Below, piece by piece: positions 1 through 46,343 of a stretch of DNA of 46,343 nt. Made by a program: the position numbers and the translations under genes. The notes under the pieces were generated by a model. The model ran no database searches. It was given only the letters and a program-made list of their open reading frames with translations, and was not told where the DNA came from. The stretch is from a virus, in the UHGV virus genome UHGV-0181016; one strand, 5' to 3'. Every line of letters starts with the position of its first letter. Positions within the stretch are counted from its first letter, which is position 1.

Positions 1-160
1 CCCCGGTCGAGTAATCGACCCGCCCCTGATGATACCCTTCAAGTACAGCGTTTGTGAGATGCGTAAGACACAGGTCAATGTCTTCAGCGCTTACCATGCG
101 AGCTTCAAGCATGGAGCGTAAATACTCACATCTTTCCGTTATTACTTTTTCTACACTCAT
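1..160 (-). CDS. Partial hypothetical protein. The 5-prime end lies in the window (ATG 160..158) and the gene runs off the left edge.
   Basis: An open frame reads MSVEKVITERCEYLRSMLEARMVSAEDIDLCLTHLTNAVLEGYHQGRVDYSTG to the window edge with no stop. It is preceded by AAGGTGA. It lies divergent from the plus operon at 260 onward. Confidence 0.35.
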   Translation of the reverse strand, partial: MSVEKVITERCEYLRSMLEARMVSAEDIDLCLTHLTNAVLEGYHQGRVDYSTG

Positions 161-171
161 TTCCACATCAC

Positions 172-235
172 CTTTTCCGTTATGGTACAATCTACGTCAA
201 TAAGTATTGACTAAGTGATGTAGAAACGTCAAGAT
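172..235. promoter_or_regulatory. Divergent promoter region. TTGACGTAGATTG sits on the minus strand (195..200 is TTGACG) and TTGACT at 207..212 on the plus strand.
   Basis: The same TTGACGTAGATTG box occurs at the 3109 and 36209 promoters. The -10 elements here are weak. Confidence 0.3.
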
Positions 236-259
236 GTTTTTCGAGAAGGAGTAGTAAAT

Positions 260-484
260 ATGCCAAGACCACGACGCGAGCCGATGGACATTATCACCAG
301 CATTGTGGAAAAGCGTCAGCCGCTGACACTCCGTGATGTTCGCTACTTTGCCCGTTGCTATGTGGCACTGGCTGATATGCCGAAGGATGAGATGTATGAT
401 TTGATTCGGGCGAATTTTAATGTTGATGAATACAACCGCGTCACAATGCCGCGACGCGAGATGATTAAGTGGAGAGAGAAATGA
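260..484 (+). CDS. hypothetical basic protein, 74 aa
   Basis: ORF with RBS GAAGGAG upstream. It is the first gene of a tightly overlapping plus operon. The TGA stop overlaps the next ATG. Confidence 0.45.
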   Translation: MPRPRREPMDIITSIVEKRQPLTLRDVRYFARCYVALADMPKDEMYDLIRANFNVDEYNRVTMPRREMIKWREK

Positions 485-963
485 CATTGAGGTATAAGCT
501 GCTTATGGGTGGGGTTGATGATTTTGATGGCGCGCATCATGAGGATACTCATGCATTTGTTCACAACAAACACGGATGGGTAACATTTACCAATAATCCA
601 AAAACCATTAATAAAGACACGTTCACTCTGCTTGCCCACCGCGAGCCAATTACCGACGAGCAAGACCTCAACAATTGTATTGGCGCGCCGGAAGCTGACA
701 CAACAGAACAACTCATCACCGAACGCGGCAGTCGCTATGGCAAATTCAAGGATGGCGCTGAAATCATGCAGGGACTGAAAGATGTGATGCGCGAAGTGGA
801 TGGCTGGCACAACCTGACGCCAAGCCAACGCGAGGCGCTCGACATGATTCAGCACAAGATTGGGCGCATTCTGAATGGCGACCCGACATATGATGACAGC
901 TGGAAAGATATTGCTGGCTATGCGACGTTAATTGTTAATGAACTGAATGGGGAGATTAAATAA
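481..963 (+). CDS. hypothetical protein, 161 aa. The C-terminal half is weakly MazG-like and all-alpha.
   Basis: An ATGA overlap with the upstream gene and a TAATG overlap with the downstream gene point to translational coupling. I could not place it in a family with confidence. Confidence 0.45.
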   Translation: MTLRYKLLMGGVDDFDGAHHEDTHAFVHNKHGWVTFTNNPKTINKDTFTLLAHREPITDEQDLNNCIGAPEADTTEQLITERGSRYGKFKDGAEIMQGLKDVMREVDGWHNLTPSQREALDMIQHKIGRILNGDPTYDDSWKDIAGYATLIVNELNGEIK

Positions 964-1175
964 TGGCACCATCCAAACATGACGAGCCAGTTTATCTCCA
1001 TGTTGAGCAAGTTAATGGCAGAAGCATGATTGTCGATCAGGACGGACGCAGGGTTGCTGGCGTGGTTAACTTCAATCTCGAAGCATCTTTTGATGGAGTA
1101 TCTACAATCACCGCAACAATCGAATCGGCAACATATGGCGAAAACGGCAAAATTCACATCATCACAGGAGCATAA
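963..1175 (+). CDS. hypothetical protein, 70 aa
   Basis: ORF coupled to its neighbours by a TAATG overlap. Confidence 0.4.
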   Translation: MAPSKHDEPVYLHVEQVNGRSMIVDQDGRRVAGVVNFNLEASFDGVSTITATIESATYGENGKIHIITGA

Positions 1176-1176
1176 A

Positions 1177-1485
1177 ATGTCATTCTGCGACATCACAATC
1201 GCGCAACGAAACGCGAACTTCACCAACATTGCTGACACATCCGCACAACTGGTATCACTGAACAGTGACGGCAGCGCAGTGCTGAAAATCGGCACCGAAA
1301 CAGCGCAATTCATCGTGCAGAATCTGTCGCAGGCGAACGCAAAGCAGGTCCTGATTAGCACTGGTAGCGTGCTGTTTCTGGCTGGTAATTACAATGCACC
1401 TAATCTTGAGTGTTCACTGGTGCGCATCGTTGAAACTGCGGTCGAGGAATCTATTGATGAACCAACAACATTGCCAGCAGAGTGA
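1177..1485 (+). CDS. hypothetical protein, 103 aa
   Basis: ATG at 1177 is preceded by AGGAG 6 nt upstream. It is in frame with track ORF 1030..1485. Confidence 0.4.
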   Translation: MSFCDITIAQRNANFTNIADTSAQLVSLNSDGSAVLKIGTETAQFIVQNLSQANAKQVLISTGSVLFLAGNYNAPNLECSLVRIVETAVEESIDEPTTLPAE

Positions 1486-1612
1486 GCCACCAAAACCATC
1501 GGCATGGTGTGAGAAAATGGAGCGCAATGCGAAAGATGGTGATGAGGCGTATGCTTATTTTCAGCTGAAGCAGATGTGGAAGCAGCGAGAAAGTTCTGAG
1601 CAAGACAGTTAA
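1457..1612 (+). CDS. hypothetical protein, 51 aa, C/Q-rich
   Basis: ATG at 1457 has GAGGAA 7 nt upstream. This is the last gene before the bidirectional terminator. Confidence 0.3.
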   Translation: MNQQHCQQSEPPKPSAWCEKMERNAKDGDEAYAYFQLKQMWKQRESSEQDS

Positions 1613-1615
1613 ACA

Positions 1616-1640
1616 CAAGCCCCATCACGGGGCTTTTTTA
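1616..1640. terminator. bidirectional rho-independent terminator
   Basis: Hairpin AAGCCCC-atcac-GGGGCTT followed by TTTTTTA. It lies between the converging plus operon and the minus-strand spanin gene. Confidence 0.7.
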
Positions 1641-2119
1641 TTGCGCAACGAATTGTACTGCGCCTCACACGTTAATCCCGCCTCTCTTGCTCTGTCAGCG
1701 TAATCTGCCAGTTGTCGATTTCTTTCAACAGATTCTGAGAGCAGCTGGGCAAGCAAAACTCCGGTGTCTGCGGCTGGGTTGCCAATGGACTCAGCGGTGG
1801 AATATCCGACGAGCTGCTTGCGGATGTTTGCGATTTGTTGCTGCAACCTGCCAGACTTAGCAGCAGCATTGACAGCATCATTGCGCGCAGCGTCAATCCT
1901 TTGCTGTGCGTCAGCCTGAATCTTTTGCAGTTCTGCATTGCGTCGTTGCTCCTCTAGTTCGTCTACGTCTTTCTGTTCTGCGATAGCTTGAGCTTTGCCT
2001 TCTGCGTATCGCTGGTCGCCGTAGCTGATGATTTCGCTACGCGCCCACAGCGCGCCAGCAGCAACAATTATAATAATTGCCAGTGGTCGCCAGTATTTAG
2101 CGAGAATCGACATCATCAC
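1625..2119 (-). CDS. i-spanin (Rz-like inner-membrane spanin)
   Basis: N-terminal TM segment LAIIIIVAAGALWA is followed by a long coiled-coil rich in Q/A/R. It is the last gene of the lysis cassette. An o-spanin ORF is embedded in another frame. Confidence 0.7.
   Translation of the reverse strand: MMMSILAKYWRPLAIIIIVAAGALWARSEIISYGDQRYAEGKAQAIAEQKDVDELEEQRRNAELQKIQADAQQRIDAARNDAVNAAAKSGRLQQQIANIRKQLVGYSTAESIGNPAADTGVLLAQLLSESVERNRQLADYADRAREAGLTCEAQYNSLRNKKAP
1672..1881 (-). CDS. o-spanin (Rz1-like outer-membrane lipoprotein), fully embedded in the i-spanin gene in another frame
   Basis: Signal sequence MMLSMLLLSLAGC carries a lipobox LAGC. The mature part is short and Pro-rich. This is the classic embedded Rz/Rz1 architecture. 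Confidence 0.65.
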   Translation of the reverse strand: MMLSMLLLSLAGCSNKSQTSASSSSDIPPLSPLATQPQTPEFCLPSCSQNLLKEIDNWQITLTEQERRD

Positions 2120-2336
2120 GCAGCCTCCGGTTTTCCTTCCTCATGCTGTGCATTTTGCCGAGAATGCCAACCAGCATGATGGAGTAGCTCACACCTTTCA
2201 CCACGATTGGCGGTAGCGCCGATTTCAGGTCATCCGGCATCATTACCCACACATGCATCATTGCATCAGGCCATAGCTGCAACAGCGAGCAGAATGAAAT
2301 CCACGCGCCGAGCAGCCAGTTGCTTAGCTTTTTCAT
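2097..2336 (-). CDS. putative holin, 2 TM segments, 79 aa
   Basis: Two hydrophobic segments, LLGAWISFCSLLQLW and VSYSIMLVGILG, with a charged C-terminus. The ATGA overlaps the endolysin stop. It sits between the endolysin and the spanins. Confidence 0.5.
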   Translation of the reverse strand: MKKLSNWLLGAWISFCSLLQLWPDAMMHVWVMMPDDLKSALPPIVVKGVSYSIMLVGILGKMHSMRKENRRLRDDVDSR

Positions 2337-2797
2337 GCCACAACTCCGCCAGCATCCTTGTATACCTGAATCAGCTTATCCAGTTTCTGCTCATGCTGAC
2401 CATAGCCAGCGCCCGGCAACGAAGCCCAGCGTGAACGGCATTTATGAATGGCATCAGCAATGCGACCAGCTTCAATGTCGGCAGTAGCTTTGCATTCACG
2501 GATTAGCTGCATTGCAATAGCATCCTGCGATGCAGGAGAAAAGTCCGGTAAACGCAATTGCTTTTTGTACGCGTCATAAAACTTAGCCAGCACCTGATAG
2601 CGCCCGGCGGCAGTTGATTTGATGCCCAGCTTAGGTAGGCCAATCAGCTTGCGTGGGTGGTCGGAATAGTCAGTAAACACTGAGCCACCAACGATCACAT
2701 CATAACCATGATTATTGGTTTTCTGCCGCCCGTTATCCGTGCCCTCGCTGTACGCCAGCATATCCAGAAATGCCTTCATGTTTTTGCTAATAGCCAT
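2333..2797 (-). CDS. endolysin, lambda R-type lytic transglycosylase
   Basis: Collinear by eye with lambda R. Shared motifs are KAFLDMLAYSEGTDNGRQKT, HGYDVIVGG, FTDYSDHPRK, GRYQ and WASLPGAGYGQ. AAGAGG lies 9 nt upstream of the ATG at 2797. Confidence 0.85.
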   Translation of the reverse strand: MAISKNMKAFLDMLAYSEGTDNGRQKTNNHGYDVIVGGSVFTDYSDHPRKLIGLPKLGIKSTAAGRYQVLAKFYDAYKKQLRLPDFSPASQDAIAMQLIRECKATADIEAGRIADAIHKCRSRWASLPGAGYGQHEQKLDKLIQVYKDAGGVVA

Positions 2798-3065
2798 ACC
2801 AATAAACCTCTTTTTCAGCCTTGCGTTTTGCTTTGTCGCCAGTCTTCTCGCCCCACACGATGAAATGCGCAACAGCACATGAGAAGCAGCGAAGGTTGTG
2901 TTTCTTCAGGAGTGTTGATTTGCGGAAAGCGTCAATGCCAATGTCGGCGGCAAGACTTGTCAGCGCGTCGAACTGATTCTGCGTCGTCTCGGTGGTGATG
3001 TAAGGCGATATATCCACGGCATCAGTGACTCCAAACGTCTCCACGCCGCGTTGCGATATTTTCAT
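2787..3065 (-). pseudogene. remnant of a GH24 (P22 gp19 / T4 e-type) lysozyme lacking the catalytic N-lobe segment
   Basis: The 92-aa ORF keeps a P22-lysozyme-like start MKISQRG and the C-lobe motif QNQFDALTSLAADIGIDAFRKSTLLKKHNL. It lacks about 50 residues around the catalytic Glu/Asp region. It overlaps the R-type endolysin start by 11 nt. Confidence 0.45.
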
Positions 3066-3108
3066 TCTGCCTCCTGTTCAAATTATTATTAATTCTATCA
3101 CAATGGTG

Positions 3109-3137
3109 TTGACGTAGATTGATCGGTGGTGCATAGT
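3109..3137 (+). promoter_or_regulatory. sigma70-type promoter, TTGACG-N17-CATAGT, a member of the conserved phage promoter family
   Basis: TTGACGTAGATTG is followed by GGTGGTG in the spacer. An inverted ATCTACAT lies downstream. It sits in the non-coding gap between diverging operons. Confidence 0.5.
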
Positions 3138-3281
3138 ATCTACATCAAGCGATGAGTGAGGAATAAGAGATGGGAATGTACATAGAATTGGTTTTGAAGT
3201 GTCAAATCAAGGGCGTGCATTGGTTGGACTTGGTATGAAGAGGAATTGCAGCCTACATTAATTATTTTTTAAGGTTAAATC

Positions 3282-3425
3282 ATGGTAATGGTCAAATTCA
3301 AAGAAAACGGACGCTGCGGAGTGTTCAATCTTGAGCAAATCAAAATCCGTCCGTGCTGCAAGGTGGTTGCGCCATTTGGTCTGGTGCAGATGCGCGAAGT
3401 TGAGATTGTTGAATACATTAAGTGA
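3282..3425 (+). CDS. hypothetical protein, 47 aa
   Basis: AAGG lies 8 nt upstream of the ATG. This is the first ORF after the promoter. Confidence 0.3.
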   Translation: MVMVKFKENGRCGVFNLEQIKIRPCCKVVAPFGLVQMREVEIVEYIK

Positions 3426-3589
3426 GGTTGGTGATGACTCAGCGCGAAGTTTACAGACTATGCTCGCGGCACTCCAGCAACTACTGGAAATCTACGACGA
3501 CCACTCCGGAAAAGTCTGGACAACATCAAGCAAGCGTCGCGCTCTGGATAATGCGCGTGCGGCGGTTAATAAGGCATTGGGAGAATAAA

Positions 3590-4075
3590 ATGAAACAATG
3601 TGATCTTTTTCGTGTTCTTAGTTATAACCCTGAATCTGGTGAATTCACTTGGATTAAATCAAGAAGACATGGGTTTAGCGGTAGAAAAGCTGGGACGATA
3701 AATGGGAAAGGTTACATACAGATCTGTATTGATGGAAAGCTTTATCTTGCGCACAGGCTTGCTCTTCTATACGTGACAGGAGAGATGCCAAAGGAGGTTG
3801 ATCATATTAACAGGGTGAGAGATGACAATAGATTATGCAACTTAAGGCCATGCACTTCATCTGAAAATAAGCACAACAAGGATATCACATCCAGAAACAA
3901 AACAGGGATAAAGGGCGTCAGCTGGTATCCTGCCGGAAATTCATGGCGAGTAAGGATATGCGTAAATAAAACACAGATTCATCTGGGCTACTACGAAGAC
4001 ATTGAGCTGGCAGAGCTTGTGTCGCAAGAGGCGAGAATTAAATACGCAGGAGATTTTAATTATGAAGCTTATTGA
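3590..4075 (+). CDS. HNH homing endonuclease with a C-terminal AP2-like DNA-binding domain. An alternative in-frame start at 3434 is possible.
   Basis: Motifs are GYIQICIDGKLYLAHRLALLY, EVDHINRVRDDNRLCNLRPCTSSEN for the HNH fold and GIKGVSWYPAGNSWRVRI for AP2. GGGAGA lies 6 nt upstream of the ATG at 3590. An overlapping frame-1 ORF ends at 3588. Confidence 0.7.
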   Translation: MKQCDLFRVLSYNPESGEFTWIKSRRHGFSGRKAGTINGKGYIQICIDGKLYLAHRLALLYVTGEMPKEVDHINRVRDDNRLCNLRPCTSSENKHNKDITSRNKTGIKGVSWYPAGNSWRVRICVNKTQIHLGYYEDIELAELVSQEARIKYAGDFNYEAY

Positions 4076-4661
4076 TTTACTGGTTAAAGAATTGCCTAAG
4101 CGTGGTGGGTGGCCTGAGGGTGCTGAAATCGCCGTACAGGATGCCGACTCTCAAATTTGCTTTAGCTCTCACAGTGATGTTTACGCGAATAAAGGCAAAA
4201 CTGACTGGTATGGTGGTGATTGGTGTGATGGAGACTGGAGTAACCCATTCATTGACACTATTGCTGATGACAGGCATGAATGTGTCGTAACTCGCGACCA
4301 ATACGAATCCGCACTCGCTGCATCGCAAAAGCCAGCATGGGACGGAGAAGGTCTTCCGCCAGTTGGGTGTGAATGTGAGATATCATTTTCCGGCAAATCA
4401 CTAGGGCAGTGTGAAATCCTTTTTGTTGGTGATTCGCTTATTGTCTGGAAGCAAAAGTCATCACAACAAGAAGGTAGCGGCTACCACAGGCATATGAACA
4501 TTAGACCACTACACACAGAAGCAGAAAGGAAGCGAGATGCAGCAATAGAGGCAATGCAGAGAGAAGCTGACGATGGCAATAACTGGGTTTATAGCGAATA
4601 CGAAATCATTTACGACGCCATCGCAGAAGGAAAGATTCCCGGTGTGAAACTGGATGATTAA
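4062..4661 (+). CDS. hypothetical protein, 200 aa, Cys/Trp-rich
   Basis: ATG at 4062 overlaps the end of the HNH gene. The gene ends just before the terminator at 4738. Confidence 0.45.
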   Translation: MKLIDLLVKELPKRGGWPEGAEIAVQDADSQICFSSHSDVYANKGKTDWYGGDWCDGDWSNPFIDTIADDRHECVVTRDQYESALAASQKPAWDGEGLPPVGCECEISFSGKSLGQCEILFVGDSLIVWKQKSSQQEGSGYHRHMNIRPLHTEAERKRDAAIEAMQREADDGNNWVYSEYEIIYDAIAEGKIPGVKLDD

Positions 4662-4744
4662 AACAATATTCAGCGTCGTAGAGATATTGTGCTATGCGAT
4701 AATAATATTCGTTCTGTGCATGCTGATAAGGTAAAGCAAAGCCC

Positions 4745-7091
<2,347 letters not shown>

Positions 7092-7097
7092 TCACCA

Positions 7098-7127
7098 ATA
7101 AAAAATCCCATCACGTTGGATGGGATT
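7098..7127 (-). terminator. rho-independent terminator on the minus strand, just upstream of the portal start
   Basis: The minus strand reads AATCCCATCcaacgtGATGGGATT followed by TTTTTATT. Confidence 0.6.
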
Positions 7128-7138
7128 ATAGCATGGTA

Positions 7139-7345
7139 TCAATAGTCGAAAGCTCGCCTGTGCATTATGTCATCGCTATGATGGAATACAGCATTTTCCA
7201 TCCTATCCCCTAGCACCAACCCTCTGCATTTTGCGTAAATCTGATACTGCTTGTCATTGAATTCATGATGGTTGTCAAACCAGATGCTCTCAAATCTTTT
7301 TCTAAGTTCAACTGCCATTTCGTGAAGATGTTTGCTGTCCATCAT
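7139..7345 (-). CDS. hypothetical protein, 68 aa, last gene of the moron
   Basis: ORF coupled to the upstream HigA-like gene by an ATGA overlap. Confidence 0.4.
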   Translation of the reverse strand: MMDSKHLHEMAVELRKRFESIWFDNHHEFNDKQYQIYAKCRGLVLGDRMENAVFHHSDDIMHRRAFDY

Positions 7346-7656
7346 TCCACCTTGTAATCAAAATCAAATTTAATTGGCTTCAAAGATGACAGTAAGCGAC
7401 CATTATCTGCGGTAAGTCTATTTAGGCTGTAATTGTTTTGCATATTCAACCATGACTCTGGCGACCTTCCAACAACAACGGACAATCTTACAGCCATGTC
7501 GGCATTTAAATCAGCCTTCTTGTTGATGAGACTGCTAACTGTTGACTGCGAAACCCCAAGTGCATCGGCCATTTCCTTAACGCCAATTCCGAATGGCTTC
7601 ATGAATGCCTCCAGCAGAAACTCGCCCGGGTGCATTGGATTTTTTATGCTCATCAC
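7342..7656 (-). CDS. HigA-family HTH (XRE) antitoxin-like protein with no cognate toxin gene
   Basis: NPMHPGEFLLEAFMKPFGIGVKEMADALGVSQSTVSSLINKKADLNADMAVRLSVVVGRSPESWLNMQ matches the HigA/VapI signature PGE.L.E.F....S...LA..LGV....V..I..GK..I..A.RL....G.S...WL.LQ. Confidence 0.7.
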   Translation of the reverse strand: MMSIKNPMHPGEFLLEAFMKPFGIGVKEMADALGVSQSTVSSLINKKADLNADMAVRLSVVVGRSPESWLNMQNNYSLNRLTADNGRLLSSLKPIKFDFDYKVE

Positions 7657-7838
7657 TCAATCTCCTCACCATTAACAAACTTCCGAAAAATATCAATCAA
7701 CTCCATCGCCTGACGTTTGCTTATATTAATTTCATCAGCGTCAACCTGAATGAATTTAATATCATCATCATAGCCAGCCATCTTGTATGAGAAAACCTCA
7801 ATTTCTCCATTGCCATTTGATTTTTCAATAATCATCAC
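7653..7838 (-). CDS. hypothetical acidic protein, 61 aa
   Basis: ORF with an ATGA overlap to the HigA-like gene. It is not RelE/HigB-like, being acidic rather than basic. Confidence 0.4.
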   Translation of the reverse strand: MMIIEKSNGNGEIEVFSYKMAGYDDDIKFIQVDADEINISKRQAMELIDIFRKFVNGEEIE

Positions 7839-7839
7839 A

Positions 7840-8046
7840 TCACCCCCTCAAAAAATCATTCTTGCAGCAGATACCCTTGTACCCGCGCTTCTCTTGCAGG
7901 TTAACGAAAACATCATCCAGAACGCGCAGCAAGAAGTCCTCGTCAATATCATACCGACGACAAATAACCTCGTCAGGCACACCGGCCCGTGCCAGTGAAT
8001 AAACCTGCTCTTTTTCCTCCTGTGTGAATCCTGCATAGCTGCGCAT
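7840..8046 (-). CDS. hypothetical protein, 68 aa, possible HTH
   Basis: First ORF after the promoter at about 8100. The segment VPDEVICRRYDIDEDFLLRVL looks HTH-like. Confidence 0.4.
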   Translation of the reverse strand: MRSYAGFTQEEKEQVYSLARAGVPDEVICRRYDIDEDFLLRVLDDVFVNLQEKRGYKGICCKNDFLRG

Positions 8047-8074
8047 AGTTATATCTCCGATAAGCCTGATGTAG

Positions 8075-8105
8075 ATTATACTATGCGCTCGATGTAGATT
8101 GTCAA
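8075..8105 (-). promoter_or_regulatory. family promoter on the minus strand, TTGACA-N16/19-TAGTATAAT
   Basis: The minus strand reads cacacTTGACAatctacatcgagcgcaTAGTATAATctacatc. It lies between the terL stop and the moron genes. Confidence 0.5.
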
Positions 8106-8121
8106 GTGTGCTGATGCAGAT

Positions 8122-9429
8122 TTATCGCCTGCGCCGGATTAGCATTGCTGCCATTGGCCGCACAAGTGGGAACTTATTATAAATGTAATAATCAGCCGCA
8201 TCGTTCGGGTGGTCTTTGTCGTGAGTTTTGTCTGGCTCACCCTGCTTGTTGTAAATCTGCTGCTCTCTCGCCTCAGTGTAGACTGGGCACAACTTTGTGT
8301 TTACCTTGTATCTGCGCTCGCCTTCAGCGTTGCAGAACATTGCGTTAACGGAGTTGATACGGTCCCTGACTGGTGGGTTCTTGCTGTCAGCCATAATATG
8401 AAAGCCAGCGTCTCTCAACAAGGCTATATCAGATGTGCCAGCGTTCACGGTTTTTCTGCTGCCACCTGATGCATCGGGATAAACGTAAATTTCACACAGT
8501 TTCTCAAACTCACCACTCGATGTTTCCCTCCACAGGCGCTGTTTGATTAACCGAATCATTTCTGGCGTATCGTAAGCACCAAGTATCTCACCAACTGCGA
8601 TAGGGTCGCCATCCCTTTCAACATGAATAATCGCAGACATCTTGCCAACGTTGAAGTCCATACCGACGTGTGCTGGCTCCCCTGCCTTGTACTCCTCGTC
8701 ACTGTGATTAAGATTCCTGTCGAATTGAGGATAAACAGTGCCAGACGTAAGGTTTACAAACTCACCCTGCAGATAGGCTTCAATGAGTTGCGGGGGATAG
8801 CTATCACGCAGTGACTGAACGTAATCATCAGGCAGGAAGGGGTTACTCATCGTGCTTGCCTGAACCATTTCATACCCATCCTTTTTGTTCTTCACCCATC
8901 TGTCATAAACAAACCGGAACCCCTCTGGGGTTGAGAATACACCAACGGTATTCATCGGCTTACCTGATGTGTCAGTATATGTTCTCGGTCGCTGACGGTT
9001 ACGGGCAATTATTTTTATCCATGCCTCAGATGCGTGCTCTTGCTTAAGGGTGTCAATTTCGTCAATCTTTGCACGGAACGACTCGTAGCCAACTATTCGC
9101 GCCGGATTATCAAGAGTCCTGAGAACGAAATCACCCATCTGCCCCGATGAGGTGTAGATTATGTTCTCTGCCTTGTTGTATTTATATCTGACACCCCAGT
9201 CGATTAACTTCTCCTCCATGCGGGGTGCGAGAATGAGACGCACCAGGTCATAGGTCGGCTGATACATGGCTATGAGTGAGTCAGAACCACCTTCGAGACT
9301 ATCAAGCAATGCAGAGTTACACATAGTCTCTGACTTCCCAGTACCAAAGCCAGCGATAAAAGCAGGGAATTTACAATTGAGGTTCATGAACCTTGCCTGA
9401 GGCTCGGTTAGTGTCATCTTAATTTCCAT
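8122..9429 (-). CDS. terL: terminase large subunit
   Basis: Walker A GFGTGKS sits in the N-terminal ATPase domain and there is a C-terminal RNaseH-like nuclease region. The size is 435 aa and it lies next to terS. Confidence 0.85.
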   Translation of the reverse strand: MEIKMTLTEPQARFMNLNCKFPAFIAGFGTGKSETMCNSALLDSLEGGSDSLIAMYQPTYDLVRLILAPRMEEKLIDWGVRYKYNKAENIIYTSSGQMGDFVLRTLDNPARIVGYESFRAKIDEIDTLKQEHASEAWIKIIARNRQRPRTYTDTSGKPMNTVGVFSTPEGFRFVYDRWVKNKKDGYEMVQASTMSNPFLPDDYVQSLRDSYPPQLIEAYLQGEFVNLTSGTVYPQFDRNLNHSDEEYKAGEPAHVGMDFNVGKMSAIIHVERDGDPIAVGEILGAYDTPEMIRLIKQRLWRETSSGEFEKLCEIYVYPDASGGSRKTVNAGTSDIALLRDAGFHIMADSKNPPVRDRINSVNAMFCNAEGERRYKVNTKLCPVYTEAREQQIYNKQGEPDKTHDKDHPNDAADYYIYNKFPLVRPMAAMLIRRRR

Positions 9430-9931
9430 GATTGCTAAACTCCATGAACATCTTATCAGCCGCTAACTTATACGCCTCATGTGCAAGTTCCGGCGTATCA
9501 AAAAAACCAAGGTGAATCTTCCTGCCGTTAAATTTTATGTAAGCCTCGTACTTCCCTGTAGCCTTGAAAAGGCTCACCCCCTTAAATCCGGAAGTATTAT
9601 GTGATGGTCTATTCATATTCCATTTATTGTTAGATGACGTTGCCAATCTTAGGTTTGATATGTCGTTATTTGATGGGTTTGTATCTATATGATCGACCTC
9701 CATACCTTCCGGGATTGGTCCGTTAAACATCTCCCATATAATGCGGTGCGCAAGTAGCAGCTTCCCGTAAACGCGCACATACCTGTAACCGTTCCTTCCT
9801 ATGTTGCCAGCCTCCTTACCAGCATATTTATTTTTGTGTACTGAGTATCCTCTTTTGGTTTTGAATGATTCCTTATTGCGTAAAACCCAATACAGCTTAC
9901 CATTGGCGTAACGAAAATAATCTTCATGCAT
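9419..9931 (-). CDS. HNH-AP2 homing endonuclease inserted between terS and terL
   Basis: Motifs are GYRYVRVYGKLLLAHRIIWEM, EVDHIDTNPSNNDISNLRLATSSNN and GFKGVSLFKATGKYEAYIKFNGRKIHLG. It is a paralogue of the 3590 HNH. Confidence 0.8.
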   Translation of the reverse strand: MHEDYFRYANGKLYWVLRNKESFKTKRGYSVHKNKYAGKEAGNIGRNGYRYVRVYGKLLLAHRIIWEMFNGPIPEGMEVDHIDTNPSNNDISNLRLATSSNNKWNMNRPSHNTSGFKGVSLFKATGKYEAYIKFNGRKIHLGFFDTPELAHEAYKLAADKMFMEFSNHGN

Positions 9932-9954
9932 ATGAACCTCCGCGATTTACTCAA

Positions 9955-9966
9955 TCATATCACAAA
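9955..9966 (-). promoter_or_regulatory. extended -10-like element reading CCTTTGTGATATGAT on the minus strand, upstream of the HNH
   Basis: TGnTATgAT lies about 23 nt upstream of the ATG. Nearly the same box precedes terS. Confidence 0.35.
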
Positions 9967-9976
9967 GGTTCGTGTT

Positions 9977-10432
9977 TTACTTACTCTTATCTGCACTAAT
10001 CACCTCTATCTGCACCTTATGGATTGCACCATCACCATCTGCGCCTTCCGATTCAGGCTTATCTCTCCATAGTTTAGGCTGCCTGTTTTTTAACCAGAAA
10101 ATCATTGATGTGGGGTCTGGAGGGTATCTTTTTATTGTTGGCGTAATTACTATTTCACCATTAACCGCCTTAATGTCGTCTTCTGGATGCTCATAACCAG
10201 TGGCCCTACTGAACAGAGCTTGAGCAACTCGCGCATCTGCAATTTCCTTTCCTCGCCTTAAGGACTCAAGAAACGACGGGTGTTTGTGCTTCCATGCATT
10301 TATTGTTTGCTCGCTAACATCAAAGAAGGTAGCAAGCTGCTTATCAGTAGCGCCAAGCAGGCAATAGTTGTACGCCTGCTCGTCGTACTCAGATTTGTAT
10401 TCTGTCGGTCGCCCGATTGGTTTATCTGACAT
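9977..10432 (-). CDS. terS: terminase small subunit
   Basis: 151 aa with an HTH-like N-terminus containing LGATDKQLATFFDVSEQTINAWK. It sits immediately upstream of HNH and terL. The RBS is AGAGGTG. Confidence 0.65.
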   Translation of the reverse strand: MSDKPIGRPTEYKSEYDEQAYNYCLLGATDKQLATFFDVSEQTINAWKHKHPSFLESLRRGKEIADARVAQALFSRATGYEHPEDDIKAVNGEIVITPTIKRYPPDPTSMIFWLKNRQPKLWRDKPESEGADGDGAIHKVQIEVISADKSK

Positions 10433-10456
10433 AATTCACCTCTTGATATTTATGTT

Positions 10457-10468
10457 TATTCTATCACA
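10457..10468 (-). promoter_or_regulatory. extended -10-like element reading CCTTTGTGATAGAAT, upstream of terS
   Basis: TGnTAgAAT lies about 24 nt upstream of the terS ATG. It is a paralogue of the box at 9955. Confidence 0.35.
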
Positions 10469-10472
10469 AAGG

Positions 10473-10501
10473 CAAAAAAAAGAACCCGCACAAGGCGGGT
10501 T
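10473..10501 (-). terminator. strong rho-independent terminator on the minus strand, ending the early micro-gene operon
   Basis: The minus strand reads AACCCGCcttgtGCGGGTT followed by CTTTTTTTTG. Confidence 0.75.
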
Positions 10502-10545
10502 AAATGTTGGGAGATGATATGAGTGAGGCAATGGTGGTTATGTGC

Positions 10546-10719
10546 TTATTGTACACCATCATTGTCACGCTTGCCAGCATAGCACCATGCGTTTTCTGTT
10601 TGCGTCTGCACATGAACAATTTCAAGAGCATCCTGGAATGTCTTTGCCACCTTCGCGATGAAATCGTCCAGTTCGTGCTGTTTGGCGAGATTCCACACTT
10701 TCTGCTTAGTTGTTTGCAT
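10546..10719 (-). CDS. hypothetical protein, 57 aa
   Basis: GAGGG lies 9 nt upstream of the ATG at 10719. Its start is overlapped in another frame by the ORF at 10706-10885. Confidence 0.35.
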   Translation of the reverse strand: MQTTKQKVWNLAKQHELDDFIAKVAKTFQDALEIVHVQTQTENAWCYAGKRDNDGVQ

Positions 10720-10885
10720 TTGCGAAAGCCCTCGTTGAGCGCATGCACTTAATTTCGTGCACGCCGTTATCTGGAACAACCTCAATGCGATTGCTGAGCT
10801 GCACCATCATGTAATGACAGGTCATCATGCCGTCCCAGTATCGTTTCCACATGAATTCCATTGCGGAGTTGATATCGTTAAACAT
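10706..10885 (-). CDS. hypothetical protein, 59 aa
   Basis: ATG at 10885 lies 3 nt after the upstream stop. Low confidence. Confidence 0.25.
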   Translation of the reverse strand: MFNDINSAMEFMWKRYWDGMMTCHYMMVQLSNRIEVVPDNGVHEIKCMRSTRAFANANN

Positions 10886-11198
10886 AATGCTGCCACTCCT
10901 TTTTAACCCATGCTATGCGATTCTTGTTGGTGTGGATTTTCCCGTCAATAGATTCCAAATAGTATGAGTTATCTGCGTTATTAAACGGGTAATCACGGCT
11001 GAGTCCGGCCTTAGTGAATTGCGATTTCATTAAAAACAACGCAACCTCCCTTTCTCTTGGGTTGCAACCTTTCCCTTTAAGGTACAAACACAGGGAAGCA
11101 CAAAGACCAACTCTTCTACCGAATGGATCACCTTCTTGCGCGCCAGCATCAATCCAGTCGGAATATGCTTCATAAAACTCAGCTAATTGATTAAACAT
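10878..11198 (-). CDS. hypothetical protein, 106 aa
   Basis: ORF in the early minus operon. Confidence 0.45.
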   Translation of the reverse strand: MFNQLAEFYEAYSDWIDAGAQEGDPFGRRVGLCASLCLYLKGKGCNPREREVALFLMKSQFTKAGLSRDYPFNNADNSYYLESIDGKIHTNKNRIAWVKKEWQHYV

Positions 11199-11298
11199 AA
11201 TGCAAAACTCCTGCGATAGCTGCTACCAGTGCCAGTGCGTACACAGCAAGGAAGATTTTAGCGTCAGTGGTGTATCGGCGTCGTTTGTGGTTGTTCAT
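11191..11298 (-). CDS. small membrane peptide, 35 aa
   Basis: GGAGG lies 7 nt upstream. The single TM is FLAVYALALVAAIAGVL. An ATGTTTAA overlap joins it to the next gene. Confidence 0.3.
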   Translation of the reverse strand: MNNHKRRRYTTDAKIFLAVYALALVAAIAGVLHYV

Positions 11299-11361
11299 AG
11301 ATATGCCTCCACTAAAGCGTGCGCCACATAGAGCGCACTGATAATTAATATGAACGGGTAG

Positions 11362-11622
11362 CTATTCACTTTTCAGGCACTCTACGCAAGTGCCATTGAT
11401 GAAGTGATGCTTGTGATTGCTTAGACTTTCGAATTGCTGGTTGGTGGCGTCCATCTCCGCCTCAGTAAGAATGCTATCAATAATCTTCCTTGACTCATCA
11501 ACGAGTCTGTTAAATACAGCATCATTAATGACAGGAACCGGTACAAACCTGATTCCTGATGATGCAAGTGCATTAGCCATTTCAAGCGACTTTCTTAATT
11601 CAACTGGCGATGCTTTGTTCAT
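11362..11622 (-). CDS. hypothetical protein, 86 aa, with a C-terminal CxxC
   Basis: ORF. Confidence 0.45.
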   Translation of the reverse strand: MNKASPVELRKSLEMANALASSGIRFVPVPVINDAVFNRLVDESRKIIDSILTEAEMDATNQQFESLSNHKHHFINGTCVECLKSE

Positions 11623-11855
11623 ACCCTAACCCCCATAATCTCTTCGTAGTAGCCATCTTCTTCAAACTCAATCTTTGCGATTTTGAGCGCATCCTCATCT
11701 GTGATATCAATCGCTTTGAATTTGCACTTTGCAGTCACAGTGTAAAGCGCCAGAAGAATAGGCTTGCTCCACCAATGAACGCGCTTGATGTTTTTCCGTG
11801 CCTTGAAAAATATGCTCGTGCAAAACCATAACTCGTATGTTTTTACTTTTGCCAT
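11619..11855 (-). CDS. hypothetical protein, 78 aa
   Basis: ORF with an ATGA overlap to the downstream gene. Confidence 0.45.
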   Translation of the reverse strand: MAKVKTYELWFCTSIFFKARKNIKRVHWWSKPILLALYTVTAKCKFKAIDITDEDALKIAKIEFEEDGYYEEIMGVRV

Positions 11856-11917
11856 ATCATCACCATTAAAAATAAGATCGCTGAATCGTGGTCAGAATAC
11901 GATAATAAGCTCATCCA

Positions 11918-12073
11918 TTATCTTCGCTTACCTTCGCCATTAAACACGCGCACAACGCGATTTACGCGTATAGATTCCATTGCATGCCGTGCCTGCTTGC
12001 TCATAAAGTTCTGTGCGCCAACGTGACCGAGTTCAGGCTCCAGCTTCTCGCGACGATAGATAGTCTTTGCCAT
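11918..12073 (-). CDS. hypothetical basic protein, 51 aa
   Basis: ORF, one of a run of micro-ORFs separated by 3 nt or less. Confidence 0.3.
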   Translation of the reverse strand: MAKTIYRREKLEPELGHVGAQNFMSKQARHAMESIRVNRVVRVFNGEGKRR

Positions 12074-12253
12074 GTGTTAAACCTCATAAGAGTTAATAAT
12101 TGCCTTAATGCGGAGGCGATACCACCGCATGATGTGTTCGTTATGCCAGTTGCTCATTTTGTTACTCCTTATACCCCGATTTAGAAACTGCCACTGCGAT
12201 AATGATGAATGCCACGATAACCAGACTGGCGATAAGTTCGAATGCTGCGCCTG

Positions 12254-12400
12254 TCATTTGCTCAACCCATACGCTGAGATTAAAGCCTGCATTGCTGCGT
12301 TCCAGAATGCTTCGGCAGGAATGCTGTTGTTTGTGCGATCAACTGCGATACGTGCCATAGCCTGAGCATCTTCAAATTCTTCACGGTTTTTGATTTTCAT
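12254..12400 (-). CDS. hypothetical protein, 48 aa, first gene after the early promoter
   Basis: ATG at 12400 lies about 30 nt downstream of the -10. It is followed by overlapping micro-ORFs at 12162-12257 (31 aa, TM) and 12077-12157 (26 aa, AAGGAG RBS). Confidence 0.3.
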   Translation of the reverse strand: MKIKNREEFEDAQAMARIAVDRTNNSIPAEAFWNAAMQALISAYGLSK

Positions 12401-12430
12401 CTCTACACTCTCGTTTGTTTCGATGAGTTC

Positions 12431-12459
12431 AATCTACATCAGTTGTGATTCTACGTCAA
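12431..12459 (-). promoter_or_regulatory. family promoter on the minus strand, TTGACG-N17-TAGATT
   Basis: The minus strand reads catgTTGACGtagaatcacaactgatgTAGATTgaac. It drives the leftward early micro-gene operon. Confidence 0.55.
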
Positions 12460-12469
12460 CATGCAGAGA

Positions 12470-12650
12470 AAGAAAAAGCACTACCAAATGTTAGTTAATG
12501 CTAGCCAACATATATAGTTACATATATTACTAATAGTAACCTTTGTTTATTACCTCTATAAAATATATTAAGATCTTCTTTATATTTATTATAGATATTA
12601 ATACCTTACGCTACAGAAACACGAAAACCAGCAGTTAAGCTGGTTATTTT
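12470..12650. other. AT-rich region, about 80% AT, a candidate DNA unwinding element. It ends in a plus-oriented hairpin plus T-run at 12627-12656.
   Basis: Runs such as atatatagttacatatattactaatagtaacc and tataaaatatattaagatcttctttatatttattatagatattaata. There is no ORF. Confidence 0.5.
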
Positions 12651-12675
12651 TTTAGTGGTTTTTAGTGTTTTTTGG

Positions 12676-12915
12676 CTTCCCGGGCTTCCCGTGATTTCTG
12701 GTAAGCGTTTTTTTCTTTGTTTTCAGTAGCTTCGTAGTGTTTTTTGTATCGCTTCCCGCTTCCCAGAAAAATGATTTTTGAATTTTAAAACTTTCAATTT
12801 TTTTCGAAAATCTTCTCGGGAAGCGGGAAGTTGGGAAGCGACCACTTAAACCATTGATTTTTCTGTATTTCCGCTTCCCGAGCTATCTTAACTTTGGGAA
12901 GCGAAGTTATTGAAA
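12676..12915. repeat. iteron array. About ten copies of GGGAAGC / GCTTCCC in both orientations, often as tandem pairs.
   Basis: Copies include GGCTTCCCGGGCTTCCCG, CGCTTCCCGCTTCCCA, CGGGAAGCGGGAAGTTGGGAAGCG, CCGCTTCCCGAG and TGGGAAGCGAAG. TGGTAAGCGTT also occurs twice. The region is non-coding and lies directly upstream of the replication module. Confidence 0.6.
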
Positions 12916-13074
12916 ATAAAAGAAAAATCGCCCCTCTGGTAAGCGTTATACTCCTGTTGGAGTGTGCTGTCAACCAGCCGCACGGAACAAAGATCATCCC
13001 CGTGTAAATGTGTTTGACTAGCTTCCTTTTTCCTTTTATTCTTTTTTTATCAAACAAGAAGTGGAGAAATGGCG

Positions 13075-13296
13075 ATGAGCAAAGAATACCGATTTGGCAG
13101 TGCGATTGGAGAGGTCTGGGATTTTGTGCGTGATATGTTGGTTGGTGAGTGTAAGGAGTTTAACTTTGATGAGTTTACCGCTAATGAAGGATTAAGGGGA
13201 TTCAGAGTTAACCTTCATAAGGTTGCGGTGCGGAACGGATGGATGTTTAAAACGCGAGCTAAGGCTGGTGGTTTGTGGGTCAAGCGGATTAAGTGA
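13075..13296 (+). CDS. hypothetical protein, 74 aa, first gene of the replication module
   Basis: GGAG lies 8 nt upstream of the ATG at 13075. Confidence 0.45.
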   Translation: MSKEYRFGSAIGEVWDFVRDMLVGECKEFNFDEFTANEGLRGFRVNLHKVAVRNGWMFKTRAKAGGLWVKRIK

Positions 13297-13307
13297 GGTT
13301 TTTGGAT

Positions 13308-13730
13308 ATGAAAAGGTACTACATTGAGGCAGTTGGGCCTGATGGTAAAAAGGTGTATGCCAGCGGTAGATGTGGTTTTCTGCATGATTTTACCTATGCG
13401 AAGTTTTTCAAAACAATAGAGGAGGCTGAGAGGTATATGGCGTGGCGGAAGCCGCATCTCCCGTGTGAAATAAAATGCAAGGAGCAAAGGGTAAAAAAAC
13501 GGGCAGCGTCTGTGCGGGAGCAAAAACCGACAATTGAGGGAGAGGCTCGCAACTTCGTCTACCGACTTGGTTTGGGTAAGGGAAAGCATTTTGTGTTTGA
13601 TGATTTTGCGTTGATAAAGAGTATTGAGCAGTTGAGAAGTGCGCTTTCCGTGGTTGGTAAGAAGCTGCAAAAAAAATTCAGTGTCAAGATGGTTGCGCGT
13701 AATACCGCTTATGTGGTGAGGGTTAAATGA
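13308..13730 (+). CDS. hypothetical basic protein, 140 aa
   Basis: GAGG lies 9 nt upstream of the ATG at 13308. Its position and basic composition make it a candidate DNA-binding or initiator-like protein. Confidence 0.4.
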   Translation: MKRYYIEAVGPDGKKVYASGRCGFLHDFTYAKFFKTIEEAERYMAWRKPHLPCEIKCKEQRVKKRAASVREQKPTIEGEARNFVYRLGLGKGKHFVFDDFALIKSIEQLRSALSVVGKKLQKKFSVKMVARNTAYVVRVK

Positions 13731-16060
13731 TGATTGGTTATGAAGATTACCGCAAATGTGGCTTCCCTATTATTGGAATCCATGCGATGGATATCGACCG
13801 CAATTGCACATGCGGTGATCCAGAGTGCAATGCTGCCGGTAAGCATCCGGTCATGAGTAACTGGCAGCTTGGAGTTATATGGGCTGATGACCAGATTGAA
13901 AATATGGCTGAATATGGTCAATTGCAGTCATTCGGCGTCCTTGTGAATGGTTATCTGGTCGTTGATATTGACCCACGCAACGGAGGCAATGATGGGTATG
14001 AGTCTCTTTGTGATGCCTTAGACGTAGAACTCGCTGATGAGGCTGGTTTTACAGTTAAGACTGGTGGTGGTGGTCGCCACATCTATTACAAACTTCCTGA
14101 AGGAATAAAGCTTCGCTCTCATGACAGAAGGTTTAAGGGTATTGACTTTAAATCATCTGGTTTTGTTGTTGGATGCGGTTCATTCCATAAGTCAGGTAAC
14201 TTTTATGAAGCTGAGCATGGCTCCCCTTCAGAGATAACTGAATGTCCATCTGAACTTATTGAGCTTTTGTTGCGCCCTGAGAGAACGGAAGACGAGGTTT
14301 TCACGCTTGATAGTAAAAATTACAGCATTGCCGAAATGGAGGATATGCTCAAATACATCAAAGATGGTGATGAGTATGACCCATGGCTTCATGTAGGCAT
14401 GGCTATCCACGAAGCTACAGAAGGCAATGGTTTTGAGCTTTGGGATAGGTGGTCATCGCAGTTCAGCAAGTACAGAGCTGAAGAGATGGATGCAAAATGG
14501 CATTCCTTTGGAAAGGACGGTGTTAGCGAAAAGATAACCGAAGCAACTCTGGTTTATCTCGCGCAAGAGGGAGGGTGGGTAAGGCAAGTAACTTTTGAGG
14601 CTACGCCGGAGGAAATTGAGAAACTTGAGTCTTTCGAGCGAGAGATGGCAATGGGTGTTGGTGAATGCCCTGTAGAGTACAAAAGTGTTGATGTCCGTTA
14701 TCCGCCTGGATTTGTTGGTCGCCTTACGGCGTGGATTAATAAGAACTGTGCAGAGAAGCGAGAGAATATTGCAGCACTTGCCGCATTGCATGCCGCATCC
14801 ATGATTTGCGGAGCGTCATCTGATATTTACCTTACAAATAGGAAGGCTTTACCAAACCTTTTTGCTGTTGGTATCGCTGGTTCAGGTTCAGGTAAGGGTG
14901 ATGTCCTTGCTGCGCTACAAAAGATAATTGATTGCTCAGGATTGAGTAAGACTGTCGCCGGTAAGATACGTTCAGAGCGTGCGATATATGAAGGTCTTTG
15001 CACTAACCAGATGTTTAATATCATCATGGATGAGATTGGGATAAAACTTGGCAGTGTTGTTGGTCAGAAAGTAAGCGAGTACAACATGGCAACCGCTGGT
15101 GCGATCATGGAGGCTTACACGTCAGAAGTTCTTTATTGTGACCAGCGGGTTACTGAGGATTTCATTAAGTCTTTCGAAAAGAGAAAGGCTATGCTGTTGA
15201 TGGCTATTGAGGAAAATGAGATACAGGCAGACCCAGTTGACATTAAGTGTCAGTTTGATGATGTGATAAACAGAATTGACGGAGCTATAAGGAATCCATT
15301 TTTTTCAATCTTTGGTGTGTCTACTGATGATCAGTTTAAGCGACTTATCACTGAAGAAAACATTAAGTCAGGTCTTATGGGTCGTGCAATGATTATGCAG
15401 GAGTTGCAGGAGATTGCTGACGAAAACGAAAACGTCAACTACTGCGATCTGCCAATGGATATGCAACTAACCATAAAAACAATAATAAATGGCGGAACTG
15501 CTGGGCACAAAAACTGGACAGACTCAATAATCAGTCAAAAAGAAAGACGGATTATAAAAGCTACGCCTGAAGTTTCTCAGCTCGCTAAGGAGTTCTTCTC
15601 ATGGATTAAAACCGTTGCAAGAAAGCATGTAGAAAACGGCACTGGTTATCACCCATTGATAAACAGATGCGCTGTGAAGGTGGCAAAGATTGCTGGAATT
15701 CTCGCGTGCGATACTGGCGTCATAACCATGGAGCACTTGAGATATGCGGTAGCATTAACAATTAAATCAACAAGCGATCTGATGATGCGTGCTGACAGTA
15801 TCGCCGGAGCGAAGTCTAAAGCTATGGAAGAACGAATTGAAGGTATTTTCTCCATGGTTAAAGAATATGTGAAGCGTGGAATGACTAAAACAGCAATGGT
15901 TAGAGGGGTGGCAAAAGAAGGTGGTTATAAACGCGCTGATGTCGAGAGGTGCGTAGAGAAGTTGTTATCAGATGGTATTATTTGCATTGATGAAAATGCA
16001 AAAAGAACATCTCACAACGTAATAATTTACAAATTAACAAATGATGAGGTTGAGATATGA
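13727..16060 (+). CDS. bifunctional primase-polymerase (PrimPol N-domain) fused to a D5/DUF3987-like P-loop NTPase, a primase-helicase
   Basis: The N-terminus carries the PrimPol hhhDhD-type motif LVVDIDPRNGG and a Zn-binding CTCGDPEC. The middle carries Walker A GIAGSGSGKG. The size is 777 aa. Confidence 0.75.
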   Translation: MMIGYEDYRKCGFPIIGIHAMDIDRNCTCGDPECNAAGKHPVMSNWQLGVIWADDQIENMAEYGQLQSFGVLVNGYLVVDIDPRNGGNDGYESLCDALDVELADEAGFTVKTGGGGRHIYYKLPEGIKLRSHDRRFKGIDFKSSGFVVGCGSFHKSGNFYEAEHGSPSEITECPSELIELLLRPERTEDEVFTLDSKNYSIAEMEDMLKYIKDGDEYDPWLHVGMAIHEATEGNGFELWDRWSSQFSKYRAEEMDAKWHSFGKDGVSEKITEATLVYLAQEGGWVRQVTFEATPEEIEKLESFEREMAMGVGECPVEYKSVDVRYPPGFVGRLTAWINKNCAEKRENIAALAALHAASMICGASSDIYLTNRKALPNLFAVGIAGSGSGKGDVLAALQKIIDCSGLSKTVAGKIRSERAIYEGLCTNQMFNIIMDEIGIKLGSVVGQKVSEYNMATAGAIMEAYTSEVLYCDQRVTEDFIKSFEKRKAMLLMAIEENEIQADPVDIKCQFDDVINRIDGAIRNPFFSIFGVSTDDQFKRLITEENIKSGLMGRAMIMQELQEIADENENVNYCDLPMDMQLTIKTIINGGTAGHKNWTDSIISQKERRIIKATPEVSQLAKEFFSWIKTVARKHVENGTGYHPLINRCAVKVAKIAGILACDTGVITMEHLRYAVALTIKSTSDLMMRADSIAGAKSKAMEERIEGIFSMVKEYVKRGMTKTAMVRGVAKEGGYKRADVERCVEKLLSDGIICIDENAKRTSHNVIIYKLTNDEVEI

Positions 16061-16479
16061 TCAATTACAAGTATCTGGTGATGAGGGGTTTGTATGACTA
16101 TTTTGAGTCAGAAAATCCTGAGCGCGCACATGATAACGCAATATCCATGATGACAGGGAAACACCTGATGGAAGTTTACTACTGGAAAATGCCTGTATTC
16201 CGATGCAATATGGGTATCTGCATTGATGATGACGTACTGTTTTGTCGAATACAATATGAAAACAATGTAGGCATAGTGACAGCATCGTACAGGGATGTCG
16301 CAAGGAAATCAGGAAACTGGCATCCAAGCGAAGTATTTGCTGGTGACGCACTATTTAATTTCTGCAAGGCGTTTGGTGTTTTGTATGAGGATGTAAGCAA
16401 AGAGTATAGCGGAAGGCGTGAGAAAGATAGCTTGAGTTCCAAAGGTGTGACTAACTACAAGGATAAAACCCATGGCTAA
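16057..16479 (+). CDS. hypothetical protein, 140 aa
   Basis: ORF with an ATGA overlap to the primase gene. Confidence 0.45.
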   Translation: MINYKYLVMRGLYDYFESENPERAHDNAISMMTGKHLMEVYYWKMPVFRCNMGICIDDDVLFCRIQYENNVGIVTASYRDVARKSGNWHPSEVFAGDALFNFCKAFGVLYEDVSKEYSGRREKDSLSSKGVTNYKDKTHG

Positions 16480-16753
16480 CCTTCAACTTGCCGTCAAAGG
16501 TGAATACTTCGATGCCATGATTATCGGGGAGAAAACGGAAGAGTATCGCCTTGCTAATGACTACTGGAAAAAGCGCCTCGTTAACCGCGAGTATGACCGC
16601 CTGATTATCACAAAGGGATATCCGAAGTGCGACGACTTCAGTCGCAGAATTGATGTTCCGTATGACGGATATGAAATCAAGACAATCACACATCCCCACT
16701 TCGGCGATAAACCGGTAAAGGTGTTCGCGATAAAGGTGAATATCAAAGCATAA
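16472..16753 (+). CDS. hypothetical protein, 93 aa, possibly ASCH-like
   Basis: ORF. Family unclear. Confidence 0.4.
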   Translation: MANLQLAVKGEYFDAMIIGEKTEEYRLANDYWKKRLVNREYDRLIITKGYPKCDDFSRRIDVPYDGYEIKTITHPHFGDKPVKVFAIKVNIKA

Positions 16754-16756
16754 CAA

Positions 16757-16785
16757 AAAGCCCGCAACCGCGGGCTTTATTATTT
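16757..16785. terminator. bidirectional terminator
   Basis: Hairpin GCCCGC-aacc-GCGGGC is followed by TTTATTATTT on the plus strand and TTTTTGTT on the minus strand. Confidence 0.65.
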
Positions 16786-17022
16786 AACAATCCATTTTGT
16801 GACAGCTGGCCTTAAATCTTCCTTTCTGAAAACACCACCAGTAAGCGACTCGGCATCAATTGCTGCTGTAGCACTAATTCTTCCTCTTGACACCCACTGA
16901 TTGACAGCCTGTTTTGACACACCTAGAAACCTTGCCAGTTGAGACTGACCTCCAACATAATCAATCAGTTCTGACAGCTTCGTCTGCTCCATTTCTCTTA
17001 TCTGTTCTGCGATGCTTTTCAT
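16780..17022 (-). CDS. Cro/CI-type HTH (XRE-family) regulator, divergent from the recombination operon
   Basis: QSQLARFLGVSKQAVNQWVSRGRIS is a canonical HTH. The start at M15 is inferred. Confidence 0.55.
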   Translation of the reverse strand: MKSIAEQIREMEQTKLSELIDYVGGQSQLARFLGVSKQAVNQWVSRGRISATAAIDAESLTGGVFRKEDLRPAVTKWIVK

Positions 17023-17101
17023 GTGTTTACCTCTGCTATCTGTATGCAGCAATAATGAACTCAAAAAAAATTTTCGTCAAGCTATTGCGTTTACCATCAT
17101 G

Positions 17102-17137
17102 TTGACGTATCTTTAAGTCACACCAGCGATATGCTGA
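17102..17137 (+). promoter_or_regulatory. putative promoter or operator for the Sak4 operon
   Basis: TTGACG is present but the -10 is weak. It is flanked by the inverted repeat TCGTCAA-N24-TTGACG. Confidence 0.3.
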
Positions 17138-17156
17138 GTTAAATCGAGAGGACACT

Positions 17157-17999
17157 ATGAGCTTATCAATGATTCAAAAACCAAAGCCAGCAGCACCAAT
17201 CATAACATTGGTTGGTACTCCGGGTGTAGGCAAGACAACTCTTGCGGCGCTATTCCCAAACCCAGTGTTTATTCAGGCTGAAGAGATCACTGGTGTTTTT
17301 GATGACTGGGATGATGAAAAGAAACCAGATTCATTTCCTGTACTGAAGCGAGCTGATGCTAAACGCAAAACAAGCACAAAGGATGATTTGCTGTCACAGC
17401 TACGCGCATTAATTACTGAAGAGCATAATTATAAAACTCTGGTAATTGACTCAATAACAAGCCTGCATTCAATGTTTGAGCATGAGGTTTGTGAAAATTA
17501 CGAAGTTGATAACGTTGGTTCTGCAGCTGGTGGTTACAACAAAGGGTATATCGTTGTTTCTGAAATGCACGCCGAAATAATAAATGCATGCAAGTATCTT
17601 CGCAAAGAAAAAGGGATGAGCATCATTTATCTTGCACACGCAGGTGTTAAAAAGATGAAGAATCGCCCTGATGCTGATGAATACACTGTTTACACACTTG
17701 ACATGCATGATGCTTCAGTTTCTGGTTATGTGAATCTTAGTGATGCTGTTATTTACATCAGGAATGAGGAGTTTGTGAAAGGTACTGAGACTGATAAAAA
17801 AGGTCAGGTCACCAAGTTTGGTAAGGTAGTTCAGACTGGTCAGCGAGTTCTTATCACATCTGGTGACGGTAGGGTTGGGTATGTTAATGCAAAAAACAGA
17901 TACAACCTTGAACCTGAAATTCCTTTTGAAAAAGGTGAGAACCCCCTTTTGAGTGAGATTAAATATTATGCATCTCTACGAGATAACCAAACAGCTTAA
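17157..17999 (+). CDS. Sak4-like RecA-fold ATPase, a single-strand annealing or recombination mediator
   Basis: Walker A is GTPGVGKTT. The size is about 280 aa. Gp157 and SSB follow, forming the Sak4 / Gp157 / SSB synteny. Confidence 0.7.
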   Translation: MSLSMIQKPKPAAPIITLVGTPGVGKTTLAALFPNPVFIQAEEITGVFDDWDDEKKPDSFPVLKRADAKRKTSTKDDLLSQLRALITEEHNYKTLVIDSITSLHSMFEHEVCENYEVDNVGSAAGGYNKGYIVVSEMHAEIINACKYLRKEKGMSIIYLAHAGVKKMKNRPDADEYTVYTLDMHDASVSGYVNLSDAVIYIRNEEFVKGTETDKKGQVTKFGKVVQTGQRVLITSGDGRVGYVNAKNRYNLEPEIPFEKGENPLLSEIKYYASLRDNQTA

Positions 18000-18447
18000 T
18001 GAGCTGCTGGCGCTGGATGATATTCCACGGGAGCAGATTGAAGATACCATCAATCTTATTGAAGAGGAGTTTGAAGGAAAGGCTGAAATGGTTGCTGCTT
18101 ACATTCGTGAGCTTGAGGCTGATGAAGCAGGACTTAAATCAGAGATTGACCGTCTTTCTGAGCGTAAGCGAGTTTTAGTTGCGAAGATTGATAACCTTAA
18201 AGATTATCTTCGTCAAAACATGATGGAGTCAGGAAAGACAAATATCAAAGGTAAGTTGTTCAGTATTACTCTTGGAAAACCATCACCAGTTCTTGATGTG
18301 TTTGTCCCTGTTGAGCAGCTTCCTGAGCAGTACCGCGTTGTGAAAGTGTCGGCAGATAACGCAGCAATTAAAAATGCGATTAAAGCCGGGATTGAAATTA
18401 AGGGTTGTGCCATTACTGATGGCAAACCAAAACTGATCATCAAATAA
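17968..18447 (+). CDS. Siphovirus Gp157-family protein
   Basis: Coiled-coil-rich protein of about 160 aa placed between Sak4 and SSB. Confidence 0.5.
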   Translation: MHLYEITKQLNELLALDDIPREQIEDTINLIEEEFEGKAEMVAAYIRELEADEAGLKSEIDRLSERKRVLVAKIDNLKDYLRQNMMESGKTNIKGKLFSITLGKPSPVLDVFVPVEQLPEQYRVVKVSADNAAIKNAIKAGIEIKGCAITDGKPKLIIK

Positions 18448-18464
18448 ATCGAGAGGACACAAAA

Positions 18465-18986
18465 ATGGGTTTCTGGAATCTTTCTGACGGTAAAGCTGTT
18501 GAATCTAAATCTGAATTTGAACTGGGTGGTGGTTTCGAAGTAATTCCTGATGGTAGCCGTGTTCTTGCTGCCGTTGAAGAATGTAAAGACGATCAGTGGG
18601 AAGGTGAGAGATTCTTCAATCTTAAGTGGCGAATTCTTGAGGGCGAGTATAAAAATCGCATTATCTTCCAGAAACTGAAAGTATTTAGCTCAAAAGAAAA
18701 GCAGCGAGACAATGCTATCACTATGCTTGCAGCAATTGACGCAAACGCTGGTGGAAAGCTGATGGCATCAGGAAAAGAGCCTACTGATTTTGCTATTGCC
18801 AGTGCGCTTGCAAATCGCCCGATGATTATTCTTCTGCGCGTTTGGGAGTCTGAGGATAAGCAAAAAACTGGTAACTATGTGGCTGGCGTTTTCAGTCGTC
18901 AACAGACAAAAGCAGCGCCTGCTCCTAAGCAATCAGCGCCGTCTAACGAGCCGCCGATTGACTTCGACTCTGACGTGCCATTTTGA
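18465..18986 (+). CDS. ssb: single-stranded DNA-binding protein
   Basis: The acidic C-terminal tail SNEPPIDFDSDVPF is the SSB-Ct motif. It is preceded by a Q/A/P-rich linker. The RBS context is TCGAGAGGACAC. Confidence 0.75.
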   Translation: MGFWNLSDGKAVESKSEFELGGGFEVIPDGSRVLAAVEECKDDQWEGERFFNLKWRILEGEYKNRIIFQKLKVFSSKEKQRDNAITMLAAIDANAGGKLMASGKEPTDFAIASALANRPMIILLRVWESEDKQKTGNYVAGVFSRQQTKAAPAPKQSAPSNEPPIDFDSDVPF

Positions 18987-19002
18987 TTTAGATTGGAATG
19001 AC

Positions 19003-19028
19003 AGGGCCATTCGTGGCCCTTTTTTATT
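19003..19028 (+). terminator. intra-operon terminator or attenuator
   Basis: Hairpin AGGGCCA-ttcg-TGGCCCT is followed by TTTTTTATT. Confidence 0.55.
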
Positions 19029-19040
19029 CGAGAGGACACT

Positions 19041-20909
19041 ATGAAAGTACAGCTTAGAACATACCAACAAGAAGCCGTTAATTCTGTTATAGGTCATATT
19101 CGTTCAAGCGTTTCATCGTGCATGATCATCTTGCCTACAGGTTCTGGTAAAAGCGTTGTTGTTGCATCAATAGCCGATTGGGTTTTTAAAAATACTGGCA
19201 AGCGTGTTCTATGTGTTGCCCCAACAAGCGAGTTAGTTGTGCAAAACAGGCAGCGTTATCTTTCTCTAACCGGAGAACCAGCCAGCATGTTCAGTGCGAA
19301 GGCCGGACCAAAGAACCTGCGTCATCCTGTTGTTTTTGGCTCACCAGTTACAATCAAGAACTCAATAGAGATGTTTGGTGATAAGTATGGTGCTGTCATT
19401 ATTGATGAGTGCGATGGAATAACGCCAACCATTAAATTTATTATTAATGAAATGAAGCGTCGCAATCCAAAACTGCGTGTTATTGGAATGACCGCTACGC
19501 CTTATCGCCTTGGAACTGGATACATCTACAAAGAGCACTATCTCGATGGTCCTACAGATGAAGAAACTGCCATTGACCCATATTATGATAAGGTTGTTTA
19601 TGAGCTTGAGGCTAAATTCCTCATTGAAAACGGATACCTTACGCCGCCAGTTACAGAGCCTGTTGTTGATGAATATGATACGTCTTGTCTTGAAAAGGAT
19701 AAGTTGGGTCGGTACACAACAGCTTCAGTTGAAAAAGCGATGGTTGGCAAGGGAAGGAAAACATCACGCATTGTTGAAGATATTATCCGTCGCTCTGTTA
19801 ATCGGCGCGGAACGATGATTTTTGCCAGCACCAAAAAACACGCTATGGAGATAATGGAGTCACTTCCTCCCGGTTCTTATAGTTATGTTTTTGGTGATAT
19901 GCCAACAGCAGATCGCAACAAGGCAATATCAGACTTCAAGGCACAAAAAGTTAAATACATCGTTAACCAGAATATCCTTACTGTGGGGGTGGATGTTCCT
20001 CATTGTGATCATATAGCAGTAATGAGAGCCACAGAATCACCAAGACTGTACCAGCAAATAATTGGCAGAGGGACGCGTCTTTATGAAGGAAAGGAAGATT
20101 TTCTTGTCAGCGATTACGCAGGCAACATTCAGCGTCACTTTTCTGAGACTGGTGACTTGTTCACTCCAGAAATAAAAGCAACAAGGAAAAAACCATCAGT
20201 GCCAATGGATGTTAAATGCCCGTTATGTGGCTTTATCAATGAATTTGGCGTGCGCCCAAACCCGGAAAATTTGGAGGTTGACAAAGAAGGTTACTGGCTT
20301 GATTTGGCTGGTGACAGAGTAATGATTGATATTTTTGATAAATCAGGTGAAAAGATTGGAAGCAAGCCTATGCCTGCTCATTTTGGTAGGCGGTGTAAAA
20401 ACTACGTTATGTACGGGCCGTTAAGGGAAATGCACAGGTGTACTTATAAGTGGTCGGTGAAAGAGTGTCCTGATTGTGGATTTGAAAATGATATAGCGGC
20501 AAGAAACTGCACATCATGCGGCGCTGAAATCATTGATCCAAACCAAAAGCTAAAGGAAGAAGCTGACAGGCTTGATTCTTCTCCTTATGCAACCAAGCAA
20601 TCAAGCGTAACCATGATGAACATCATGAAGCATTATGTTTCAAGTGGCGAGGATTTGGTGCACGTAAAATTTGCTATTGACCAGAAGCCATTTTTTGTTA
20701 GCAAGTTCTATAATCCAAACTCTGAGAAGGAATGGATGAAGAAGGAGTGGGAAGAGTTTTGCGGGAAGTGCTTTGGTGAATATGACATGTCAATTGATGA
20801 TGCAATAGCAAAAAGAGATGAGGCTATCGCGCCATCAGTGATTATGTTCAGAAGAGACAAGGGTAGTAAATATTTCAACGTTAAAGGCATGTATTGGGGG
20901 GTACTATGA
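19041..20909 (+). CDS. SF2 DEAD/DEAH-box helicase with C-terminal zinc ribbons
   Basis: Walker A is ILPTGSGKS and the DExD box is IIDECD. Motifs III to VI are present, and several CxxC pairs sit in the C-terminal third. Confidence 0.75.
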   Translation: MKVQLRTYQQEAVNSVIGHIRSSVSSCMIILPTGSGKSVVVASIADWVFKNTGKRVLCVAPTSELVVQNRQRYLSLTGEPASMFSAKAGPKNLRHPVVFGSPVTIKNSIEMFGDKYGAVIIDECDGITPTIKFIINEMKRRNPKLRVIGMTATPYRLGTGYIYKEHYLDGPTDEETAIDPYYDKVVYELEAKFLIENGYLTPPVTEPVVDEYDTSCLEKDKLGRYTTASVEKAMVGKGRKTSRIVEDIIRRSVNRRGTMIFASTKKHAMEIMESLPPGSYSYVFGDMPTADRNKAISDFKAQKVKYIVNQNILTVGVDVPHCDHIAVMRATESPRLYQQIIGRGTRLYEGKEDFLVSDYAGNIQRHFSETGDLFTPEIKATRKKPSVPMDVKCPLCGFINEFGVRPNPENLEVDKEGYWLDLAGDRVMIDIFDKSGEKIGSKPMPAHFGRRCKNYVMYGPLREMHRCTYKWSVKECPDCGFENDIAARNCTSCGAEIIDPNQKLKEEADRLDSSPYATKQSSVTMMNIMKHYVSSGEDLVHVKFAIDQKPFFVSKFYNPNSEKEWMKKEWEEFCGKCFGEYDMSIDDAIAKRDEAIAPSVIMFRRDKGSKYFNVKGMYWGVL

Positions 20910-21361
20910 TTTTTCCAGAAGGCGTTAAGGTATATGGCGATTTAGATTACAGAAACAAAAAGTGCCCGTCAGAAGATGCTGAGCTGGAGACTTTTGTTAA
21001 TCAGATAAGGGAGCTATATCCTGACTTTGCAAGAGTTATGATTCATGTACCAAATGAAGGAAAGCGTAAAGGGTATGAAGTTGAAAACCTGAAGAAAAAA
21101 GGCGCGCTAAACTTCGGGGCGTCAGACATCATCATCATAGGAAAGCAATCATTCGTTATGGAGATGAAAAGAATGGATCATACTTTATCAAAATGGCAGC
21201 CCGGTCAAATGGCATACCTAAAGGCGGCAAAAGAATTAGGTTCCTTCGCGTGTGTATGCCTTGGTTGGGAAGCTGCAATGATGGCATTTAACGACTGGAG
21301 AGCAATGAATTACCCAAACTATAAGAAACCATCAGAGCCATTGATATTTGATGGTTTTTAG
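20894..21361 (+). CDS. VRR-NUC domain nuclease
   Basis: The PD-(D/E)xK-type VRR-NUC signature reads MIHVPNEGKRKG...GASDIIIIGK...EMKR. Confidence 0.7.
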   Translation: MGGTMIFPEGVKVYGDLDYRNKKCPSEDAELETFVNQIRELYPDFARVMIHVPNEGKRKGYEVENLKKKGALNFGASDIIIIGKQSFVMEMKRMDHTLSKWQPGQMAYLKAAKELGSFACVCLGWEAAMMAFNDWRAMNYPNYKKPSEPLIFDGF

Positions 21362-21479
21362 CAACCATGCCAGCAATCAGGCCAGCAACCGCAATGACAA
21401 CAACAGCAACCAAAAACAACAAAGCCCACAAGGAGGCAATGAGCCTCCGATGGACTTCGACGATTCAATACCCTTCTGA
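21351..21479 (+). CDS. orphan micro-ORF of 42 aa encoding only an SSB-like C-terminal tail
   Basis: The translation MVFSNHASNQASNRNDNNSNQKQQSPQGGNEPPMDFDDSIPF ends in the SSB-Ct motif. It parallels the SSB tail NEPPIDFDSDVPF. It overlaps the VRR-NUC 3-prime end in the +1 frame. Confidence 0.3.
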   Translation: MVFSNHASNQASNRNDNNSNQKQQSPQGGNEPPMDFDDSIPF

Positions 21480-21489
21480 TGATAAAACT

Positions 21490-21517
21490 AACCCCGCATA
21501 AGCGGGGTTTTTGTTTA
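21490..21517. terminator. bidirectional terminator
   Basis: Hairpin AACCCCGC-ataa-GCGGGGTT is followed by TTTTGTTT. Confidence 0.65.
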
Positions 21518-23929
21518 CACCGTGTACCCTGTGACTATAAAGCGCTGCTTTCCGGTACTGTTAGTGCGTACTACAATCTCTGTATTACTAACTACACATT
21601 CCACCGTAAATTCTGCTGTAGCACCCAAATTCAGAGTATACGTACCATTACCTGTACCAGTGCTGTAACTGCGTGCTGTACTGCCAGAATCAGTGAATGC
21701 AATAGTAGTTGCGCTACTGCTCTTGCTGATTGTGAAGCGCGTCAGAAGTGTGCCAGACGCCCCGTTGCTAATCTGGAAGTACCGCGTACCCTCAGCTATA
21801 TTCTGCACAGTGGGTAGGCCCACACGGAAGAGAACTTGTGTCTGAGCAGAGATACCGTCGTAACCTACGCGGTTGATGCCTGCAGCATTCAAGAGATGAC
21901 CGCAATCAAGCTCAGTACCCGATAAGATGTTGCCAGTGCAAGTCCCTGCATCATACATACCAGGGTTGGATGATGGGTTAGTCAGACGGCAGCGAGTCTT
22001 CGAGTTAAACTTATTATCAGCTACGATAAGGTTCATATTCGAGTATTGCGTGTTATTGCTTGCATAGTCGGTGAGCACGGTAAGGTCGCCGAACAAGCCA
22101 CGGTTGCGGGATATATCCAGAGTCCCAGTGAAGCCACCACCCCCAGCTTGGGAACCATTATTCAACTGCACAAACCCTTGAACCAAGGCATCAGGCAGGT
22201 CAAAGGTATTGTCTGTAACCGTAATCTGCTGACGGAAGTTGTATGGGTATACCGAAACGCGTACAAAGTTAGTGCTGGTATTAGCTGGGGACGAGAAGTG
22301 GCAACCAGAAACAACCACGTTAGTTAGTGGCGTACCATTTGCGACATAATTAAGCGTGATTAGTTCAATATCACAGTTATGGATATGCACATATCTATTT
22401 CCATACACCAACGGGCCAACCTGAGGAGAGCCTACCCAGTCACGAGTTTCTACGAACAGGAACGTACCCCTGGAGTTGGCAAGCGTAATATCCGGGAACA
22501 GGCCCTGCATTACACTGACGTAATTACGGCGATAGAACCAACGCTTGTTAGTGCTACTGTACTGGTGTGCTTCTTTGATCTTGTGTGGAACCATGAGGCA
22601 TGAGTTCCACCCCATGCAGTCCTCAATAGTGATATCACTCTCTTGAACAAGGTGTGCTTTGTTGTAGATGTCATACATTTCCAGGGTAGCAGAGGAACGG
22701 CATTTAACACCCTTTTGGTATCCCTTGTAATGACTGAGTGACCAGCATGTGACAAGAGCCATAGCAGTATATCCATTAGACCCATCTGCCCAAAAAGAAT
22801 CATCATTAATAATTGAGTAATCATGAATAGACACATTCTTCATAGCCGAACGCATTTGTGCTTCATAGAGATTTTCGTTAACAGCACCTATTTGTATAAA
22901 TGTGCCTGCCATGTTGTGGACTGTGAAATTTGAAATTTCTATTGTCTCACATGGGAAATCACGTGTAAGAAGCAGGAAATCGTAAGGACTCTCTGCATGG
23001 AAGTGCGTTAGTGAAATGCTGTCACAGCCATAGGTTACTTCTTCAGGGTTTACGTTTAGTGGGCCAATGGCGGTAAATAACTCAACTCGGCCAGTTGTAG
23101 TGAACTTGGTAGCTCTTACAGATTTTATCTTGGTTGCCACACTATCTTTCACACCAACGAACCGTGGTCTGATGGAAGTATCCTCACTACCACGGAGAAT
23201 GAAATCTTCACCAGTAAAGTATCCATCGGTAGCTAAGTAGAAGTTATACCCACTACCTGGATACACCTCACCATTACCCCATAGATTAAGAAACGTCACT
23301 GTGAGGTTCATATCATCAGGGAGATAAACAGCGCTTCCCATTAAGTTAAGATTGACCCCACCAAATTTAGATTCCATAGCTTGTAGGGCGACCTTGTTAT
23401 TGGCTGCAGAGAGGGGGTCACCATAGGAACCACCAAAAGCTGATATGTCGCCATTTTTCCATGATAGGTATTCGTAAGCAGATGCTATTTGAAACTTATG
23501 TCCGCTATGATTAATGTGTGATGTCCCTGTGCTTGATGCCAACTGAGTCCTTAACGCAGCATCACCAACACTAACCCACGCACCCAATCTAACCTCACCA
23601 GTGCTGTCTGGAGTTGAACCGGCTGGCACTACTTTGGGAAACTCACCATCCCAGCGGTAATATTCTCCGTTAGCTTCATAACGCAAAACCTGATTAGGCA
23701 GCGTCAGTGTTGCGCCATCTTCAAAACTATCCATCGTGATGTAACCATAATTACGGATAGCCTCTTCTGCGGTGTACTGAAATCCTGCGATAGTAAATCG
23801 GCGCACGCCGAAGCGGTCGGTATAGTAGTGGTTGTCGCCACTTACAACCTCGTCAATCTTCCCGGCATTAAACTTAAGGTCGCGCGGGTCTTCTGACGGG
23901 ATTGGCTTATTGGTTGGTACGGTAGCCAT
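21515..23929 (-). CDS. tailspike or tail fibre with a beta-helix (pectate-lyase-like) depolymerase domain
   Basis: 804 aa, the last gene of the tail module. Long beta-rich repeats with many NxT/G motifs look like a right-handed beta-helix. Confidence 0.65.
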   Translation of the reverse strand: MATVPTNKPIPSEDPRDLKFNAGKIDEVVSGDNHYYTDRFGVRRFTIAGFQYTAEEAIRNYGYITMDSFEDGATLTLPNQVLRYEANGEYYRWDGEFPKVVPAGSTPDSTGEVRLGAWVSVGDAALRTQLASSTGTSHINHSGHKFQIASAYEYLSWKNGDISAFGGSYGDPLSAANNKVALQAMESKFGGVNLNLMGSAVYLPDDMNLTVTFLNLWGNGEVYPGSGYNFYLATDGYFTGEDFILRGSEDTSIRPRFVGVKDSVATKIKSVRATKFTTTGRVELFTAIGPLNVNPEEVTYGCDSISLTHFHAESPYDFLLLTRDFPCETIEISNFTVHNMAGTFIQIGAVNENLYEAQMRSAMKNVSIHDYSIINDDSFWADGSNGYTAMALVTCWSLSHYKGYQKGVKCRSSATLEMYDIYNKAHLVQESDITIEDCMGWNSCLMVPHKIKEAHQYSSTNKRWFYRRNYVSVMQGLFPDITLANSRGTFLFVETRDWVGSPQVGPLVYGNRYVHIHNCDIELITLNYVANGTPLTNVVVSGCHFSSPANTSTNFVRVSVYPYNFRQQITVTDNTFDLPDALVQGFVQLNNGSQAGGGGFTGTLDISRNRGLFGDLTVLTDYASNNTQYSNMNLIVADNKFNSKTRCRLTNPSSNPGMYDAGTCTGNILSGTELDCGHLLNAAGINRVGYDGISAQTQVLFRVGLPTVQNIAEGTRYFQISNGASGTLLTRFTISKSSSATTIAFTDSGSTARSYSTGTGNGTYTLNLGATAEFTVECVVSNTEIVVRTNSTGKQRFIVTGYTV

Positions 23930-23968
23930 TATAATAAATGCTCCTTTGTGAATTTGATGTATATTGTA

Positions 23969-27767
<3,799 letters not shown>

Positions 27768-27908
27768 GTGAAATCCTCTTTACTTTGTTGGTGTATTTTA
27801 GCACGTAGACCATTAGAGTTATTTATCGTCACGATAATGACTTGGATTTGAAGCATTCGCATTTTAAATGGATACTAAGTTTGCTAACAAAATATGAGGG
27901 ATTTAATC

Positions 27909-28076
27909 ATGGATTACCATAAACTGATTACTGCATTTATCAATAATGGCCTCAACGAAAAAGATGCATTTGATGCTGCATATGCGTACAGAAACTGTGA
28001 TCTCATGCTTGAAGGTGATTCGCAAGAAGACTATGACGAAGCAGTAAAGGAAGAAATTAGTTGCTGGGAAGCATGA
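27909..28076 (+). CDS. moron. A small acidic protein of 55 aa encoded opposite the tail operon.
   Basis: GAGGGA lies 9 nt upstream of the ATG at 27909. It has its own terminator. It is strongly acidic with D/E-rich DNA-mimic-like composition. Confidence 0.45.
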   Translation: MDYHKLITAFINNGLNEKDAFDAAYAYRNCDLMLEGDSQEDYDEAVKEEISCWEA

Positions 28077-28080
28077 TGAC

Positions 28081-28105
28081 AAAGCCCCTTTCGGGGCTTT
28101 TCTCA
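28081..28105 (+). terminator. terminator with the AAAGCCCCTTTCGGGGCTTT family hairpin
   Basis: The hairpin and T-run are identical to the hairpin at 32485. Confidence 0.6.
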
Positions 28106-31012
28106 TTCCGTTGCTCGTCTGTTAGTATTGTAGTTTCTTGAGATGGCTTGCCCTATCGGGCCATTTTCCGAAATATCGCTCACAATCGTCTCAATAGTCA
28201 CGCTGCCGTCACCATTATCTCTGGCGCTGCTGCTAACCTGCGCTGAGCTATTATTGATAATGCTATTATAAACCACGACACCACTGCCACCTCCGGTAAG
28301 GTCTTTATTGCTGATAACACGACCACTATCGCCCGGTATCATGTACTGATGACCGTTTGATGCCTGGAATATCTCTGGGAGGTTATTCTCGCCCACCCTG
28401 TACATCGAGCCTTCCTGAGCTGGTCCACCATTTTTCAGCGCGCCAGCAATGGATAACGTTTTTGCAAGACCAACTGTGGCAGATATGCCAGCCATAGCTG
28501 GCGCGGAGTTTGTGCCAGCAGTTGCAAGAGATGTCATTGCTGCTGCTGGAGCCATCGCCGCCGATATCGCTGCCGCCTGAGCTATTGTCGCCGCAGAAGC
28601 TGCGCTCATTCCTGCTGCACCCATGATGGCTGACTTGGCCCAGTCTATACCCATTTGCACAAACGCATTGATAACACTTGACAGGATGTTTGAGCCAATT
28701 GAGCGCAGAGCTTCTGATACAGACATTGAGCCAGTGAGGATGCCAGTTAACGCGTTTCCAGCAGTCTGACCGAAAGCATCAAACGCCGCCGCCGCCGCTT
28801 GTGTGGCTGCGTTTTGCTGACTCCACTCCTGCCACATGGCTTCAATTCTTTGCTGTCTGTACTGCTCTTCAATTGCAGCTCTTGTTTGCTGTATCTCTGC
28901 CATCTTTTGCGGGTACGCTTTGGCATAAGCATCCAAATCAGCCATATCCTTCTGATAGGATGTTTCTACAGCAAACATTGGTGAGGTTTGCGATTTTAGT
29001 GCGCTGTATCCTTTTGCGGCATCTATCCTTTTCTTCTCCGCTTCAGCCTGTTCCTTCAGCGCATTCTTCTGGTCCCAAATCTTAGCTGCGTACTCACCGG
29101 CAAGTTTTATCTGCTCCTGAGTGGCAGCCTTGCCAAGCGATTGCTGCGCGTTAAGAATGGCTTGCTCGCGGGATAGTTCCTTTGTTGATTCTGCCTGACC
29201 AGCAAGCAAAGCCTCATCCCGAAGTTTATTTAATTTCTGCTGGATGGTTTCCTGTTGCTTTAATTCCGTTTTTAGCTGGTTGTTTGCATTGCGCTCGTCC
29301 CTTGCCGCTTGTGCATTTTTCTCCTGCTGACGATATGTCTCAAGTCTGACATTGTAATATTCACGAAACGCAGCGGTATTCTGCTTTAATCCCTGCGCCT
29401 CCGCATCACGCCACGCCTGAGCTTTTAGCTTTTCATCGCCAGTTTGCTTCTCAATAAATAATGTCTGGCGAGCAGTTTGTAGCGCCTTATCCTGACTTGA
29501 TGTCAAGGAGTCTGTCATCTCCTTGAGAGCCTTCAGGCGCATTGTTGCATCGGTTGTTGTTGTGGCAATTTCCAGCAAACGGGCAGCATACTCTCTTGCC
29601 TTTTGCGCGCCAGATGACTGTCCCTCGCCTACCTTTTGCAGAGTAACAATTAACTCATTAAGTTTTTCATTGCTCGGGTTTTTGGCAATCTCTGAAAGCT
29701 GCTTAGCAAATTCAAATGCCTGCTGGTCGGTCAGGTCAAAGCGACTTGCCAATGCACCAACGGTAGCAATCATGTTATTCATCGTAGATTGCCCGGCAAG
29801 TCCGGCTGATGCAGCCTGCTTCATTGCCTCACTGAAATCATTGGTGGTGATATTCAGCATTGAGAGGTAATCGTTGAATGATTTAACGCTGACGTTTGCA
29901 CCAGCAAAAGATGCAAAAAGCCTGTCGCCAAAGGTGACGAACTCACCAGATGCCTTTGATACTTCTTTCGATACTTTAGAAAGGGCCGCTGAAAGTTCAA
30001 GTTGCGCTTGCTGGCGCATCAGTGTTGCAACTGTTGTGTTGGCTTTTGCCAGTGCCGCAAACTTATCTGAGTATGCCGCTACACCATTGCTTGAAACGCT
30101 GATAACCTGATCCATTGCTGAAATGGCATCCTTCATTGCATCAATGGCATTCTTTCCATTGCTCAGCGATGCCATCAGAGAGCCAGCAATAACTGTCGCA
30201 ATTGTCAATACTGCGCCAGCTACCGGACTGAATACTGAGGCTAGCTGCGAACCCTGTTGACTGAATGCAACAAGCGCAGACTGCCCACCTTGAACCTGAA
30301 CAATAAAGTCCTGAACCTGATAGCCACCCTGCTGTAGTGCGTTCCTGAATCCGTTTGTGGATTTACCAGCCGACTCTGTACCGTTTTTCATGTCGTACAG
30401 GCGACCAGTAAGCTCAGCAATCTTGGACTTTTGCGCGTCAGTTGCGCCATCTCCAGCTCTGAGTTGCGCCGCAAGAATGGCTGCGCTTCGTGCGCCGTTT
30501 TCCATTTGCTCTTCAAGAATGGCAACCTGATTGCCGAGGCTTTCAATTAATCTTTCTGTGCCAGATATGCTTGCGCCAGCGCCGCCAGTTGATGTACCAA
30601 GTTCACGAATAGCAGTCGTAACGGCATTAATTGAGGTTTCCAGTCTGCCAGTAGAAACAGCGGCTTGTTGCTGTTGCTGCTGCATCATAGCCAGTTGCTG
30701 ATTTAGCGCGTCGATGACCTGATTTGCTGACTCAGCAGATTGCGATGTTGATTTGACGGCGCTTGTCGCACCATCACTGGAAGCTGCCATCTTGCTGAGT
30801 GTGGCATCAATGCTTTTAACCACGGAGACAAGGGATGAGAATGCTTTGCCAGTTGAATCAGCTTGTCCGTCAAGTTTATTTAAATTCTTCGTGGAGCCAC
30901 TTACAGCAGAATCAAATTTTGACAATTCTGATTCCGCTGAACTTGTGCCAGCTTTAAGCCCGGATACATCCATCCCAACTTCATAGACAATTCCGCCGAC
31001 TTCTTCAGCCAT
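28103..31012 (-). CDS. tail tape measure protein
   Basis: 969 aa, very Ala/Gln/Ser-rich with extensive coiled coil. It lies between the chaperone and the M homologue. Confidence 0.85.
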   Translation of the reverse strand: MAEEVGGIVYEVGMDVSGLKAGTSSAESELSKFDSAVSGSTKNLNKLDGQADSTGKAFSSLVSVVKSIDATLSKMAASSDGATSAVKSTSQSAESANQVIDALNQQLAMMQQQQQQAAVSTGRLETSINAVTTAIRELGTSTGGAGASISGTERLIESLGNQVAILEEQMENGARSAAILAAQLRAGDGATDAQKSKIAELTGRLYDMKNGTESAGKSTNGFRNALQQGGYQVQDFIVQVQGGQSALVAFSQQGSQLASVFSPVAGAVLTIATVIAGSLMASLSNGKNAIDAMKDAISAMDQVISVSSNGVAAYSDKFAALAKANTTVATLMRQQAQLELSAALSKVSKEVSKASGEFVTFGDRLFASFAGANVSVKSFNDYLSMLNITTNDFSEAMKQAASAGLAGQSTMNNMIATVGALASRFDLTDQQAFEFAKQLSEIAKNPSNEKLNELIVTLQKVGEGQSSGAQKAREYAARLLEIATTTTDATMRLKALKEMTDSLTSSQDKALQTARQTLFIEKQTGDEKLKAQAWRDAEAQGLKQNTAAFREYYNVRLETYRQQEKNAQAARDERNANNQLKTELKQQETIQQKLNKLRDEALLAGQAESTKELSREQAILNAQQSLGKAATQEQIKLAGEYAAKIWDQKNALKEQAEAEKKRIDAAKGYSALKSQTSPMFAVETSYQKDMADLDAYAKAYPQKMAEIQQTRAAIEEQYRQQRIEAMWQEWSQQNAATQAAAAAFDAFGQTAGNALTGILTGSMSVSEALRSIGSNILSSVINAFVQMGIDWAKSAIMGAAGMSAASAATIAQAAAISAAMAPAAAMTSLATAGTNSAPAMAGISATVGLAKTLSIAGALKNGGPAQEGSMYRVGENNLPEIFQASNGHQYMIPGDSGRVISNKDLTGGGSGVVVYNSIINNSSAQVSSSARDNGDGSVTIETIVSDISENGPIGQAISRNYNTNRRATE

Positions 31013-31728
31013 TATGTATTCCTCGCTTTTTTCGCTTTGCGTTCAGCCAGTGCCTTCATGCGCTCGCGGTCTGCTTTAGCCTGATCGTACTCTGCTGCGC
31101 GCTCTTCTTTCGTTAACCCTTTCGGCTCTGGATATTTATTCTTAATCATCATCTGAAACTCTGTCATAGACAGGTTTTCAGCCTCATCTCGCGTCATATC
31201 GAAATGCGTACGAGCCGAAATGATGTATTGCGACGCATGAAACTCATTTGTGGTTTTCCTACCCTGCTCTTCCAGACGCTCTGGCACTTTGAGCGGTGAC
31301 TTACCGATGATGCCATGCTGCATCAGGTTGCGCGCAATAATAATAATGTCGCTCACTGGCATGATACCAGGCACATATCGAACACCGCGCTGAGTTGGCT
31401 TCCATCCACCAATCAGCACAGAAATATCATCTTCACAGCATGACTGCATAACGATATAGGCTGCGCTCAGTACGTGGCGACCATAAACGGGCTTGCTGAT
31501 AGTTTTCATAACCTGCATCTGAGCGCCAAATGGCAGGTATTCGACGTGCTGCAATGGCGCAACATAATCAATGCCATTGAGCTTAGCGTACACCTCGACG
31601 ATTTCTTTTGGTGTGCCGATTTCATTCATGGCGCGGAATGATGGCTTAAAGAAAAAACTCCTGTCGGAAAGCGAGATGCGCATCTCTCCGATTTCTGTTA
31701 GTGGCGTGCGATTGCTCATGTTTTGCAT
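31012..31728 (-). CDS. tail assembly chaperone (G/GT-position gene)
   Basis: It lies between the major tail and tape measure genes and has a basic C-terminus. Confidence 0.45.
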   Translation of the reverse strand: MQNMSNRTPLTEIGEMRISLSDRSFFFKPSFRAMNEIGTPKEIVEVYAKLNGIDYVAPLQHVEYLPFGAQMQVMKTISKPVYGRHVLSAAYIVMQSCCEDDISVLIGGWKPTQRGVRYVPGIMPVSDIIIIARNLMQHGIIGKSPLKVPERLEEQGRKTTNEFHASQYIISARTHFDMTRDEAENLSMTEFQMMIKNKYPEPKGLTKEERAAEYDQAKADRERMKALAERKAKKARNT

Positions 31729-31768
31729 CCTGAATTTGACTGATGTTGATTATATCATCTCAGTGGTG

Positions 31769-31797
31769 TTGACACCTGTTAGGTGGTGATGTAGATT
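31769..31797 (+). promoter_or_regulatory. family promoter, TTGACA-N17-TAGATT
   Basis: The sequence reads gtgTTGACAcctgttaggtggtgatgTAGATT. Confidence 0.55.
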
Positions 31798-31836
31798 CAA
31801 GTCATCGAAACGAGTGATGAATGAATGAGGTGAGTT

Positions 31837-32130
31837 ATGAAAATTAAAATGTTGATTGCGTCTGCACTATTGGTTTCTTCTTTCTCTGCTGTCGCAACAT
31901 CAGAGGTGTGCAAGAACATTGGCGACATCGCATTAAACACGGCTGAAGTTCGCGATAATGGCGTCAGTAAAAATCTTGCAGAGGTGGTAGTAAAAGGCTC
32001 GGCAAAAAACAATGAATCAGCAGAAATAATCGGCCTTGCTATCGTAGAAATGGTTTATGCGCGCAAGGATATGACAAAAGAGCAATTGCGTGATGTGGCT
32101 GTTTCTTTGTGCGAAAAGCAAGGGATGTAA
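31837..32130 (+). CDS. secreted (signal-peptide) moron protein, 97 aa
   Basis: The N-terminus MKIKMLIASALLVSSFSAVATSE is a Sec signal with an AVA cleavage site. There is a single Cys pair. Confidence 0.5.
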   Translation: MKIKMLIASALLVSSFSAVATSEVCKNIGDIALNTAEVRDNGVSKNLAEVVVKGSAKNNESAEIIGLAIVEMVYARKDMTKEQLRDVAVSLCEKQGM

Positions 32131-32139
32131 GGCTCTGCC

Positions 32140-32283
32140 ATGAACGAGCAAACAAAAGCTGACCTGATTTTCTACACTGAACTGTATGTTGATGCGGGTT
32201 ACGATTACGAAGAAGCTGAACGCATGGCGAAAGATTTGCTTCGTGTGATTGGTGTGATTTTTGATGAGGATAAGGTGATATGA
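32140..32283 (+). CDS. hypothetical acidic protein, 47 aa
   Basis: AAGG lies 7 nt upstream. An ATGA overlap joins it to the next gene. Confidence 0.35.
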   Translation: MNEQTKADLIFYTELYVDAGYDYEEAERMAKDLLRVIGVIFDEDKVI

Positions 32284-32480
32284 GCCAGTGGATTAGGTGT
32301 AGTGAGCGGATGCCTGAAGATGGAGAGATGGTTCTTACATCATTTCGTGGTGTCGTTAGAACTGCGGTATGTAAAGTTGTCGATAACATTGGCAGCAAGA
32401 TATTTGTTAGTGAATTAGACCGCTGTCACGGAATTCCAGCCACCCATTTGGCTAAATCACCAGAGCCACCACAAGAATAA
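32280..32480 (+). CDS. hypothetical protein, 66 aa, DUF551-like
   Basis: ORF, the last gene before the terminator. Confidence 0.4.
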   Translation: MSQWIRCSERMPEDGEMVLTSFRGVVRTAVCKVVDNIGSKIFVSELDRCHGIPATHLAKSPEPPQE

Positions 32481-32484
32481 AATA

Positions 32485-32510
32485 AAGCCCCTTTCGGGGC
32501 TTTTTCTTTA
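32485..32510. terminator. terminator with the AAAGCCCCTTTCGGGGCTTTTT family hairpin
   Basis: Hairpin identical to the one at 28081. Bidirectional context. Confidence 0.65.
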
Positions 32511-33227
32511 TCAGGATACGGTGCAAGCCGTACTGATAATAATTTCAGGGTCAGTAGATGAATCCGTTACCGTGACGGTGTATACGCCAGCTGTGGGGCT
32601 TGCCAGTGATGCGCCAGACTCACCACCAACAACCGCGCCATCTTTGCGCCACACGTAGGTGTATGGTGCAACGCCACCTTCAACAGCAACGATTAACGGG
32701 CTGCCAGCCGTGCCAGTTGATGGCAGGTCGGTAGTGAATGCCAGAGGTTCAAGGCTTTCAACGGTAACACTGTCAGAATCATAAACCTTGAACTCAAGGC
32801 TGCCAGTCACGATGTCGTTCGTGCCACCTTCGTAGCTGATGCTGGTGATGTTGCAGTACGCGGTAACGATAGTTGCACCAGTCACCTGACGCACCCACAA
32901 GGAAGGCTGGCGACGCGCTTTCAGTTCAGTGGCGTAAATCTCAACCAGACGATGGAAGCCAAACTCATCACTTGGGTCATTTTTGCGGATTTCCACCTCT
33001 GCACTGATGGTCATATCAGAGCTGGTAACGAGAGTGGAAACAAATCCACCAGCGGTATCAGCTTCCGACGTAGTGGTCTGCGGCGAGTAGTCAACGCCTT
33101 TACTGGTGGTTGAGCCTAAATATTTCCAGTCACCTGCATCAGGGACTGCGTCACCGCACCCTTCAGCAAGGAACAGTCGGGTCATGCGACCGACAAGAAC
33201 GCCTTTATCATTTGCACAAATAGCCAT
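32511..33227 (-). CDS. major tail protein with a C-terminal Ig-like domain (lambda V-like)
   Basis: The N-terminal region resembles the major tail family. The C-terminus has Big_2-like repeats such as GSPLIVAVEGGVAPYTYVW. Confidence 0.65.
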   Translation of the reverse strand: MAICANDKGVLVGRMTRLFLAEGCGDAVPDAGDWKYLGSTTSKGVDYSPQTTTSEADTAGGFVSTLVTSSDMTISAEVEIRKNDPSDEFGFHRLVEIYATELKARRQPSLWVRQVTGATIVTAYCNITSISYEGGTNDIVTGSLEFKVYDSDSVTVESLEPLAFTTDLPSTGTAGSPLIVAVEGGVAPYTYVWRKDGAVVGGESGASLASPTAGVYTVTVTDSSTDPEIIISTACTVS

Positions 33228-33278
33228 TTCGATCTCCGAATTGTGTTAGCTGCTAACGTGGTGATTATATCACAGGTG

Positions 33279-33307
33279 TTGACAGTGATTATTTTGTGGT
33301 GTAGATT
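33279..33307 (+). promoter_or_regulatory. family promoter, TTGACA-N17-TAGATT, driving a non-coding RNA and tRNA unit
   Basis: The sequence reads caggtgTTGACAgtgattattttgtggtgTAGATT. Confidence 0.55.
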
Positions 33308-33319
33308 TGGATTTAACAG

Positions 33320-33696
33320 AGATTGGCTCCATGATTTCATTTAATTACAGCCACTCCTTCAATTAAAATTAGCGGTCGAGAGACGCCGGACGCGTAACCG
33401 GCACACAACAGGTAAGAGTATTGGCGCATATCAGTGGAACTCGAACCCATTGTGCAGGCGACACAGACGTGTGTTTCAGTGCTCTTTCCGTTGTGGTGGA
33501 TGCGTAGACTGATACGCTATAAAAATGCGGCGAATCCAGTACGTAAACTCGTGCCGTTTCGCACCTAATCCGGAGATCAGTACCGGCCACACAACACTTA
33601 ATATCCAGCATTATCGCAATCATATGTAGGGGTATGTATGGGTTACGGCGCTGGATGTTAAGAAAGCACGCTGGCAATGCTTAAACCAGCACTTAT
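33320..33696 (+). ncRNA. structured non-coding leader upstream of tRNA-Met. It has multiple hairpins and direct repeats.
   Basis: There is no plausible ORF. Hairpins include GCCGGacgcgtaaCCGGC, ACACAgacgTGTGT, GTGCcgtttcGCAC and CCAGC...GCTGG. The repeat CCGGC(C)ACACAACA occurs twice. Confidence 0.3.
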
Positions 33697-33773
33697 GGAC
33701 GCGTAGCTTAAGTGGTTAAAGCAACCGACTCATAATCGGCTGATTGAAGGTTCAAATCCGTCCGCGTCCACCA
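33697..33773 (+). tRNA. tRNA-Met (anticodon CAT) with an encoded CCA. There is one mismatch in the anticodon stem and one in the T stem.
   Basis: Manual cloverleaf gives acceptor GGACGCG/CGCGTCC, D-arm GCTT-AAGTGGTTA-AAGC, anticodon loop CTCATAA and T-loop TTCAAAT. A downstream terminator hairpin follows. Confidence 0.55.
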
Positions 33774-33775
33774 TA

Positions 33776-33805
33776 TTAAAAGCCGCATGAAGCGGCTTTA
33801 TTTAT
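33776..33805. terminator. terminator
   Basis: Hairpin AAAGCCGC-atga-AGCGGCTTT is followed by ATTTATTT. Confidence 0.55.
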
Positions 33806-34176
33806 TTCACAACCCGCAAAAGCAACTCATGCGCAGGTCTTTTCTCTTCCGTTAACATCGGCCTACCGAGCGGCGCTTGCAACTGGATGTAGTTAACGCA
33901 TGAATCAATCGGATGTGTCTTGATGTATTCGATAATCTCATTGGCTTTAGAATCAACGTCCTGAACATTGTACTGGCCTTGCTTCCCAACAACGTACAGC
34001 GAGAAATAGAAATCACCACCGAGTCCATCCATAACCTGCGTGCCGCCATTGGATTGCAGAACAATAAATTGCTCGTTGCCATCTCCGGTGTCACTCCAGA
34101 ACTGCAACTGCGAAGTCCAGCCATTATACAATCCGGCATCCTGAAGATATGCATCAACCAGCTCAAGCATATTCAT
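33802..34176 (-). CDS. tail terminator / tail completion protein (gpU/DUF3168-like position)
   Basis: Size and order only. It lies immediately upstream of the major tail gene. Confidence 0.4.
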   Translation of the reverse strand: MNMLELVDAYLQDAGLYNGWTSQLQFWSDTGDGNEQFIVLQSNGGTQVMDGLGGDFYFSLYVVGKQGQYNVQDVDSKANEIIEYIKTHPIDSCVNYIQLQAPLGRPMLTEEKRPAHELLLRVVK

Positions 34177-34574
34177 TAGAGTGTCATCTCCTTCTTAATC
34201 ACGCTATCTACAAGGTCTTTTGTGCGCTGTGCCGCCTTGGTAAGAAATTGCGGTTCAGCATTCGGCGACCAGTACGTACCATTGCCGTTGCTGCGCGGCT
34301 TCCCTGCAAGTTTGCCACTGGCGTTATGGACGTACAGCGCATATTTCGCAGAGTAGCCAACCTTACCAGTGATTCGCGTTCCGCTAACTTCCACGGTATC
34401 AAACTGACTGTTAATCAGCGTCGATGTATCAATCGGCGTCAACGTGGCTGATTCGGTGCGGATGATGTATGTCGCCGATTTCAGAGCACGCACAGCTTTC
34501 GTGGCGATTATCTCATCCACAATCTGCGATGTTCTCTCTACGGCCTGGCGGATGCCTCTTAATTTCGCTGGCAT
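34176..34574 (-). CDS. HK97 gp10-like tail-component protein
   Basis: Size and synteny only. Confidence 0.4.
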   Translation of the reverse strand: MPAKLRGIRQAVERTSQIVDEIIATKAVRALKSATYIIRTESATLTPIDTSTLINSQFDTVEVSGTRITGKVGYSAKYALYVHNASGKLAGKPRSNGNGTYWSPNAEPQFLTKAAQRTKDLVDSVIKKEMTL

Positions 34575-34915
34575 TATGTCACCAGTGCAAAATCAGGTGG
34601 CTCACTTCTTTGGAAAGTGTTGCCATAATTAATCACATTCAGAATCTGGTTTGCACCAGCCGCCAGCGGGTCAGATTCTGTCACCGTGCCAATCATGATG
34701 TAATCACCAACCTTCGCGCCAGTGTATTCTGTCCAGAAGGTATTCTTCTGCACAATCTCATTGCCTTTCGCATCGGTCGATACATCATCGTTAAAGCCAT
34801 AATCGCACATGATGCTTACTGGTGCGTCAAAAGTTGGCTTGCCGTACTTGTCCGTGCCGCTTTTGTGCCAGATGGTGCATGGTTGCGTATAGGAAAACCG
34901 AGCCAGCGAGGTCAT
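34574..34915 (-). CDS. head-tail adaptor / head closure protein
   Basis: Size and synteny only. Confidence 0.4.
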   Translation of the reverse strand: MTSLARFSYTQPCTIWHKSGTDKYGKPTFDAPVSIMCDYGFNDDVSTDAKGNEIVQKNTFWTEYTGAKVGDYIMIGTVTESDPLAAGANQILNVINYGNTFQRSEPPDFALVT

Positions 34916-35304
34916 TTACACTTACTCCCACGCACAACAGCAAACCACGGCTTACCGCTTCCGTCAGGGTCTTCCACCAGATCGCCAGTGCATCCTGCTG
35001 TGTCCAGTAGTTTCATCTGATTGTACAGCGCCACCCACGGCTTGCTGCCATACGCGAATGATTGTGATGCGCCAGATGGTGCGCTCTGGCTGGTGACGTA
35101 GCGCCCGGCGGTATTTGCGCTAATCAGGATTGAAGCCCACAGCATAATCGCATTTTGTCGGCATTCATCATTTGGATAGTTCAGTTCAAGGCATTCACTG
35201 ATTGATGCCACAAGGCACAGAATGCCAGACGCATCCGTCGTGGTGATGGTCATCCCGCGCGATGCCATCTGGCTTACTAATTCTTCAGGTGTTGGTGCTG
35301 CCAT
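34912..35304 (-). CDS. head-tail connector (gp6-like) protein
   Basis: Size and synteny only. The start at M13 is inferred. Confidence 0.4.
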   Translation of the reverse strand: MAAPTPEELVSQMASRGMTITTTDASGILCLVASISECLELNYPNDECRQNAIMLWASILISANTAGRYVTSQSAPSGASQSFAYGSKPWVALYNQMKLLDTAGCTGDLVEDPDGSGKPWFAVVRGSKCK

Positions 35305-35569
35305 TTTTCTTCGACTCCCGTACCTTCCACCACATTTCAAACAGGTTCTTTATTACCAGAGACAGAGCGCCAAGAATTGACGCTACTGCCGCCCACTCTG
35401 TCAGGCTATGTGGAATCATAGCCTCAAAATAAGATTGCGCGACAGGCGTTTGCTCTGCAACTTTCAGGCCGATGCCAGTGCCAATAGAAGCATATCCAGC
35501 CTTATCAATCACCTGCCCTGCCGTTCCGCTTATGATCTGCTCTGCGGCCTGCCTTAATGCTCCGTTCAT
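35285..35569 (-). CDS. membrane protein, 94 aa, with a C-terminal TM
   Basis: It carries the hydrophobic helix AAVASILGALSLVI. Confidence 0.4.
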   Translation of the reverse strand: MNGALRQAAEQIISGTAGQVIDKAGYASIGTGIGLKVAEQTPVAQSYFEAMIPHSLTEWAAVASILGALSLVIKNLFEMWWKVRESKKNGSTNT

Positions 35570-35601
35570 TGTGCGTCTCGCTGATGATATGTTTCCAGCA
35601 C

Positions 35602-36042
35602 TTATAGATTTGAATCAGCGAAAAAACGATGGCGACCACGCCAAGAATAATGTCCAATTTCGCCGCCCCATTTAAAAGTGATGGAAAGGATGAACAGATG
35701 GATGCCGATAATAATAAATGCGTACTGCGCATGAAGCGGCGTTTCTACAGGCGTGATAAATTCCCATACGAATGACTCTATCGCCACCAGCCATTCGTAA
35801 AGGCTCATCGTCAGCACGCAGAGCGCCATCTTTGTACTTTTACGCAGCGCAATAGCTGGAAACAACCAGACCATAGACTGCGCAAGGTAATACAGATATT
35901 CGGCGGGAAATGAATCAACAAGCACCCATCCAAGATACACAGACATCACCATTGCCGGAACGAACACCAGAAACGCAACCATGCCAGTGCAGGCGAAACC
36001 CAGCACATACATGATCATGATGGCAACATCTGCGCCGAACAT
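35602..36042 (-). CDS. polytopic membrane protein, about 4 TM
   Basis: It has four hydrophobic helices. Confidence 0.4.
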   Translation of the reverse strand: MFGADVAIMIMYVLGFACTGMVAFLVFVPAMVMSVYLGWVLVDSFPAEYLYYLAQSMVWLFPAIALRKSTKMALCVLTMSLYEWLVAIESFVWEFITPVETPLHAQYAFIIIGIHLFILSITFKWGGEIGHYSWRGRHRFFADSNL

Positions 36043-36044
36043 TA

Positions 36045-36164
36045 TTTCTTACCGCGTGATGGTGAGCGAGTGGAACCGTTTGGCTTCACTGCGCCAGTTT
36101 TGCCGCCAGTTTTGATATTTCCAGTAGCGCGTGAACGAGAAGGCGAATTGGTGGAACCCATGTT
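36045..36164 (-). CDS. small, highly basic, disordered protein of 39 aa
   Basis: The translation is MGSTNSPSRSRATGNIKTGGKTGAVKPNGSTRSPSRGKK. AGGAG lies 8 nt upstream. Confidence 0.4.
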
Positions 36165-36191
36165 TAAATCTCCTGTTGTTTGATTAGCATG

Positions 36192-36200
36192 ATTTTAGCA
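36192..36200 (-). promoter_or_regulatory. extended -10 promoter on the minus strand, TGCTAAAAT, for the connector and tail operon
   Basis: TGnTAAAAT lies about 30 nt upstream of the ATG at 36164. Confidence 0.4.
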
Positions 36201-36208
36201 TATTCCTG

Positions 36209-36237
36209 TTGACGTAGATTGGTGGCGCGTTTATAGT
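36209..36237 (+). promoter_or_regulatory. family promoter, TTGACG-N17-TATAGT, driving the ParB / Dam / clamp island
   Basis: The sequence reads cctgTTGACGTAGATTGgtggcgcgttTATAGT. Confidence 0.55.
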
Positions 36238-36278
36238 TAGTGACGTAGAAACAACAATAAATGTTAGAGGTAATGAAG

Positions 36279-36755
36279 ATGAGTGAATCATGGTCAGTTC
36301 CATTTCCAGATGCTAAAACAGAGTTCAACGGCATGCCTGTTTACTGGAGGTATTTTGAAACAGTCGAAAGTGACGGTATCAAAATAATTTCTCAGCAGTT
36401 CATTGCTTTTCACCAGACGGCTTACTATGCATGGATAGCTCCAGCCCACTGGTTCAAAATATACAATCATGAACGTGATATTCCTCGCTGGCTTGCGGAG
36501 TGGAAAGATAAGAAAAATAGATATGCAATCAAGAAAATTGCTAAGTCAGCAGAACGATCTTATGCGTTTAAATCTCAGCAACTAGCGCTTGAAAGCTTGT
36601 TGCGTAGAAAGAAATATCACTTGATGAGATTAAAACAGGATATAGCCGTAATCACAACTGTTGTTGATGAATTGAAAAAAATAGACATATCAAAACCTGT
36701 TATTAGCTACAACCTCGGTCACAACTCGGAAACAGAAAATTGGATTTTTGATTAA
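36279..36755 (+). CDS. hypothetical protein, 158 aa, Trp/Tyr-rich with a basic C-terminus
   Basis: GAGGT lies 8 nt upstream of the ATG at 36279. Confidence 0.45.
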   Translation: MSESWSVPFPDAKTEFNGMPVYWRYFETVESDGIKIISQQFIAFHQTAYYAWIAPAHWFKIYNHERDIPRWLAEWKDKKNRYAIKKIAKSAERSYAFKSQQLALESLLRRKKYHLMRLKQDIAVITTVVDELKKIDISKPVISYNLGHNSETENWIFD

Positions 36756-36766
36756 TAGGATAAACA

Positions 36767-37576
36767 ATGAAAACCCTAAGCAAAATCTATTCAGACAAAG
36801 AAACGCGTAACGGCATCGTTGTTAACAAAACCTATCTCGTTCCAGTGGAGCAAATCTATCTGGAGCCGGGATATAACATCCGTGAAGCAGATGAACAACA
36901 CGTTGAATATTTCGCTCAGTGCTGGGAATCAGGTCAGCCATTACCAGCATTAACAGTTATCCCAGACGAGAAGGGAATCCGCATTCTTGATGGTCAGCAC
37001 CGCTATCTCGGCGCATTGCGTGCCATTGAGCGTGGTGCGCCAATCGTTCGCATTGAGTGTAAGGATTTCACTGGCGACGAGGCTGATAAAATTGCCTTCA
37101 TGGTGTCATCAAGTCAGGGTAAGCAGCTTGACCCGTTTGAACGTGCAAAGGCTTACACGCGACTGAAAGGCTTTGGCTGGACGAATGAAGAAATCGCAAA
37201 AAAGGTAGGTCGCTCAGTATCTGACGTGCAAATGCATCTCTCGCTGGGTGACGTGCCAGATGAAGTAAAAGCGCGCATCAGTGCAGGACAAATCAGCTAT
37301 GCAAATGCCGTAGCAGTAACGCGTGAGCATGGAGATGATGCGGTTAAAGTTATCGATGAGGCAGTAGAGGAAGCAAAGGCGCAAGGTAAGGATAAGGTCA
37401 CAGCAAAGGTGCTGAAGTCGAAAAAGATTAAGCCAGTTGACCGCCTGATTGAGTTATTGAAGCCAGCGGACCATGTGATTCTACCTGCCGGTCATGTGGT
37501 GGCAGAGGATGAGGAGTTTATCCAGATTCCTGTTGCTGATATTCACGAGGTTATAGCAATTCTGGAGAAGATGTGA
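36767..37576 (+). CDS. ParB-like protein (ParB/Srx N-terminal domain plus HTH)
   Basis: ILDGQHRYLGAL is the ParB-box GxxR-type motif. An HTH WTNEEIAKKVGRSVSDV follows. Confidence 0.75.
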   Translation: MKTLSKIYSDKETRNGIVVNKTYLVPVEQIYLEPGYNIREADEQHVEYFAQCWESGQPLPALTVIPDEKGIRILDGQHRYLGALRAIERGAPIVRIECKDFTGDEADKIAFMVSSSQGKQLDPFERAKAYTRLKGFGWTNEEIAKKVGRSVSDVQMHLSLGDVPDEVKARISAGQISYANAVAVTREHGDDAVKVIDEAVEEAKAQGKDKVTAKVLKSKKIKPVDRLIELLKPADHVILPAGHVVAEDEEFIQIPVADIHEVIAILEKM

Positions 37577-38304
37577 TGATCATAAATGAAGATGTGAAAC
37601 TAATTCATGGTGATTGCCTTGAAGTTATGAAGTCTATTCCCGATGGTAGCATTGATTTGATTTTGTGTGACCTTCCCTATGGCACCACGGCCTGCAAATG
37701 GGACAGCATTATTCCGCTCGATAAGCTGTGGGGCGAGTATCTGCGAGTTGCGAAGTGCAATGCGGCGATCTTGCTCACTGCGCAGGCACCTTTTGACAAG
37801 GTGTTATGGGCCTCGATGCCGCGCCTGTTCCGCTACGAGTGGATCTGGGAGAAGACGCACCCGACAGGGCATCTGAACGCAAAGAAAATGCCGATGAAGG
37901 CGCATGAAAATGTGCTGGTTTTCTACCGCAAGCTGCCGACGTACAACCCGAAGATGACCATCGGGCATAAACGGAAGACGGCTACCAAGAGGGAGGATAT
38001 GACGCCGGTGTACGGCAAACAGTGTTTTTCACCCCTGGAGTATGATTCTACCGATCGGTATCCCAGGAGCGTCCAGCTGTTTGCGAGCGACAAGCAGCGC
38101 TGCGCTCTTCACCCTACGCAAAAGCCGGTCGCGTTGATGGAATACATGGTTGAAACCTATTCCAATGATGGCGACCTAGTTCTGGATAACTGCATGGGCA
38201 GCGGCACTACAGGCGTGGCCTGCATGAACACAGGGCGCAGGTTTATAGGAATCGAAAAAGATGAAGAGTATTTTGAAATAGCAAAAAAAAGGATTTTAGG
38301 GTGA
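37573..38304 (+). CDS. dam: DNA N6-adenine methyltransferase (Dam-like)
   Basis: The catalytic DPPY motif is ILCDLPYGT. SAM-binding motifs IGIEKDEEYF and MGSGTTGVA lie at the C-terminus. An ATGATG overlap joins it to the ParB gene. Confidence 0.8.
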   Translation: MMIINEDVKLIHGDCLEVMKSIPDGSIDLILCDLPYGTTACKWDSIIPLDKLWGEYLRVAKCNAAILLTAQAPFDKVLWASMPRLFRYEWIWEKTHPTGHLNAKKMPMKAHENVLVFYRKLPTYNPKMTIGHKRKTATKREDMTPVYGKQCFSPLEYDSTDRYPRSVQLFASDKQRCALHPTQKPVALMEYMVETYSNDGDLVLDNCMGSGTTGVACMNTGRRFIGIEKDEEYFEIAKKRILG

Positions 38305-38474
38305 GCGCTGAGCAATTTATCGAAAAGCAACTTCGTGCCAAGTTGCCTGACATTAACCAGATGGCAATTGATGCGGCGATTCAGTATTACAAGCGCAATC
38401 AGAGCGCAAAGAAGGGTGGCATTTTCGAGGAATGCCTGAAAGTTGCAAAACAGCACATGATTAAGGTGAAGTGA
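38301..38474 (+). CDS. hypothetical protein, 57 aa, GTG start
   Basis: ORF coupled by a TGATG overlap to the downstream gene. Confidence 0.35.
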   Translation: MSAEQFIEKQLRAKLPDINQMAIDAAIQYYKRNQSAKKGGIFEECLKVAKQHMIKVK

Positions 38475-39013
38475 TGAAACTAAAAATCAGCAAATTATTA
38501 CTTGAGTCAGCGTTAATATTTCAGGCTCGAAATGATGTGCGATATTACCTGAACGGCATCTGCTTCATGCCAGATGGTCGCATTGCATCAACTGATGGTC
38601 GTCGCGCATTCATTGGAGGCAGCCATGACAATAAGCTGACAGAAAACGTGATTATCAAGATTGGCAAGTCACCAACAAAACGCTATGACTACGCCATCAT
38701 TGATACTAAGTCGAAAATTGCAACGTATCATGATGAAGCTGGCGTGATGGTTGGCGCTGGTATCTGCGAAGAGATTGATGGTAGATTCCCTGATATTGAC
38801 AGCGCGATACCAAAGGAAACTAAAGCAGTAGAGGAAATTGGCTTCAATGCTGGCTATCTTGTGGATGTCGAGAAAGCTGCGAAGCTATTTAATCCTAAGT
38901 TCTGTGGTGTTAAATTTGAGCTGAATGGAAATACAAATGCCGCAGTTTGCTGCCTGAAGTCGCCATCTGGAGAGACTGCGAAGATTGTTGTTATGCCGAT
39001 GAGGATTGATTGA
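38474..39013 (+). CDS. truncated beta-sliding-clamp (DnaN) homologue of about 180 aa. It matches DnaN domain II plus the C-terminal partner-binding tail.
   Basis: By-eye alignment to E. coli DnaN, recalled from memory. [28 protein letters not shown] matches [46 protein letters not shown] matches [26 protein letters not shown] matches [21 protein letters not shown] matches AYVVMPMRL. Confidence 0.65.
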   Translation: [179 protein letters not shown]

Positions 39014-39294
39014 TGAGTGCAGAGATGAAGCCATGCAGGCTTTGCGGAGTTAAGCAAAGCGGCGTCGATGAACATAATAATGAATACGAAAAGTTGGTAA
39101 GTCTTATTCTTCGCTCCGGAGATGAAAGGGAGTTACTTGAATTAATTGATATAATGAGGAGTAAGATAATAACATCTGTAACAACATCGGTTGGTAGCAG
39201 CAAGCTGGCATATGAAGACCGCGAACTTTATCATGTTCAAGTCATGTATGACGCAATATCTTTACTGCGTGAAAAGCTAATTTCCAGACAGTAA
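39010..39294 (+). CDS. hypothetical protein, 94 aa, with an N-terminal CxxC
   Basis: ORF, the last gene of the island before the terminator. Confidence 0.4.
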   Translation: MMSAEMKPCRLCGVKQSGVDEHNNEYEKLVSLILRSGDERELLELIDIMRSKIITSVTTSVGSSKLAYEDRELYHVQVMYDAISLLREKLISRQ

Positions 39295-39297
39295 ACC

Positions 39298-39326
39298 AAA
39301 GCCCCTTCACGGGGCTTTTATTTTTA
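39298..39326 (+). terminator. terminator with the family hairpin AAAGCCCCttcacGGGGCTTT
   Basis: Hairpin followed by TATTTTT. Confidence 0.6.
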
Positions 39327-39521
39327 CTCTGCTTTCTTTTTCTTTGTCGTCTTTTCTTGCGGAGTTGCGACTTCGAAAGACTTTTCCAGTTCTGGCATGA
39401 TGCGCAGCTTTGGCAGCAGATGCTCAGCTGGCTCGGTAATCACCTCGCCAAGCTGCAATTCACGAATCTTGCCTTTCTCTTTAACAAAGATTCCGCGAGC
39501 GATAACTTCGTATTTAGCCAT
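39324..39521 (-). CDS. hypothetical protein of 65 aa following the capsid gene
   Basis: ORF. Confidence 0.4.
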   Translation of the reverse strand: MAKYEVIARGIFVKEKGKIRELQLGEVITEPAEHLLPKLRIMPELEKSFEVATPQEKTTKKKKAE

Positions 39522-39540
39522 TATTCACCTCAAGTTCATA

Positions 39541-39564
39541 AAGGGGCTTTCGCCCCTTTTTTTA
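39541..39564 (+). terminator. second, plus-oriented terminator in tandem
   Basis: Hairpin GGGGCtttcGCCCC is followed by TTTTTTTATT. It sits just downstream of the capsid gene stop. Confidence 0.55.
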
Positions 39565-40635
39565 TTACACCGGAGTTTGCGTGCCGTAGCCGTTAAACAC
39601 TTTGGATTTGCCGGAGAAATCGCGGCGAACCTGTAGGCCGAAAGCGGACCACACCATAAAGTTAAAGTTATCGTGAGGGTTGTCACGGGCTGCTGCATAG
39701 GTGGAAACAGGCTGAGCAACGCGCGGACGGATGTACATGTCGTTGCGAACATAGCCAACAAAGTGGTTGCCAGTCAGCAGGAAGTTGGTGCCAATCTTGC
39801 CAATGCGACCATTGCCGAACTGCGTGATGTATTGCTCAACTGTGCCGCCTTTGAAGCCAGCTGCATCAGAATACGGACGCATGAAGCTACGGCGCACTGC
39901 CGGGGAAACCCACAGAGTCACCTGCTCAAATACGTTCTGCGCATCCAGAATAGCCTGGAAATCCTGATTGAAGAAGGTCACGATTTGGTCTGGCGTTGCG
40001 GTTTGCAGGTCGATATTCAGGCCACCTGAAGCGTTCAGGTTAACCTGAACAGTGTTCGGGTGGTTGGTGATACCATAGCCAGTGTAAACGCCATTCACGC
40101 TCAGAGTCTGGTCGCCAGTCAGCAGATACTGCGCCATGTCGGAACGCAGGTTAAAGGTGACGTTAGCCTGATCGTCCAGCAGTGGGTCAAAACCTTCGGA
40201 CTGCATACCCAGCAGTTCGCGCCATTCGCGGCTGTAGCCAGTTTTGAAGATTGGAATCACATCGCCGGTGTAATCGTAGCGGGTTTTATCCAAATCTTCC
40301 GGTTCCTGACCAGACAGGGTGCGGACTACCTTACCGGCATCGGAAGCAATGCGGCTGATTGCCACAGTCTTGCCGATGTTGATGTTTACCGCGATGCCCA
40401 TCAGGTCAGCCATCATGTCCTGACCAGCTTCGTTGCGGAAAACGCGGGTGGTGACGTTATCCACGTCGCGCCAGTAATCTTTCGTTACCAGTGCGGTGGC
40501 GTTCACGCCGTAAGTTTTCGCCAGTTCAGCTTCTGCATTGCAGAACACCTTACGGTCGATGGTGAGGTGTTTCCACTGGTCAGCCACCACTGCGGAGTTG
40601 GCTACCAGGTCTTTGGTAAAAATAATCTTTTCCAT
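39565..40635 (-). CDS. major capsid protein
   Basis: 356 aa. It follows a decoration-like gene and a protease/scaffold gene, matching the lambda C-Nu3-D-E order. Composition is capsid-like. Confidence 0.65.
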   Translation of the reverse strand: MEKIIFTKDLVANSAVVADQWKHLTIDRKVFCNAEAELAKTYGVNATALVTKDYWRDVDNVTTRVFRNEAGQDMMADLMGIAVNINIGKTVAISRIASDAGKVVRTLSGQEPEDLDKTRYDYTGDVIPIFKTGYSREWRELLGMQSEGFDPLLDDQANVTFNLRSDMAQYLLTGDQTLSVNGVYTGYGITNHPNTVQVNLNASGGLNIDLQTATPDQIVTFFNQDFQAILDAQNVFEQVTLWVSPAVRRSFMRPYSDAAGFKGGTVEQYITQFGNGRIGKIGTNFLLTGNHFVGYVRNDMYIRPRVAQPVSTYAAARDNPHDNFNFMVWSAFGLQVRRDFSGKSKVFNGYGTQTPV

Positions 40636-40637
40636 TA

Positions 40638-42394
<1,757 letters not shown>

Positions 42395-42431
42395 ACTAAC
42401 CCCTGCTGTTGGTTAACTTAGGAATTATATC

Positions 42432-43829
42432 ATGCCGAAGAAGATGACTATTGATGAGCTCAAAGAAAAGATTCGTAGCGTTCATGGCGAGACGTATGAG
42501 TATGACTTTCATACCTTCCATGGCTGTCACTCACCAATGAAAATAGTATGCAAAAAGCATGGGGAATTCTGGCAAAAGCCATCCAAACACCTTCATGGTC
42601 AGGGGTGTGCAAAGTGCCAACGGGGCGTTATTTCTGTCGATGACTTCAAGTCAATGGCCTCCGCTATTCATGACTGGAAGTATGACTATAGCAAGGTTTT
42701 TTTTGAAGCGTTTTCAAGGGCAAAGATAACAATCGGATGCCCGATTCATGGGTGGTTTGAGCAATTGGCCTACATTCATCTGAAGAGGGGTAATGGATGC
42801 CCAAGGTGTGGGGATGAGAGATCGAGAAAAGCCAAGTTAAAAAAGTTCAGCAATTTTGTTGATGATGCGAAATACGTCCATGGTGATAAGTATGAGTATT
42901 CCCCGAATGGTTTTACTGGTTCTCGAGGCAAGATTAATATCTTATGTCCTACACATGGTGAGTTTACTCAAGGTGCCGCAAATCACCTGGCTGGTAATGG
43001 GTGTCCATCGTGCGCAAGAGTGATGTCAAATATAGAAGCCGATATCCTTGCATTTGTTAAGTCACTGGACCCACATGTGATCAGCAGGGATAGAACAACG
43101 ATAGCACCATATGAACTGGATATAGTCTCAAAAGCCAAATCATTAGCCATAGAGGTAAATGGCACATACTGGCACTCGGAGAAGGCCGGGAAAGATAGGC
43201 TGTATCACAAAATGAAAAGAGAGATGGTTGAAGCGTCAGGAATGAGATTGATAAGCATAAGAAGCGATATATGGAGAGATAAGCGCGAATTAGTAGAGGA
43301 AATAATAATTAATGCCATGGGGGCATCTGAGAGTAGGAAGGTTGACGCAAGAAAGTGCACCATTAAAGATGTATCACCATCTGAATCAAGGGCTTTTCTT
43401 GATAGATACCATGTTATGGGAGGAAGAAATGCCAGTAGGCACTTTGGTTTATTTTGTGGCGGTGAACTGGTATCCGTTATGTCATTTACAGTTAGGAAAG
43501 GTTCTGTTGAGTTGGTTAGATTCGCATCTAAATGCAATGTTCGTGGGGGGTTAACAAAGATGCTAAAACACTGCTCATCAGTTGTTGGTTTTGATGAGTG
43601 TTTCAGCTATGTAGACCTTGATTTGTTTACCGGCAAATCATACCTCTTAGCTGGCTTTAAAGCTGTAAGCACAAAACCCGGATTCGCGATTGTTAACGGA
43701 AACCATGTGGAATCAAGGCAAAAGTGGAACAAGGCGCCTAATGGCATGACTCAGAGCGAATGGTACGAATCTGAAGGTGTAAGCAGGATATGGGATAGCG
43801 GACAAATGAGAATAGAGTGGAGTAAATAG
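42432..43829 (+). CDS. free-standing homing endonuclease. It has three CxxHGxF...HLxGxGCPxC zinc-ribbon repeats plus a PD-(D/E)xK (Vsr/DUF559-like) nuclease.
   Basis: The repeats are CKKHGEFWQ...HLHGQGCAKC, CPIHGWFEQ...HLKRGNGCPRC and CPTHGEFTQ...HLAGNGCPSC. The nuclease motif is ELDIV...EVNGTYWH...K. It is encoded opposite the flanking structural genes. Confidence 0.6.
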   Translation: MPKKMTIDELKEKIRSVHGETYEYDFHTFHGCHSPMKIVCKKHGEFWQKPSKHLHGQGCAKCQRGVISVDDFKSMASAIHDWKYDYSKVFFEAFSRAKITIGCPIHGWFEQLAYIHLKRGNGCPRCGDERSRKAKLKKFSNFVDDAKYVHGDKYEYSPNGFTGSRGKINILCPTHGEFTQGAANHLAGNGCPSCARVMSNIEADILAFVKSLDPHVISRDRTTIAPYELDIVSKAKSLAIEVNGTYWHSEKAGKDRLYHKMKREMVEASGMRLISIRSDIWRDKRELVEEIIINAMGASESRKVDARKCTIKDVSPSESRAFLDRYHVMGGRNASRHFGLFCGGELVSVMSFTVRKGSVELVRFASKCNVRGGLTKMLKHCSSVVGFDECFSYVDLDLFTGKSYLLAGFKAVSTKPGFAIVNGNHVESRQKWNKAPNGMTQSEWYESEGVSRIWDSGQMRIEWSK

Positions 43830-43835
43830 AAAATA

Positions 43836-43862
43836 AAAGGTGTCATTTGACACCTTTTTTTG
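43836..43862. terminator. bidirectional terminator
   Basis: Hairpin AAAGGTGTC-attt-GACACCTTT is followed by TTTTTG. Confidence 0.65.
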
Positions 43863-44285
43863 TGGTCGAATTATAACACAGGGAGATATAGCACCATGAG
43901 GCTGTAGCCAGTGCAAACAATGGCGAATTGGTGAGTGCGTATAGCGTGAGAAAGTAAGTTATAGGGATTATGTTCATGGGCTACCTCCTGATTAAATGAT
44001 AGCAGCCCATGATGAACAAAAGATATACGGTGTTAGTCTGAAATCACATCATCCATGAATGCGAGTGCGGCACCTGAAAGGCAGAACAGAGCGCCATAGC
44101 AAATCATCTGGTAAAGAGTATCAGCCTCAAATACTCTCGCGAATGCGTATGCTGATAATATCCACAGTAATGGAATCATGGTCTACCTCTCCACGCTCTA
44201 ATCAACTCCTCTATTCCAGCAAATAATAAGTAGCCGGAAAATAAAGTTAAAATCCAGTGGTCAGCGAACCAGTTCAGGAAGTCCA

Positions 44286-44612
44286 TCATAACCCAGCCTC
44301 CTGTTTTGCGCGGTGAACGTACGACATGAACTTGCCAATCGGCATTTCCTTGCGGATTTGCGCCAGAATCGCTCCGTGAATCATCCTTTCCTCACCAAAA
44401 TACAGCTTATCGAGTCGCGTTTTGATGAGCGCTCGCGTGCGCCTCATGTGGTCACGCGCCTTAAGTGCTTTCTCGTGCCATACGCGATCATTCTTCTTAT
44501 CTGCATATTGCAGTTGACGTTCGACGGTTTCAATTTCAAACGCAAGTTGCATGTCATAATCTTCAAGCTGAATGATGTCTGCTTTCATAATGTCGTTTAA
44601 CTGGATAATCAT
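44286..44612 (-). CDS. hypothetical protein, 108 aa
   Basis: ORF. It is preceded by three membrane micro-ORFs of about 36 to 48 aa in 43845-44290. Confidence 0.4.
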   Translation of the reverse strand: MIIQLNDIMKADIIQLEDYDMQLAFEIETVERQLQYADKKNDRVWHEKALKARDHMRRTRALIKTRLDKLYFGEERMIHGAILAQIRKEMPIGKFMSYVHRAKQEAGL

Positions 44613-45031
44613 TTTTTCACCTTTAAGCCTGCATTTTCGATTGCTTCAACAACTTCATGGTGTGCTTGTGCTGGTATATCAATACAGAAATCACCTGGAG
44701 AGCACGGCTCTGGCAATTCAATCTCAATTGCTGCTCGTGATGCCTGCCATCCTCGCCATAACCAGAACAAAGCCTCTGAACATGAGGTTCCATGATAGAT
44801 ATAGTCGCCGCCAACATAGTATCCATCACCATCGTCACCGCAAAAATCAGCACAAGCGATCGCCTCACTGAACCACTCGTACTTGTCACTCATTTCTTCC
44901 TCAAACTGCTCTCTACTCGTCATCTTCACTTCCTCCACTATCCAGCCCATCTTTCTACGGTTATTGGCAATAAACTCATCCGATGTCACAAACAGAGTTC
45001 TGCCGGATTTATGCTTAATAGCCCATCTCAT
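44609..45031 (-). CDS. hypothetical acidic protein, 140 aa, Cys-rich
   Basis: ORF. Confidence 0.4.
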   Translation of the reverse strand: MRWAIKHKSGRTLFVTSDEFIANNRRKMGWIVEEVKMTSREQFEEEMSDKYEWFSEAIACADFCGDDGDGYYVGGDYIYHGTSCSEALFWLWRGWQASRAAIEIELPEPCSPGDFCIDIPAQAHHEVVEAIENAGLKVKK

Positions 45032-45156
45032 TTAATACATCCTCGGCAAGTTTGCGGAACATGATTTGCACTCTTGCCACCTTGCGCCACTCAGCTTCGG
45101 TGAGAATCACATCCTCCTGCTGCGGAATTCCAGACATCTCGCATGGTGGAAGAGGT

Positions 45157-45624
45157 TCATACTCTTGCTTCTTGCGTTTCGCTTTTCCCATGACGACCTC
45201 TTGCGTTGCGAAGAAGTGAATTAAACAGGTTGCTCATGCTTACTTCCTGCTCATGCCATGAGTAACGCCACAGCTTTTTGTGATGGTCATAGCTTCGCGT
45301 TACATCACCGTTATGAAACATAATGCGGATGCGGCTTTTCACGATGCGATAATCAATGCCAGTGGCGGAACTGATTTCTTTCACCTCCGCGCCAGCGTTA
45401 TCAAGCAAATGGCACTTAATTGCATCATCAATACCTGACGCATCATCAGAGATGAAATATTTATACTGCCACTTACCGCCACGAATCACCGACTTCTCTC
45501 GACGAATGAAGCCAAGCGCGAGCATCTCATGCAGACGATGCGTTGTGGTGCTTGAATGTTTCCCTCCGCAATGCTTCTCGATGTATGCGCGCGTTGCGCC
45601 TGGATGATTGACAATCACGCGCAT
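45157..45624 (-). CDS. hypothetical protein, about 155 aa, possible winged-helix DNA-binding
   Basis: ORF. The start at M26 is chosen to avoid overlap with the upstream gene. Confidence 0.4.
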   Translation of the reverse strand: MRVIVNHPGATRAYIEKHCGGKHSSTTTHRLHEMLALGFIRREKSVIRGGKWQYKYFISDDASGIDDAIKCHLLDNAGAEVKEISSATGIDYRIVKSRIRIMFHNGDVTRSYDHHKKLWRYSWHEQEVSMSNLFNSLLRNARGRHGKSETQEARV

Positions 45625-45634
45625 GATTTGTGAT

Positions 45635-45880
45635 TTATAGTCCACAATCACGCTCCTTTGCTGCCTGATTGAAATCGTCTGTGGTGTAGAGGTGTCCACC
45701 TCTTGTGTTCCATTGCGTAGCCGCTGCCAACTTCGTTACATGAACATCACTTGAGCAGCCGCACTCACACATAGCGAAATACATACCATCATCGTTATAT
45801 AACTTAACTTCACTGCTACCGCAGAATGGGCACTCAAGCAGCATTTCATCATTCATCATCGGCATATGTGGTGCTGTCAT
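45635..45880 (-). CDS. Lar-family restriction-alleviation-like zinc-ribbon protein
   Basis: The N-terminus carries CPFCGSSEV. A second Cys cluster CECGCS follows. The size is about 80 aa. Confidence 0.5.
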   Translation of the reverse strand: MTAPHMPMMNDEMLLECPFCGSSEVKLYNDDGMYFAMCECGCSSDVHVTKLAAATQWNTRGGHLYTTDDFNQAAKERDCGL

Positions 45881-46107
45881 TTGGTCATATCCTTAAGTAT
45901 CTTGTTCATGTTCAACTTGCACAGTCTTATCAGGACTCGGTCGCGCCTGTATCTCCATTCCTTTTTGCCACGCATCGATTGCTTAAGTAGTGTGCGAAAC
46001 GTAATATCCTTCCGCTGATTTCTTGATTTCTTGTTTCTGGCGTTTGACTCACTGATGTCAGCGAAAATTAAGTCAACTAACGTGGTGAACTTTCTCATTT
46101 CAACCAC
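45877..46107 (-). CDS. hypothetical basic protein, 76 aa
   Basis: ORF. Confidence 0.35.
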   Translation of the reverse strand: MVEMRKFTTLVDLIFADISESNARNKKSRNQRKDITFRTLLKQSMRGKKEWRYRRDRVLIRLCKLNMNKILKDMTK

Positions 46108-46313
46108 TCCCCAAGATTATTAAACTTAGGCGTATCACCTGACCAGTCGATAACGTCTTTCTGCTGACTGCGCTTGCGTTGCAGTCGGTTGCGCACCTCA
46201 CGCAGTTCGCATTCCAGCAATTCACGAGTGCGTTCAACTTCATTCAATCGCTGAATTAACGATTTTTCGTACAGTTCATCAGTTGTCATTGTGCGCTCCT
46301 CAAAATTTACCAA
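46095..46313 (-). CDS. hypothetical coiled-coil protein, 72 aa
   Basis: ORF. Confidence 0.35.
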   Translation of the reverse strand: MVNFEERTMTTDELYEKSLIQRLNEVERTRELLECELREVRNRLQRKRSQQKDVIDWSGDTPKFNNLGEWLK

Positions 46314-46343
46314 CCGTTGCCATTCTCAGTAGTTCAGGAAGCA

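Follow-up and report, generated by a model that had tools for sequence, protein, structure and literature searches.

In the 46,343-nt stretch of phage DNA analysed here (the window), the large terminase gene terL (8122..9429; PF03237 and PF17289) and the portal gene (5676..7088; PF06381, phrog_146) are both located on the minus strand. They are separated by one sigma-70-type promoter, four small genes and one hairpin terminator, all on the minus strand and all present as originally predicted. The phage is of E. coli/Salmonella type, and its group consists of Buchananvirus/Skatevirus/Akiravirus-type virulent siphophages.

The promoter (8078..8105) reads TTGACA-16-TAGTAT; it scores 10/12 and is the top-scoring promoter-like site in 5500–10600. 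It contains an overlapping TATAAT at −10 and is followed downstream by the motif ATCTACATCA; the same arrangement of −10 element and ATCTACATCA also occurs at 3111–3146 (plus strand) and 31742–31797 (minus strand). Promoter-like sites show no overall enrichment in 5500–10600 (6 found versus 8.5 expected); support for this promoter comes from its conservation, its sequence being nearly unchanged in about 40 related loci, whether HigA is present or absent. Direct repeats of AATCTRCATC lie over the promoter (8068–8122). We considered them as a HigA site and rejected them, because they are common to other promoters of this phage and to HigA-less relatives; they are a feature of the promoter family. 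The terminator (7098..7127) consists of one 9-bp stem (7127..7104), one 6-nt loop and a T-run that extends to ∼7098; the portal start codon is located 10 nt downstream. It is conserved in the relatives, where the stem variants (CCCATC/GATGGG, CCCTC/GAGGG and CCCC/GGGG) still pair. The small-gene unit has, as proposed, both a promoter and a terminator of its own.

The first gene of the operon, g1 (7840..8046), encodes 68 residues and matches phrog_13301. The second, g2 (7653..7838; phrog_13627, family F1), was listed as 61 residues; it is more likely 60 residues in length, with its ATG at 7835 and its end at 7653. The g2 protein is acidic, with 14 Asp/Glu against 7 Lys/Arg. The third gene (7342..7653), the HigA homologue, could start at 7656 or 7653 and ends at 7342; we assigned the start to the ATG at 7653, which gives 103 residues, because its homologues begin with MSIKNP. 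The last gene, g4 (7139..7342; phrog_17303, family F4), starts at 7345 or 7342, ends at 7139 and encodes a His-rich protein of 67 or 68 residues, seven of which are His. TGATG stop/start overlaps connect g2, HigA and g4. The linker at the boundary of g2 and HigA, AATGGTGAGGAGATTGAGTGATGAGC (7648..7673, minus strand), contains the end of g2, a Shine-Dalgarno sequence (GAGGAG) and the TGATG overlap; it is kept in about 25 relatives regardless of the gene that follows, and HigA genes terminate in a look-alike of it. The terL–portal operon is a cassette-exchange site with a common linker, which is relevant to annotation and engineering, as these phages are therapy candidates.

The HigA homologue and the search for a toxin

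The third gene had been predicted to belong to the HigA family. HMM search placed the protein inside the family, with 97.2 bits against TIGR02607 (cutoff 47.7) over profile positions 2–78 of 81. It also matches PF01381 (31.5 bits, cutoff 23), with the helix-turn-helix (HTH) intact, and phrog_1381 (7e-24). The best homologue in the PDB is GraA (6F8S, 6e-17), followed by HigA of P. aeruginosa (7e-15), E. coli (2ICP, 2e-14) and P. vulgaris (4MCX, 5e-11). On sequence grounds, the gene at 7653..7342 encodes a genuine HigA-family (GraA-like) antitoxin homologue.

In the bacterial relatives, a canonical HigB (typically 92 residues) is located directly upstream of HigA in at least 63 of the 76 that could be assessed; one representative matches PF05015 with 99.8 bits. 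The phage locus had been described as lacking any RelE/HigB-like toxin, and our searches agreed. One HigB HMM, made from 62 neighbours of bacterial HigA homologues, detected its positive controls at 7e-66 and 4e-33 and gave no match when run against all six reading frames of the window (best E = 1.2); we therefore rejected a HigB elsewhere in the genome. No match to g1, g2 or g4 was found in Pfam, NCBIfam or PADLOC, and hhalign gave probabilities of 0.2% for both g2 and g4 against HigB. The AF2 models of g2 (pLDDT 59; one β-hairpin and one C-terminal helix) and g4 (pLDDT 64; three helices) are of low confidence; the predicted secondary structure of these 60–68-residue proteins is unlike that of RelE, and a fold search of the PDB with the low-confidence g4 model found no match. 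By HMM, profile–profile comparison and these low-confidence predictions, the neighbours do not resemble RelE or HigB, and the window contains no adjacent PF05015 or RelE-fold toxin of the kind that makes up a complete HigB–HigA module. The nearest fully annotated relative has no integrase and no toxin either; the description as an antitoxin gene without toxin in a virulent phage is thus upheld by this relative and by the HigB search.

To describe the toxin-binding face, we took the GraT-contacting residues of GraA (PMC6393540), which correspond to 13 positions in phage HigA. Nine of the 13 do not vary within the phage clade, and the 13 positions together have an entropy of 0.25, compared to 0.60 for all others (p = 0.03). 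The signature motifs of the family, NPMHPGEF and GRSPESW, overlap with these positions, whose conservation could also reflect folding.

Distribution and age of HigA in related phages

The original prediction regarded terL and portal as otherwise adjacent, and the four genes as one inserted moron. Comparison of 44 related terL–portal loci did not support the former, as a gap with promoter, g1 and terminator is common to this phage group. The moron survives in part: its promoter and terminator stand, but the four genes are not a single inserted unit, because the gap, the promoter, g1 and the terminator occur across the relatives (in nearly all of the 44 loci) and only HigA is sporadic. g1 is 90–100% identical across 34 IMG/VR loci, with a dN/dS of 0.03. 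The g2 family is present in 31 of the 44 loci, only nine of which carry HigA; it matches only 11 representative clusters among 1.84 billion proteins and is restricted to this phage group. The g4 family is present in 15 of the 44 loci, mostly without HigA, and the usual gene after g2 belongs to family F0. HigA itself is found in nine of the 44 loci (six distinct) and in three isolates among 157 related records; it is rare in the group and therefore dispensable. Its position is fixed at one gene boundary, after the g2-family gene, to which it is directly coupled in all HigA-bearing loci but that of Escherichia phage vB_EcoS Sa179lw, and all HigA loci examined lie between terL and portal. HigA is the sole sporadic element of the operon, whose other parts (promoter, g1, g2, g4 and terminator) belong to the backbone. 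The acidic and His-rich nature of the two flanking proteins was confirmed, but they are not partners of HigA, because both families occur in many HigA-less relatives. An 'Acb1' annotation in phage BUCT_XGG_PSM_3377 was considered as a sign of an anti-defence island and rejected, the CDS being a misnamed portal gene.

The phage HigA clade comprises 27 protein clusters with 61–98% identity, all with full-length ORFs and none on a contig longer than 48.6 kb. Its dN/dS is 0.08–0.2, with synonymous saturation between subclades (pS up to 0.95). Judged by these substitution patterns, the clade is old and functional. Recent capture from an E. coli host was rejected, as the best enterobacterial identity is 52% and the synonymous sites of the phage clade are saturated. 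Blastn of g2-HigA-g4 against 5,426 complete E. coli genomes gave no match.

The phage clade shares 41–58% identity with the closest bacterial HigA proteins. The closest enterobacterial HigA (52%) is located on small E. coli and Klebsiella plasmids, and HigA homologues were found on 797 plasmids, including 159 of E. coli, 53 of Klebsiella and 34 of Salmonella, so that potential targets of phage HigA are available within the host range. In the one plasmid examined, HigA is paired with a PF05015 HigB. The closest enterobacterial plasmid system is present in only 59 of the 5,426 complete E. coli genomes.

Possible functions of the toxin-less HigA

A plausible and, in our assessment, the best explanation of phage HigA is counter-defence. 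The operon would be transcribed by host RNA polymerase, with HigA translationally coupled to its neighbours. Infection may deplete the labile host antitoxin, and this would release ribosome-dependent RNases of HigB type (PF05015), whose genes lie on host plasmids, in prophages or on chromosomes. Phage HigA, expressed from the operon promoter, would then bind HigB through its GraA-like GraT-binding face and keep it off the ribosome; it may additionally bind host higBA operators. In this scheme, the expression timing, the contact with a host HigB and the consequences for plating are inferred. Cross-neutralisation at 41–58% identity is uncertain, because a type II antitoxin is as a rule specific to its cognate toxin. 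The joint explanation, a GraA-like HigA long kept without toxin as optional operon cargo for counter-defence against host HigB, is tentative, and we give it somewhat less than an even chance.

Another function of an intact HTH protein is gene regulation. HigA could be a recruited XRE-type transcription factor that has given up its role against toxins and acts on host genes or, via a diverged operator, on genes of the phage. Regulation beyond their own operon is known for some bacterial HigA proteins, and GraA-type antitoxins repress alone, with no need for the toxin (PMC6393540). In phage HigA the DNA-contact-equivalent GraA positions are conserved, S38 and S41 being invariant, and the recognition helix, SQSTVS(S/R)LIN, is very similar to its counterpart in the E. 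coli plasmid HigA (SQSTLSRLLN); the plasmid operator is TTGCACATTGTGCAA. The R42S substitution of the window HigA, located in this helix, was considered as an indication of lost DNA binding and dropped; it corresponds to N43 of GraA, for which no DNA contact is reported. However, the HTH segment is more variable in the phage clade (entropy 0.72) than the toxin-binding segments (0.21 and 0.33). Bacterial relatives carry a GTTGCG-N5-CGCAAC palindrome over their promoter; in the window, this palindrome does not occur beyond chance (25 found versus 21 expected, all with at least two mismatches), TTGCNC-N-GNGCAA is absent, and no palindrome with 6-nt arms was found. Neither does the phage operon promoter carry the autoregulatory operator of a complete HigB–HigA module. 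As this promoter is unchanged between relatives with and without HigA, autoregulation of the operon was rejected. The repressor alternative is weakened solely because the phage genome has no family-type operator; we regard it as unlikely, while giving it appreciable weight.

Two further explanations are much less probable. g2 lies in the place of HigB and is coupled to HigA at every HigA locus but that of Sa179lw, and g4 is also coupled to HigA in the window; g2 or g4 could therefore be a new small toxin neutralised by HigA, in a complete but non-canonical toxin–antitoxin pair. Against this, both families occur mostly in HigA-less phages, g2 is usually followed by an F0 gene, the g2 family does not extend beyond this phage group, neither protein matches a toxin family, and the acidic 60-residue g2 (hairpin and helix) and the three-helix g4 are, in low-confidence models, unlike RelE. 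The coupling itself is accounted for by the gene-boundary linker common to all cassettes. We rejected g2 and g4 as hidden toxins, and such a pair is very improbable. Equally improbable is that HigA is a neutral passenger, left over from a captured higBA locus that lost its toxin, and functionless in the phage. Its rarity among the relatives and its lack of partner and operator would agree with a passenger, whereas strong purifying selection over saturated synonymous divergence, full-length ORFs in all 27 protein clusters and a 3′ end fitted to the coupling linker of the operon would not.

If phage HigA does neutralise host HigB, as counter-defence supposes, it would lend indirect support to an anti-phage role of ordinary HigBA loci. 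The phage clade would also constitute a natural set of antitoxins that evolved away from their cognate toxin, of use for specificity studies.

Comparison with known systems

Phage HigA resembles the GraA/HigA antitoxins (P. putida GraA, 6F8S/6F8H; P. aeruginosa HigA, 6JPI; P. vulgaris HigA, 4MCX; all TIGR02607) in fold family, in its size of about 100 residues and in its intact XRE helix-turn-helix. It shares with them the N-terminal NPxHPGE and GRxPExW motifs, and the positions of the GraT-binding face, which overlap these signature motifs, are kept. Different from GraA/HigA, it has no HigB, either adjacent or elsewhere in the window, no operator palindrome and no dedicated promoter; it belongs to a phage operon, in which it is translationally coupled to unrelated small genes, and its identity to the bacterial members found does not exceed 58%.

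The same gene is present in Sa179lw (gp62, 96% identity), where it is annotated as 'plasmid antitoxin with HTH domain' (phrog_1381), as well as in Salmonella phage BS5 (gp72, 63%) and Klebsiella phage VLCpiS13d (gp05, 61%). Through its sister phage Sa179lw, the HigA gene described here is an already annotated accessory gene. In all three phages HigA lies in the same terL–portal operon, downstream of a g2-family gene. Sa179lw differs in having a 76-residue membrane protein between g2 and HigA, plus extra genes; BS5 differs in having the usual F0 gene after HigA.

Toxin-less HigA genes, lacking a HigB within 1.5 kb, were also found in Vibrio phage ICP1, Aeromonas phage Aes012 and Klebsiella phages ZCKP1 and FBKp24. 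They are located in accessory or early regions; at 32–58% identity, and in unrelated genomes and loci, they are apparently independent acquisitions. Our literature search found no paper on a phage HigA, that of ICP1 included. A HigBAC system encoded by an E. coli prophage restricts phages (bioRxiv 10.1101/2024.02.24.581848). A general anti-HigB counter-defence, in which the toxin-less HigA proteins of ICP1, T4-like phages, jumbo phages and the present siphophages would have been selected to cross-react broadly with the HigB RNases of hosts, plasmids and prophages, chaperone-dependent HigBAC systems included, is doubtful in our view. If true, HigBA modules would be widespread abortive-infection defences.

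Counter-defence by an orphan antitoxin is known from T4, whose Dmd acts against RnlA and LsoA. Orphan DarG-like antitoxins of phages neutralise DarTG (PMC11825919). Neutralisation of host HigB by phage HigA would extend the orphan-antitoxin principle of Dmd and the DarG-like proteins to the commonest class of type II toxin–antitoxin systems. The DarG-like proteins of T4-like phages and chimalliviruses (PMC11825919, PMC13309987) offer the same picture of a virulent phage that carries a homologue, or a functional analogue, of a host antitoxin and no toxin. They differ from phage HigA in that their role was proven by genetics and in that they act enzymatically on the product of the toxin, whereas phage HigA would need to bind a foreign toxin stoichiometrically.

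The terL–portal operon and its cargo

The large terminase gene terL (9429..8122, minus strand; PF03237 and PF17289) and the portal gene (7088..5676, minus; PF06381) are separated by a gap of 1,033 nt, which contains four small minus-strand genes. The first, g1 (8046..7840), encodes a 68-aa protein of phrog_13301; it is followed by g2 (7838/7835..7653), encoding an acidic 61-aa protein, by HigA (7653..7342) and by g4 (7342..7139), encoding a His-rich 68-aa protein. The starts of the last three were set by homologue alignments (MIIEK for g2, MSIKNP for HigA and MDxKHL for g4), and TGATG stop/start overlaps couple these genes. The promoter TTGACA-16-TAGTAT (8105..8078, minus; scan score 10/12) is the top-scoring site in a scan of 5500-10600. 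One intrinsic terminator (7127..7104, minus) is followed by a T-run that ends ∼10 nt before the portal ATG. The coordinates and gene descriptions of the original prediction, including the "acidic 61-aa" and "His-rich 68-aa" proteins, were all correct. Upstream, one HNH homing endonuclease gene (9931..9419, minus; HNH_3 and AP2 domains) lies between terS (10432..9977, minus) and terL, overlapping the terL start; since terS and terL of phage Sa179lw overlap directly, with no endonuclease gene between them, the gene at 9419-9931 is an insertion. A second HNH_3 + AP2-domain homing endonuclease gene is present at 3422-4075 (plus).

The phage belongs to a group of virulent siphophages around Sa179lw (Buchananvirus), Sf11, BS5 (Skatevirus) and Akira, with ∼90% identity over ∼75% of a 24-kb stretch; the nearest relative, which is fully annotated, lacks an integrase and any annotated toxin. 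We catalogued the terL–portal gap in 44 related loci. The region had been described as a four-gene moron wedged between two otherwise adjacent genes; in this phage group, terL and portal are never adjacent, and the same promoter, g1 and terminator occur in nearly all 44 loci, with variable content confined between promoter and terminator. The g2 family is present in 31 of the 44 loci, normally followed by a family of 62–69 aa (F0), the g4 family in 15, and HigA in nine (six distinct), just after a g2-family gene in every case. HigA is located between g2 and F0 in BS5 and one further locus (L008), and F0 is missing in the window and in Sa179lw. Akira and vB_CECAV_048 encode g2 (82–84% identical) without HigA; Akira also carries g4 (82% identity). 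Because both families occur in HigA-less relatives, g2 and g4 are not HigA-specific partners, as had been proposed. The region is one backbone operon with exchangeable cargo, of which HigA is the sole sporadic element. The g1 protein, 90–100% identical in 34 IMG/VR loci with a dN/dS of 0.03, is conserved far beyond its neighbours.

The last 26 nt of g2, AATGGTGAGGAGATTGAGTGATGAGC (7673..7648, minus), comprise a Shine-Dalgarno sequence and the TGATG overlap; this linker is conserved regardless of whether the next gene is F0, HigA, a membrane protein or an HNH endonuclease (L005-L044). HigA genes terminate in a look-alike of the linker, and because the gene end mimics it, the protein has a short acidic C-terminal tail. 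These sequences suggest cassette exchange at the shared linker. In relatives, other cargo of this locus includes one PAPS-reductase-family gene (L008/L009, 1652-2464, minus), one Vut_1 (queuosine-precursor transporter family) gene (L010, 1898-2362, minus) and one 162-aa gene annotated 'peptidase HslV family', with no Pfam match (L003, 1071-1559). The 'anti-CBASS protein Acb1 family protein' of Salmonella phage BUCT_XGG_PSM_3377 (PQ465216.1, 1268-2671) is a mis-annotated portal gene. Two unrelated large terminases occur among portal-sharing relatives (L002, L007, L008 and L010 compared with 8122-9429 of the window): a 435-aa Terminase_6-type in the window, Sa179lw and Akira, and a 474-aa Terminase_3-type in BS5, Bas79 and others. 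As the portal is common and the terminases are unrelated, the variable operon lies at a mosaic breakpoint.

AATCTRCATC direct repeats cover the operon promoter, which belongs to a family with a −10 followed by ATCTACATCA and extra copies over the −35 (8068-8122(−), 3111-3146(+), 31742-31797(−) and 12431-12440(+)); three exact ATCTACATCA copies, spaced by 22–23 nt, cover the operon member. They may be the site of a common regulator or an initiation region. We rejected the AATCTRCATC repeats as a HigA site, because the same promoter family is present elsewhere in the genome; the operon promoter is unchanged between relatives with and without HigA. The terminator stem differs among relatives with pairing preserved. 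Directly before and overlapping its 5′ arm (7127) is one perfect extended −10, TGCTATAAT (7125-7133, minus), kept in nearly all relatives. A transcript starting ∼7 nt downstream would begin within the hairpin and therefore escape termination. TGCTATAAT may be a portal-gene promoter nested in the terminator.

HigA and the absence of a toxin partner

The predicted HigA-family membership of the third gene was borne out by HMM search. With TIGR02607 ("HigA family addiction module antitoxin"), for which the cutoff is 47.7 bits, the protein reaches 97.2 bits; it also passes the PF01381 threshold and has a match to phrog_1381, described as "plasmid antitoxin with HTH domain". The closest solved structures are P. 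putida GraA (6e-17), followed by HigA of P. aeruginosa, E. coli CFT073 and P. vulgaris. By these matches, the gene encodes a true HigA.

For bacterial relatives, we scanned one genome per GTDB species and retained the best 80 loci (41–58% identity). Among these, canonical HigB is located directly upstream of HigA in at least 63 of 76 assessable loci; it is typically 92 aa and overlaps HigA by 1–4 nt, and PF05015 matches one representative at 99.8 bits. Run over all six reading frames of the whole window, an HMM made from 62 of these toxins found no match (best E=1.2), with controls detected at 7e-66 and 4e-33. Neither g1, g2 nor g4 matches Pfam, NCBIfam or PADLOC, and the g2 and g4 families each gave only a 0.2% probability against HigB in profile–profile comparison. 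The low-confidence AlphaFold models of g2 (β-hairpin plus one helix, pLDDT 59) and g4 (three helices, pLDDT 64) have no likeness to the α/β RelE fold, and the g4 model has no PDB fold match. Members of the g2 family occur in this phage group alone; 1.84 billion proteins yielded 11 representative clusters. The prediction that no RelE/HigB-like toxin is present therefore stands, and at the sequence level HigA is an orphan across the whole genome.

Origin and possible function of phage HigA

In protein databases, 27 clusters are 61–98% identical to the window HigA, all from contigs of ≤48.6 kb; the next-best matches are 47–58% identical, and several are named bacterial HigA. The gene is within the terL–portal operon in all phage loci examined. 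Pairwise dN/dS is 0.08–0.20, and synonymous differences between subclades (0.7–0.95) are at saturation. A blastn search of 5,426 complete E. coli genomes with the g2-HigA-g4 DNA found nothing. The nearest enterobacterial HigA proteins, 52% identical, are encoded on 3.5–3.7-kb ColE1-type plasmids of E. coli and Klebsiella, a system found in 59 of the 5,426 genomes. We rejected recent capture from the host owing to the missing blastn match, the 52% identity and the saturated synonymous sites; the phage clade is, by its sequences, ancient and under purifying selection.

In the solved GraTA complex, GraT docks on GraA opposite its DNA-binding face, contacting GraA residues R7, I9, E13, I14, E18, F19, M23, L63, D64, T66, F69, N72 and L73; GraA obstructs ribosome binding, not the active site (PMC6393540). 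In the phage clade, the 13 equivalent positions have a mean entropy of 0.25, compared to 0.60 elsewhere (one-sided Mann–Whitney p 0.03), and nine are invariant; the entropy of the HTH segment (residues 24–47) is 0.72, compared to 0.21 and 0.33 for two toxin-face segments. This pattern is compatible with retained toxin binding. The conserved positions overlap signature motifs of the family, and their conservation may serve the structure. The operator GTTGCG-N5-CGCAAC is strikingly conserved across promoters of bacterial relatives, and the E. coli plasmid carries the palindrome TTGCACATTGTGCAA upstream of higA. In the window, GTTGCG-N5-CGCAAC has 25 matches with 2–3 mismatches (21 expected), none beyond chance, and there is no palindrome of that kind with 6-nt arms. 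If the ancestral DNA specificity were kept, the targets of HigA would be in the host or host plasmids, not in the phage.

We tentatively favour counter-defence, at somewhat less than even probability. HigA would be transcribed by host RNA polymerase, from a promoter that does not depend on the late genes; it would substitute for depleted host antitoxin and keep HigB-type RNases off the ribosome. Against this reading, HigA shares only ∼50% identity with any host HigA, an antitoxin usually neutralises only its cognate toxin, and few phages of the group carry the gene. The main rival is that HigA was recruited as an XRE-type regulator, with targets in host DNA or at a diverged operator; we consider it somewhat less probable than counter-defence. 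One complete non-canonical toxin–antitoxin pair with g2 or g4 would suit the coupled genes, and is very improbable given the HigA-less relatives and the HigB comparisons. A neutral remnant would suit the sporadic distribution; with purifying selection on the gene, it is just as improbable. The counter-defence hypothesis is testable.

Comparison with known systems

In Sa179lw, the gene (96% identical) already bears the annotation "plasmid antitoxin with HTH domain", the category of phrog_1381 is "moron, auxiliary metabolic gene and host takeover", and ICP1 records call their copy HigA. Toxin-less HigA genes are also present in ICP1, Aes012, ZCKP1 and FBKp24, where the nearest 1.5 kb contain no HigB; they look like independent acquisitions. 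Our literature search found no paper on any phage HigA. Different from the canonical co-directional higB-higA operon, HigB (PF05015) and HigA of the one ColE1-type plasmid examined (NZ_CP029114.1, 883-1794) are divergent and 336 bp apart.

Counter-defence by orphan antitoxins is already established for other families: DarG-like orphans encoded by T4-like phages and by chimalliviruses neutralise DarTG (PMC11825919, PMC13309987). HigBAC, a system encoded by an E. coli prophage, restricts coliphages including lambda (bioRxiv 10.1101/2024.02.24.581848). For phage HigA, these precedents are real but indirect. The present analysis adds the whole-genome orphan status of HigA, its mobility, alone, at one fixed linker site, the age of a phage clade under purifying selection, and a toxin-binding face that seems to have been kept in a genome lacking the operator.

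Follow-up and report, generated by a model that had tools for sequence, protein, structure and literature searches.

A candidate noncoding RNA unit built of exchangeable modules between two tail genes of a Salmonella-type phage

Results and Discussion

Location and boundaries of the unit

The window analysed here, i.e. the whole stretch of 46,343 nucleotides of UHGV virus genome UHGV-0181016, belongs to a Salmonella-type phage in which a noncoding unit sits between two tail genes. The unit and the adjoining tail gene are delimited by the following features.

33279 to 33307, plus strand: promoter, putative driver of the noncoding unit (TTGACA-17-TAGATT, two copies in the window)
33697 to 33773, plus strand: tRNA with anticodon CAT and an encoded CCA (ARAGORN; Rfam RF00005)
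33779 to 33806, plus strand: intrinsic terminator AAAGCCGC-ATGAA-GCGGCTTT followed by a T-run, with the hairpin at 33779-33799 (sequence motif)
33264 to 33272, minus strand: extended -10 motif TGATATAAT, putative promoter of the major tail gene (33227 to 32511; motif only)

A motif search of the window identified a sigma-70-type -35/-10 site, TTGACA-17-TAGATT, on the plus strand at 33279-33307, which the initial annotation had called a family promoter, and a second copy was located at 31769-31797; two copies against 0.28 expected in the window bear out that designation. The block 33228-33307 was 96-100% identical across Skate-like relatives, even where the downstream leader differed. The terminator that had been proposed to close the unit was confirmed as a plus-strand hairpin at 33779-33799; read along the minus strand, this hairpin leads into TTTTAATAT, which allows a weak terminator reading in that direction. 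The motif TGATATAAT lies at 33272 to 33264, about 37 nt upstream of the start codon (ATG) of the major tail gene, and faces away from the adjacent plus-strand promoter at 33279-33307; another copy (31757 to 31749) is paired with the second TTGACA-17-TAGATT promoter. The window contains six copies of TGATATAAT compared with 1.8 expected, a number reached by none of 100 shuffles. Judged from the motif, the copy at 33272 to 33264 is likely to be the major tail gene's own promoter.

The leader of about 380 nt upstream of the tRNA had been described as free of ORFs, and the largest plus-strand ORF in the gap is indeed 44 aa long. On the minus strand, an ORF of 102 aa with a TTG start spans 33369-33677. 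Neither ORF had a PHROG match (E <= 0.01), and the 102-aa ORF was rejected as protein-coding because it has no PHROG family and spans segments that are swapped for unrelated sequence in relatives. Three modules of the leader covary, and its fold scores z = -4.2 on the plus strand versus -2.4 on the minus strand, which supports the proposal that it is an RNA in its own right; the leader itself is probably functional as RNA. The plus strand is further favoured by the wobble pairs, by the 49 of 49 co-oriented tRNAs and by the direction of promoter and terminator. The overall reading of a promoter-driven, terminator-bounded and ORF-free plus-strand transcript that ends in a tRNA is supported.

Between 33328 and 33691, the region that holds the modules E1, M2, E2 and E3 and the stem scaffold described below, no Rfam 15 family matched at E <= 10, and an Rfam scan of 13 related loci (E <= 1) returned only tRNA matches and sub-threshold matches. 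No description of these RNA motifs was found in the literature, including by a search with the motif sequences themselves; a 2026 preprint on Pas sRNA deals with different RNAs, and the words tRNA, intergenic and non-coding are absent from the text of the seszw genome-reduction paper. No phage record was found that covers at least 80% of the leader at high identity, and the search for a host origin of the leader turned up the scaffold/M2 junction in prophages and plasmids only.

The tRNA and the modules at the two ends of the leader

The leader is a chain of separately conserved and horizontally exchanged modules, namely the 5-prime hairpins, E1, M2, E2 and E3. The modules at its two ends are as follows.

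33375 to 33410, plus strand: leader hairpins GUC-GAGA-GAC and CCGG-ACGCGUAA-CCGG, then CACACAACA (fold, repeats D1/D2)
33597 to 33662, plus strand: E2, long irregular hairpin (inverted repeat I2; fold)
33597-33609 with 33650-33662, plus strand: outer 13-bp stem of E2 (inverted repeat)
33665 to 33690, plus strand: E3, AGCA-C-GCUGG-CAA-UGCU-UAAA-CCAGC, just upstream of the tRNA (conserved sequence)

The 5-prime hairpin module is also present in Solent and KpnBU9, where inspection by eye reads CUGG/CCAG in place of CCGG/CCGG. E2 has a conserved apex, AUGUAGGGGUAUGUA, with a GGGG loop at 33629-33632, and was found in all 11 Skate-like relatives examined and in the N4-like phage PhAPEC5; its stem variants (U.G, C-G and U-A) pair, by eye, on the plus strand only. 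Folded together, E2 and E3 gave z = -3.0. E3, present in 11 of 11 Skate-like relatives examined, is nearly invariant in this group, lies upstream of E1 in the N4-like phages S5 and L008, and from its sequence could possibly form an H-type pseudoknot.

The tRNA with a CAT anticodon and an encoded CCA at 33697-33773, as claimed earlier, was recovered by ARAGORN and scored 61.8 bits on RF00005 (threshold 29). Labelled tRNA-Met by ARAGORN, it is probably an isoleucine (AUA) tRNA; in relatives the corresponding anticodon is CAT, AAT or TAT, and ATA accounts for 19.8% of the Ile codons in the long ORFs of the window. Two Skate-like relatives, vB_CECAV_048 and Sa179lw, have no tRNA, and in both the terminator comes immediately after E3. 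In this phage group E2 and E3 form the constant part, with the tRNA as optional cargo.

ARAGORN additionally called a tmRNA at 33388-33773 with a 32-aa tag, and weak tmRNA_permuted matches of 27-29 bits occur in the alternative leaders of Akira, HC8A, Bas81, PhAPEC5 and S5. A phage tmRNA-like gene at this position is nevertheless scarcely credible. No Rfam tmRNA family matches the window at E <= 10, the matches in the relatives fall below the gathering score of 47, and the predicted tag is atypically long with an unusual ending. By its sequence, the 3-prime domain forms a complete tRNA whose acceptor stem has A3-U70 in place of the G3.U70 required for alanine charging of tmRNA. The call depends on a 9-nt copy of the tRNA 5-prime end (GGACGCGTA) inside the loop of a 5-prime leader hairpin, the source of the program's error, and was discarded as an artefact of this repeat.

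E1, a three-way-junction RNA

E1 follows the 5-prime hairpins, and its outer stem is the scaffold that recurs in many other loci.

33404 to 33497, plus strand: E1, stem of about 20 bp enclosing a three-way junction (fold, covariation, model R1)
33404-33423 with 33477-33496, plus strand: scaffold stem P1, about 20 bp (predicted fold)
33424-33428 with 33451-33455, plus strand: P2 (predicted fold)
33429-33450, plus strand: loop, with the invariant 16-nt core AGUGGAACUCGAACCC at 33433-33448
33456-33459, plus strand: J2/3 (predicted fold)
33460-33465 with 33470-33475, plus strand: P3 with tetraloop GACG (predicted fold)

The fold of E1 is strongly strand-dependent (z = -4.03 on the plus strand versus -0.42 on the minus strand). 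In an alignment of seven sequences, 92.9% of the cells pair and 13 of 24 pairs show compensatory changes, which none of 500 shuffles matched, whereas slid controls reached at most 52% paired; the alignment is small, and the helices of both E1 and M2 were first spotted by eye in the same sequences, which biases the comparison with slid controls in their favour. RNAalifold recovered P1, P2 and P3, with compensatory changes in 15 of 30 pairs. Read by strand, the plus strand has 156 of 168 cells paired (15 of them wobble) and the minus strand 147 of 168 (6 wobble), a modest asymmetry of 92.9% versus 87.5%.

With covariance model R1, true copies of E1 score 88-109 bits in Skate-like, N4-like and CR3/CR8 phages. 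The module is carried by Skate-like siphophages, by the N4-like phages S5, L008 and PhAPEC5, and by the rV5-like phages CR3/CR8, where tRNA-Gln and tRNA-His lie on either side of it. The 16-nt loop core is invariant across siphoviruses, podoviruses and myoviruses while the surrounding stems vary. Most Skate-like relatives lack E1 and carry a different insert, so E1 is dispensable for this phage type. No complement of the E1 loop occurs within the window, and blastn of a 37-mer against E. coli genomes gave no match, a search that is blind to seeds of 10-13 nt. A scan of metagenome contigs added only one further true copy, and a 15-mer scan of genome contigs gave only unspecific chance matches.

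M2, a tRNA-shaped module

33490 to 33597, plus strand: M2, cloverleaf-shaped tRNA-like module (four-way fold, covariation)
GUUGUGGUGG with CCACACAAC, plus strand: closing stem of M2 (predicted fold)
33502-33517, plus strand: 5-prime hairpin GCGUA-GACUGA-UACGC (covaries independently)
33570-33586, plus strand: 3-prime hairpin CCGG-AGAUCAGUA-CCGG, preceded by a variable centre (predicted fold)

M2 starts exactly where the E1 scaffold ends, and the two share the scaffold's GUUGUG strand, which M2 uses again in its closing stem. The minimum-free-energy structure is a four-way cloverleaf (z = -2.14) with a terminal stem and covarying helices; across eight homologues, likewise a small alignment, 98.6% of the cells in the three outer helices pair and compensatory changes occur at 7 of 18 pairs, a result that none of 500 shuffles equalled. 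The M2 of the window has neither T-loop nor D-loop motifs and no RF00005 match (E <= 10), and the only M2 to reach the Rfam tRNA model is the module in the M2 slot of Pantoea phage PdC23, at 37.4 bits against a threshold of 29. M2 is a degenerate tRNA-shaped module. Of 125 scaffold instances in IMG/VR, 54 are followed by an M2 of this type.

The opposite strand of E1 and M2

The initial annotation had placed a tRNA-like processing signal on the opposite strand.

33421 to 33517, minus strand: previously proposed tRNA-like element, not a real feature (mirror image of E1 and the first M2 hairpin)

In that model, a structure with a 9-bp acceptor stem, a T-arm and a templated CCA would lie in the late tail mRNA, where it would act as an RNase P or RNase E signal separating cistrons or setting major-tail stoichiometry. 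Several of its parts exist. The letters quoted for it are present, at 33517 to 33421, about 10 nt away from the 33412-33506 given for them on the minus strand; the hairpin ACACA-GACG-TGTGT (plus-strand letters) is real; and a 10-nt inverted repeat (33426-33435 and 33508-33517) could close the element. On the minus strand, UGGG-UUCGAGU-UCCA matches the T-loop consensus with G-CCA next to it, and E1 is alone among 64 insert types in having such a minus-strand T-arm-like hairpin.

The assembled structure fared poorly. Its minimum free energy of -25.8 kcal/mol corresponds to z = -1.01, 29 of 200 shuffles fold at least as stably, and neither ARAGORN nor the Rfam tRNA model gave a match on the minus strand, even at E <= 10. 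The closing stem of 9-10 bp joins pieces of two separate plus-strand modules, and its pairing is kept in none of the seven other E1-bearing sequences checked. What was taken for the 5-prime acceptor strand is complementary to 33509-33517, the 3-prime half of the covarying M2 hairpin GCGUA-GACUGA-UACGC, and what was taken for the T-arm and 3-prime acceptor strand is the P2 strand and invariant loop of E1 read in reverse complement. The tRNA-like reading arose because the invariant loop of E1 is the reverse complement of a T-arm-like sequence. Furthermore, the element points in the same direction as the tRNAs of CR8 and PhAPEC5, so its minus strand would be antisense to the tRNA array.

The presence of this minus strand within the late tail mRNA is itself doubtful, as far as motifs indicate, with a terminator-like hairpin upstream of the region and the likely major-tail promoter, the extended -10 motif TGATATAAT, downstream of it. 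The comparative sequence data thus largely refute the minus-strand model already, which we regard as very improbable, and the suggested roles in tail-mRNA processing or major-tail stoichiometry found no support. What remains of the idea of tRNA-like punctuation moves to the plus strand, where M2 (33490-33597) is a plausible candidate for it. A false lead, the minus-strand tRNA-like signal in the tail mRNA, is hereby removed.

The stem scaffold and its inserts

An exact 19-mer of the scaffold was found in at least 120 IMG/VR contigs, and 154 scaffold instances contained 111 distinct inserts of about 50 nt that fell into 64 clusters. The stem is conserved in sequence, and its predicted length is 19-21 bp in all seven E1 sequences and in other cassettes. 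Pair 10-84 of the E1 stem is never paired in the seven E1 sequences, giving an internal mismatch about 10 bp from the junction; in some scaffold copies this position is paired. The predicted helix of about 20 bp reaches the length of an RNase III substrate (about 20 bp or more).

The 3-prime half of the scaffold together with the start of M2 matched in 272 of 5426 complete E. coli genomes. In lambdoid prophages the scaffold often occurs in the late-operon leader, and its neighbours (Q, lysozyme, Rz, terminase and portal) are ordinary late-region or structural genes, among which there is no consistent recombinase or conserved protein partner. The same insert can occur in unrelated phages, e.g. 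the Skate insert in Klebsiella phage LASTA.

Such near-identical inverted arms of about 20 nt around 64 unrelated insert types imply exchange at the arms, and E1 resembles a T-arm-bearing insert in flipped orientation. Both points would fit a DNA-level element, attC-like or invertase-like, in which the arms would be inverted repeats at which cassettes are exchanged or inverted, and the hairpins would act at the DNA and not at the RNA level. This reading is improbable, in our view. The wobble asymmetry favours one transcribed strand, and the orientation relative to tRNAs is strict: in IMG/VR loci, all 49 of the tRNAs found no more than 1.5 kb from a scaffold point the same way as it does. The scaffold loci studied closely begin at a promoter-like site and end in a terminator hairpin, and a recombinase is not consistently adjacent. 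An integron attC-like or invertible segment was rejected; no recombinase is linked, and the scaffold arms, as far as we judge, depart from the attC core consensus. An RNA function would be compatible with recombination at the arms.

Comparison with known RNAs

Several known systems share features with the unit. The stable RNAs species 1 and 2 of phage T4 (rnaC and rnaD), from its tRNA gene cluster, are, like the RNAs here, small structured RNAs of unknown function annotated beside and co-oriented with phage tRNA genes, and rnaC has GGGTTCGAATCCC near its 3-prime end, which reads as T-arm-like and is comparable to the M2-type modules. However, the T4 RNAs resemble those here neither in sequence nor by covariance model, a search of the T4 region with model R1 came back empty, and T4 lacks a conserved stem scaffold bearing variable inserts; homology to rnaC/rnaD was rejected. 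GOLLD and ROOL are also structured noncoding RNAs of unknown function in phages and prophages, and they frequently adjoin tRNA genes. They differ in having no Rfam match here (E <= 10 in the window, E <= 1 in the 13 related loci) and in forming one large conserved fold, whereas the present modules are short, exchangeable and found in enterobacterial hosts.

The C4 antisense RNA of P1/P7 and the CI RNA of P4 are cut from longer transcripts by RNase P, and their loops set specificity. They are a precedent for phage RNAs with variable loops; no Rfam C4 match was obtained, and the E1 loop, unlike that of C4, has no complementary target in the window. Bacterial Y RNAs such as YrlA of Salmonella pair their two ends, 5-prime and 3-prime, into a long stem and also carry a tRNA-like module. 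Here there is no Rfam Y RNA/YrlA match at E <= 10 and the Ro-binding helix sequence is absent. Membership in the Y RNA, C4, GOLLD or ROOL families was rejected in the absence of covariance-model matches.

The predicted scaffold resembles the RNase III stems of rRNA operons and T7 early mRNA, in which the flanks of a structured RNA pair into a long imperfect helix of about 20 bp, and it shares with them the conserved internal mismatch about 10 bp from the junction, where some copies pair. Its sequence, however, is far more conserved than RNase III would need. Precedents for tRNA-like punctuation, in which a tRNA-shaped module adjoins a hairpin RNA, are MALAT1-mascRNA, the tRNA-miRNA units of the gammaherpesvirus MHV68 and mitochondrial tRNA punctuation. 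The arrangement of M2 beside E1 is reminiscent of these systems, and tRNA-processing enzymes could free the neighbour in an analogous manner; the precedents are eukaryotic or viral-eukaryotic, whereas the M2 of the window has no T-loop, D-loop motifs or tRNA-model match.

Proposed function and significance

The best explanation, to which we assign a probability of roughly 0.7, is that the gap holds an independent plus-strand noncoding unit, an "RNA moron", in which a host-type promoter is followed by about 380 nt of structured RNA, a tRNA and a terminator, with exchangeable modules and a transcript that is processed into small RNAs. The structures, their strand, conservation and distribution are observations, and the processing steps are what we infer from them. 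The host tRNA-processing machinery would cut the primary transcript. RNase P would cleave at the 5-prime end of the tRNA and possibly also at the tRNA-like M2, and RNase III would cleave within the stems of about 20 bp, as in rRNA operons. E1 and the other modules would thereby be set free as stable small RNAs, and the invariant single-stranded loop of E1 may then be the working surface for an RNA or protein partner.

Neutral debris would offer an alternative account, in which decayed tRNA genes and recombination scars have accumulated in a hypervariable hot spot and only the tRNA is functional. It is consistent with the swapping of modules among relatives, with the lack of a phage record covering at least 80% of the leader at high identity, and with the abundance of tRNA-like remnants, such as the PdC23 M2 that matches the tRNA model and the several unannotated T-arm/CCA pseudo-tRNAs of PhAPEC5. 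We consider it unlikely, as compensatory changes keep the helices of E1 and M2 across distant phage groups, the 16-nt loop core is invariant amid changing stems, E2 and E3 are retained in relatives that lost the tRNA, and identical inserts occur in unrelated phages (the Skate insert in LASTA).

Beyond the preferred reading of an independent RNA unit, we tentatively raise a broader possibility, which has perhaps a minor share of the likelihood. The scaffold and M2 might form an undescribed display and processing platform for horizontally traded RNA cassettes of about 50 nt (at least 64 insert types), E1 included, that would be arms-race accessory RNA effectors released by host tRNA-processing enzymes. 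Such a platform would extend over enterobacterial phages, late-operon leaders of prophages and phage-plasmids, and its cassettes could be decoys or inhibitors of host defence or of tRNA-targeting nucleases, or weapons in competition between phages.

Phage annotation leaves gaps of this kind empty or fills them with spurious small ORFs, e.g. Skate genes 053-055. Three traits are notable, namely a stem of conserved sequence with dozens of unrelated inserts, which is unusual among bacterial RNA architectures, the invariance of the 16-nt loop core across virus types, and the persistence of the constant E2/E3 part beyond the tRNA. If the modules work as RNAs, they would represent an unnamed class of accessory RNA genes in many enterobacterial phages, the carriers of which would include therapeutic candidates, phages of the BASEL collection, Stx-type lambdoid prophages and phage-plasmids.

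Organization of the plus-strand unit

The window comes from a Skate / seszw / 64795_sal3-group siphophage (Skatevirus and allies). Between two of its minus-strand tail genes lies a unit on the plus strand that runs from a promoter to a terminator and includes a genuine tRNA as well as three modules that covary or are conserved.

Features of the locus and of a related promoter pair (window coordinates)
31749-31797, both strands: second back-to-back promoter pair, with TGATATAAT at 31757 to 31749 (minus) and TTGACA-17-TAGATT at 31769-31797 (plus; motif search)
32511-33227, minus: major tail protein gene (PHROG 853, E = 5.5e-87), one flank of the gap
33272 to 33264, minus: extended -10 motif TGATATAAT, with the ATG of the major tail gene about 37 nt downstream
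33279-33307, plus: sigma-70-like promoter TTGACA-17-TAGATT (motif search)
33404-33497, plus: leader module E1
33490-33597, plus: leader module M2
33597-33662, plus: E2, a long hairpin with conserved apex AUGUAGGGGUAUGUA
33665-33690, plus: E3, a possible H-type pseudoknot
33697-33773, plus: tRNA with encoded CCA, anticodon CAT at 33731-33733 (ARAGORN)
33779-33799, plus: terminator hairpin (motif search)
33802-34176, minus: 124-aa gene, the other flank

The initial annotation is right in its plus-strand half, which is richer than described, and fails in the minus-strand half from which it took its title. The family promoter placed at 33279-33307 has a same-type copy at 31769-31797 (two in the window against 0.28 expected), and the leader behind it is ORF-free as claimed, since the longest plus-strand ORF in the gap has 44 aa and neither this nor a 102-aa minus-strand TTG ORF matched any PHROG family. 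ARAGORN and Rfam (61.8 bits) agree on the proposed CAT tRNA, and the predicted terminator follows it. No deposited phage carried the leader at 80% coverage or more with high identity, the nearest being Salmonella phage gmqsjt-1 (95% identity over 78% coverage). Among the matches listed, the locus was kept in all CRISPR-reduced seszw mutants (MZ375295-MZ375351), down to a 36.5-kb genome, which could reflect importance or merely experimental design; the words tRNA, intergenic and non-coding are absent throughout the source paper.

Structure, strand and distribution of E1

By sensitive blastn, positions 33420-33485 were found to be about 87% identical to short stretches of unrelated phages, namely the rV5-like Cronobacter phages CR3 and CR8 and the N4-like phages S5, PhAPEC5 and PhAPEC7. 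In CR8 the stretch occupies an 85-nt gap flanked by tRNA-Gln and tRNA-His and has their orientation; in PhAPEC5 a co-oriented tRNA follows it about 350 nt downstream. E1 sits in an unannotated tRNA-sized slot of the tRNA array at 1489-1573 of the CR8 locus (L004) and 3737-3818 of the CR3 locus (L007); there its long stem forms between the tRNA-Gln CCA end and the opening bases of tRNA-His. The seven distinct E1 sequences were aligned without difficulty (alignment A1) and form a three-way junction.

Elements of E1 (all plus strand)
P1: helix, about 20 bp
P2: 5-bp helix topped by a 22-nt loop with an invariant 16-nt core, AGUGGAACUCGAACCC
J2/3: AGNC at the junction, followed by the invariant G57, which starts P3
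P3: 6 bp, with a GACG tetraloop in most sequences

In this alignment 92.9% of cells were paired and 13 of 24 pairs had compensatory changes, a level equalled by none of 500 shuffles and with slid controls at 52% or less; this is strong covariation for so small an alignment, the E1 and M2 helices having been first spotted by eye in the same alignments (seven and eight sequences) later used for testing. RNAalifold independently returned the same E1 helices, with compensatory changes in 15 of 30 predicted pairs. The fold gave z = -4.0 on the plus strand vs -0.4 on the minus strand, and in the wobble test 156 of 168 cells were paired on the plus strand (15 as G.U) vs 147 of 168 on the minus; U18.G76 is a wobble in six of the seven sequences. 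The promoter, the terminator and neighbouring tRNAs all point in the direction of plus-strand E1. The asymmetry is modest taken alone, and E1 is read as a plus-strand RNA because energy, wobble pairs and context combine.

E1 is enclosed by a scaffold, the sequence-conserved stem of about 20 bp in which other phages carry other inserts. R1, the covariance model of E1, scored 88-109 bits on true copies and 20-30 bits on scaffold-only matches, each of the latter best on the strand of the local tRNAs. Among the matches listed, eight of 64 insert types have a T-arm-like hairpin on the plus strand and E1 alone has one on the minus strand, which is why the minus strand had drawn attention; this suggests, without proving, that E1 derived from an inverted tRNA-like insert. 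E1 is a strongly covarying motif common to three morphologically different phage groups.

The minus-strand element

The initial annotation had proposed a minus-strand tRNA-like element with encoded CCA inside the late tail mRNA. Its letters are present, about 10 nt from where they were placed (true span 33517 to 33421), and an inverted repeat (33426-33435 / 33508-33517) forms the stem that closes it. A tRNA-like RNA on this strand was not borne out: the fold of -25.8 kcal/mol (z = -1.0) was equalled in stability by 29 of 200 shuffles, and the minus strand gave no tRNA by ARAGORN or by the Rfam tRNA model even at E <= 10. The supposed T-arm, acceptor strand and CCA are the reverse complement of the invariant loop and P2 strand of E1. 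The segment 33509-33517, whose complement had been taken for the 5-prime acceptor strand, is part of a separate plus-strand hairpin, GCGUA-GACUGA-UACGC (33502-33517), that covaries independently (GCGCA/UGCGC in HC8A, GCACA/UGUGC in plasmid pEC881_2 and GUGCA/UGCA in KpnBU9). Covariation was found in the plus-strand E1 and M2 helices; the closing stem was lacking from the other E1-bearing sequences, whose best downstream complement reached 6-8 of 10 in any register.

That the late tail mRNA covers this strand is also a weak premise, given that the terminator hairpin, read on the minus strand, runs into TTTTAATAT, and given a probable promoter of the major tail gene itself. The motif TGATATAAT occurs six times in the window vs 1.8 expected, and stands back-to-back with TTGACA-17-TAGATT at both sites of plus-strand cassettes interrupting the tail genes. 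The motifs suggest a separate promoter for the major tail gene, and the overlap of the divergent promoters suggests that this gene and the unit compete for RNA polymerase. Since the second back-to-back pair (31749-31797) lies at another such cassette, the tail cluster looks divided into separately promoted pieces. The corresponding cassette of Skate includes a superinfection immunity gene.

M2, E2 and E3

M2 adjoins the scaffold directly and folds as a four-way cloverleaf (z = -2.1).

Elements of M2 (all plus strand)
Terminal stem: 9 bp, GUUGUGGUG/CACCACAAC, sharing the GUUGUG strand of the scaffold
Outer parts: a 5-prime hairpin and the 3-prime hairpin CCGG-AGAUCAGYA-CCGG
Centre: variable, 20-150 nt

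Pairing in the three outer helices reached 98.6% across eight homologues, and 7 of the 18 pairs showed compensatory changes. The module in the M2 slot of Pantoea phage PdC23 scored 37.4 bits on the Rfam tRNA model (threshold 29); M2 of the window gave no score on it.

E2 and E3 were kept in all 11 Skate-like relatives examined. The terminator comes straight after E3, with no tRNA, in vB_CECAV_048 and Sa179lw, and two other relatives have tRNA-Ser and tRNA-Arg in place of the window's tRNA; therefore the constant part is the RNA, and the tRNA is cargo that can be exchanged. Among N4-like phages, PhAPEC5 has E2 upstream of a tRNA and S5 has E3 upstream of E1.

Several further observations were made in related loci. 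In PhAPEC5 (L009, 1270-1700) there are several tRNA-like pseudo-genes on the plus strand that are unannotated and that ARAGORN does not call; their T-arms are good, and two of them are followed by ACCA. The Skate annotation (L001, 2992-3506) places three small minus-strand 'hypothetical protein' genes, CPT_Skate_053 to 055, over noncoding modules; these genes are probably spurious. A further module, CCAGACGAUAUCUGAG...AAAAACAGAUGG followed by a hairpin, occurs in a Skate-like contig (L197), PhAPEC5 and Klebsiella phages SopranoGao and KpnBU9 (L200, L203). Noncoding loci of about 700-800 nt with the same grammar, from promoter-like site to terminator hairpin, were seen in BUCT554 (L201, 150-870) and an E. 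coli prophage (L194, 2100-2930); a second scaffold variant, CACAACAUGAAAGCGCAC...GUGCGCUUCCAGGUGUG, opens them, and they contain the conserved blocks GGCACAUGYGYCG and GGUAGCCGGAAUGUGCAAG.

Identity of the tRNA

Near-identical tRNAs of relatives (L001, L186, L189, L009; IMG/VR loci L323-L375) have anticodon CAT, AAT or TAT (9, 8 and 1, respectively, in IMG/VR loci with the E2 core), a polymorphism odd in itself. Because of this, and because ATA accounts for 19.8% of the isoleucine codons in the long ORFs of the window, the tRNA labelled 'Met' is probably an isoleucine (AUA-type) tRNA.

Its 5-prime end, GGAYGCGTA, is present in three copies (33388-33396, 33498-33506 and 33697-33705), and an ARAGORN tmRNA call at 33388-33773 with a 32-aa tag was rejected as an artefact of this repetition. 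Permuted tmRNA (Rfam) gave weak matches of 27-29 bits (gathering score 47) in alternative leaders of Akira, HC8A, Bas81, PhAPEC5 and S5 (L190 436-576; L189 and L191 468-577; L009 775-936; L005 1830-1918), independent of each other yet sub-threshold. Over 11 nt, the start of M2 (33494-33504) shows 91% complementarity to the 3-prime acceptor end of the tRNA (33763-33773), and the two are paired in the whole-transcript MFE; since HC8A does not retain this, it may have arisen by chance or be left over from a tRNA ancestry of M2.

The scaffold and its inserts

The scaffold reads CACAAC-A-GG(U/A)AAGAGCAUUG ... CAGUGCUCUUUCC-GUUGUGG, and the leader gap aligned across relatives is a mosaic. Other Skate-like phages have the scaffold with wholly different inserts, that of Skate/PSH-1 being identical in Klebsiella phage LASTA, and further inserts occur in Akira, HC8A, sal3 and PdC23. 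The exact 19-mer of the 3-prime strand was found in at least 120 IMG/VR contigs. Among the matches listed and the other loci examined there were 154 scaffold instances with 111 distinct inserts in 64 clusters (median length 50 nt, range 34-175). Among the matches listed, all 49 tRNAs within 1.5 kb were co-oriented, 100 of 125 instances had no nearby tRNA and 54 of 125 were followed by window-type M2. The scaffold 3-prime half plus M2 start (33475-33519) matched 272 of 5426 complete E. coli genomes, chromosomes and plasmids included, and adjoins a tRNA cluster in plasmid pEC881_2. Many prophages carry the unit between the antiterminator Q gene (PF06530) and lysozyme/Rz genes; in L235, read base by base, it follows a promoter-plus-terminator pair like PR-prime and tR-prime, and therefore lies in a late-operon leader.

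Possible processing and relation to known RNAs

From established tRNA processing, an RNase P cut at the tRNA 5-prime end (33697) would free the leader, and the tRNA-shaped M2 might be recognised likewise, which would place a cleavage precisely where the E1 scaffold ends (about 33490). The stems of about 20 bp, in which all seven E1 sequences leave a pair unformed about 10 bp from the junction, are putative RNase III substrates like those flanking 16S and 23S rRNA, and the products would be stable small RNAs. The 16-nt loop core of E1, invariant and probably single-stranded, would be the obvious working surface. No complement to the loop was found within the window, and the E. coli search was blind to short seeds; a T-arm sequence common in tRNAs, GGGUUCGAGU, is complementary to the loop, and pairing with mature tRNAs is speculative.

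No Rfam 15 family matched the leader or related loci, and no description of these motifs was found in the literature, searches on the motif sequences themselves included. T4 stable RNAs species 1 and 2 lie in the T4 tRNA cluster, their function not known, and their region has no similarity to the E1 model. The phage-associated RNAs GOLLD and ROOL, likewise not known to have a function, do not match the leader and differ in architecture. The scaffold stems resemble the RNase III stems of rRNA operons, noncoding RNAs with tRNA-like punctuation (mascRNA, MHV68) are a processing precedent, and the C4/CI RNAs from P1, P7 and P4, which RNase P processes, are a precedent for variable-loop phage RNAs. 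Wherever membership in these systems was tested the leader fell outside, and the likeness is one of functional analogy only.

Modules of this kind are exchanged across phage families. As judged from sequence comparison, they make up an unnamed modular family of phage noncoding RNAs, in which one conserved stem carries dozens of unrelated inserts.

What the first reader, a model, noticed from the sequence alone, without database searches (positions are those of the whole stretch)
36192..39330. A six-gene ParB-like / Dam / mini-clamp island with its own promoter and terminator, on the opposite strand inside the head-tail structural operon
All genes from 42394 down to 21515 are on the minus strand and form a lambda/HK97-like late module. 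At 36209-39326 a plus-strand cassette interrupts it. The cassette has a family promoter TTGACGTAGATTG-N-TATAGT, six tightly coupled genes with ATGA or TGATG overlaps, and a family terminator.
- The six genes are an unknown 158-aa protein, a ParB N-domain/HTH protein, a Dam-like DPPY N6A-methylase, a 57-aa protein, the truncated DnaN and a 94-aa CxxC protein.
- Just outside it, a minus-strand extended -10 (TGCTAAAAT) restarts the late operon.
- Two tandem plus-oriented terminators at 39298 and 39541 stop read-through into the capsid gene.
This is the signature of a moron or host-takeover island. The specific combination of a ParB-like domain, Dam and a clamp fragment is not one I recognise as a described module.
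Basis: partly seen in the sequence, partly recalled or inferred. Interest (0 to 1): 0.7.

Follow-up and report, generated by a model that had tools for sequence, protein, structure and literature searches.

The report
Antisense ParB / methylase / mini-clamp operon
A small, self-contained gene cassette sits backwards inside the head-tail genes of a Skatevirus-like phage, and its most interesting gene is a half-size copy of the bacterial DNA sliding clamp that keeps only the clamp's protein-docking pocket, which suggests the phage uses it to capture host replication or repair proteins.

Summary
Six tightly coupled + strand genes (36279-39294) lie between the capsid and tail genes, with a sigma-70-type promoter (36209-36237) and a hairpin terminator (39298-39318).

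The interpretation needs correcting:
- The phage is Skatevirus-like, not Drexlerviridae.
- About 190 deposited relatives carry the same locus. The core is ParB-like, a 57-aa protein and the mini-clamp, and three cargo slots vary.
- The methylase is beta-class (PF01555, DLPY), not Dam.
- The ParB-like gene is not a moron. Its dN/dS is 0.01-0.02, tighter than the capsid gene, and every examined genome-reduced mutant of phage seszw keeps it.
- The CTP motifs of the ParB-like protein are degenerate (GERR to GQHR, ENLQR to SSSQG).

The "truncated DnaN" belongs to a large family of roughly 170-215 aa:
- It has 131 cluster representatives at E<=1e-10 and occurs in 257 phage records.
- It lacks domain I and one inner helix, so it cannot form the DnaN ring.
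- Its most conserved residues are those of the clamp-binding-motif pocket.

I infer that it is a soluble receptor for clamp-binding motifs. Databases mislabel it as a RusA-like resolvase. Its function is untested.

The parts
36193..36201 (-). Extended -10 (TGCTAAAAT) of the divergent minus-strand promoter that could restart tail-gene transcription
   Evidence: Read directly from the sequence. It is invariant in 8 Skatevirus-like phages, and the divergent Klebsiella phage VLCpiS13f has TGATAAAAT here. Function is not tested.
36209..36237 (+). Sigma-70-type promoter of the operon, TTGACG-17-TATAGT. The -35 lies inside the phage-wide motif TGTTGACGTAGATTG.
   Evidence: family D2. Both hexamers are invariant and the spacer varies across 9 phages.
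36238..36278 (+). Conserved 5' leader, GTAGAAACAACAATAAATGTTAGAGGT(G/A)ATG. It holds a second GACGTAGAAA motif copy (36242-36251) and the Shine-Dalgarno sequence.
   Evidence: About 31 nt are invariant in 9 phages although the first gene differs between them. The motif is statistically enriched.
36279..36755 (+). Cargo slot 1: a 158-aa basic protein of unknown function (phrog_1636)
   Evidence: Other proteins, including an 86-aa 'anti-restriction protein', replace it in relatives. Its dS to NX263 and Bas81 is only 0.08-0.09, against 0.45-0.59 for the neighbouring ParB-like gene, which indicates recent exchange.
36767..37576 (+). Core gene: a ParB/Srx-like N-terminal domain plus a ParB/KorB-type HTH DNA-binding domain, 269 aa. 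It carries a DGQHR motif and degenerate CTP-binding boxes.
   Evidence: dN/dS is 0.010-0.023. The minimal seszw genomes keep it.
37576..38304 (+). Cargo slot 2: a beta-class N6-adenine/N4-cytosine DNA methyltransferase, 242 aa. Motif IV (DLPY) lies N-terminal of motif I (CMGSGTTG).
   Evidence: PF01555 at 7.6e-30. PDB relatives are CcrM, DpnA and MboIIA. PADLOC model MTase_II at 2.9e-87. The closest phage homologue is only 68.6% identical.
38301..38474 (+). Semi-core gene: a 57-aa basic protein (phrog_4439) of unknown function, translationally coupled to the mini-clamp gene
   Evidence: dN/dS is 0.05-0.14. The seszw mutant 30S has lost it without loss of viability.
38474..39013 (+). Mini-clamp, 179 aa. 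It consists of beta-clamp domain II without its second helix, one further beta-alpha-beta-beta-beta repeat and the DnaN C-terminal tail VVMPMRI. The clamp-binding-motif pocket is kept. Domain I and the ring interface are absent.
39013..39294 (+). Cargo slot 3: a 93-aa acidic protein with a single CxxC
   Evidence: It has no PHROG, Pfam or NCBIfam hit. It is absent from other Skatevirus-like phages. The nearest homologues (58-59% identity) are in a Klebsiella phage and in Kagunavirus, where they are labelled 'zinc finger protein'.
39298..39318 (.). Intrinsic terminator hairpin, AAAGCCCC-TTCAC-GGGGCTTT. The T-run is strong on the + strand and weak on the - strand.
   Evidence: It belongs to a 5-copy terminator family (D1). 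Phage Skate has terminators annotated in both directions at the same place.
39540..39559 (.). Second hairpin, between the capsid gene stop and the 65-aa gene. It is followed by T7 on the + strand and by TTTAT on the - strand.
   Evidence: Its role as a back-stop for + strand read-through, or as an attenuator after the capsid gene, is inferred.

Best explanation
This is the accessory operon that Skatevirus-like virulent siphoviruses carry, in reverse orientation, between their capsid and tail genes. Host RNA polymerase probably transcribes it from its own sigma-70-type promoter, independently of the late operon. Later it is probably opposed by antisense late transcription.

Architecture (shown). 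There is a fixed scaffold: promoter and leader, a ParB-like HTH protein, a 57-aa protein and a mini-clamp. Three exchangeable cargo slots sit around it. In this phage they hold a 158-aa unknown, a beta-class DNA methylase and a 93-aa CxxC protein.

Mechanism (inferred).
1. The methylase modifies phage DNA against restriction.
2. The mini-clamp cannot encircle DNA, because it lacks domain I, the dimer interface and one channel helix. It does preserve the hydrophobic cleft where clamp-binding motifs dock. It therefore acts as a soluble receptor for those motifs. It would either titrate or re-route host clamp clients: Pol III alpha and epsilon, the clamp-loader delta subunit, Hda, MutS/MutL and the translesion polymerases. 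The benefit goes to a phage that has a primase and a helicase but for which no polymerase was found among the ten large genes examined.
3. The ParB-like protein is a DNA-binding regulator that the phage needs. It is probably CTP-independent. It may bind the GAYGTAGATT motif that brackets this promoter and other phage promoters.
For: Locus conservation and slot variability.

Promoter: both hexamers are invariant with a variable spacer in 9 phages. Promoter and terminator families.

The mini-clamp is a real family:
- The representative search gave 1064 hits at E<=1e-3 and 131 at E<=1e-10. Of the 150 best, 128 are 165-215 aa long and only 2 are about 370 aa.
- A profile search found 1642 proteins.
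- It occurs in 257 phage records but only 4 plasmids.
- dN/dS is 0.06-0.13.

Mini-clamp fold and architecture:
- The AlphaFold model has pLDDT 96.7 and pTM 0.91.
- The family HMM aligns to E. coli DnaN 136-302, and its third repeat also aligns to 314-366.
- The model has only two long helices.

Pocket conservation:
- The pocket residue list comes from PMC11139829.
- Ten of the 17 mapped pocket residues are among the 20 most conserved family columns. Mean conservation is 0.75 for pocket columns against 0.40 overall, and none of 100,000 permutations reached that value.

Replication-linked contexts elsewhere:
- Between cII and the O-like/DnaC-like genes in lambdoid prophages and in phage yong1.
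- Next to the helicase and a VRR-NUC nuclease gene in phage LIET2.
- Next to a RecT gene, a methylase gene and a DNA Pol III theta homologue in a Serratia prophage.

Own polymerase: among the ten large genes examined with PHROGs I found a primase, a helicase and Sak4 but no DNA polymerase.

ParB-like protein:
- dN/dS is 0.010-0.023, against 0.027-0.065 for the capsid gene.
- Minimal seszw genomes keep it, while the mini-clamp and the 57-aa gene were deleted.
- GERR has become GQHR and ENLQR has become SSSQG.
Against: - No transcript, binding or phenotype data exist for any of these genes. 'Early' timing rests only on promoter type.
- Peptide binding by the mini-clamp is inferred from residue conservation.
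- This window's copy is atypical at four pocket positions. R44 stands for His175, A46 for Leu177, S111 for Arg246 and A112 for Val247. The S111/A112 pair is unique among 120 close homologues. It may therefore bind differently or weakly.
- The mini-clamp is dispensable for plaque formation in seszw, so it is not required for replication.
- No canonical clamp-binding motif was found in the island proteins or in the phage replication proteins, so no phage partner is identified.
- I could not assess the oligomeric state.
- The link between the ParB-like protein and the GAYGTAGATT motif is pure conjecture.
Confidence: 0.5

Rival explanations
1. Classical moron or host-takeover island. In this reading the cassette was acquired horizontally, is dispensable, was dropped into the late operon, and provides anti-restriction and host shut-off functions.
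For: - It has its own promoter and terminator.
- The cargo slots hold anti-restriction genes, N6A and C5 methylases, an HNH endonuclease and a winged-helix gene, and they differ between relatives.
- The methylase and the 93-aa gene have no close Skatevirus homologues.
- The mini-clamp and the 57-aa gene are deletable in seszw.
- Gene 1 is AT-rich at 37.7% GC.
Against: - The locus and its ParB-like anchor are at the same position in every relative examined.
- dN/dS of the ParB-like gene is 0.01-0.02, lower than for the capsid gene.
- The 36-37 kb minimal seszw genomes retain the ParB-like gene.
Confidence: 0.2
2. The mini-clamp is a genuine processivity factor. It would oligomerise into a DNA-encircling ring or arc, for example through pairing of its odd third repeat, and would tether host Pol III to phage DNA.
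For: - It has the clamp fold.
- It keeps the pocket that binds polymerases.
- It lies in replication modules in LIET2 and in lambdoid prophages.
- No phage polymerase was found among the ten large genes examined.
Against: - Domain I, one partner of the ring interface, is missing.
- One of the three expected channel-lining helices is missing.
- Three repeats per chain cannot tile the A-B repeat pattern of a 12-repeat ring symmetrically (my reasoning).
- It is dispensable in seszw.
Confidence: 0.1
3. The ParB-like protein, the methylase and the mini-clamp form a single DNA-modification machine. The mini-clamp would dock the modification enzymes onto replisome components, so that nascent phage DNA is modified at the fork.
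For: Mini-clamp genes recur next to non-homologous DNA-modification genes:
- PF01555 in this window.
- PF00145 in Bas78.
- MT-A70 in a Serratia prophage.
- Nmad5 in Dhillonvirus.
- An N6A methylase in the same module in LIET2.

The PHROG methylase profile phrog_67 is 743 positions long, and this methylase matches only positions 120-344 of it. From my own knowledge, fusions of a ParB N-terminal domain to a methylase are common in mobile elements.
Against: - Many relatives have the ParB-like gene and the mini-clamp but no methylase (Skate, seszw, NX263, Bas81).
- Sciku and Bcep43 have a lone mini-clamp.
- VLCpiS13f has the ParB-like gene and a methylase but no mini-clamp.
- No clamp-binding motif was found in the methylase.
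Confidence: 0.1
4. The ParB-like protein is the phage's late-gene activator or its origin-binding initiator, and the mini-clamp is its co-factor. This would be loosely analogous to late transcription that depends on T4 gp45, or on the Mu C protein with the beta clamp.
For: - The ParB-like gene shows extreme constraint and is retained in minimal genomes.
- It lies inside the late region.
- Homologues sit between the cII-like gene and the O/P replication genes in a Morganella prophage.
- The mini-clamp occupies that same slot in other lambdoid phages.
- Mu C uses the beta clamp for late transcription (PMC12867686, listed).
Against: - There is no direct evidence.
- The mini-clamp is dispensable while the ParB-like gene is retained.
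- No repeated palindromic parS-like sites were found in or near the island.
Confidence: 0.08
5. A partition function. The ParB-like protein would segregate the phage genome as a plasmid-like carrier state (pseudolysogeny).
For: Databases name it 'ParB-like partition protein'. It has an HTH_ParB domain.
Against: - No ParA-type gene lies in the island.
- TIGR00180 scores below its cut-off, at 40 against 58.45 bits.
- The CTP boxes are degenerate.
- The BASEL paper groups these phages with typical small siphoviruses, and the record annotations examined list no integrase or repressor. That they are virulent is my inference.
Confidence: 0.02

Closest known systems
Bacterial beta sliding clamp (DnaN, the Pol III beta subunit)
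   Same: - Sequence homology to domains II-III (E 2.8e-11).
- The same peptide-binding pocket residues and the same C-terminal MPMR tail.
   Different: - Half the size, 179 against 366 aa.
- No domain I.
- One repeat of domain III is missing.
- One channel helix is missing.
- Basic rather than acidic (pI 8.2).
- TIGR00663 scores 27.9 bits against a cut-off of 137.65.
- It cannot make the head-to-tail ring.
Monomeric beta-clamp mutant I272A/L273A, and phage proteins that target the clamp pocket (Twort Gp168, PDB 7evp)
   Same: - Conceptually, both are non-ring forms of beta whose pocket is available.
- According to PMC11139829, the monomeric mutant binds the clamp-loader delta subunit about 50 times more strongly than the dimer does.
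- Phages are known to interfere with the clamp hub.
   Different: - The mutant is a laboratory construct.
- Gp168 is an inhibitor that binds the clamp, not a clamp derivative.
- No natural pocket-only clamp turned up in my literature searches.
ParB / KorB / Noc family CTP-dependent DNA clamps
   Same: It has the HTH_ParB and KorB domains, and its N-terminal domain aligns with Spo0J (1vz0, E 6.7e-13).
   Different: - Box II GERR has become GQHR, part of a DGQHR motif as in DndB-type ParB/Srx proteins. The TIGR03187 hit is faint.
- Box III ENLQR has become SSSQG.
- There is no ParA partner.
- It scores below the TIGR00180 cut-off.
- A CTP-independent ParB-like protein, ParT of plasmid SCP2 (PMC12260392), is a precedent for such divergence.
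Opposite-strand mini-clamp units in other small phages: Nmad5 plus mini-clamp in Dhillonvirus, a lone mini-clamp in Kagunavirus, and Bcep43 gp15
   Same: A mini-clamp gene inserted against the direction of the head-morphogenesis genes. In Dhillonvirus the partner gene nmad5 is deletable, toxic when cloned and linked to Tmn defence sensing (PMC11846954).
   Different: The partners differ: Nmad5 or none, rather than the ParB-like protein and a methylase. Nmad5 is not homologous to the ParB-like protein.
Morons of lambdoid phages (a concept from Hendrix and colleagues; my own knowledge)
   Same: A promoter-to-terminator bounded unit inserted between late genes, with cargo that varies between relatives.
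   Different: The anchor gene is conserved, highly constrained and apparently needed. The locus is fixed across the clade.

Membership tests
Beta sliding clamp DnaN (TIGR00663; PF00712/PF02767/PF02768) | Three clamp domains in a chain of about 366 aa | tested here: not met
   - The chain is 179 aa.
- It aligns only to DnaN 136-302 and 314-366.
- TIGR00663 scores 27.9 against a cut-off of 137.65 bits.
- PF02768 scores 16.7 against 27.
Beta sliding clamp DnaN (TIGR00663; PF00712/PF02767/PF02768) | DNA-clamp fold | tested here: met
   [not shown]
Beta sliding clamp DnaN (TIGR00663; PF00712/PF02767/PF02768) | Head-to-tail dimer ring through a domain I to domain III interface, with channel-lining helices | tested here: not met
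   Domain I is absent. There are only two long helices in what should be three repeats. I could not compute the oligomeric state itself.
Beta sliding clamp DnaN (TIGR00663; PF00712/PF02767/PF02768) | Clamp-binding-motif pocket (subsites I and II) | tested here: met
   - Thirteen of the 17 mapped pocket residues are identical in this copy.
- Ten of the 17 are among the family's 20 most conserved columns, and no permutation matched this.
- Peptide binding itself is not testable here.
RusA Holliday-junction resolvase (the PHROG/RefSeq label for this protein) | RusA fold and family (PF05866) | tested here: not met
   There is no RusA hit in Pfam or NCBIfam. The fold is a clamp. The label of phrog_3007 appears to be an annotation error.
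ParB/Spo0J partition CTPase (TIGR00180; PF02195 plus PF17762) | ParB-type HTH DNA-binding domain | tested here: met
   PF17762 scores 44.4 bits against a cut-off of 22.6, and KorB scores 26.9 against 22.3.
ParB/Spo0J partition CTPase (TIGR00180; PF02195 plus PF17762) | CTP-binding boxes GERRxR and ENLQR in the N-terminal domain | tested here: not met
   - The alignment to Spo0J shows GQHRY in place of GERRY and SSSQGK in place of ENLQRE.
- The same holds across 20 homologues.
- TIGR00180 scores 40 against 58.45 bits.
ParB/Spo0J partition CTPase (TIGR00180; PF02195 plus PF17762) | A partner ParA ATPase and parS sites | tested here: inconclusive
   No ParA-like gene lies in the island. No repeated palindrome was found in or near it. 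I did not screen the whole genome exhaustively for ParA.
Dam (alpha-class GATC methylase, PF02086) | MethyltransfD12 domain, with motif I before motif IV | tested here: not met
   Only PF01555 is hit. DLPY (residues about 32-35) precedes the FxGxG-like CMGSGTTG (about residue 200), which is the beta-class order.
Beta-class N6A/N4C DNA methyltransferase (PF01555) | N6_N4_Mtase domain with a D/S-PP-Y/F-type motif IV and an AdoMet motif I | tested here: met
   PF01555 scores 104.9 bits against a cut-off of 26.7. Relatives are CcrM, DpnA, MboIIA and RsrI. Target sequence and base are not testable here.
Moron (an autonomous promoter-gene-terminator insert that is variably present among related phages) | Own promoter and terminator | tested here: met
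   Met at the level of consensus plus conservation. There is no transcript evidence.
Moron (an autonomous promoter-gene-terminator insert that is variably present among related phages) | Present in some close relatives and absent from others | tested here: not met
   The core is present in all relatives examined. Only the cargo slots vary.

The most novel reading that the evidence does not exclude
Pocket-only mini beta-clamps are a widespread and unstudied class of phage effector. They would be soluble mimics of the sliding-clamp docking site that capture clamp-binding motifs of host replisome, repair or defence-linked proteins. Candidates are the clamp-loader delta subunit, Pol III alpha, Hda, MutL and RecBCD. 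Phages repeatedly place these genes as antisense, separately timed units inside their morphogenesis operons. In Skatevirus-like phages the unit is controlled by, or works with, an essential CTP-independent ParB-like regulator.
Probability: 0.3. Interest if true: 0.75.

Novelty: new variant of a known kind. Interest (0 to 1): 0.55.

Why it matters
The beta clamp is the central hub of bacterial replication and repair and is also an antibiotic target. A natural protein that keeps only the hub's docking pocket would be a new way for a virus to interfere with that hub, or to borrow from it. It would also be a ready-made tool for probing clamp-client interactions.

The family is common. It occurs in 257 deposited phage genomes, including therapeutic-candidate Salmonella, E. 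coli and Klebsiella phages, and it is widely mislabelled as 'RusA-like resolvase' or 'DNA polymerase III beta subunit'. Correcting that label matters for phage annotation and safety dossiers.

The ParB-like gene is more constrained than the capsid gene, yet its function is unknown. That marks an unrecognised core function in this phage group.

The fixed scaffold with variable slots also looks like a natural site for inserting engineered cargo.

Tried and rejected
- First AlphaFold run, using 22 close homologues: pLDDT 51.5, discarded. A diverse 60-sequence alignment solved it.
- Search for clamp-binding motifs in the island and replication proteins: the only match is QMHLSL in the recognition helix of the ParB-like HTH. 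It is not conserved in homologues, so I rejected it.
- The 58-aa gene upstream of the Serratia prophage mini-clamp is a membrane protein and is not homologous to the 57-aa gene here.
- The Dhillonvirus partner of the mini-clamp is not ParB-like. It is Nmad5.
- Rfam found nothing above chance in 35500-40000.
- PADLOC hit only the methylase.
- NCBIfam and Pfam found nothing for the 158-, 57- and 93-aa proteins.
- The supplementary essentiality table of the seszw study is not held. I read the deposited mutant genomes instead.
- Plasmids hardly carry mini-clamps (4 records). A general 'plasmid leading-region' role is therefore unlikely.
- No parS-like repeated palindromes were found in or near the island.
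- Literature searches for DnaN-like, truncated or half-clamp phage proteins returned nothing relevant.
- Palindrome statistics show strong GATC depletion (O/E 0.22). This does not reveal the methylase's target.

Full report
**What is there**

The window is about one phage genome long, 46.3 kb. Between the major capsid gene (39565-40635, - strand) and the first tail-side genes (36042 downward, - strand) lie six + strand ORFs. With the start codons that fit the homologues and the ribosome-binding sites, they are:

| Coordinates | Product |
|---|---|
| 36279-36755 | 158 aa, unknown |
| 36767-37576 | 269 aa, ParB-like |
| 37576-38304 | 242 aa, methylase |
| 38301-38474 | 57 aa |
| 38474-39013 | 179 aa, mini-clamp |
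| 39013-39294 | 93 aa |

The junctions are TGATG three times and GTGA once.

The scan finds one good sigma-70-type promoter, TTGACG-17-TATAGT at 36209-36237. It also finds a hairpin terminator at 39298-39318 and a second hairpin at 39540-39559 whose T-run is strong only on the + strand. A consensus match is not significant on its own: the region has 6 promoter-like sites against 7.7 expected. Two other results make the promoter credible.
- The 13-mer TTGACGTAGATTG occurs exactly three times in the genome, and a 46-nt promoter family has four + strand copies (family D2).
- In an alignment of nine phages both hexamers are invariant while the spacer between them varies. The 31-nt leader is invariant even where the first gene differs.

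The terminator belongs to a five-copy family (family D1). The minus-strand extended -10 TGCTAAAAT is conserved too. The divergent Klebsiella phage VLCpiS13f has TGATAAAAT at that place.

**Where the phage belongs, and how the locus varies**

The relatives are Skatevirus/Deseoctovirus-type siphoviruses: Skate, C1, DS8, swi2, Sf11, IME207, seszw and BASEL phages Bas77-81. They are not Drexlerviridae. 191 phage records match the region, but none covers 80% of it. The best, NX263, covers 70%.

Annotated relatives show a fixed scaffold with variable slots.

| Phage | Gene order |
|---|---|
| Skate | 123 aa, ParB, 57 aa, mini-clamp |
| seszw | 92 aa, ParB, 66 aa, mini-clamp |
| NX263 | 158 aa, ParB, 63 aa, winged-helix 68 aa, 57 aa, mini-clamp |
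| Bas81 | 158 aa, ParB, 86 aa, 58 aa, mini-clamp |
| Bas78 | 114 aa, ParB, C5 methylase (PF00145), 57 aa, mini-clamp |
| DS8 | 'anti-restriction' 86 aa, 63 aa, ParB, HNH, 57 aa, mini-clamp |
| Klebsiella phage VLCpiS13f | anti-restriction, two small genes, ParB, methylase, 57 aa, no mini-clamp |

The window's methylase has no phage homologue above 68.6% identity. Methylases in the same slot in C1 and VLCpiS13f are 62-64% identical. The 93-aa gene has no Skatevirus homologue at all.

Gene 1 shows dS of 0.08-0.09 to NX263 and Bas81, while the adjacent ParB-like gene shows 0.45-0.59. Gene 1 is therefore a recently exchanged cassette.

**The ParB-like protein**

It has the HTH_ParB and KorB domains and aligns with Spo0J, ParB, Noc and KorB structures. 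The two CTP-binding boxes are changed. GERRY has become GQHRY, within a DGQHR motif that gives a faint TIGR03187 hit. ENLQRE has become SSSQGK. The same changes hold across 20 homologues down to 27% identity. It scores below the TIGR00180 cut-off.

It is the most constrained gene I measured. Its dN/dS is 0.010-0.023 against seven relatives. The major capsid protein gives 0.027-0.065.

The CRISPR genome-reduction study of the Skatevirus seszw (PMC9825161) deposited its mutant genomes.
- Mutant 30S has lost the 57-aa homologue.
- Mutant 300S (36,991 bp) has also lost the mini-clamp and the neighbouring membrane-protein gene, but keeps the ParB-like gene and gene 19.
- The same pattern is seen in about ten other small mutants.

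Homologues occur between the cII-like gene and the O/P replication genes of a Morganella prophage, and next to tail genes in phage ECOO78. The anchor of the 'island' is therefore a core gene that is probably needed, not a moron.

**The methylase**

Only PF01555 is hit. Motif IV is DLPY and lies N-terminal to motif I. The nearest solved relatives are CcrM, DpnA, MboIIA and RsrI. It is a beta-class N6A/N4C enzyme, not Dam. I cannot tell its target.

GATC is strongly depleted in the genome (50 observed against 229 expected, O/E 0.22). That is a property of the whole genome and says nothing certain about this enzyme.

**The mini-clamp**

phmmer aligns residues 8-155 to E. coli and Enterobacter DnaN 136-289 (E 2.8e-11). 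Residues 121-179 also align to DnaN 315-366, ending in VVMPMRI against VVMPMRL.

It is not a decayed fragment.
- An exhaustive search of cluster representatives gives 1064 hits at E<=1e-3 and 131 at E<=1e-10. Of the 150 best, 128 are 165-215 aa long and only 2 are about 370 aa.
- A profile search finds 1642 proteins.
- 257 phage records carry one, against only 4 plasmids.
- dN/dS is 0.06-0.13.

A family HMM aligns to DnaN 136-302 (81.9 bits), and its third repeat also aligns to 314-366.

With a diverse alignment AlphaFold gives pLDDT 96.7 and pTM 0.91.
- Foldseek's best solved matches are E. coli beta.
- BFVD holds 180-210-aa structural twins (TM 0.8-0.9) in Pantoea, Serratia, Burkholderia and other phages.

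The model has only two long helices where three repeats would have three. The helix corresponding to DnaN 197-209 is replaced by a loop. Domain I, one side of the ring interface, is absent. The protein cannot form the DnaN ring.

What it keeps is the pocket. I used the published residue list for subsites I and II (PMC11139829).
- Ten of the 17 mapped pocket residues fall among the 20 most conserved of 180 family columns.
- Mean conservation is 0.75 for pocket columns against 0.40 overall, and none of 100,000 permutations reached that value.

This window's copy has 13 of the 17 identical. It differs at His175 (R44), Leu177 (A46), Arg246 (S111) and Val247 (A112). The S111/A112 pair is unique among 120 close homologues.

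The 'RusA-like Holliday junction resolvase' name used by PHROGs and RefSeq is not supported by any test.

**Context of mini-clamps elsewhere**

- In lambdoid elements the gene sits between cII and the replication genes (a prophage; Hafnia phage yong1).
- In a Serratia prophage it ends the early-left operon, after a DNA Pol III theta homologue, an exonuclease gene, RecT and an MT-A70 methylase.
- In Pantoea phage LIET2 it follows the helicase and a VRR-NUC nuclease gene.
- In three other groups of virulent phages it is, as here, an opposite-strand insert in the morphogenesis cluster. In Dhillonvirus 'rolling' it is paired with Nmad5. In Kagunavirus Sciku it stands alone between the portal and head-morphogenesis genes. 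In Burkholderia phage Bcep43 it is gp15.

The Dhillonvirus partner nmad5 is deletable and toxic when cloned, and a point mutation in it escapes the Tmn defence system (PMC11846954). The reverse-oriented placement is therefore a recurrent habit of this gene family, not a peculiarity of this genome.

**How it most likely works**

Shown:
- The unit is autonomous and conserved.
- The scaffold and slots are as described above.
- The clamp fold is present without the ring elements, and the pocket is under selection.
- The ParB-like gene is under extreme constraint and is retained in minimal genomes.
- The mini-clamp and the 57-aa gene are dispensable in the laboratory.
- Among the ten large genes I examined with PHROGs the phage has a primase, a helicase and Sak4, but no DNA polymerase.

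Inferred:
- Host RNA polymerase transcribes the unit independently of late transcription. Late antisense transcription across it may later shut it off.
- The methylase protects phage DNA.
- The mini-clamp is a soluble receptor for clamp-binding motifs and titrates or re-routes host clamp clients. A monomeric beta mutant binds the clamp-loader delta subunit about 50 times more strongly than the ring does, which makes the clamp loader an attractive target.
- The ParB-like protein is a DNA-binding regulator.

A candidate operator is the motif GAYGTAGATT.
- It is four-fold enriched: 21 matches against 5.1 expected, and none of 100 shuffles reached 21.
- It overlaps the -35 of this promoter and recurs just downstream of the -10.
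- At the 3109 promoter it flanks the -10 in the same way, there as an inverted copy.

I have no evidence on which protein binds it.

I cannot decide between decoy and adaptor roles for the mini-clamp. No phage partner with a clamp-binding motif was found.

**Other + strand units**

The late region holds other + strand units of the same promoter and terminator families:
- A 97-aa secreted protein and a 66-aa protein of the kind I recognise as DUF551-like (not tested here), at 31837-32480.
- A tRNA-Met at 33697-33773.
- A 465-aa HNH homing endonuclease at 42432-43829.

**Verdict**

The feature is real and well bounded. As a locus it is already present in many deposited genomes, where it is superficially and partly wrongly annotated. 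No functional study turned up.

The window's copy is a new cargo combination on a known scaffold. The pocket-only mini-clamp is a variant of the sliding clamp that fails the family's defining ring features but keeps its docking site, which is where the interest lies.

I rate interest as moderate (0.55). The mechanism is inferred rather than shown, and the family is common rather than unique to this genome.

Noticed in passing
window 189-198(-), 3111-3120(+), 3137-3146(-), 8068/8091/8113(+), 12431/12448(-), 31788(+), 36211(+), 36242-36251(+): The motif GAYGTAGATT is about four-fold over-represented: 21 matches with at most one mismatch against 5.1 expected. It clusters in intergenic promoter regions, where it overlaps the -35 at some promoters and the -10 (TAGATT) at others. 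At the island promoter and the 3109 promoter two copies bracket the -10. It may be the operator of an unidentified phage regulator.
   Followed up: partly
window 36238-36278 and the homologous stretch in L001-L003 and L013-L016: The 31-nt leader GTAGAAACAACAATAAATGTTAGAGGTGATG is invariant in nine phages, including a Klebsiella phage whose upstream sequence and first gene differ. This is more conservation than a ribosome-binding site needs. No Rfam family matches it.
   Followed up: partly
window 38474-39013 (residues R44, S111, A112): This phage's mini-clamp departs from almost all of 120 close homologues at three pocket positions. At the His175 position 110 of them have H and 5 share R. At the Arg246/Val247 positions none shares S-A. 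This could mean altered specificity or relaxed selection in this lineage.
   Followed up: partly
whole window: GATC is strongly avoided: 50 sites against 229 expected from a maximal-order Markov estimate (O/E 0.22). GGCC is also low (O/E 0.41), and several 6-bp palindromes are absent.
   Followed up: no
window 42432-43829 (+): A 465-aa HNH homing endonuclease (phrog_559, 1.7e-100) is another opposite-strand insert, next to the 429-aa head gene at 41105-42394 (phrog_760). A second HNH gene lies at 3422-4075.
   Followed up: partly
window 31752-32509 (+) and 33262-33773 (+): Two more + strand units lie inside the tail genes, and both use the same promoter family. The first has the promoter copy at 31752, a 97-aa protein with a signal peptide (31837-32130), a 66-aa protein I recognise as DUF551-like (32280-32480; not tested here) and a family terminator at 32477-32509. 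The second has the promoter copy at 33262 and a tRNA-Met(CAT) at 33697-33773. The overlapping ARAGORN 'tmRNA' call at 33388-33773 looks spurious.
   Followed up: partly
phrog_3007; RefSeq records of Skate, C1, DS8, IME207 and others: The mini-clamp is systematically named 'RusA-like Holliday junction resolvase' by PHROG-based pipelines and by RefSeq, although it has a beta-clamp fold and no RusA signal. This error propagates, for example into the feed-additive safety table of PMC12965234.
   Followed up: yes
window 36279-36755 compared with 36767-37576: There is a sharp mosaic boundary. Gene 1 has dS of 0.08-0.09 to NX263 and Bas81, while the adjacent ParB-like gene has dS of 0.45-0.59 to the same phages. 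Slot 1 was therefore exchanged recently by recombination.
   Followed up: partly
L010/L011 (Serratia prophage), 1103-1369: The prophage that carries a mini-clamp also encodes a DNA Pol III theta homologue (PF06440) in the same early operon. That is a second replisome-subunit mimic in one element.
   Followed up: no
window 35285-35569 and 35602-36042 (-): The two genes just downstream of the divergent minus-strand promoter encode membrane proteins, labelled 'moron/membrane protein' and 'lipoprotein'. The 146-aa one was deleted in the seszw minimal genome. It has a comparatively relaxed dN/dS of 0.14-0.35.
   Followed up: no

What the first reader, a model, noticed from the sequence alone, without database searches (positions are those of the whole stretch)
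38474..39013. A 180-aa truncated beta-sliding-clamp (DnaN) homologue that keeps the partner-binding C-terminal tail
Four collinear blocks line up with E. coli DnaN:
- [28 protein letters not shown] against [31 protein letters not shown] at the domain I/II boundary.
- [15 protein letters not shown] against [15 protein letters not shown] at the end of domain II.
- [11 protein letters not shown] against [11 protein letters not shown].
- The extreme C-terminus [10 protein letters not shown] against AYVVMPMRL.
The protein lacks domain I entirely. It also lacks the first half of domain III, roughly DnaN residues 255-320. A 1.5-domain clamp fragment cannot form a normal ring by itself. It does retain the C-terminal elements that help build the hydrophobic cleft used by Pol III alpha, delta, Hda, Pol IV, MutS/L and ligase. 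A small phage can plausibly use such a protein in several ways:
- as a decoy that titrates clamp-binding host proteins;
- as a dominant-negative subunit that poisons host beta dimers;
- as an adaptor that brings the phage PrimPol, helicase or Dam to host clamps.
It is the fifth gene of a promoter-to-terminator island that also carries ParB-like and Dam genes. That pairing fits interference with host initiation control, since Hda-beta-dependent RIDA and SeqA/Dam both act at the origin.
Basis: partly seen in the sequence, partly recalled or inferred. Interest (0 to 1): 0.85.

Follow-up and report, generated by a model that had tools for sequence, protein, structure and literature searches.

The report
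Quarter-ring phage beta-clamp keeping partner pocket
A small phage gene encodes half of a bacterial DNA sliding-clamp subunit that has lost everything needed to close a ring but keeps the pocket where polymerases dock; it belongs to a large, uncharacterised phage family whose database labels are misleading.

Summary

It equals DnaN residues ~131-252 plus ~312-366. Domain I, the first half of domain III and the second helix of domain II are missing. No frameshifted full-length gene exists in the window.

It is not a relic. Hundreds of 170-215-aa relatives share both deletions, and dN/dS is 0.13.

Nine of the 12 most conserved positions are pocket residues for the clamp-binding motif. All four hydrophobic dimer-interface residues fall in deleted parts. 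The family is basic (pI ~8.3, against 5.25 for DnaN).

Relatives usually lie beside helicase, primase or SSB genes. This phage has no family A/B/C DNA polymerase.

Best reading (0.45): a non-ring docking module that binds clamp-binding motifs, probably of host replisome proteins, during phage replication. A decoy role or a four-copy ring remain open.

[quoted passage not shown] The PHROG label "RusA-like resolvase" is wrong. The window's allele uniquely changes three pocket residues.

The parts
38474..39013 (+). CDS of the 179-aa mini beta-clamp (alternative GTG start at 38471; stop TGA at 39011-39013)
38474..38776 (+). aa 1-101: counterpart of DnaN domain II (E. coli ~131-237). Elements: strand 2-6, helix 7-16, DVRYYLNG loop, strands 29-31, 37-40, 44-48, 59-63, 73-77, 82-86, 92-101
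   Evidence: hhalign columns; secondary structure of the AF2 model.
38534..38557 (+). aa 21-28, DVRYYLNG = DnaN D150-G157. R23 = Arg152 and L26 = Leu155 of pocket subsite I. The preceding basic residue 19 = His148, in the DnaN loop that I recall contacting DNA
   Evidence: numbering. Family conservation D21 95%, R23 98%, Y25 95%, L26 93%, G28 91%. Pocket list from PMC11139829.
38591..38611 (+). aa 40-46, TDGRRAF = DnaN T172-A178. T40 = Thr172, G42 = Gly174, R43 = His175 (His in 93% of the family; Arg only in this allele; codon 38600-38602)
38663..38689 (+). aa 64-72, GKSPTKRYD: a short basic loop that replaces the second helix of DnaN domain II (E. coli ~198-212)
   Evidence: No helix between strands 59-63 and 73-77 in the model. 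Gapped in hhalign. Segment 60-74 is 15 aa long in 102 of 138 members.
38777..38815 (+). aa 102-114, [13 protein letters not shown] = DnaN D238-K250 inter-domain linker. P106 = Pro242, S110 = Arg246, A111 = Val247 (the last two deviate only in this allele; codons 38801-38806)
38816..38833 (+). aa 115-120: junction where DnaN ~253-311 (first half of domain III, including Ile272/Leu273) is absent
   Evidence: Single large gap in hhalign. ~75-column gap in Foldseek alignments. Junction length is 11-12 aa in 92 of 138 members.
38834..39010 (+). aa 121-179: counterpart of the second half of DnaN domain III (316-366). Elements: short strand, helix 126-139, three strands, MPMRID tail. N125 = Asn320, Y128 = Tyr323, T154 = Val344, V172 = Val360, M174 = Met362, P175 = Pro363, M176 = Met364, R177 = Arg365
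   Evidence: BLASTP second segment E=3e-6. hhalign. Conservation Y128 93%, M174 97%, P175 91%, R177 85%.
36209..36237 (+). Sigma-70-like promoter match TTGACG-17-TATAGT (10 of 12) upstream of the island's first ORF
   Evidence: Consensus match only; the count does not exceed shuffles.
36261..36755 (+). Island ORF 1, 164 aa, phrog_1636, unknown function
36767..37576 (+). Island ORF 2, ParB-like protein (HTH_ParB, KorB; DGQHR box)
   Evidence: The same neighbour lies directly upstream of the mini-clamp in Serratia phage Eta.
37573..38304 (+). Island ORF 3, DNA methyltransferase of the N6_N4_Mtase family (PF01555); no Dam-family match
   Evidence: Its position is occupied by an unrelated 86-aa ORF in Bas81.
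38301..38474 (+). Island ORF 4, 57 aa, phrog_4439. Its stop overlaps the mini-clamp ATG (TGATG)
   Evidence: A 58-aa ORF occupies the same position in Bas81.
39013..39294 (+). Island ORF 6, ~93 aa, no family match. Its ATG overlaps the mini-clamp stop
39298..39318 (.). Two-way hairpin terminator-like site that closes the island

Best explanation
The gene encodes a stand-alone, non-ring derivative of the bacterial beta sliding clamp. It consists of domain II (minus its second helix) joined to the C-terminal half of domain III, about a quarter of a clamp ring. This is the part of DnaN that carries the docking pocket for clamp-binding motifs (QLxLF-type), together with two of the helices that face DNA in the ring.

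Proposed mechanism: the protein binds a clamp-binding motif in its conserved pocket. The client is most likely a host replisome or repair protein such as Pol III alpha or epsilon. The protein then holds that client at the phage replisome or on phage DNA through its basic concave face, without a clamp loader. This resembles the non-ring clamp-fold processivity factors of herpesviruses.

Shown: homology, architecture, pocket conservation, loss of the ring interfaces, purifying selection, family breadth, replication-module context.

Inferred: motif binding, identity of the client, DNA binding, a positive role in phage replication.
For: (1) Fold and architecture.
- hhalign 99.5%.
- AF2 pLDDT 97.1.

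(2) Pocket.
- The review PMC11139829 lists 18 pocket residues.
- Their equivalents include 9 of the 12 family positions conserved at >=90%: R152, L155, T172, G174, H175, P242, Y323, M362, P363.
- Hypergeometric P=2e-8.
- N320, V247 and R365 are also conserved, at 64-85%.

(3) The ring cannot form canonically.
- Domain I and DnaN 253-311 are absent in the whole family.
- Ile78, Phe106, Ile272 and Leu273, the hydrophobic dimer-interface residues, lie there.

(4) It is a functional gene.
- dN/dS 0.126.
- 258 phage records hold a homologue, 255 of them at >=80% query coverage.
- 443 cluster representatives at E<=1e-10; nearly all of the top 150 are 170-215 aa and align end to end.
- BFVD holds many 163-250-aa viral proteins with TM 0.8-0.9 to the model.

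(5) Charge.
- Family median pI is 8.26, against 5.25 for DnaN and 6.06 for the equivalent DnaN fragment.
- Conserved K/R sit at positions 11, 134 and 137 on the two helices, and at 19, 69 and 142.
- In DnaN all helices line the DNA channel.

(6) Context.
- Serratia phage Eta: SSB, ParB-like, mini-clamp, helicase in one operon next to the primase.
- LIET2: Sak4 ... helicase, VRR-NUC, mini-clamp.
- KMB41: primase/helicase, methyltransferase, mini-clamp.
- Pseudoalteromonas C7: divergent from PrimPol.

(7) Dependence on the host.
- This phage encodes PrimPol-D5 helicase, Sak4, Gp157, SSB and an SF2 helicase.
- It has no family A/B/C DNA polymerase.
- Its SSB ends in ...DSDVPF, which from my own knowledge resembles the host SSB tip.
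- It therefore must engage host replisome proteins.
Against: - No binding was tested, and the client is unknown.
- A regex scan found no convincing clamp-binding motif in phage replication proteins or in the Dhillonvirus polymerase.
- The family is not restricted to polymerase-less phages. Dhillonvirus 'rolling' has a family A polymerase, and Burkholderia phage AH2 has one too (PMC3483164).
- In this window the gene is about 17 kb from the replication module, in an island with ParB-like and methyltransferase genes.
- In some phages it sits in a lambdoid nin-like region or beside Nmad5.
- The pocket residues are conserved in all DnaN proteins, partly for structural reasons.
- This window's own allele changes three pocket residues (H175R, R246S, V247A equivalents). 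That could mean altered or weakened binding.
- The oligomeric state is unknown.
Confidence: 0.45

Rival explanations
1. Decoy or inhibitor. The soluble pocket module titrates host clamp-binding proteins (clamp-loader delta, Pol III alpha, Hda, MutS/L, translesion polymerases) away from the host clamp. This would shut down or rewire host replication and repair as part of host takeover.
For: - The pocket is conserved while every ring-forming element is lost.
- Monomeric beta (I272A/L273A) binds delta ~50-fold tighter than the dimer (review PMC11139829).
- In this window the gene lies in an accessory island rather than in the replication module.
Against: - This phage has no replicative polymerase of its own, so blocking Pol III or the loader would hurt it.
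- Subsite II, which delta does not use, is as conserved as subsite I.
- Most sampled contexts are inside replication or recombination operons.
- A basic, DNA-facing surface is not needed for a decoy.
Confidence: 0.22
2. A new ring architecture. Four copies of the 1.5-domain protein (4 x 1.5 = 6 domains), or mixed assemblies with host beta, close into a sliding clamp that serves host Pol III or the phage PrimPol on phage DNA.
For: - The domain arithmetic fits a six-domain ring.
- The pocket and the channel-side basic residues are retained.
Against: - Both canonical interface halves are deleted.
- Only two long channel helices remain for three half-domains, so a ring would have 8 rather than 12.
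- The lone half-domain would need a non-native partner surface.
- No clamp loader was found among the ORFs scanned.
- No tandem or fused family members were seen among the 150 listed representatives.
Confidence: 0.12
3. Targeting adaptor for DNA-modification or partition-type proteins. The module couples the neighbouring ParB-like protein, a methyltransferase or Nmad5-type enzyme to replicating DNA, so that new phage DNA is modified at once.
For: Neighbours include:
- a ParB-like gene (window, Bas81, Eta);
- methyltransferases (window, KMB41 twice, LIET2, Vibrio 1.246.O, contig L009);
- Nmad5 directly upstream in Dhillonvirus.
Against: - Methyltransferases are common in phage early regions, and none is a constant neighbour (Bas81 lacks it).
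- The only motif-like string in the ParB-like protein (QMHLSL) falls inside the ParB HTH-domain match (aa 120-202), so it is probably buried in a folded domain.
- No motif was found in the methyltransferase.
Confidence: 0.08
4. Mis-annotated or decaying gene: either a RusA-like Holliday-junction resolvase (PHROG and RefSeq label) or a non-functional remnant of a captured dnaN.
For: phrog_3007, matched at E=2.4e-61, carries the name 'RusA-like Holliday junction resolvase'. That label is copied into RefSeq records.
Against: - No RusA (PF05866) match even at E<=10.
- The fold is a beta clamp.
- In one contig a separate RusA gene lies ~1 kb upstream.
- Purifying selection, dN/dS 0.126.
- Uniform length and uniform deletions across hundreds of clusters.
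Confidence: 0.02

Closest known systems
Bacterial beta sliding clamp DnaN (E. coli, PDB 2POL/1MMI; TIGR00663; PF00712, PF02767, PF02768)
   Same: Homologous (28-34% identity over the aligned parts). It shares the fold of domain II and the second half of domain III, the [23 protein letters not shown]..Y and MPMR motifs, and the full set of pocket residues.
   Different: - 179 aa against 366 aa.
- No domain I, no first half of domain III, no second helix of domain II.
- All four hydrophobic dimer-interface residues are gone.
- Basic instead of acidic.
- Fails the curated family cut-offs.
- Cannot form the canonical head-to-tail dimer ring.
Full-length phage-encoded beta clamps (phrog_947 'DNA polymerase processivity factor'; for example Burkholderia phage KL1 gp28, 386 aa, next to its polymerase)
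   Same: Phage-borne DnaN homologues that carry the same database label, 'DNA polymerase III beta subunit'.
   Different: Those have three domains and are ring-competent. They score far lower against the window protein than its own family does (3e-8 for phrog_947 against 2.4e-61 for phrog_3007). The short family forms its own cluster of 170-215-aa proteins.
Herpesvirus clamp-fold processivity factors that do not form closed rings (HSV-1 UL42 monomer, HCMV UL44 C-shaped dimer, KSHV PF-8, EBV BMRF1)
   Different: - No detectable sequence relationship.
- Those have two full domains and serve a virus-encoded polymerase.
- Here there are 1.5 domains, a bacterial-type pocket, and probably a host client.
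- DNA binding by the phage protein is only inferred.
Phage proteins that target the host clamp system (Twort Gp168 on the clamp, PDB 7evp; N4 gp8 on clamp-loader delta; Mu MuC using the clamp for late transcription, PMC12867686)
   Same: They show that phages manipulate the clamp and clamp-binding-motif network. This is the precedent for the decoy rival. The N4 gp8 case is from my own knowledge.
   Different: Those are ligands of the clamp or of delta and are unrelated in fold. The present protein is itself a clamp fragment that presents the pocket.

Membership tests
Beta sliding clamp DnaN (TIGR00663 equivalog; Pfam PF00712 + PF02767 + PF02768) | Three tandem clamp domains (~360-390 aa) | tested here: not met
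   179 aa. hhalign covers only DnaN 137-252 and 312-366. No domain I is encoded anywhere in the window.
Beta sliding clamp DnaN (TIGR00663 equivalog; Pfam PF00712 + PF02767 + PF02768) | Score above the curated family cut-offs | tested here: not met
   TIGR00663 27.9 bits against 137.65. PF02768 16.7 bits against 27, with no PF00712 or PF02767 hit.
Beta sliding clamp DnaN (TIGR00663 equivalog; Pfam PF00712 + PF02767 + PF02768) | Head-to-tail dimer interface (Ile78 and Phe106 of domain I with Ile272 and Leu273 of domain III) | tested here: not met
   All four residues map to deleted segments.
Beta sliding clamp DnaN (TIGR00663 equivalog; Pfam PF00712 + PF02767 + PF02768) | Clamp-domain fold (beta-alpha-beta-beta-beta repeats; helices inside, sheets outside) | tested here: met
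Beta sliding clamp DnaN (TIGR00663 equivalog; Pfam PF00712 + PF02767 + PF02768) | Clamp-binding-motif pocket, subsites I and II | tested here: met
   Family-wide, equivalents of R152, L155, T172, G174, H175, P242, Y323, M362 and P363 are >=90% conserved. V247, N320 and R365 are 64-85% conserved. This was tested by sequence only. The window allele itself has R, S and A at the H175, R246 and V247 positions.
Beta sliding clamp DnaN (TIGR00663 equivalog; Pfam PF00712 + PF02767 + PF02768) | Closed ring that encircles DNA and is loaded by a clamp loader | not testable with these tools
   No multimer modelling or biochemistry was available. The canonical interfaces are absent.
phrog_3007 (short phage DnaN-like family, mislabelled 'RusA-like Holliday junction resolvase') | End-to-end match to the family profile | tested here: met
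   E=2.4e-61, residues 1-178 on profile positions 1-186 of 190.
RusA Holliday-junction resolvase (PF05866) | RusA domain or fold | tested here: not met
   No PF05866 hit at E<=10. The fold search returns only clamps.
Non-ring clamp-fold processivity factors (UL42/UL44 type); a functional analogy, not homology | Clamp fold without ring closure | tested here: inconclusive
   The fold is met and the canonical interfaces are lost. The oligomeric state was not determined.
Non-ring clamp-fold processivity factors (UL42/UL44 type); a functional analogy, not homology | Basic DNA-binding face | tested here: inconclusive
   Family median pI is 8.26, with conserved K/R on the two channel-side helices and nearby loops. 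No coordinates could be inspected and no DNA-binding assay was done.
Non-ring clamp-fold processivity factors (UL42/UL44 type); a functional analogy, not homology | Binds and stimulates a DNA polymerase | not testable with these tools
   Requires biochemistry.

The most novel reading that the evidence does not exclude
The short proteins are a bacterial-virus counterpart of herpesvirus UL42: a loader-independent, DNA-binding quarter-clamp that captures host Pol III through its clamp-binding motif and lets a polymerase-less phage replisome (PrimPol-helicase, SSB, Sak4) run on borrowed polymerase. A more radical version is that four copies close into a previously unseen six-domain ring built from 1.5-domain subunits.
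Probability: 0.15. Interest if true: 0.85.

Novelty: new variant of a known kind. Interest (0 to 1): 0.6.

Why it matters
- Sliding clamps are textbook closed rings. A large, conserved phage family that discards the ring but keeps the partner pocket would show that the pocket is useful on its own.
- It would give a natural minimal scaffold (179 aa, probably monomeric) for studying or inhibiting clamp-binding-motif interactions, which are an antibiotic target.
- It could explain how small siphoviruses without a DNA polymerase engage the host replisome.
- Practically, two misleading labels need correcting in phage annotation pipelines: 'DNA polymerase III beta subunit', which implies a ring clamp, and 'RusA-like Holliday junction resolvase'.

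Tried and rejected
- AF2 with only 12 close relatives gave pLDDT 40 and was unusable. It was replaced by the 138-sequence alignment.
- Frameshifted full-length dnaN: rejected.
- RusA identity: rejected.
- Defence or anti-defence family: no PADLOC hit.
- Phage-encoded clamp-binding motifs: regex scans of replication proteins, of all ORF termini and of the Dhillonvirus polymerase gave nothing convincing. QMHLSL in the ParB-like protein falls inside its HTH-domain match.
- Relation between the ParB-like protein and Dhillonvirus Nmad5: none.
- 'Only polymerase-less phages carry it': rejected by Dhillonvirus 'rolling' (PolA) and Burkholderia AH2.
- A constant partner gene: none across eight contexts.
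- The search for related loci with the 138-sequence alignment failed because no stretch was conserved enough. The afdb50 library was not installed. Iyer et al. 2013 on Nmad domains is not held.
- Literature searches found only genome-report annotations and no functional study.
Full report
OBSERVATION

The ORF is at 38471 (GTG) / 38474 (ATG) to 39013 on the + strand. The ATG overlaps the stop of the upstream 57-aa ORF as TGATG. The next ORF's ATG at 39013 overlaps its stop in the same way.

I fetched a real E. coli K-12 DnaN sequence from NC_000913.3. Against it:
- BLASTP gives query 7-153 = DnaN 136-288 (E=4e-11) and query 121-178 = DnaN 316-366 (E=3e-6).
- phmmer against all PDB chains returns only beta clamps, best E=2.9e-11.
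- A profile of 138 family members aligned to DnaN gives probability 99.5%, E=7.7e-23. It is one collinear alignment, query 8-178 = DnaN 137-366, with a single large gap over DnaN ~253-311.

Curated models are not satisfied: PF02768 16.7 bits against 27, TIGR00663 27.9 against 137.65. The protein is a divergent homologue, not a DnaN equivalog.

tblastn of DnaN and an hmmsearch of the family profile against all six frames of the window find only this ORF. No frameshifted full-length clamp exists.

STRUCTURE

With 12 close relatives AlphaFold2 failed (pLDDT 40). With 138 diverse relatives it gave pLDDT 97.1 and pTM 0.91.
- Foldseek against the PDB lists only beta clamps, with ~255 alignment columns. 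That means a ~75-residue gap where the first half of domain III would be.

Between strands 59-63 and 73-77 there is no helix. The second helix of DnaN domain II (~198-212) is replaced by the 9-residue loop GKSPTKRYD.

The protein therefore has three beta-sheet units and two long helices, about a quarter of a clamp ring.

A FAMILY, NOT A RELIC

- 258 phage records hold a homologue, 255 of them covering at least 80% of the query. Hosts include Salmonella, Escherichia, Klebsiella, Vibrio, Proteus and Burkholderia.
- A search of 1.84 billion cluster representatives gives 3801 hits at E<=1e-3 and 443 at E<=1e-10. Among the best 150, nearly all are 170-215 aa and align end to end. Only one is a full-length (378 aa) clamp.
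- Both deletions are family-wide. Segment 60-74 is 15 aa in 102 of 138 members. The junction 113-123 is 11-12 aa in 92 of 138.
- BFVD holds many 163-250-aa viral proteins with TM 0.8-0.9 to the model.
- dN/dS against the Bas81 orthologue is 0.126.

WHAT IS KEPT AND WHAT IS LOST

The review PMC11139829 lists the residues of the clamp-binding-motif pocket:
- Subsite I: R152, L155, T172, G174, H175, R176, L177, P242, R246, V247, V360, M362.
- Subsite II: H175, N320, Y323, V344, M362, P363, M364, R365.

The family positions conserved at >=90% are D21, R23, Y25, L26, G28, T40, G42, H43, P106, Y128, M174 and P175. These correspond to DnaN D150, R152, Y154, L155, G157, T172, G174, H175, P242, Y323, M362 and P363 (numbering checked). 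Nine of these twelve are pocket residues (hypergeometric P=2e-8).

By contrast, the hydrophobic dimer-interface residues Ile78, Phe106, Ile272 and Leu273 all lie in deleted segments.

The family is basic. Its median pI is 8.26 (window protein 8.21), against 5.25 for DnaN and 6.06 for the equivalent DnaN fragment. Conserved K/R sit at positions 11, 134 and 137 on the two helices and at 19, 69 and 142. In DnaN all helices line the DNA channel. That these residues face DNA here is an inference; I could not inspect coordinates.

GENOME CONTEXT

The window is a Skatevirus-like small siphovirus, 88-92% nucleotide identity to Salmonella phage NX263 and E. coli phages C1, S192 and Bas81 (Bas77-81 are placed with Skatevirus in PMC11990801).

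The exact protein is NCBI DAE42966.1, 'MAG TPA: DNA polymerase III, beta subunit', seen on four contigs of up to 46,462 bp.

The gene is fifth of six co-oriented ORFs (36261-39294):
- phrog_1636 (unknown function);
- a ParB-like protein;
- a PF01555 methyltransferase;
- a 57-aa ORF of phrog_4439;
- the mini-clamp;
- a ~93-aa ORF with no family match.

The island lies between a promoter-like site (36209-36237) and a two-way hairpin (39298-39318), and is set among minus-strand structural genes. The methyltransferase gave no Dam-family match, and in Bas81 an 86-aa ORF occupies its position.

The phage encodes these replication proteins:
- a PrimPol-D5 helicase (13727-16060);
- Sak4 (17157-17999);
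- a Gp157-family protein that PHROGs labels Gam-like (17953-18447);
- a DUF669 SSB ending ...DSDVPF (18465-18986);
- an SF2 helicase (19041-20909).

No family A, B or C DNA polymerase is present.

In other phages the short clamp lies in different settings:
- in an SSB, ParB-like, mini-clamp, helicase operon next to the primase (Serratia Eta);
- after Sak4 ... helicase, VRR-NUC (Pantoea LIET2);
- after primase/helicase and a methyltransferase (KMB41);
- divergent from PrimPol (Pseudoalteromonas C7);
- in a lambdoid nin-like region with NinB and RusA;
- beside Nmad5 in Dhillonvirus 'rolling', which does have a family A polymerase.

There is no constant partner gene and no strict link to polymerase-less genomes. 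There is a clear bias towards replication and recombination modules.

MECHANISM

The most economical reading is a stand-alone pocket module. It cannot form the canonical ring, yet selection has preserved exactly the residues that bind QLxLF-type motifs, on a scaffold that has become basic.

I therefore propose that it docks a motif-bearing client and holds it at the phage replisome or on phage DNA without a loader. The client is most likely a host replisome protein, since scans of phage proteins found no convincing motif. The herpesvirus UL42/UL44-type factors, from established knowledge, are the working analogy.

I put this at 0.45. The sub-claim that the protein binds clamp-binding motifs I would put near 0.7.

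Rivals:
- A decoy that titrates clamp clients (0.22). Monomeric beta binds delta ~50-fold tighter than the dimer. But the phage needs host polymerase, and subsite II, which delta does not use, is also conserved.
- A four-copy or mixed ring (0.12). The arithmetic fits, but the interfaces and a third of the channel helices are missing.
- An adaptor for ParB-like or modification enzymes (0.08).
- A mislabelled or decaying gene (0.02).

COMPARISON WITH WHAT IS KNOWN

Genome reports simply call these proteins 'DNA polymerase III beta subunit' or 'sliding clamp' and ascribe ring-clamp function to them (PMC9825357, PMC3483164, PMC9901506). PHROGs and RefSeq call the family 'RusA-like Holliday junction resolvase'. 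No RusA match or fold supports that label.

I found no paper that describes the truncated architecture or tests function. The library does not cover most subscription journals.

The homology is therefore already known. The architecture (a ring-less quarter clamp with an intact pocket) and its implication are a new variant of a known kind.

WINDOW-SPECIFIC POINT

This allele alone, among 284 retrieved family proteins, has Arg at the His175 position and Ser-Ala at the Arg246-Val247 positions. Each is a single-nucleotide change (38600-38602, 38801-38806). Three of about ten differences from its nearest relative fall in the pocket. This suggests altered client specificity or weakened binding and gives a natural comparison for binding assays.

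Noticed in passing
window 38600-38602 and 38801-38806: This allele of the mini-clamp carries R43, S110 and A111 where all 15 nearest cluster representatives have H, R and V/I (= DnaN His175, Arg246, Val247, all pocket residues). It is the only one of 284 retrieved family proteins with this combination. It is seen on 4 contigs (DAE42966.1).
   Followed up: partly
window 38474-39013; phrog_3007; RefSeq records such as NC_054651.1 and PQ850630.1: The PHROG family name 'RusA-like Holliday junction resolvase' is propagated into RefSeq and pharokka annotations of this gene. No RusA domain or fold is detectable. In one contig (L009) a real RusA gene lies ~1 kb upstream, a possible source of the error.
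   Followed up: yes
window 18465-18986: The phage DUF669-type SSB ends in ...PPIDFDSDVPF. From my own knowledge this acidic tip resembles the E. coli SSB C-terminus (DDDIPF), which recruits host replisome and repair proteins.
   Followed up: no
window 13727-21361: The replication module has a PrimPol-PriCT-D5-like helicase fusion, Sak4, Gp157 (labelled Gam-like by PHROGs), SSB and an SF2 helicase. It has no family A/B/C DNA polymerase. Close relative Bas81 carries a different replication module (primase, exonuclease VIII), so the region is mosaic.
   Followed up: partly
In Bas81 an unrelated 86-aa ORF sits at the same position between the ParB-like gene and the 57/58-aa ORF.
   Followed up: partly
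L007 (Escherichia phage rolling) 25381-26717: In Dhillonvirus the mini-clamp gene is paired with an Nmad5 gene. Nmad5 is the gene in which escape mutations from the Tmn defence system map (PMC11846954). That paper does not mention a clamp gene.
   Followed up: partly
window 42432-43829: A 465-aa + strand ORF with DUF723 and a weak restriction-endonuclease-like MTES_1575 domain sits among minus-strand head genes. It may be a mobile or homing-type nuclease insertion.
   Followed up: no
window 23348-23737 (- strand, inside the 804-aa tailspike gene): tblastn of E. coli DnaN residues 134-283 gives a weak match (E=0.011, 24% identity). The family profile does not detect it, so it is probably chance similarity of beta-rich sequence.
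   Followed up: partly
window 39298-39318 and 39540-39559: Two strong GC-rich hairpin terminator-like sites flank the small minus-strand ORF 39324-39521, between the island and the major capsid gene. The first site reads as a terminator on both strands.
   Followed up: no
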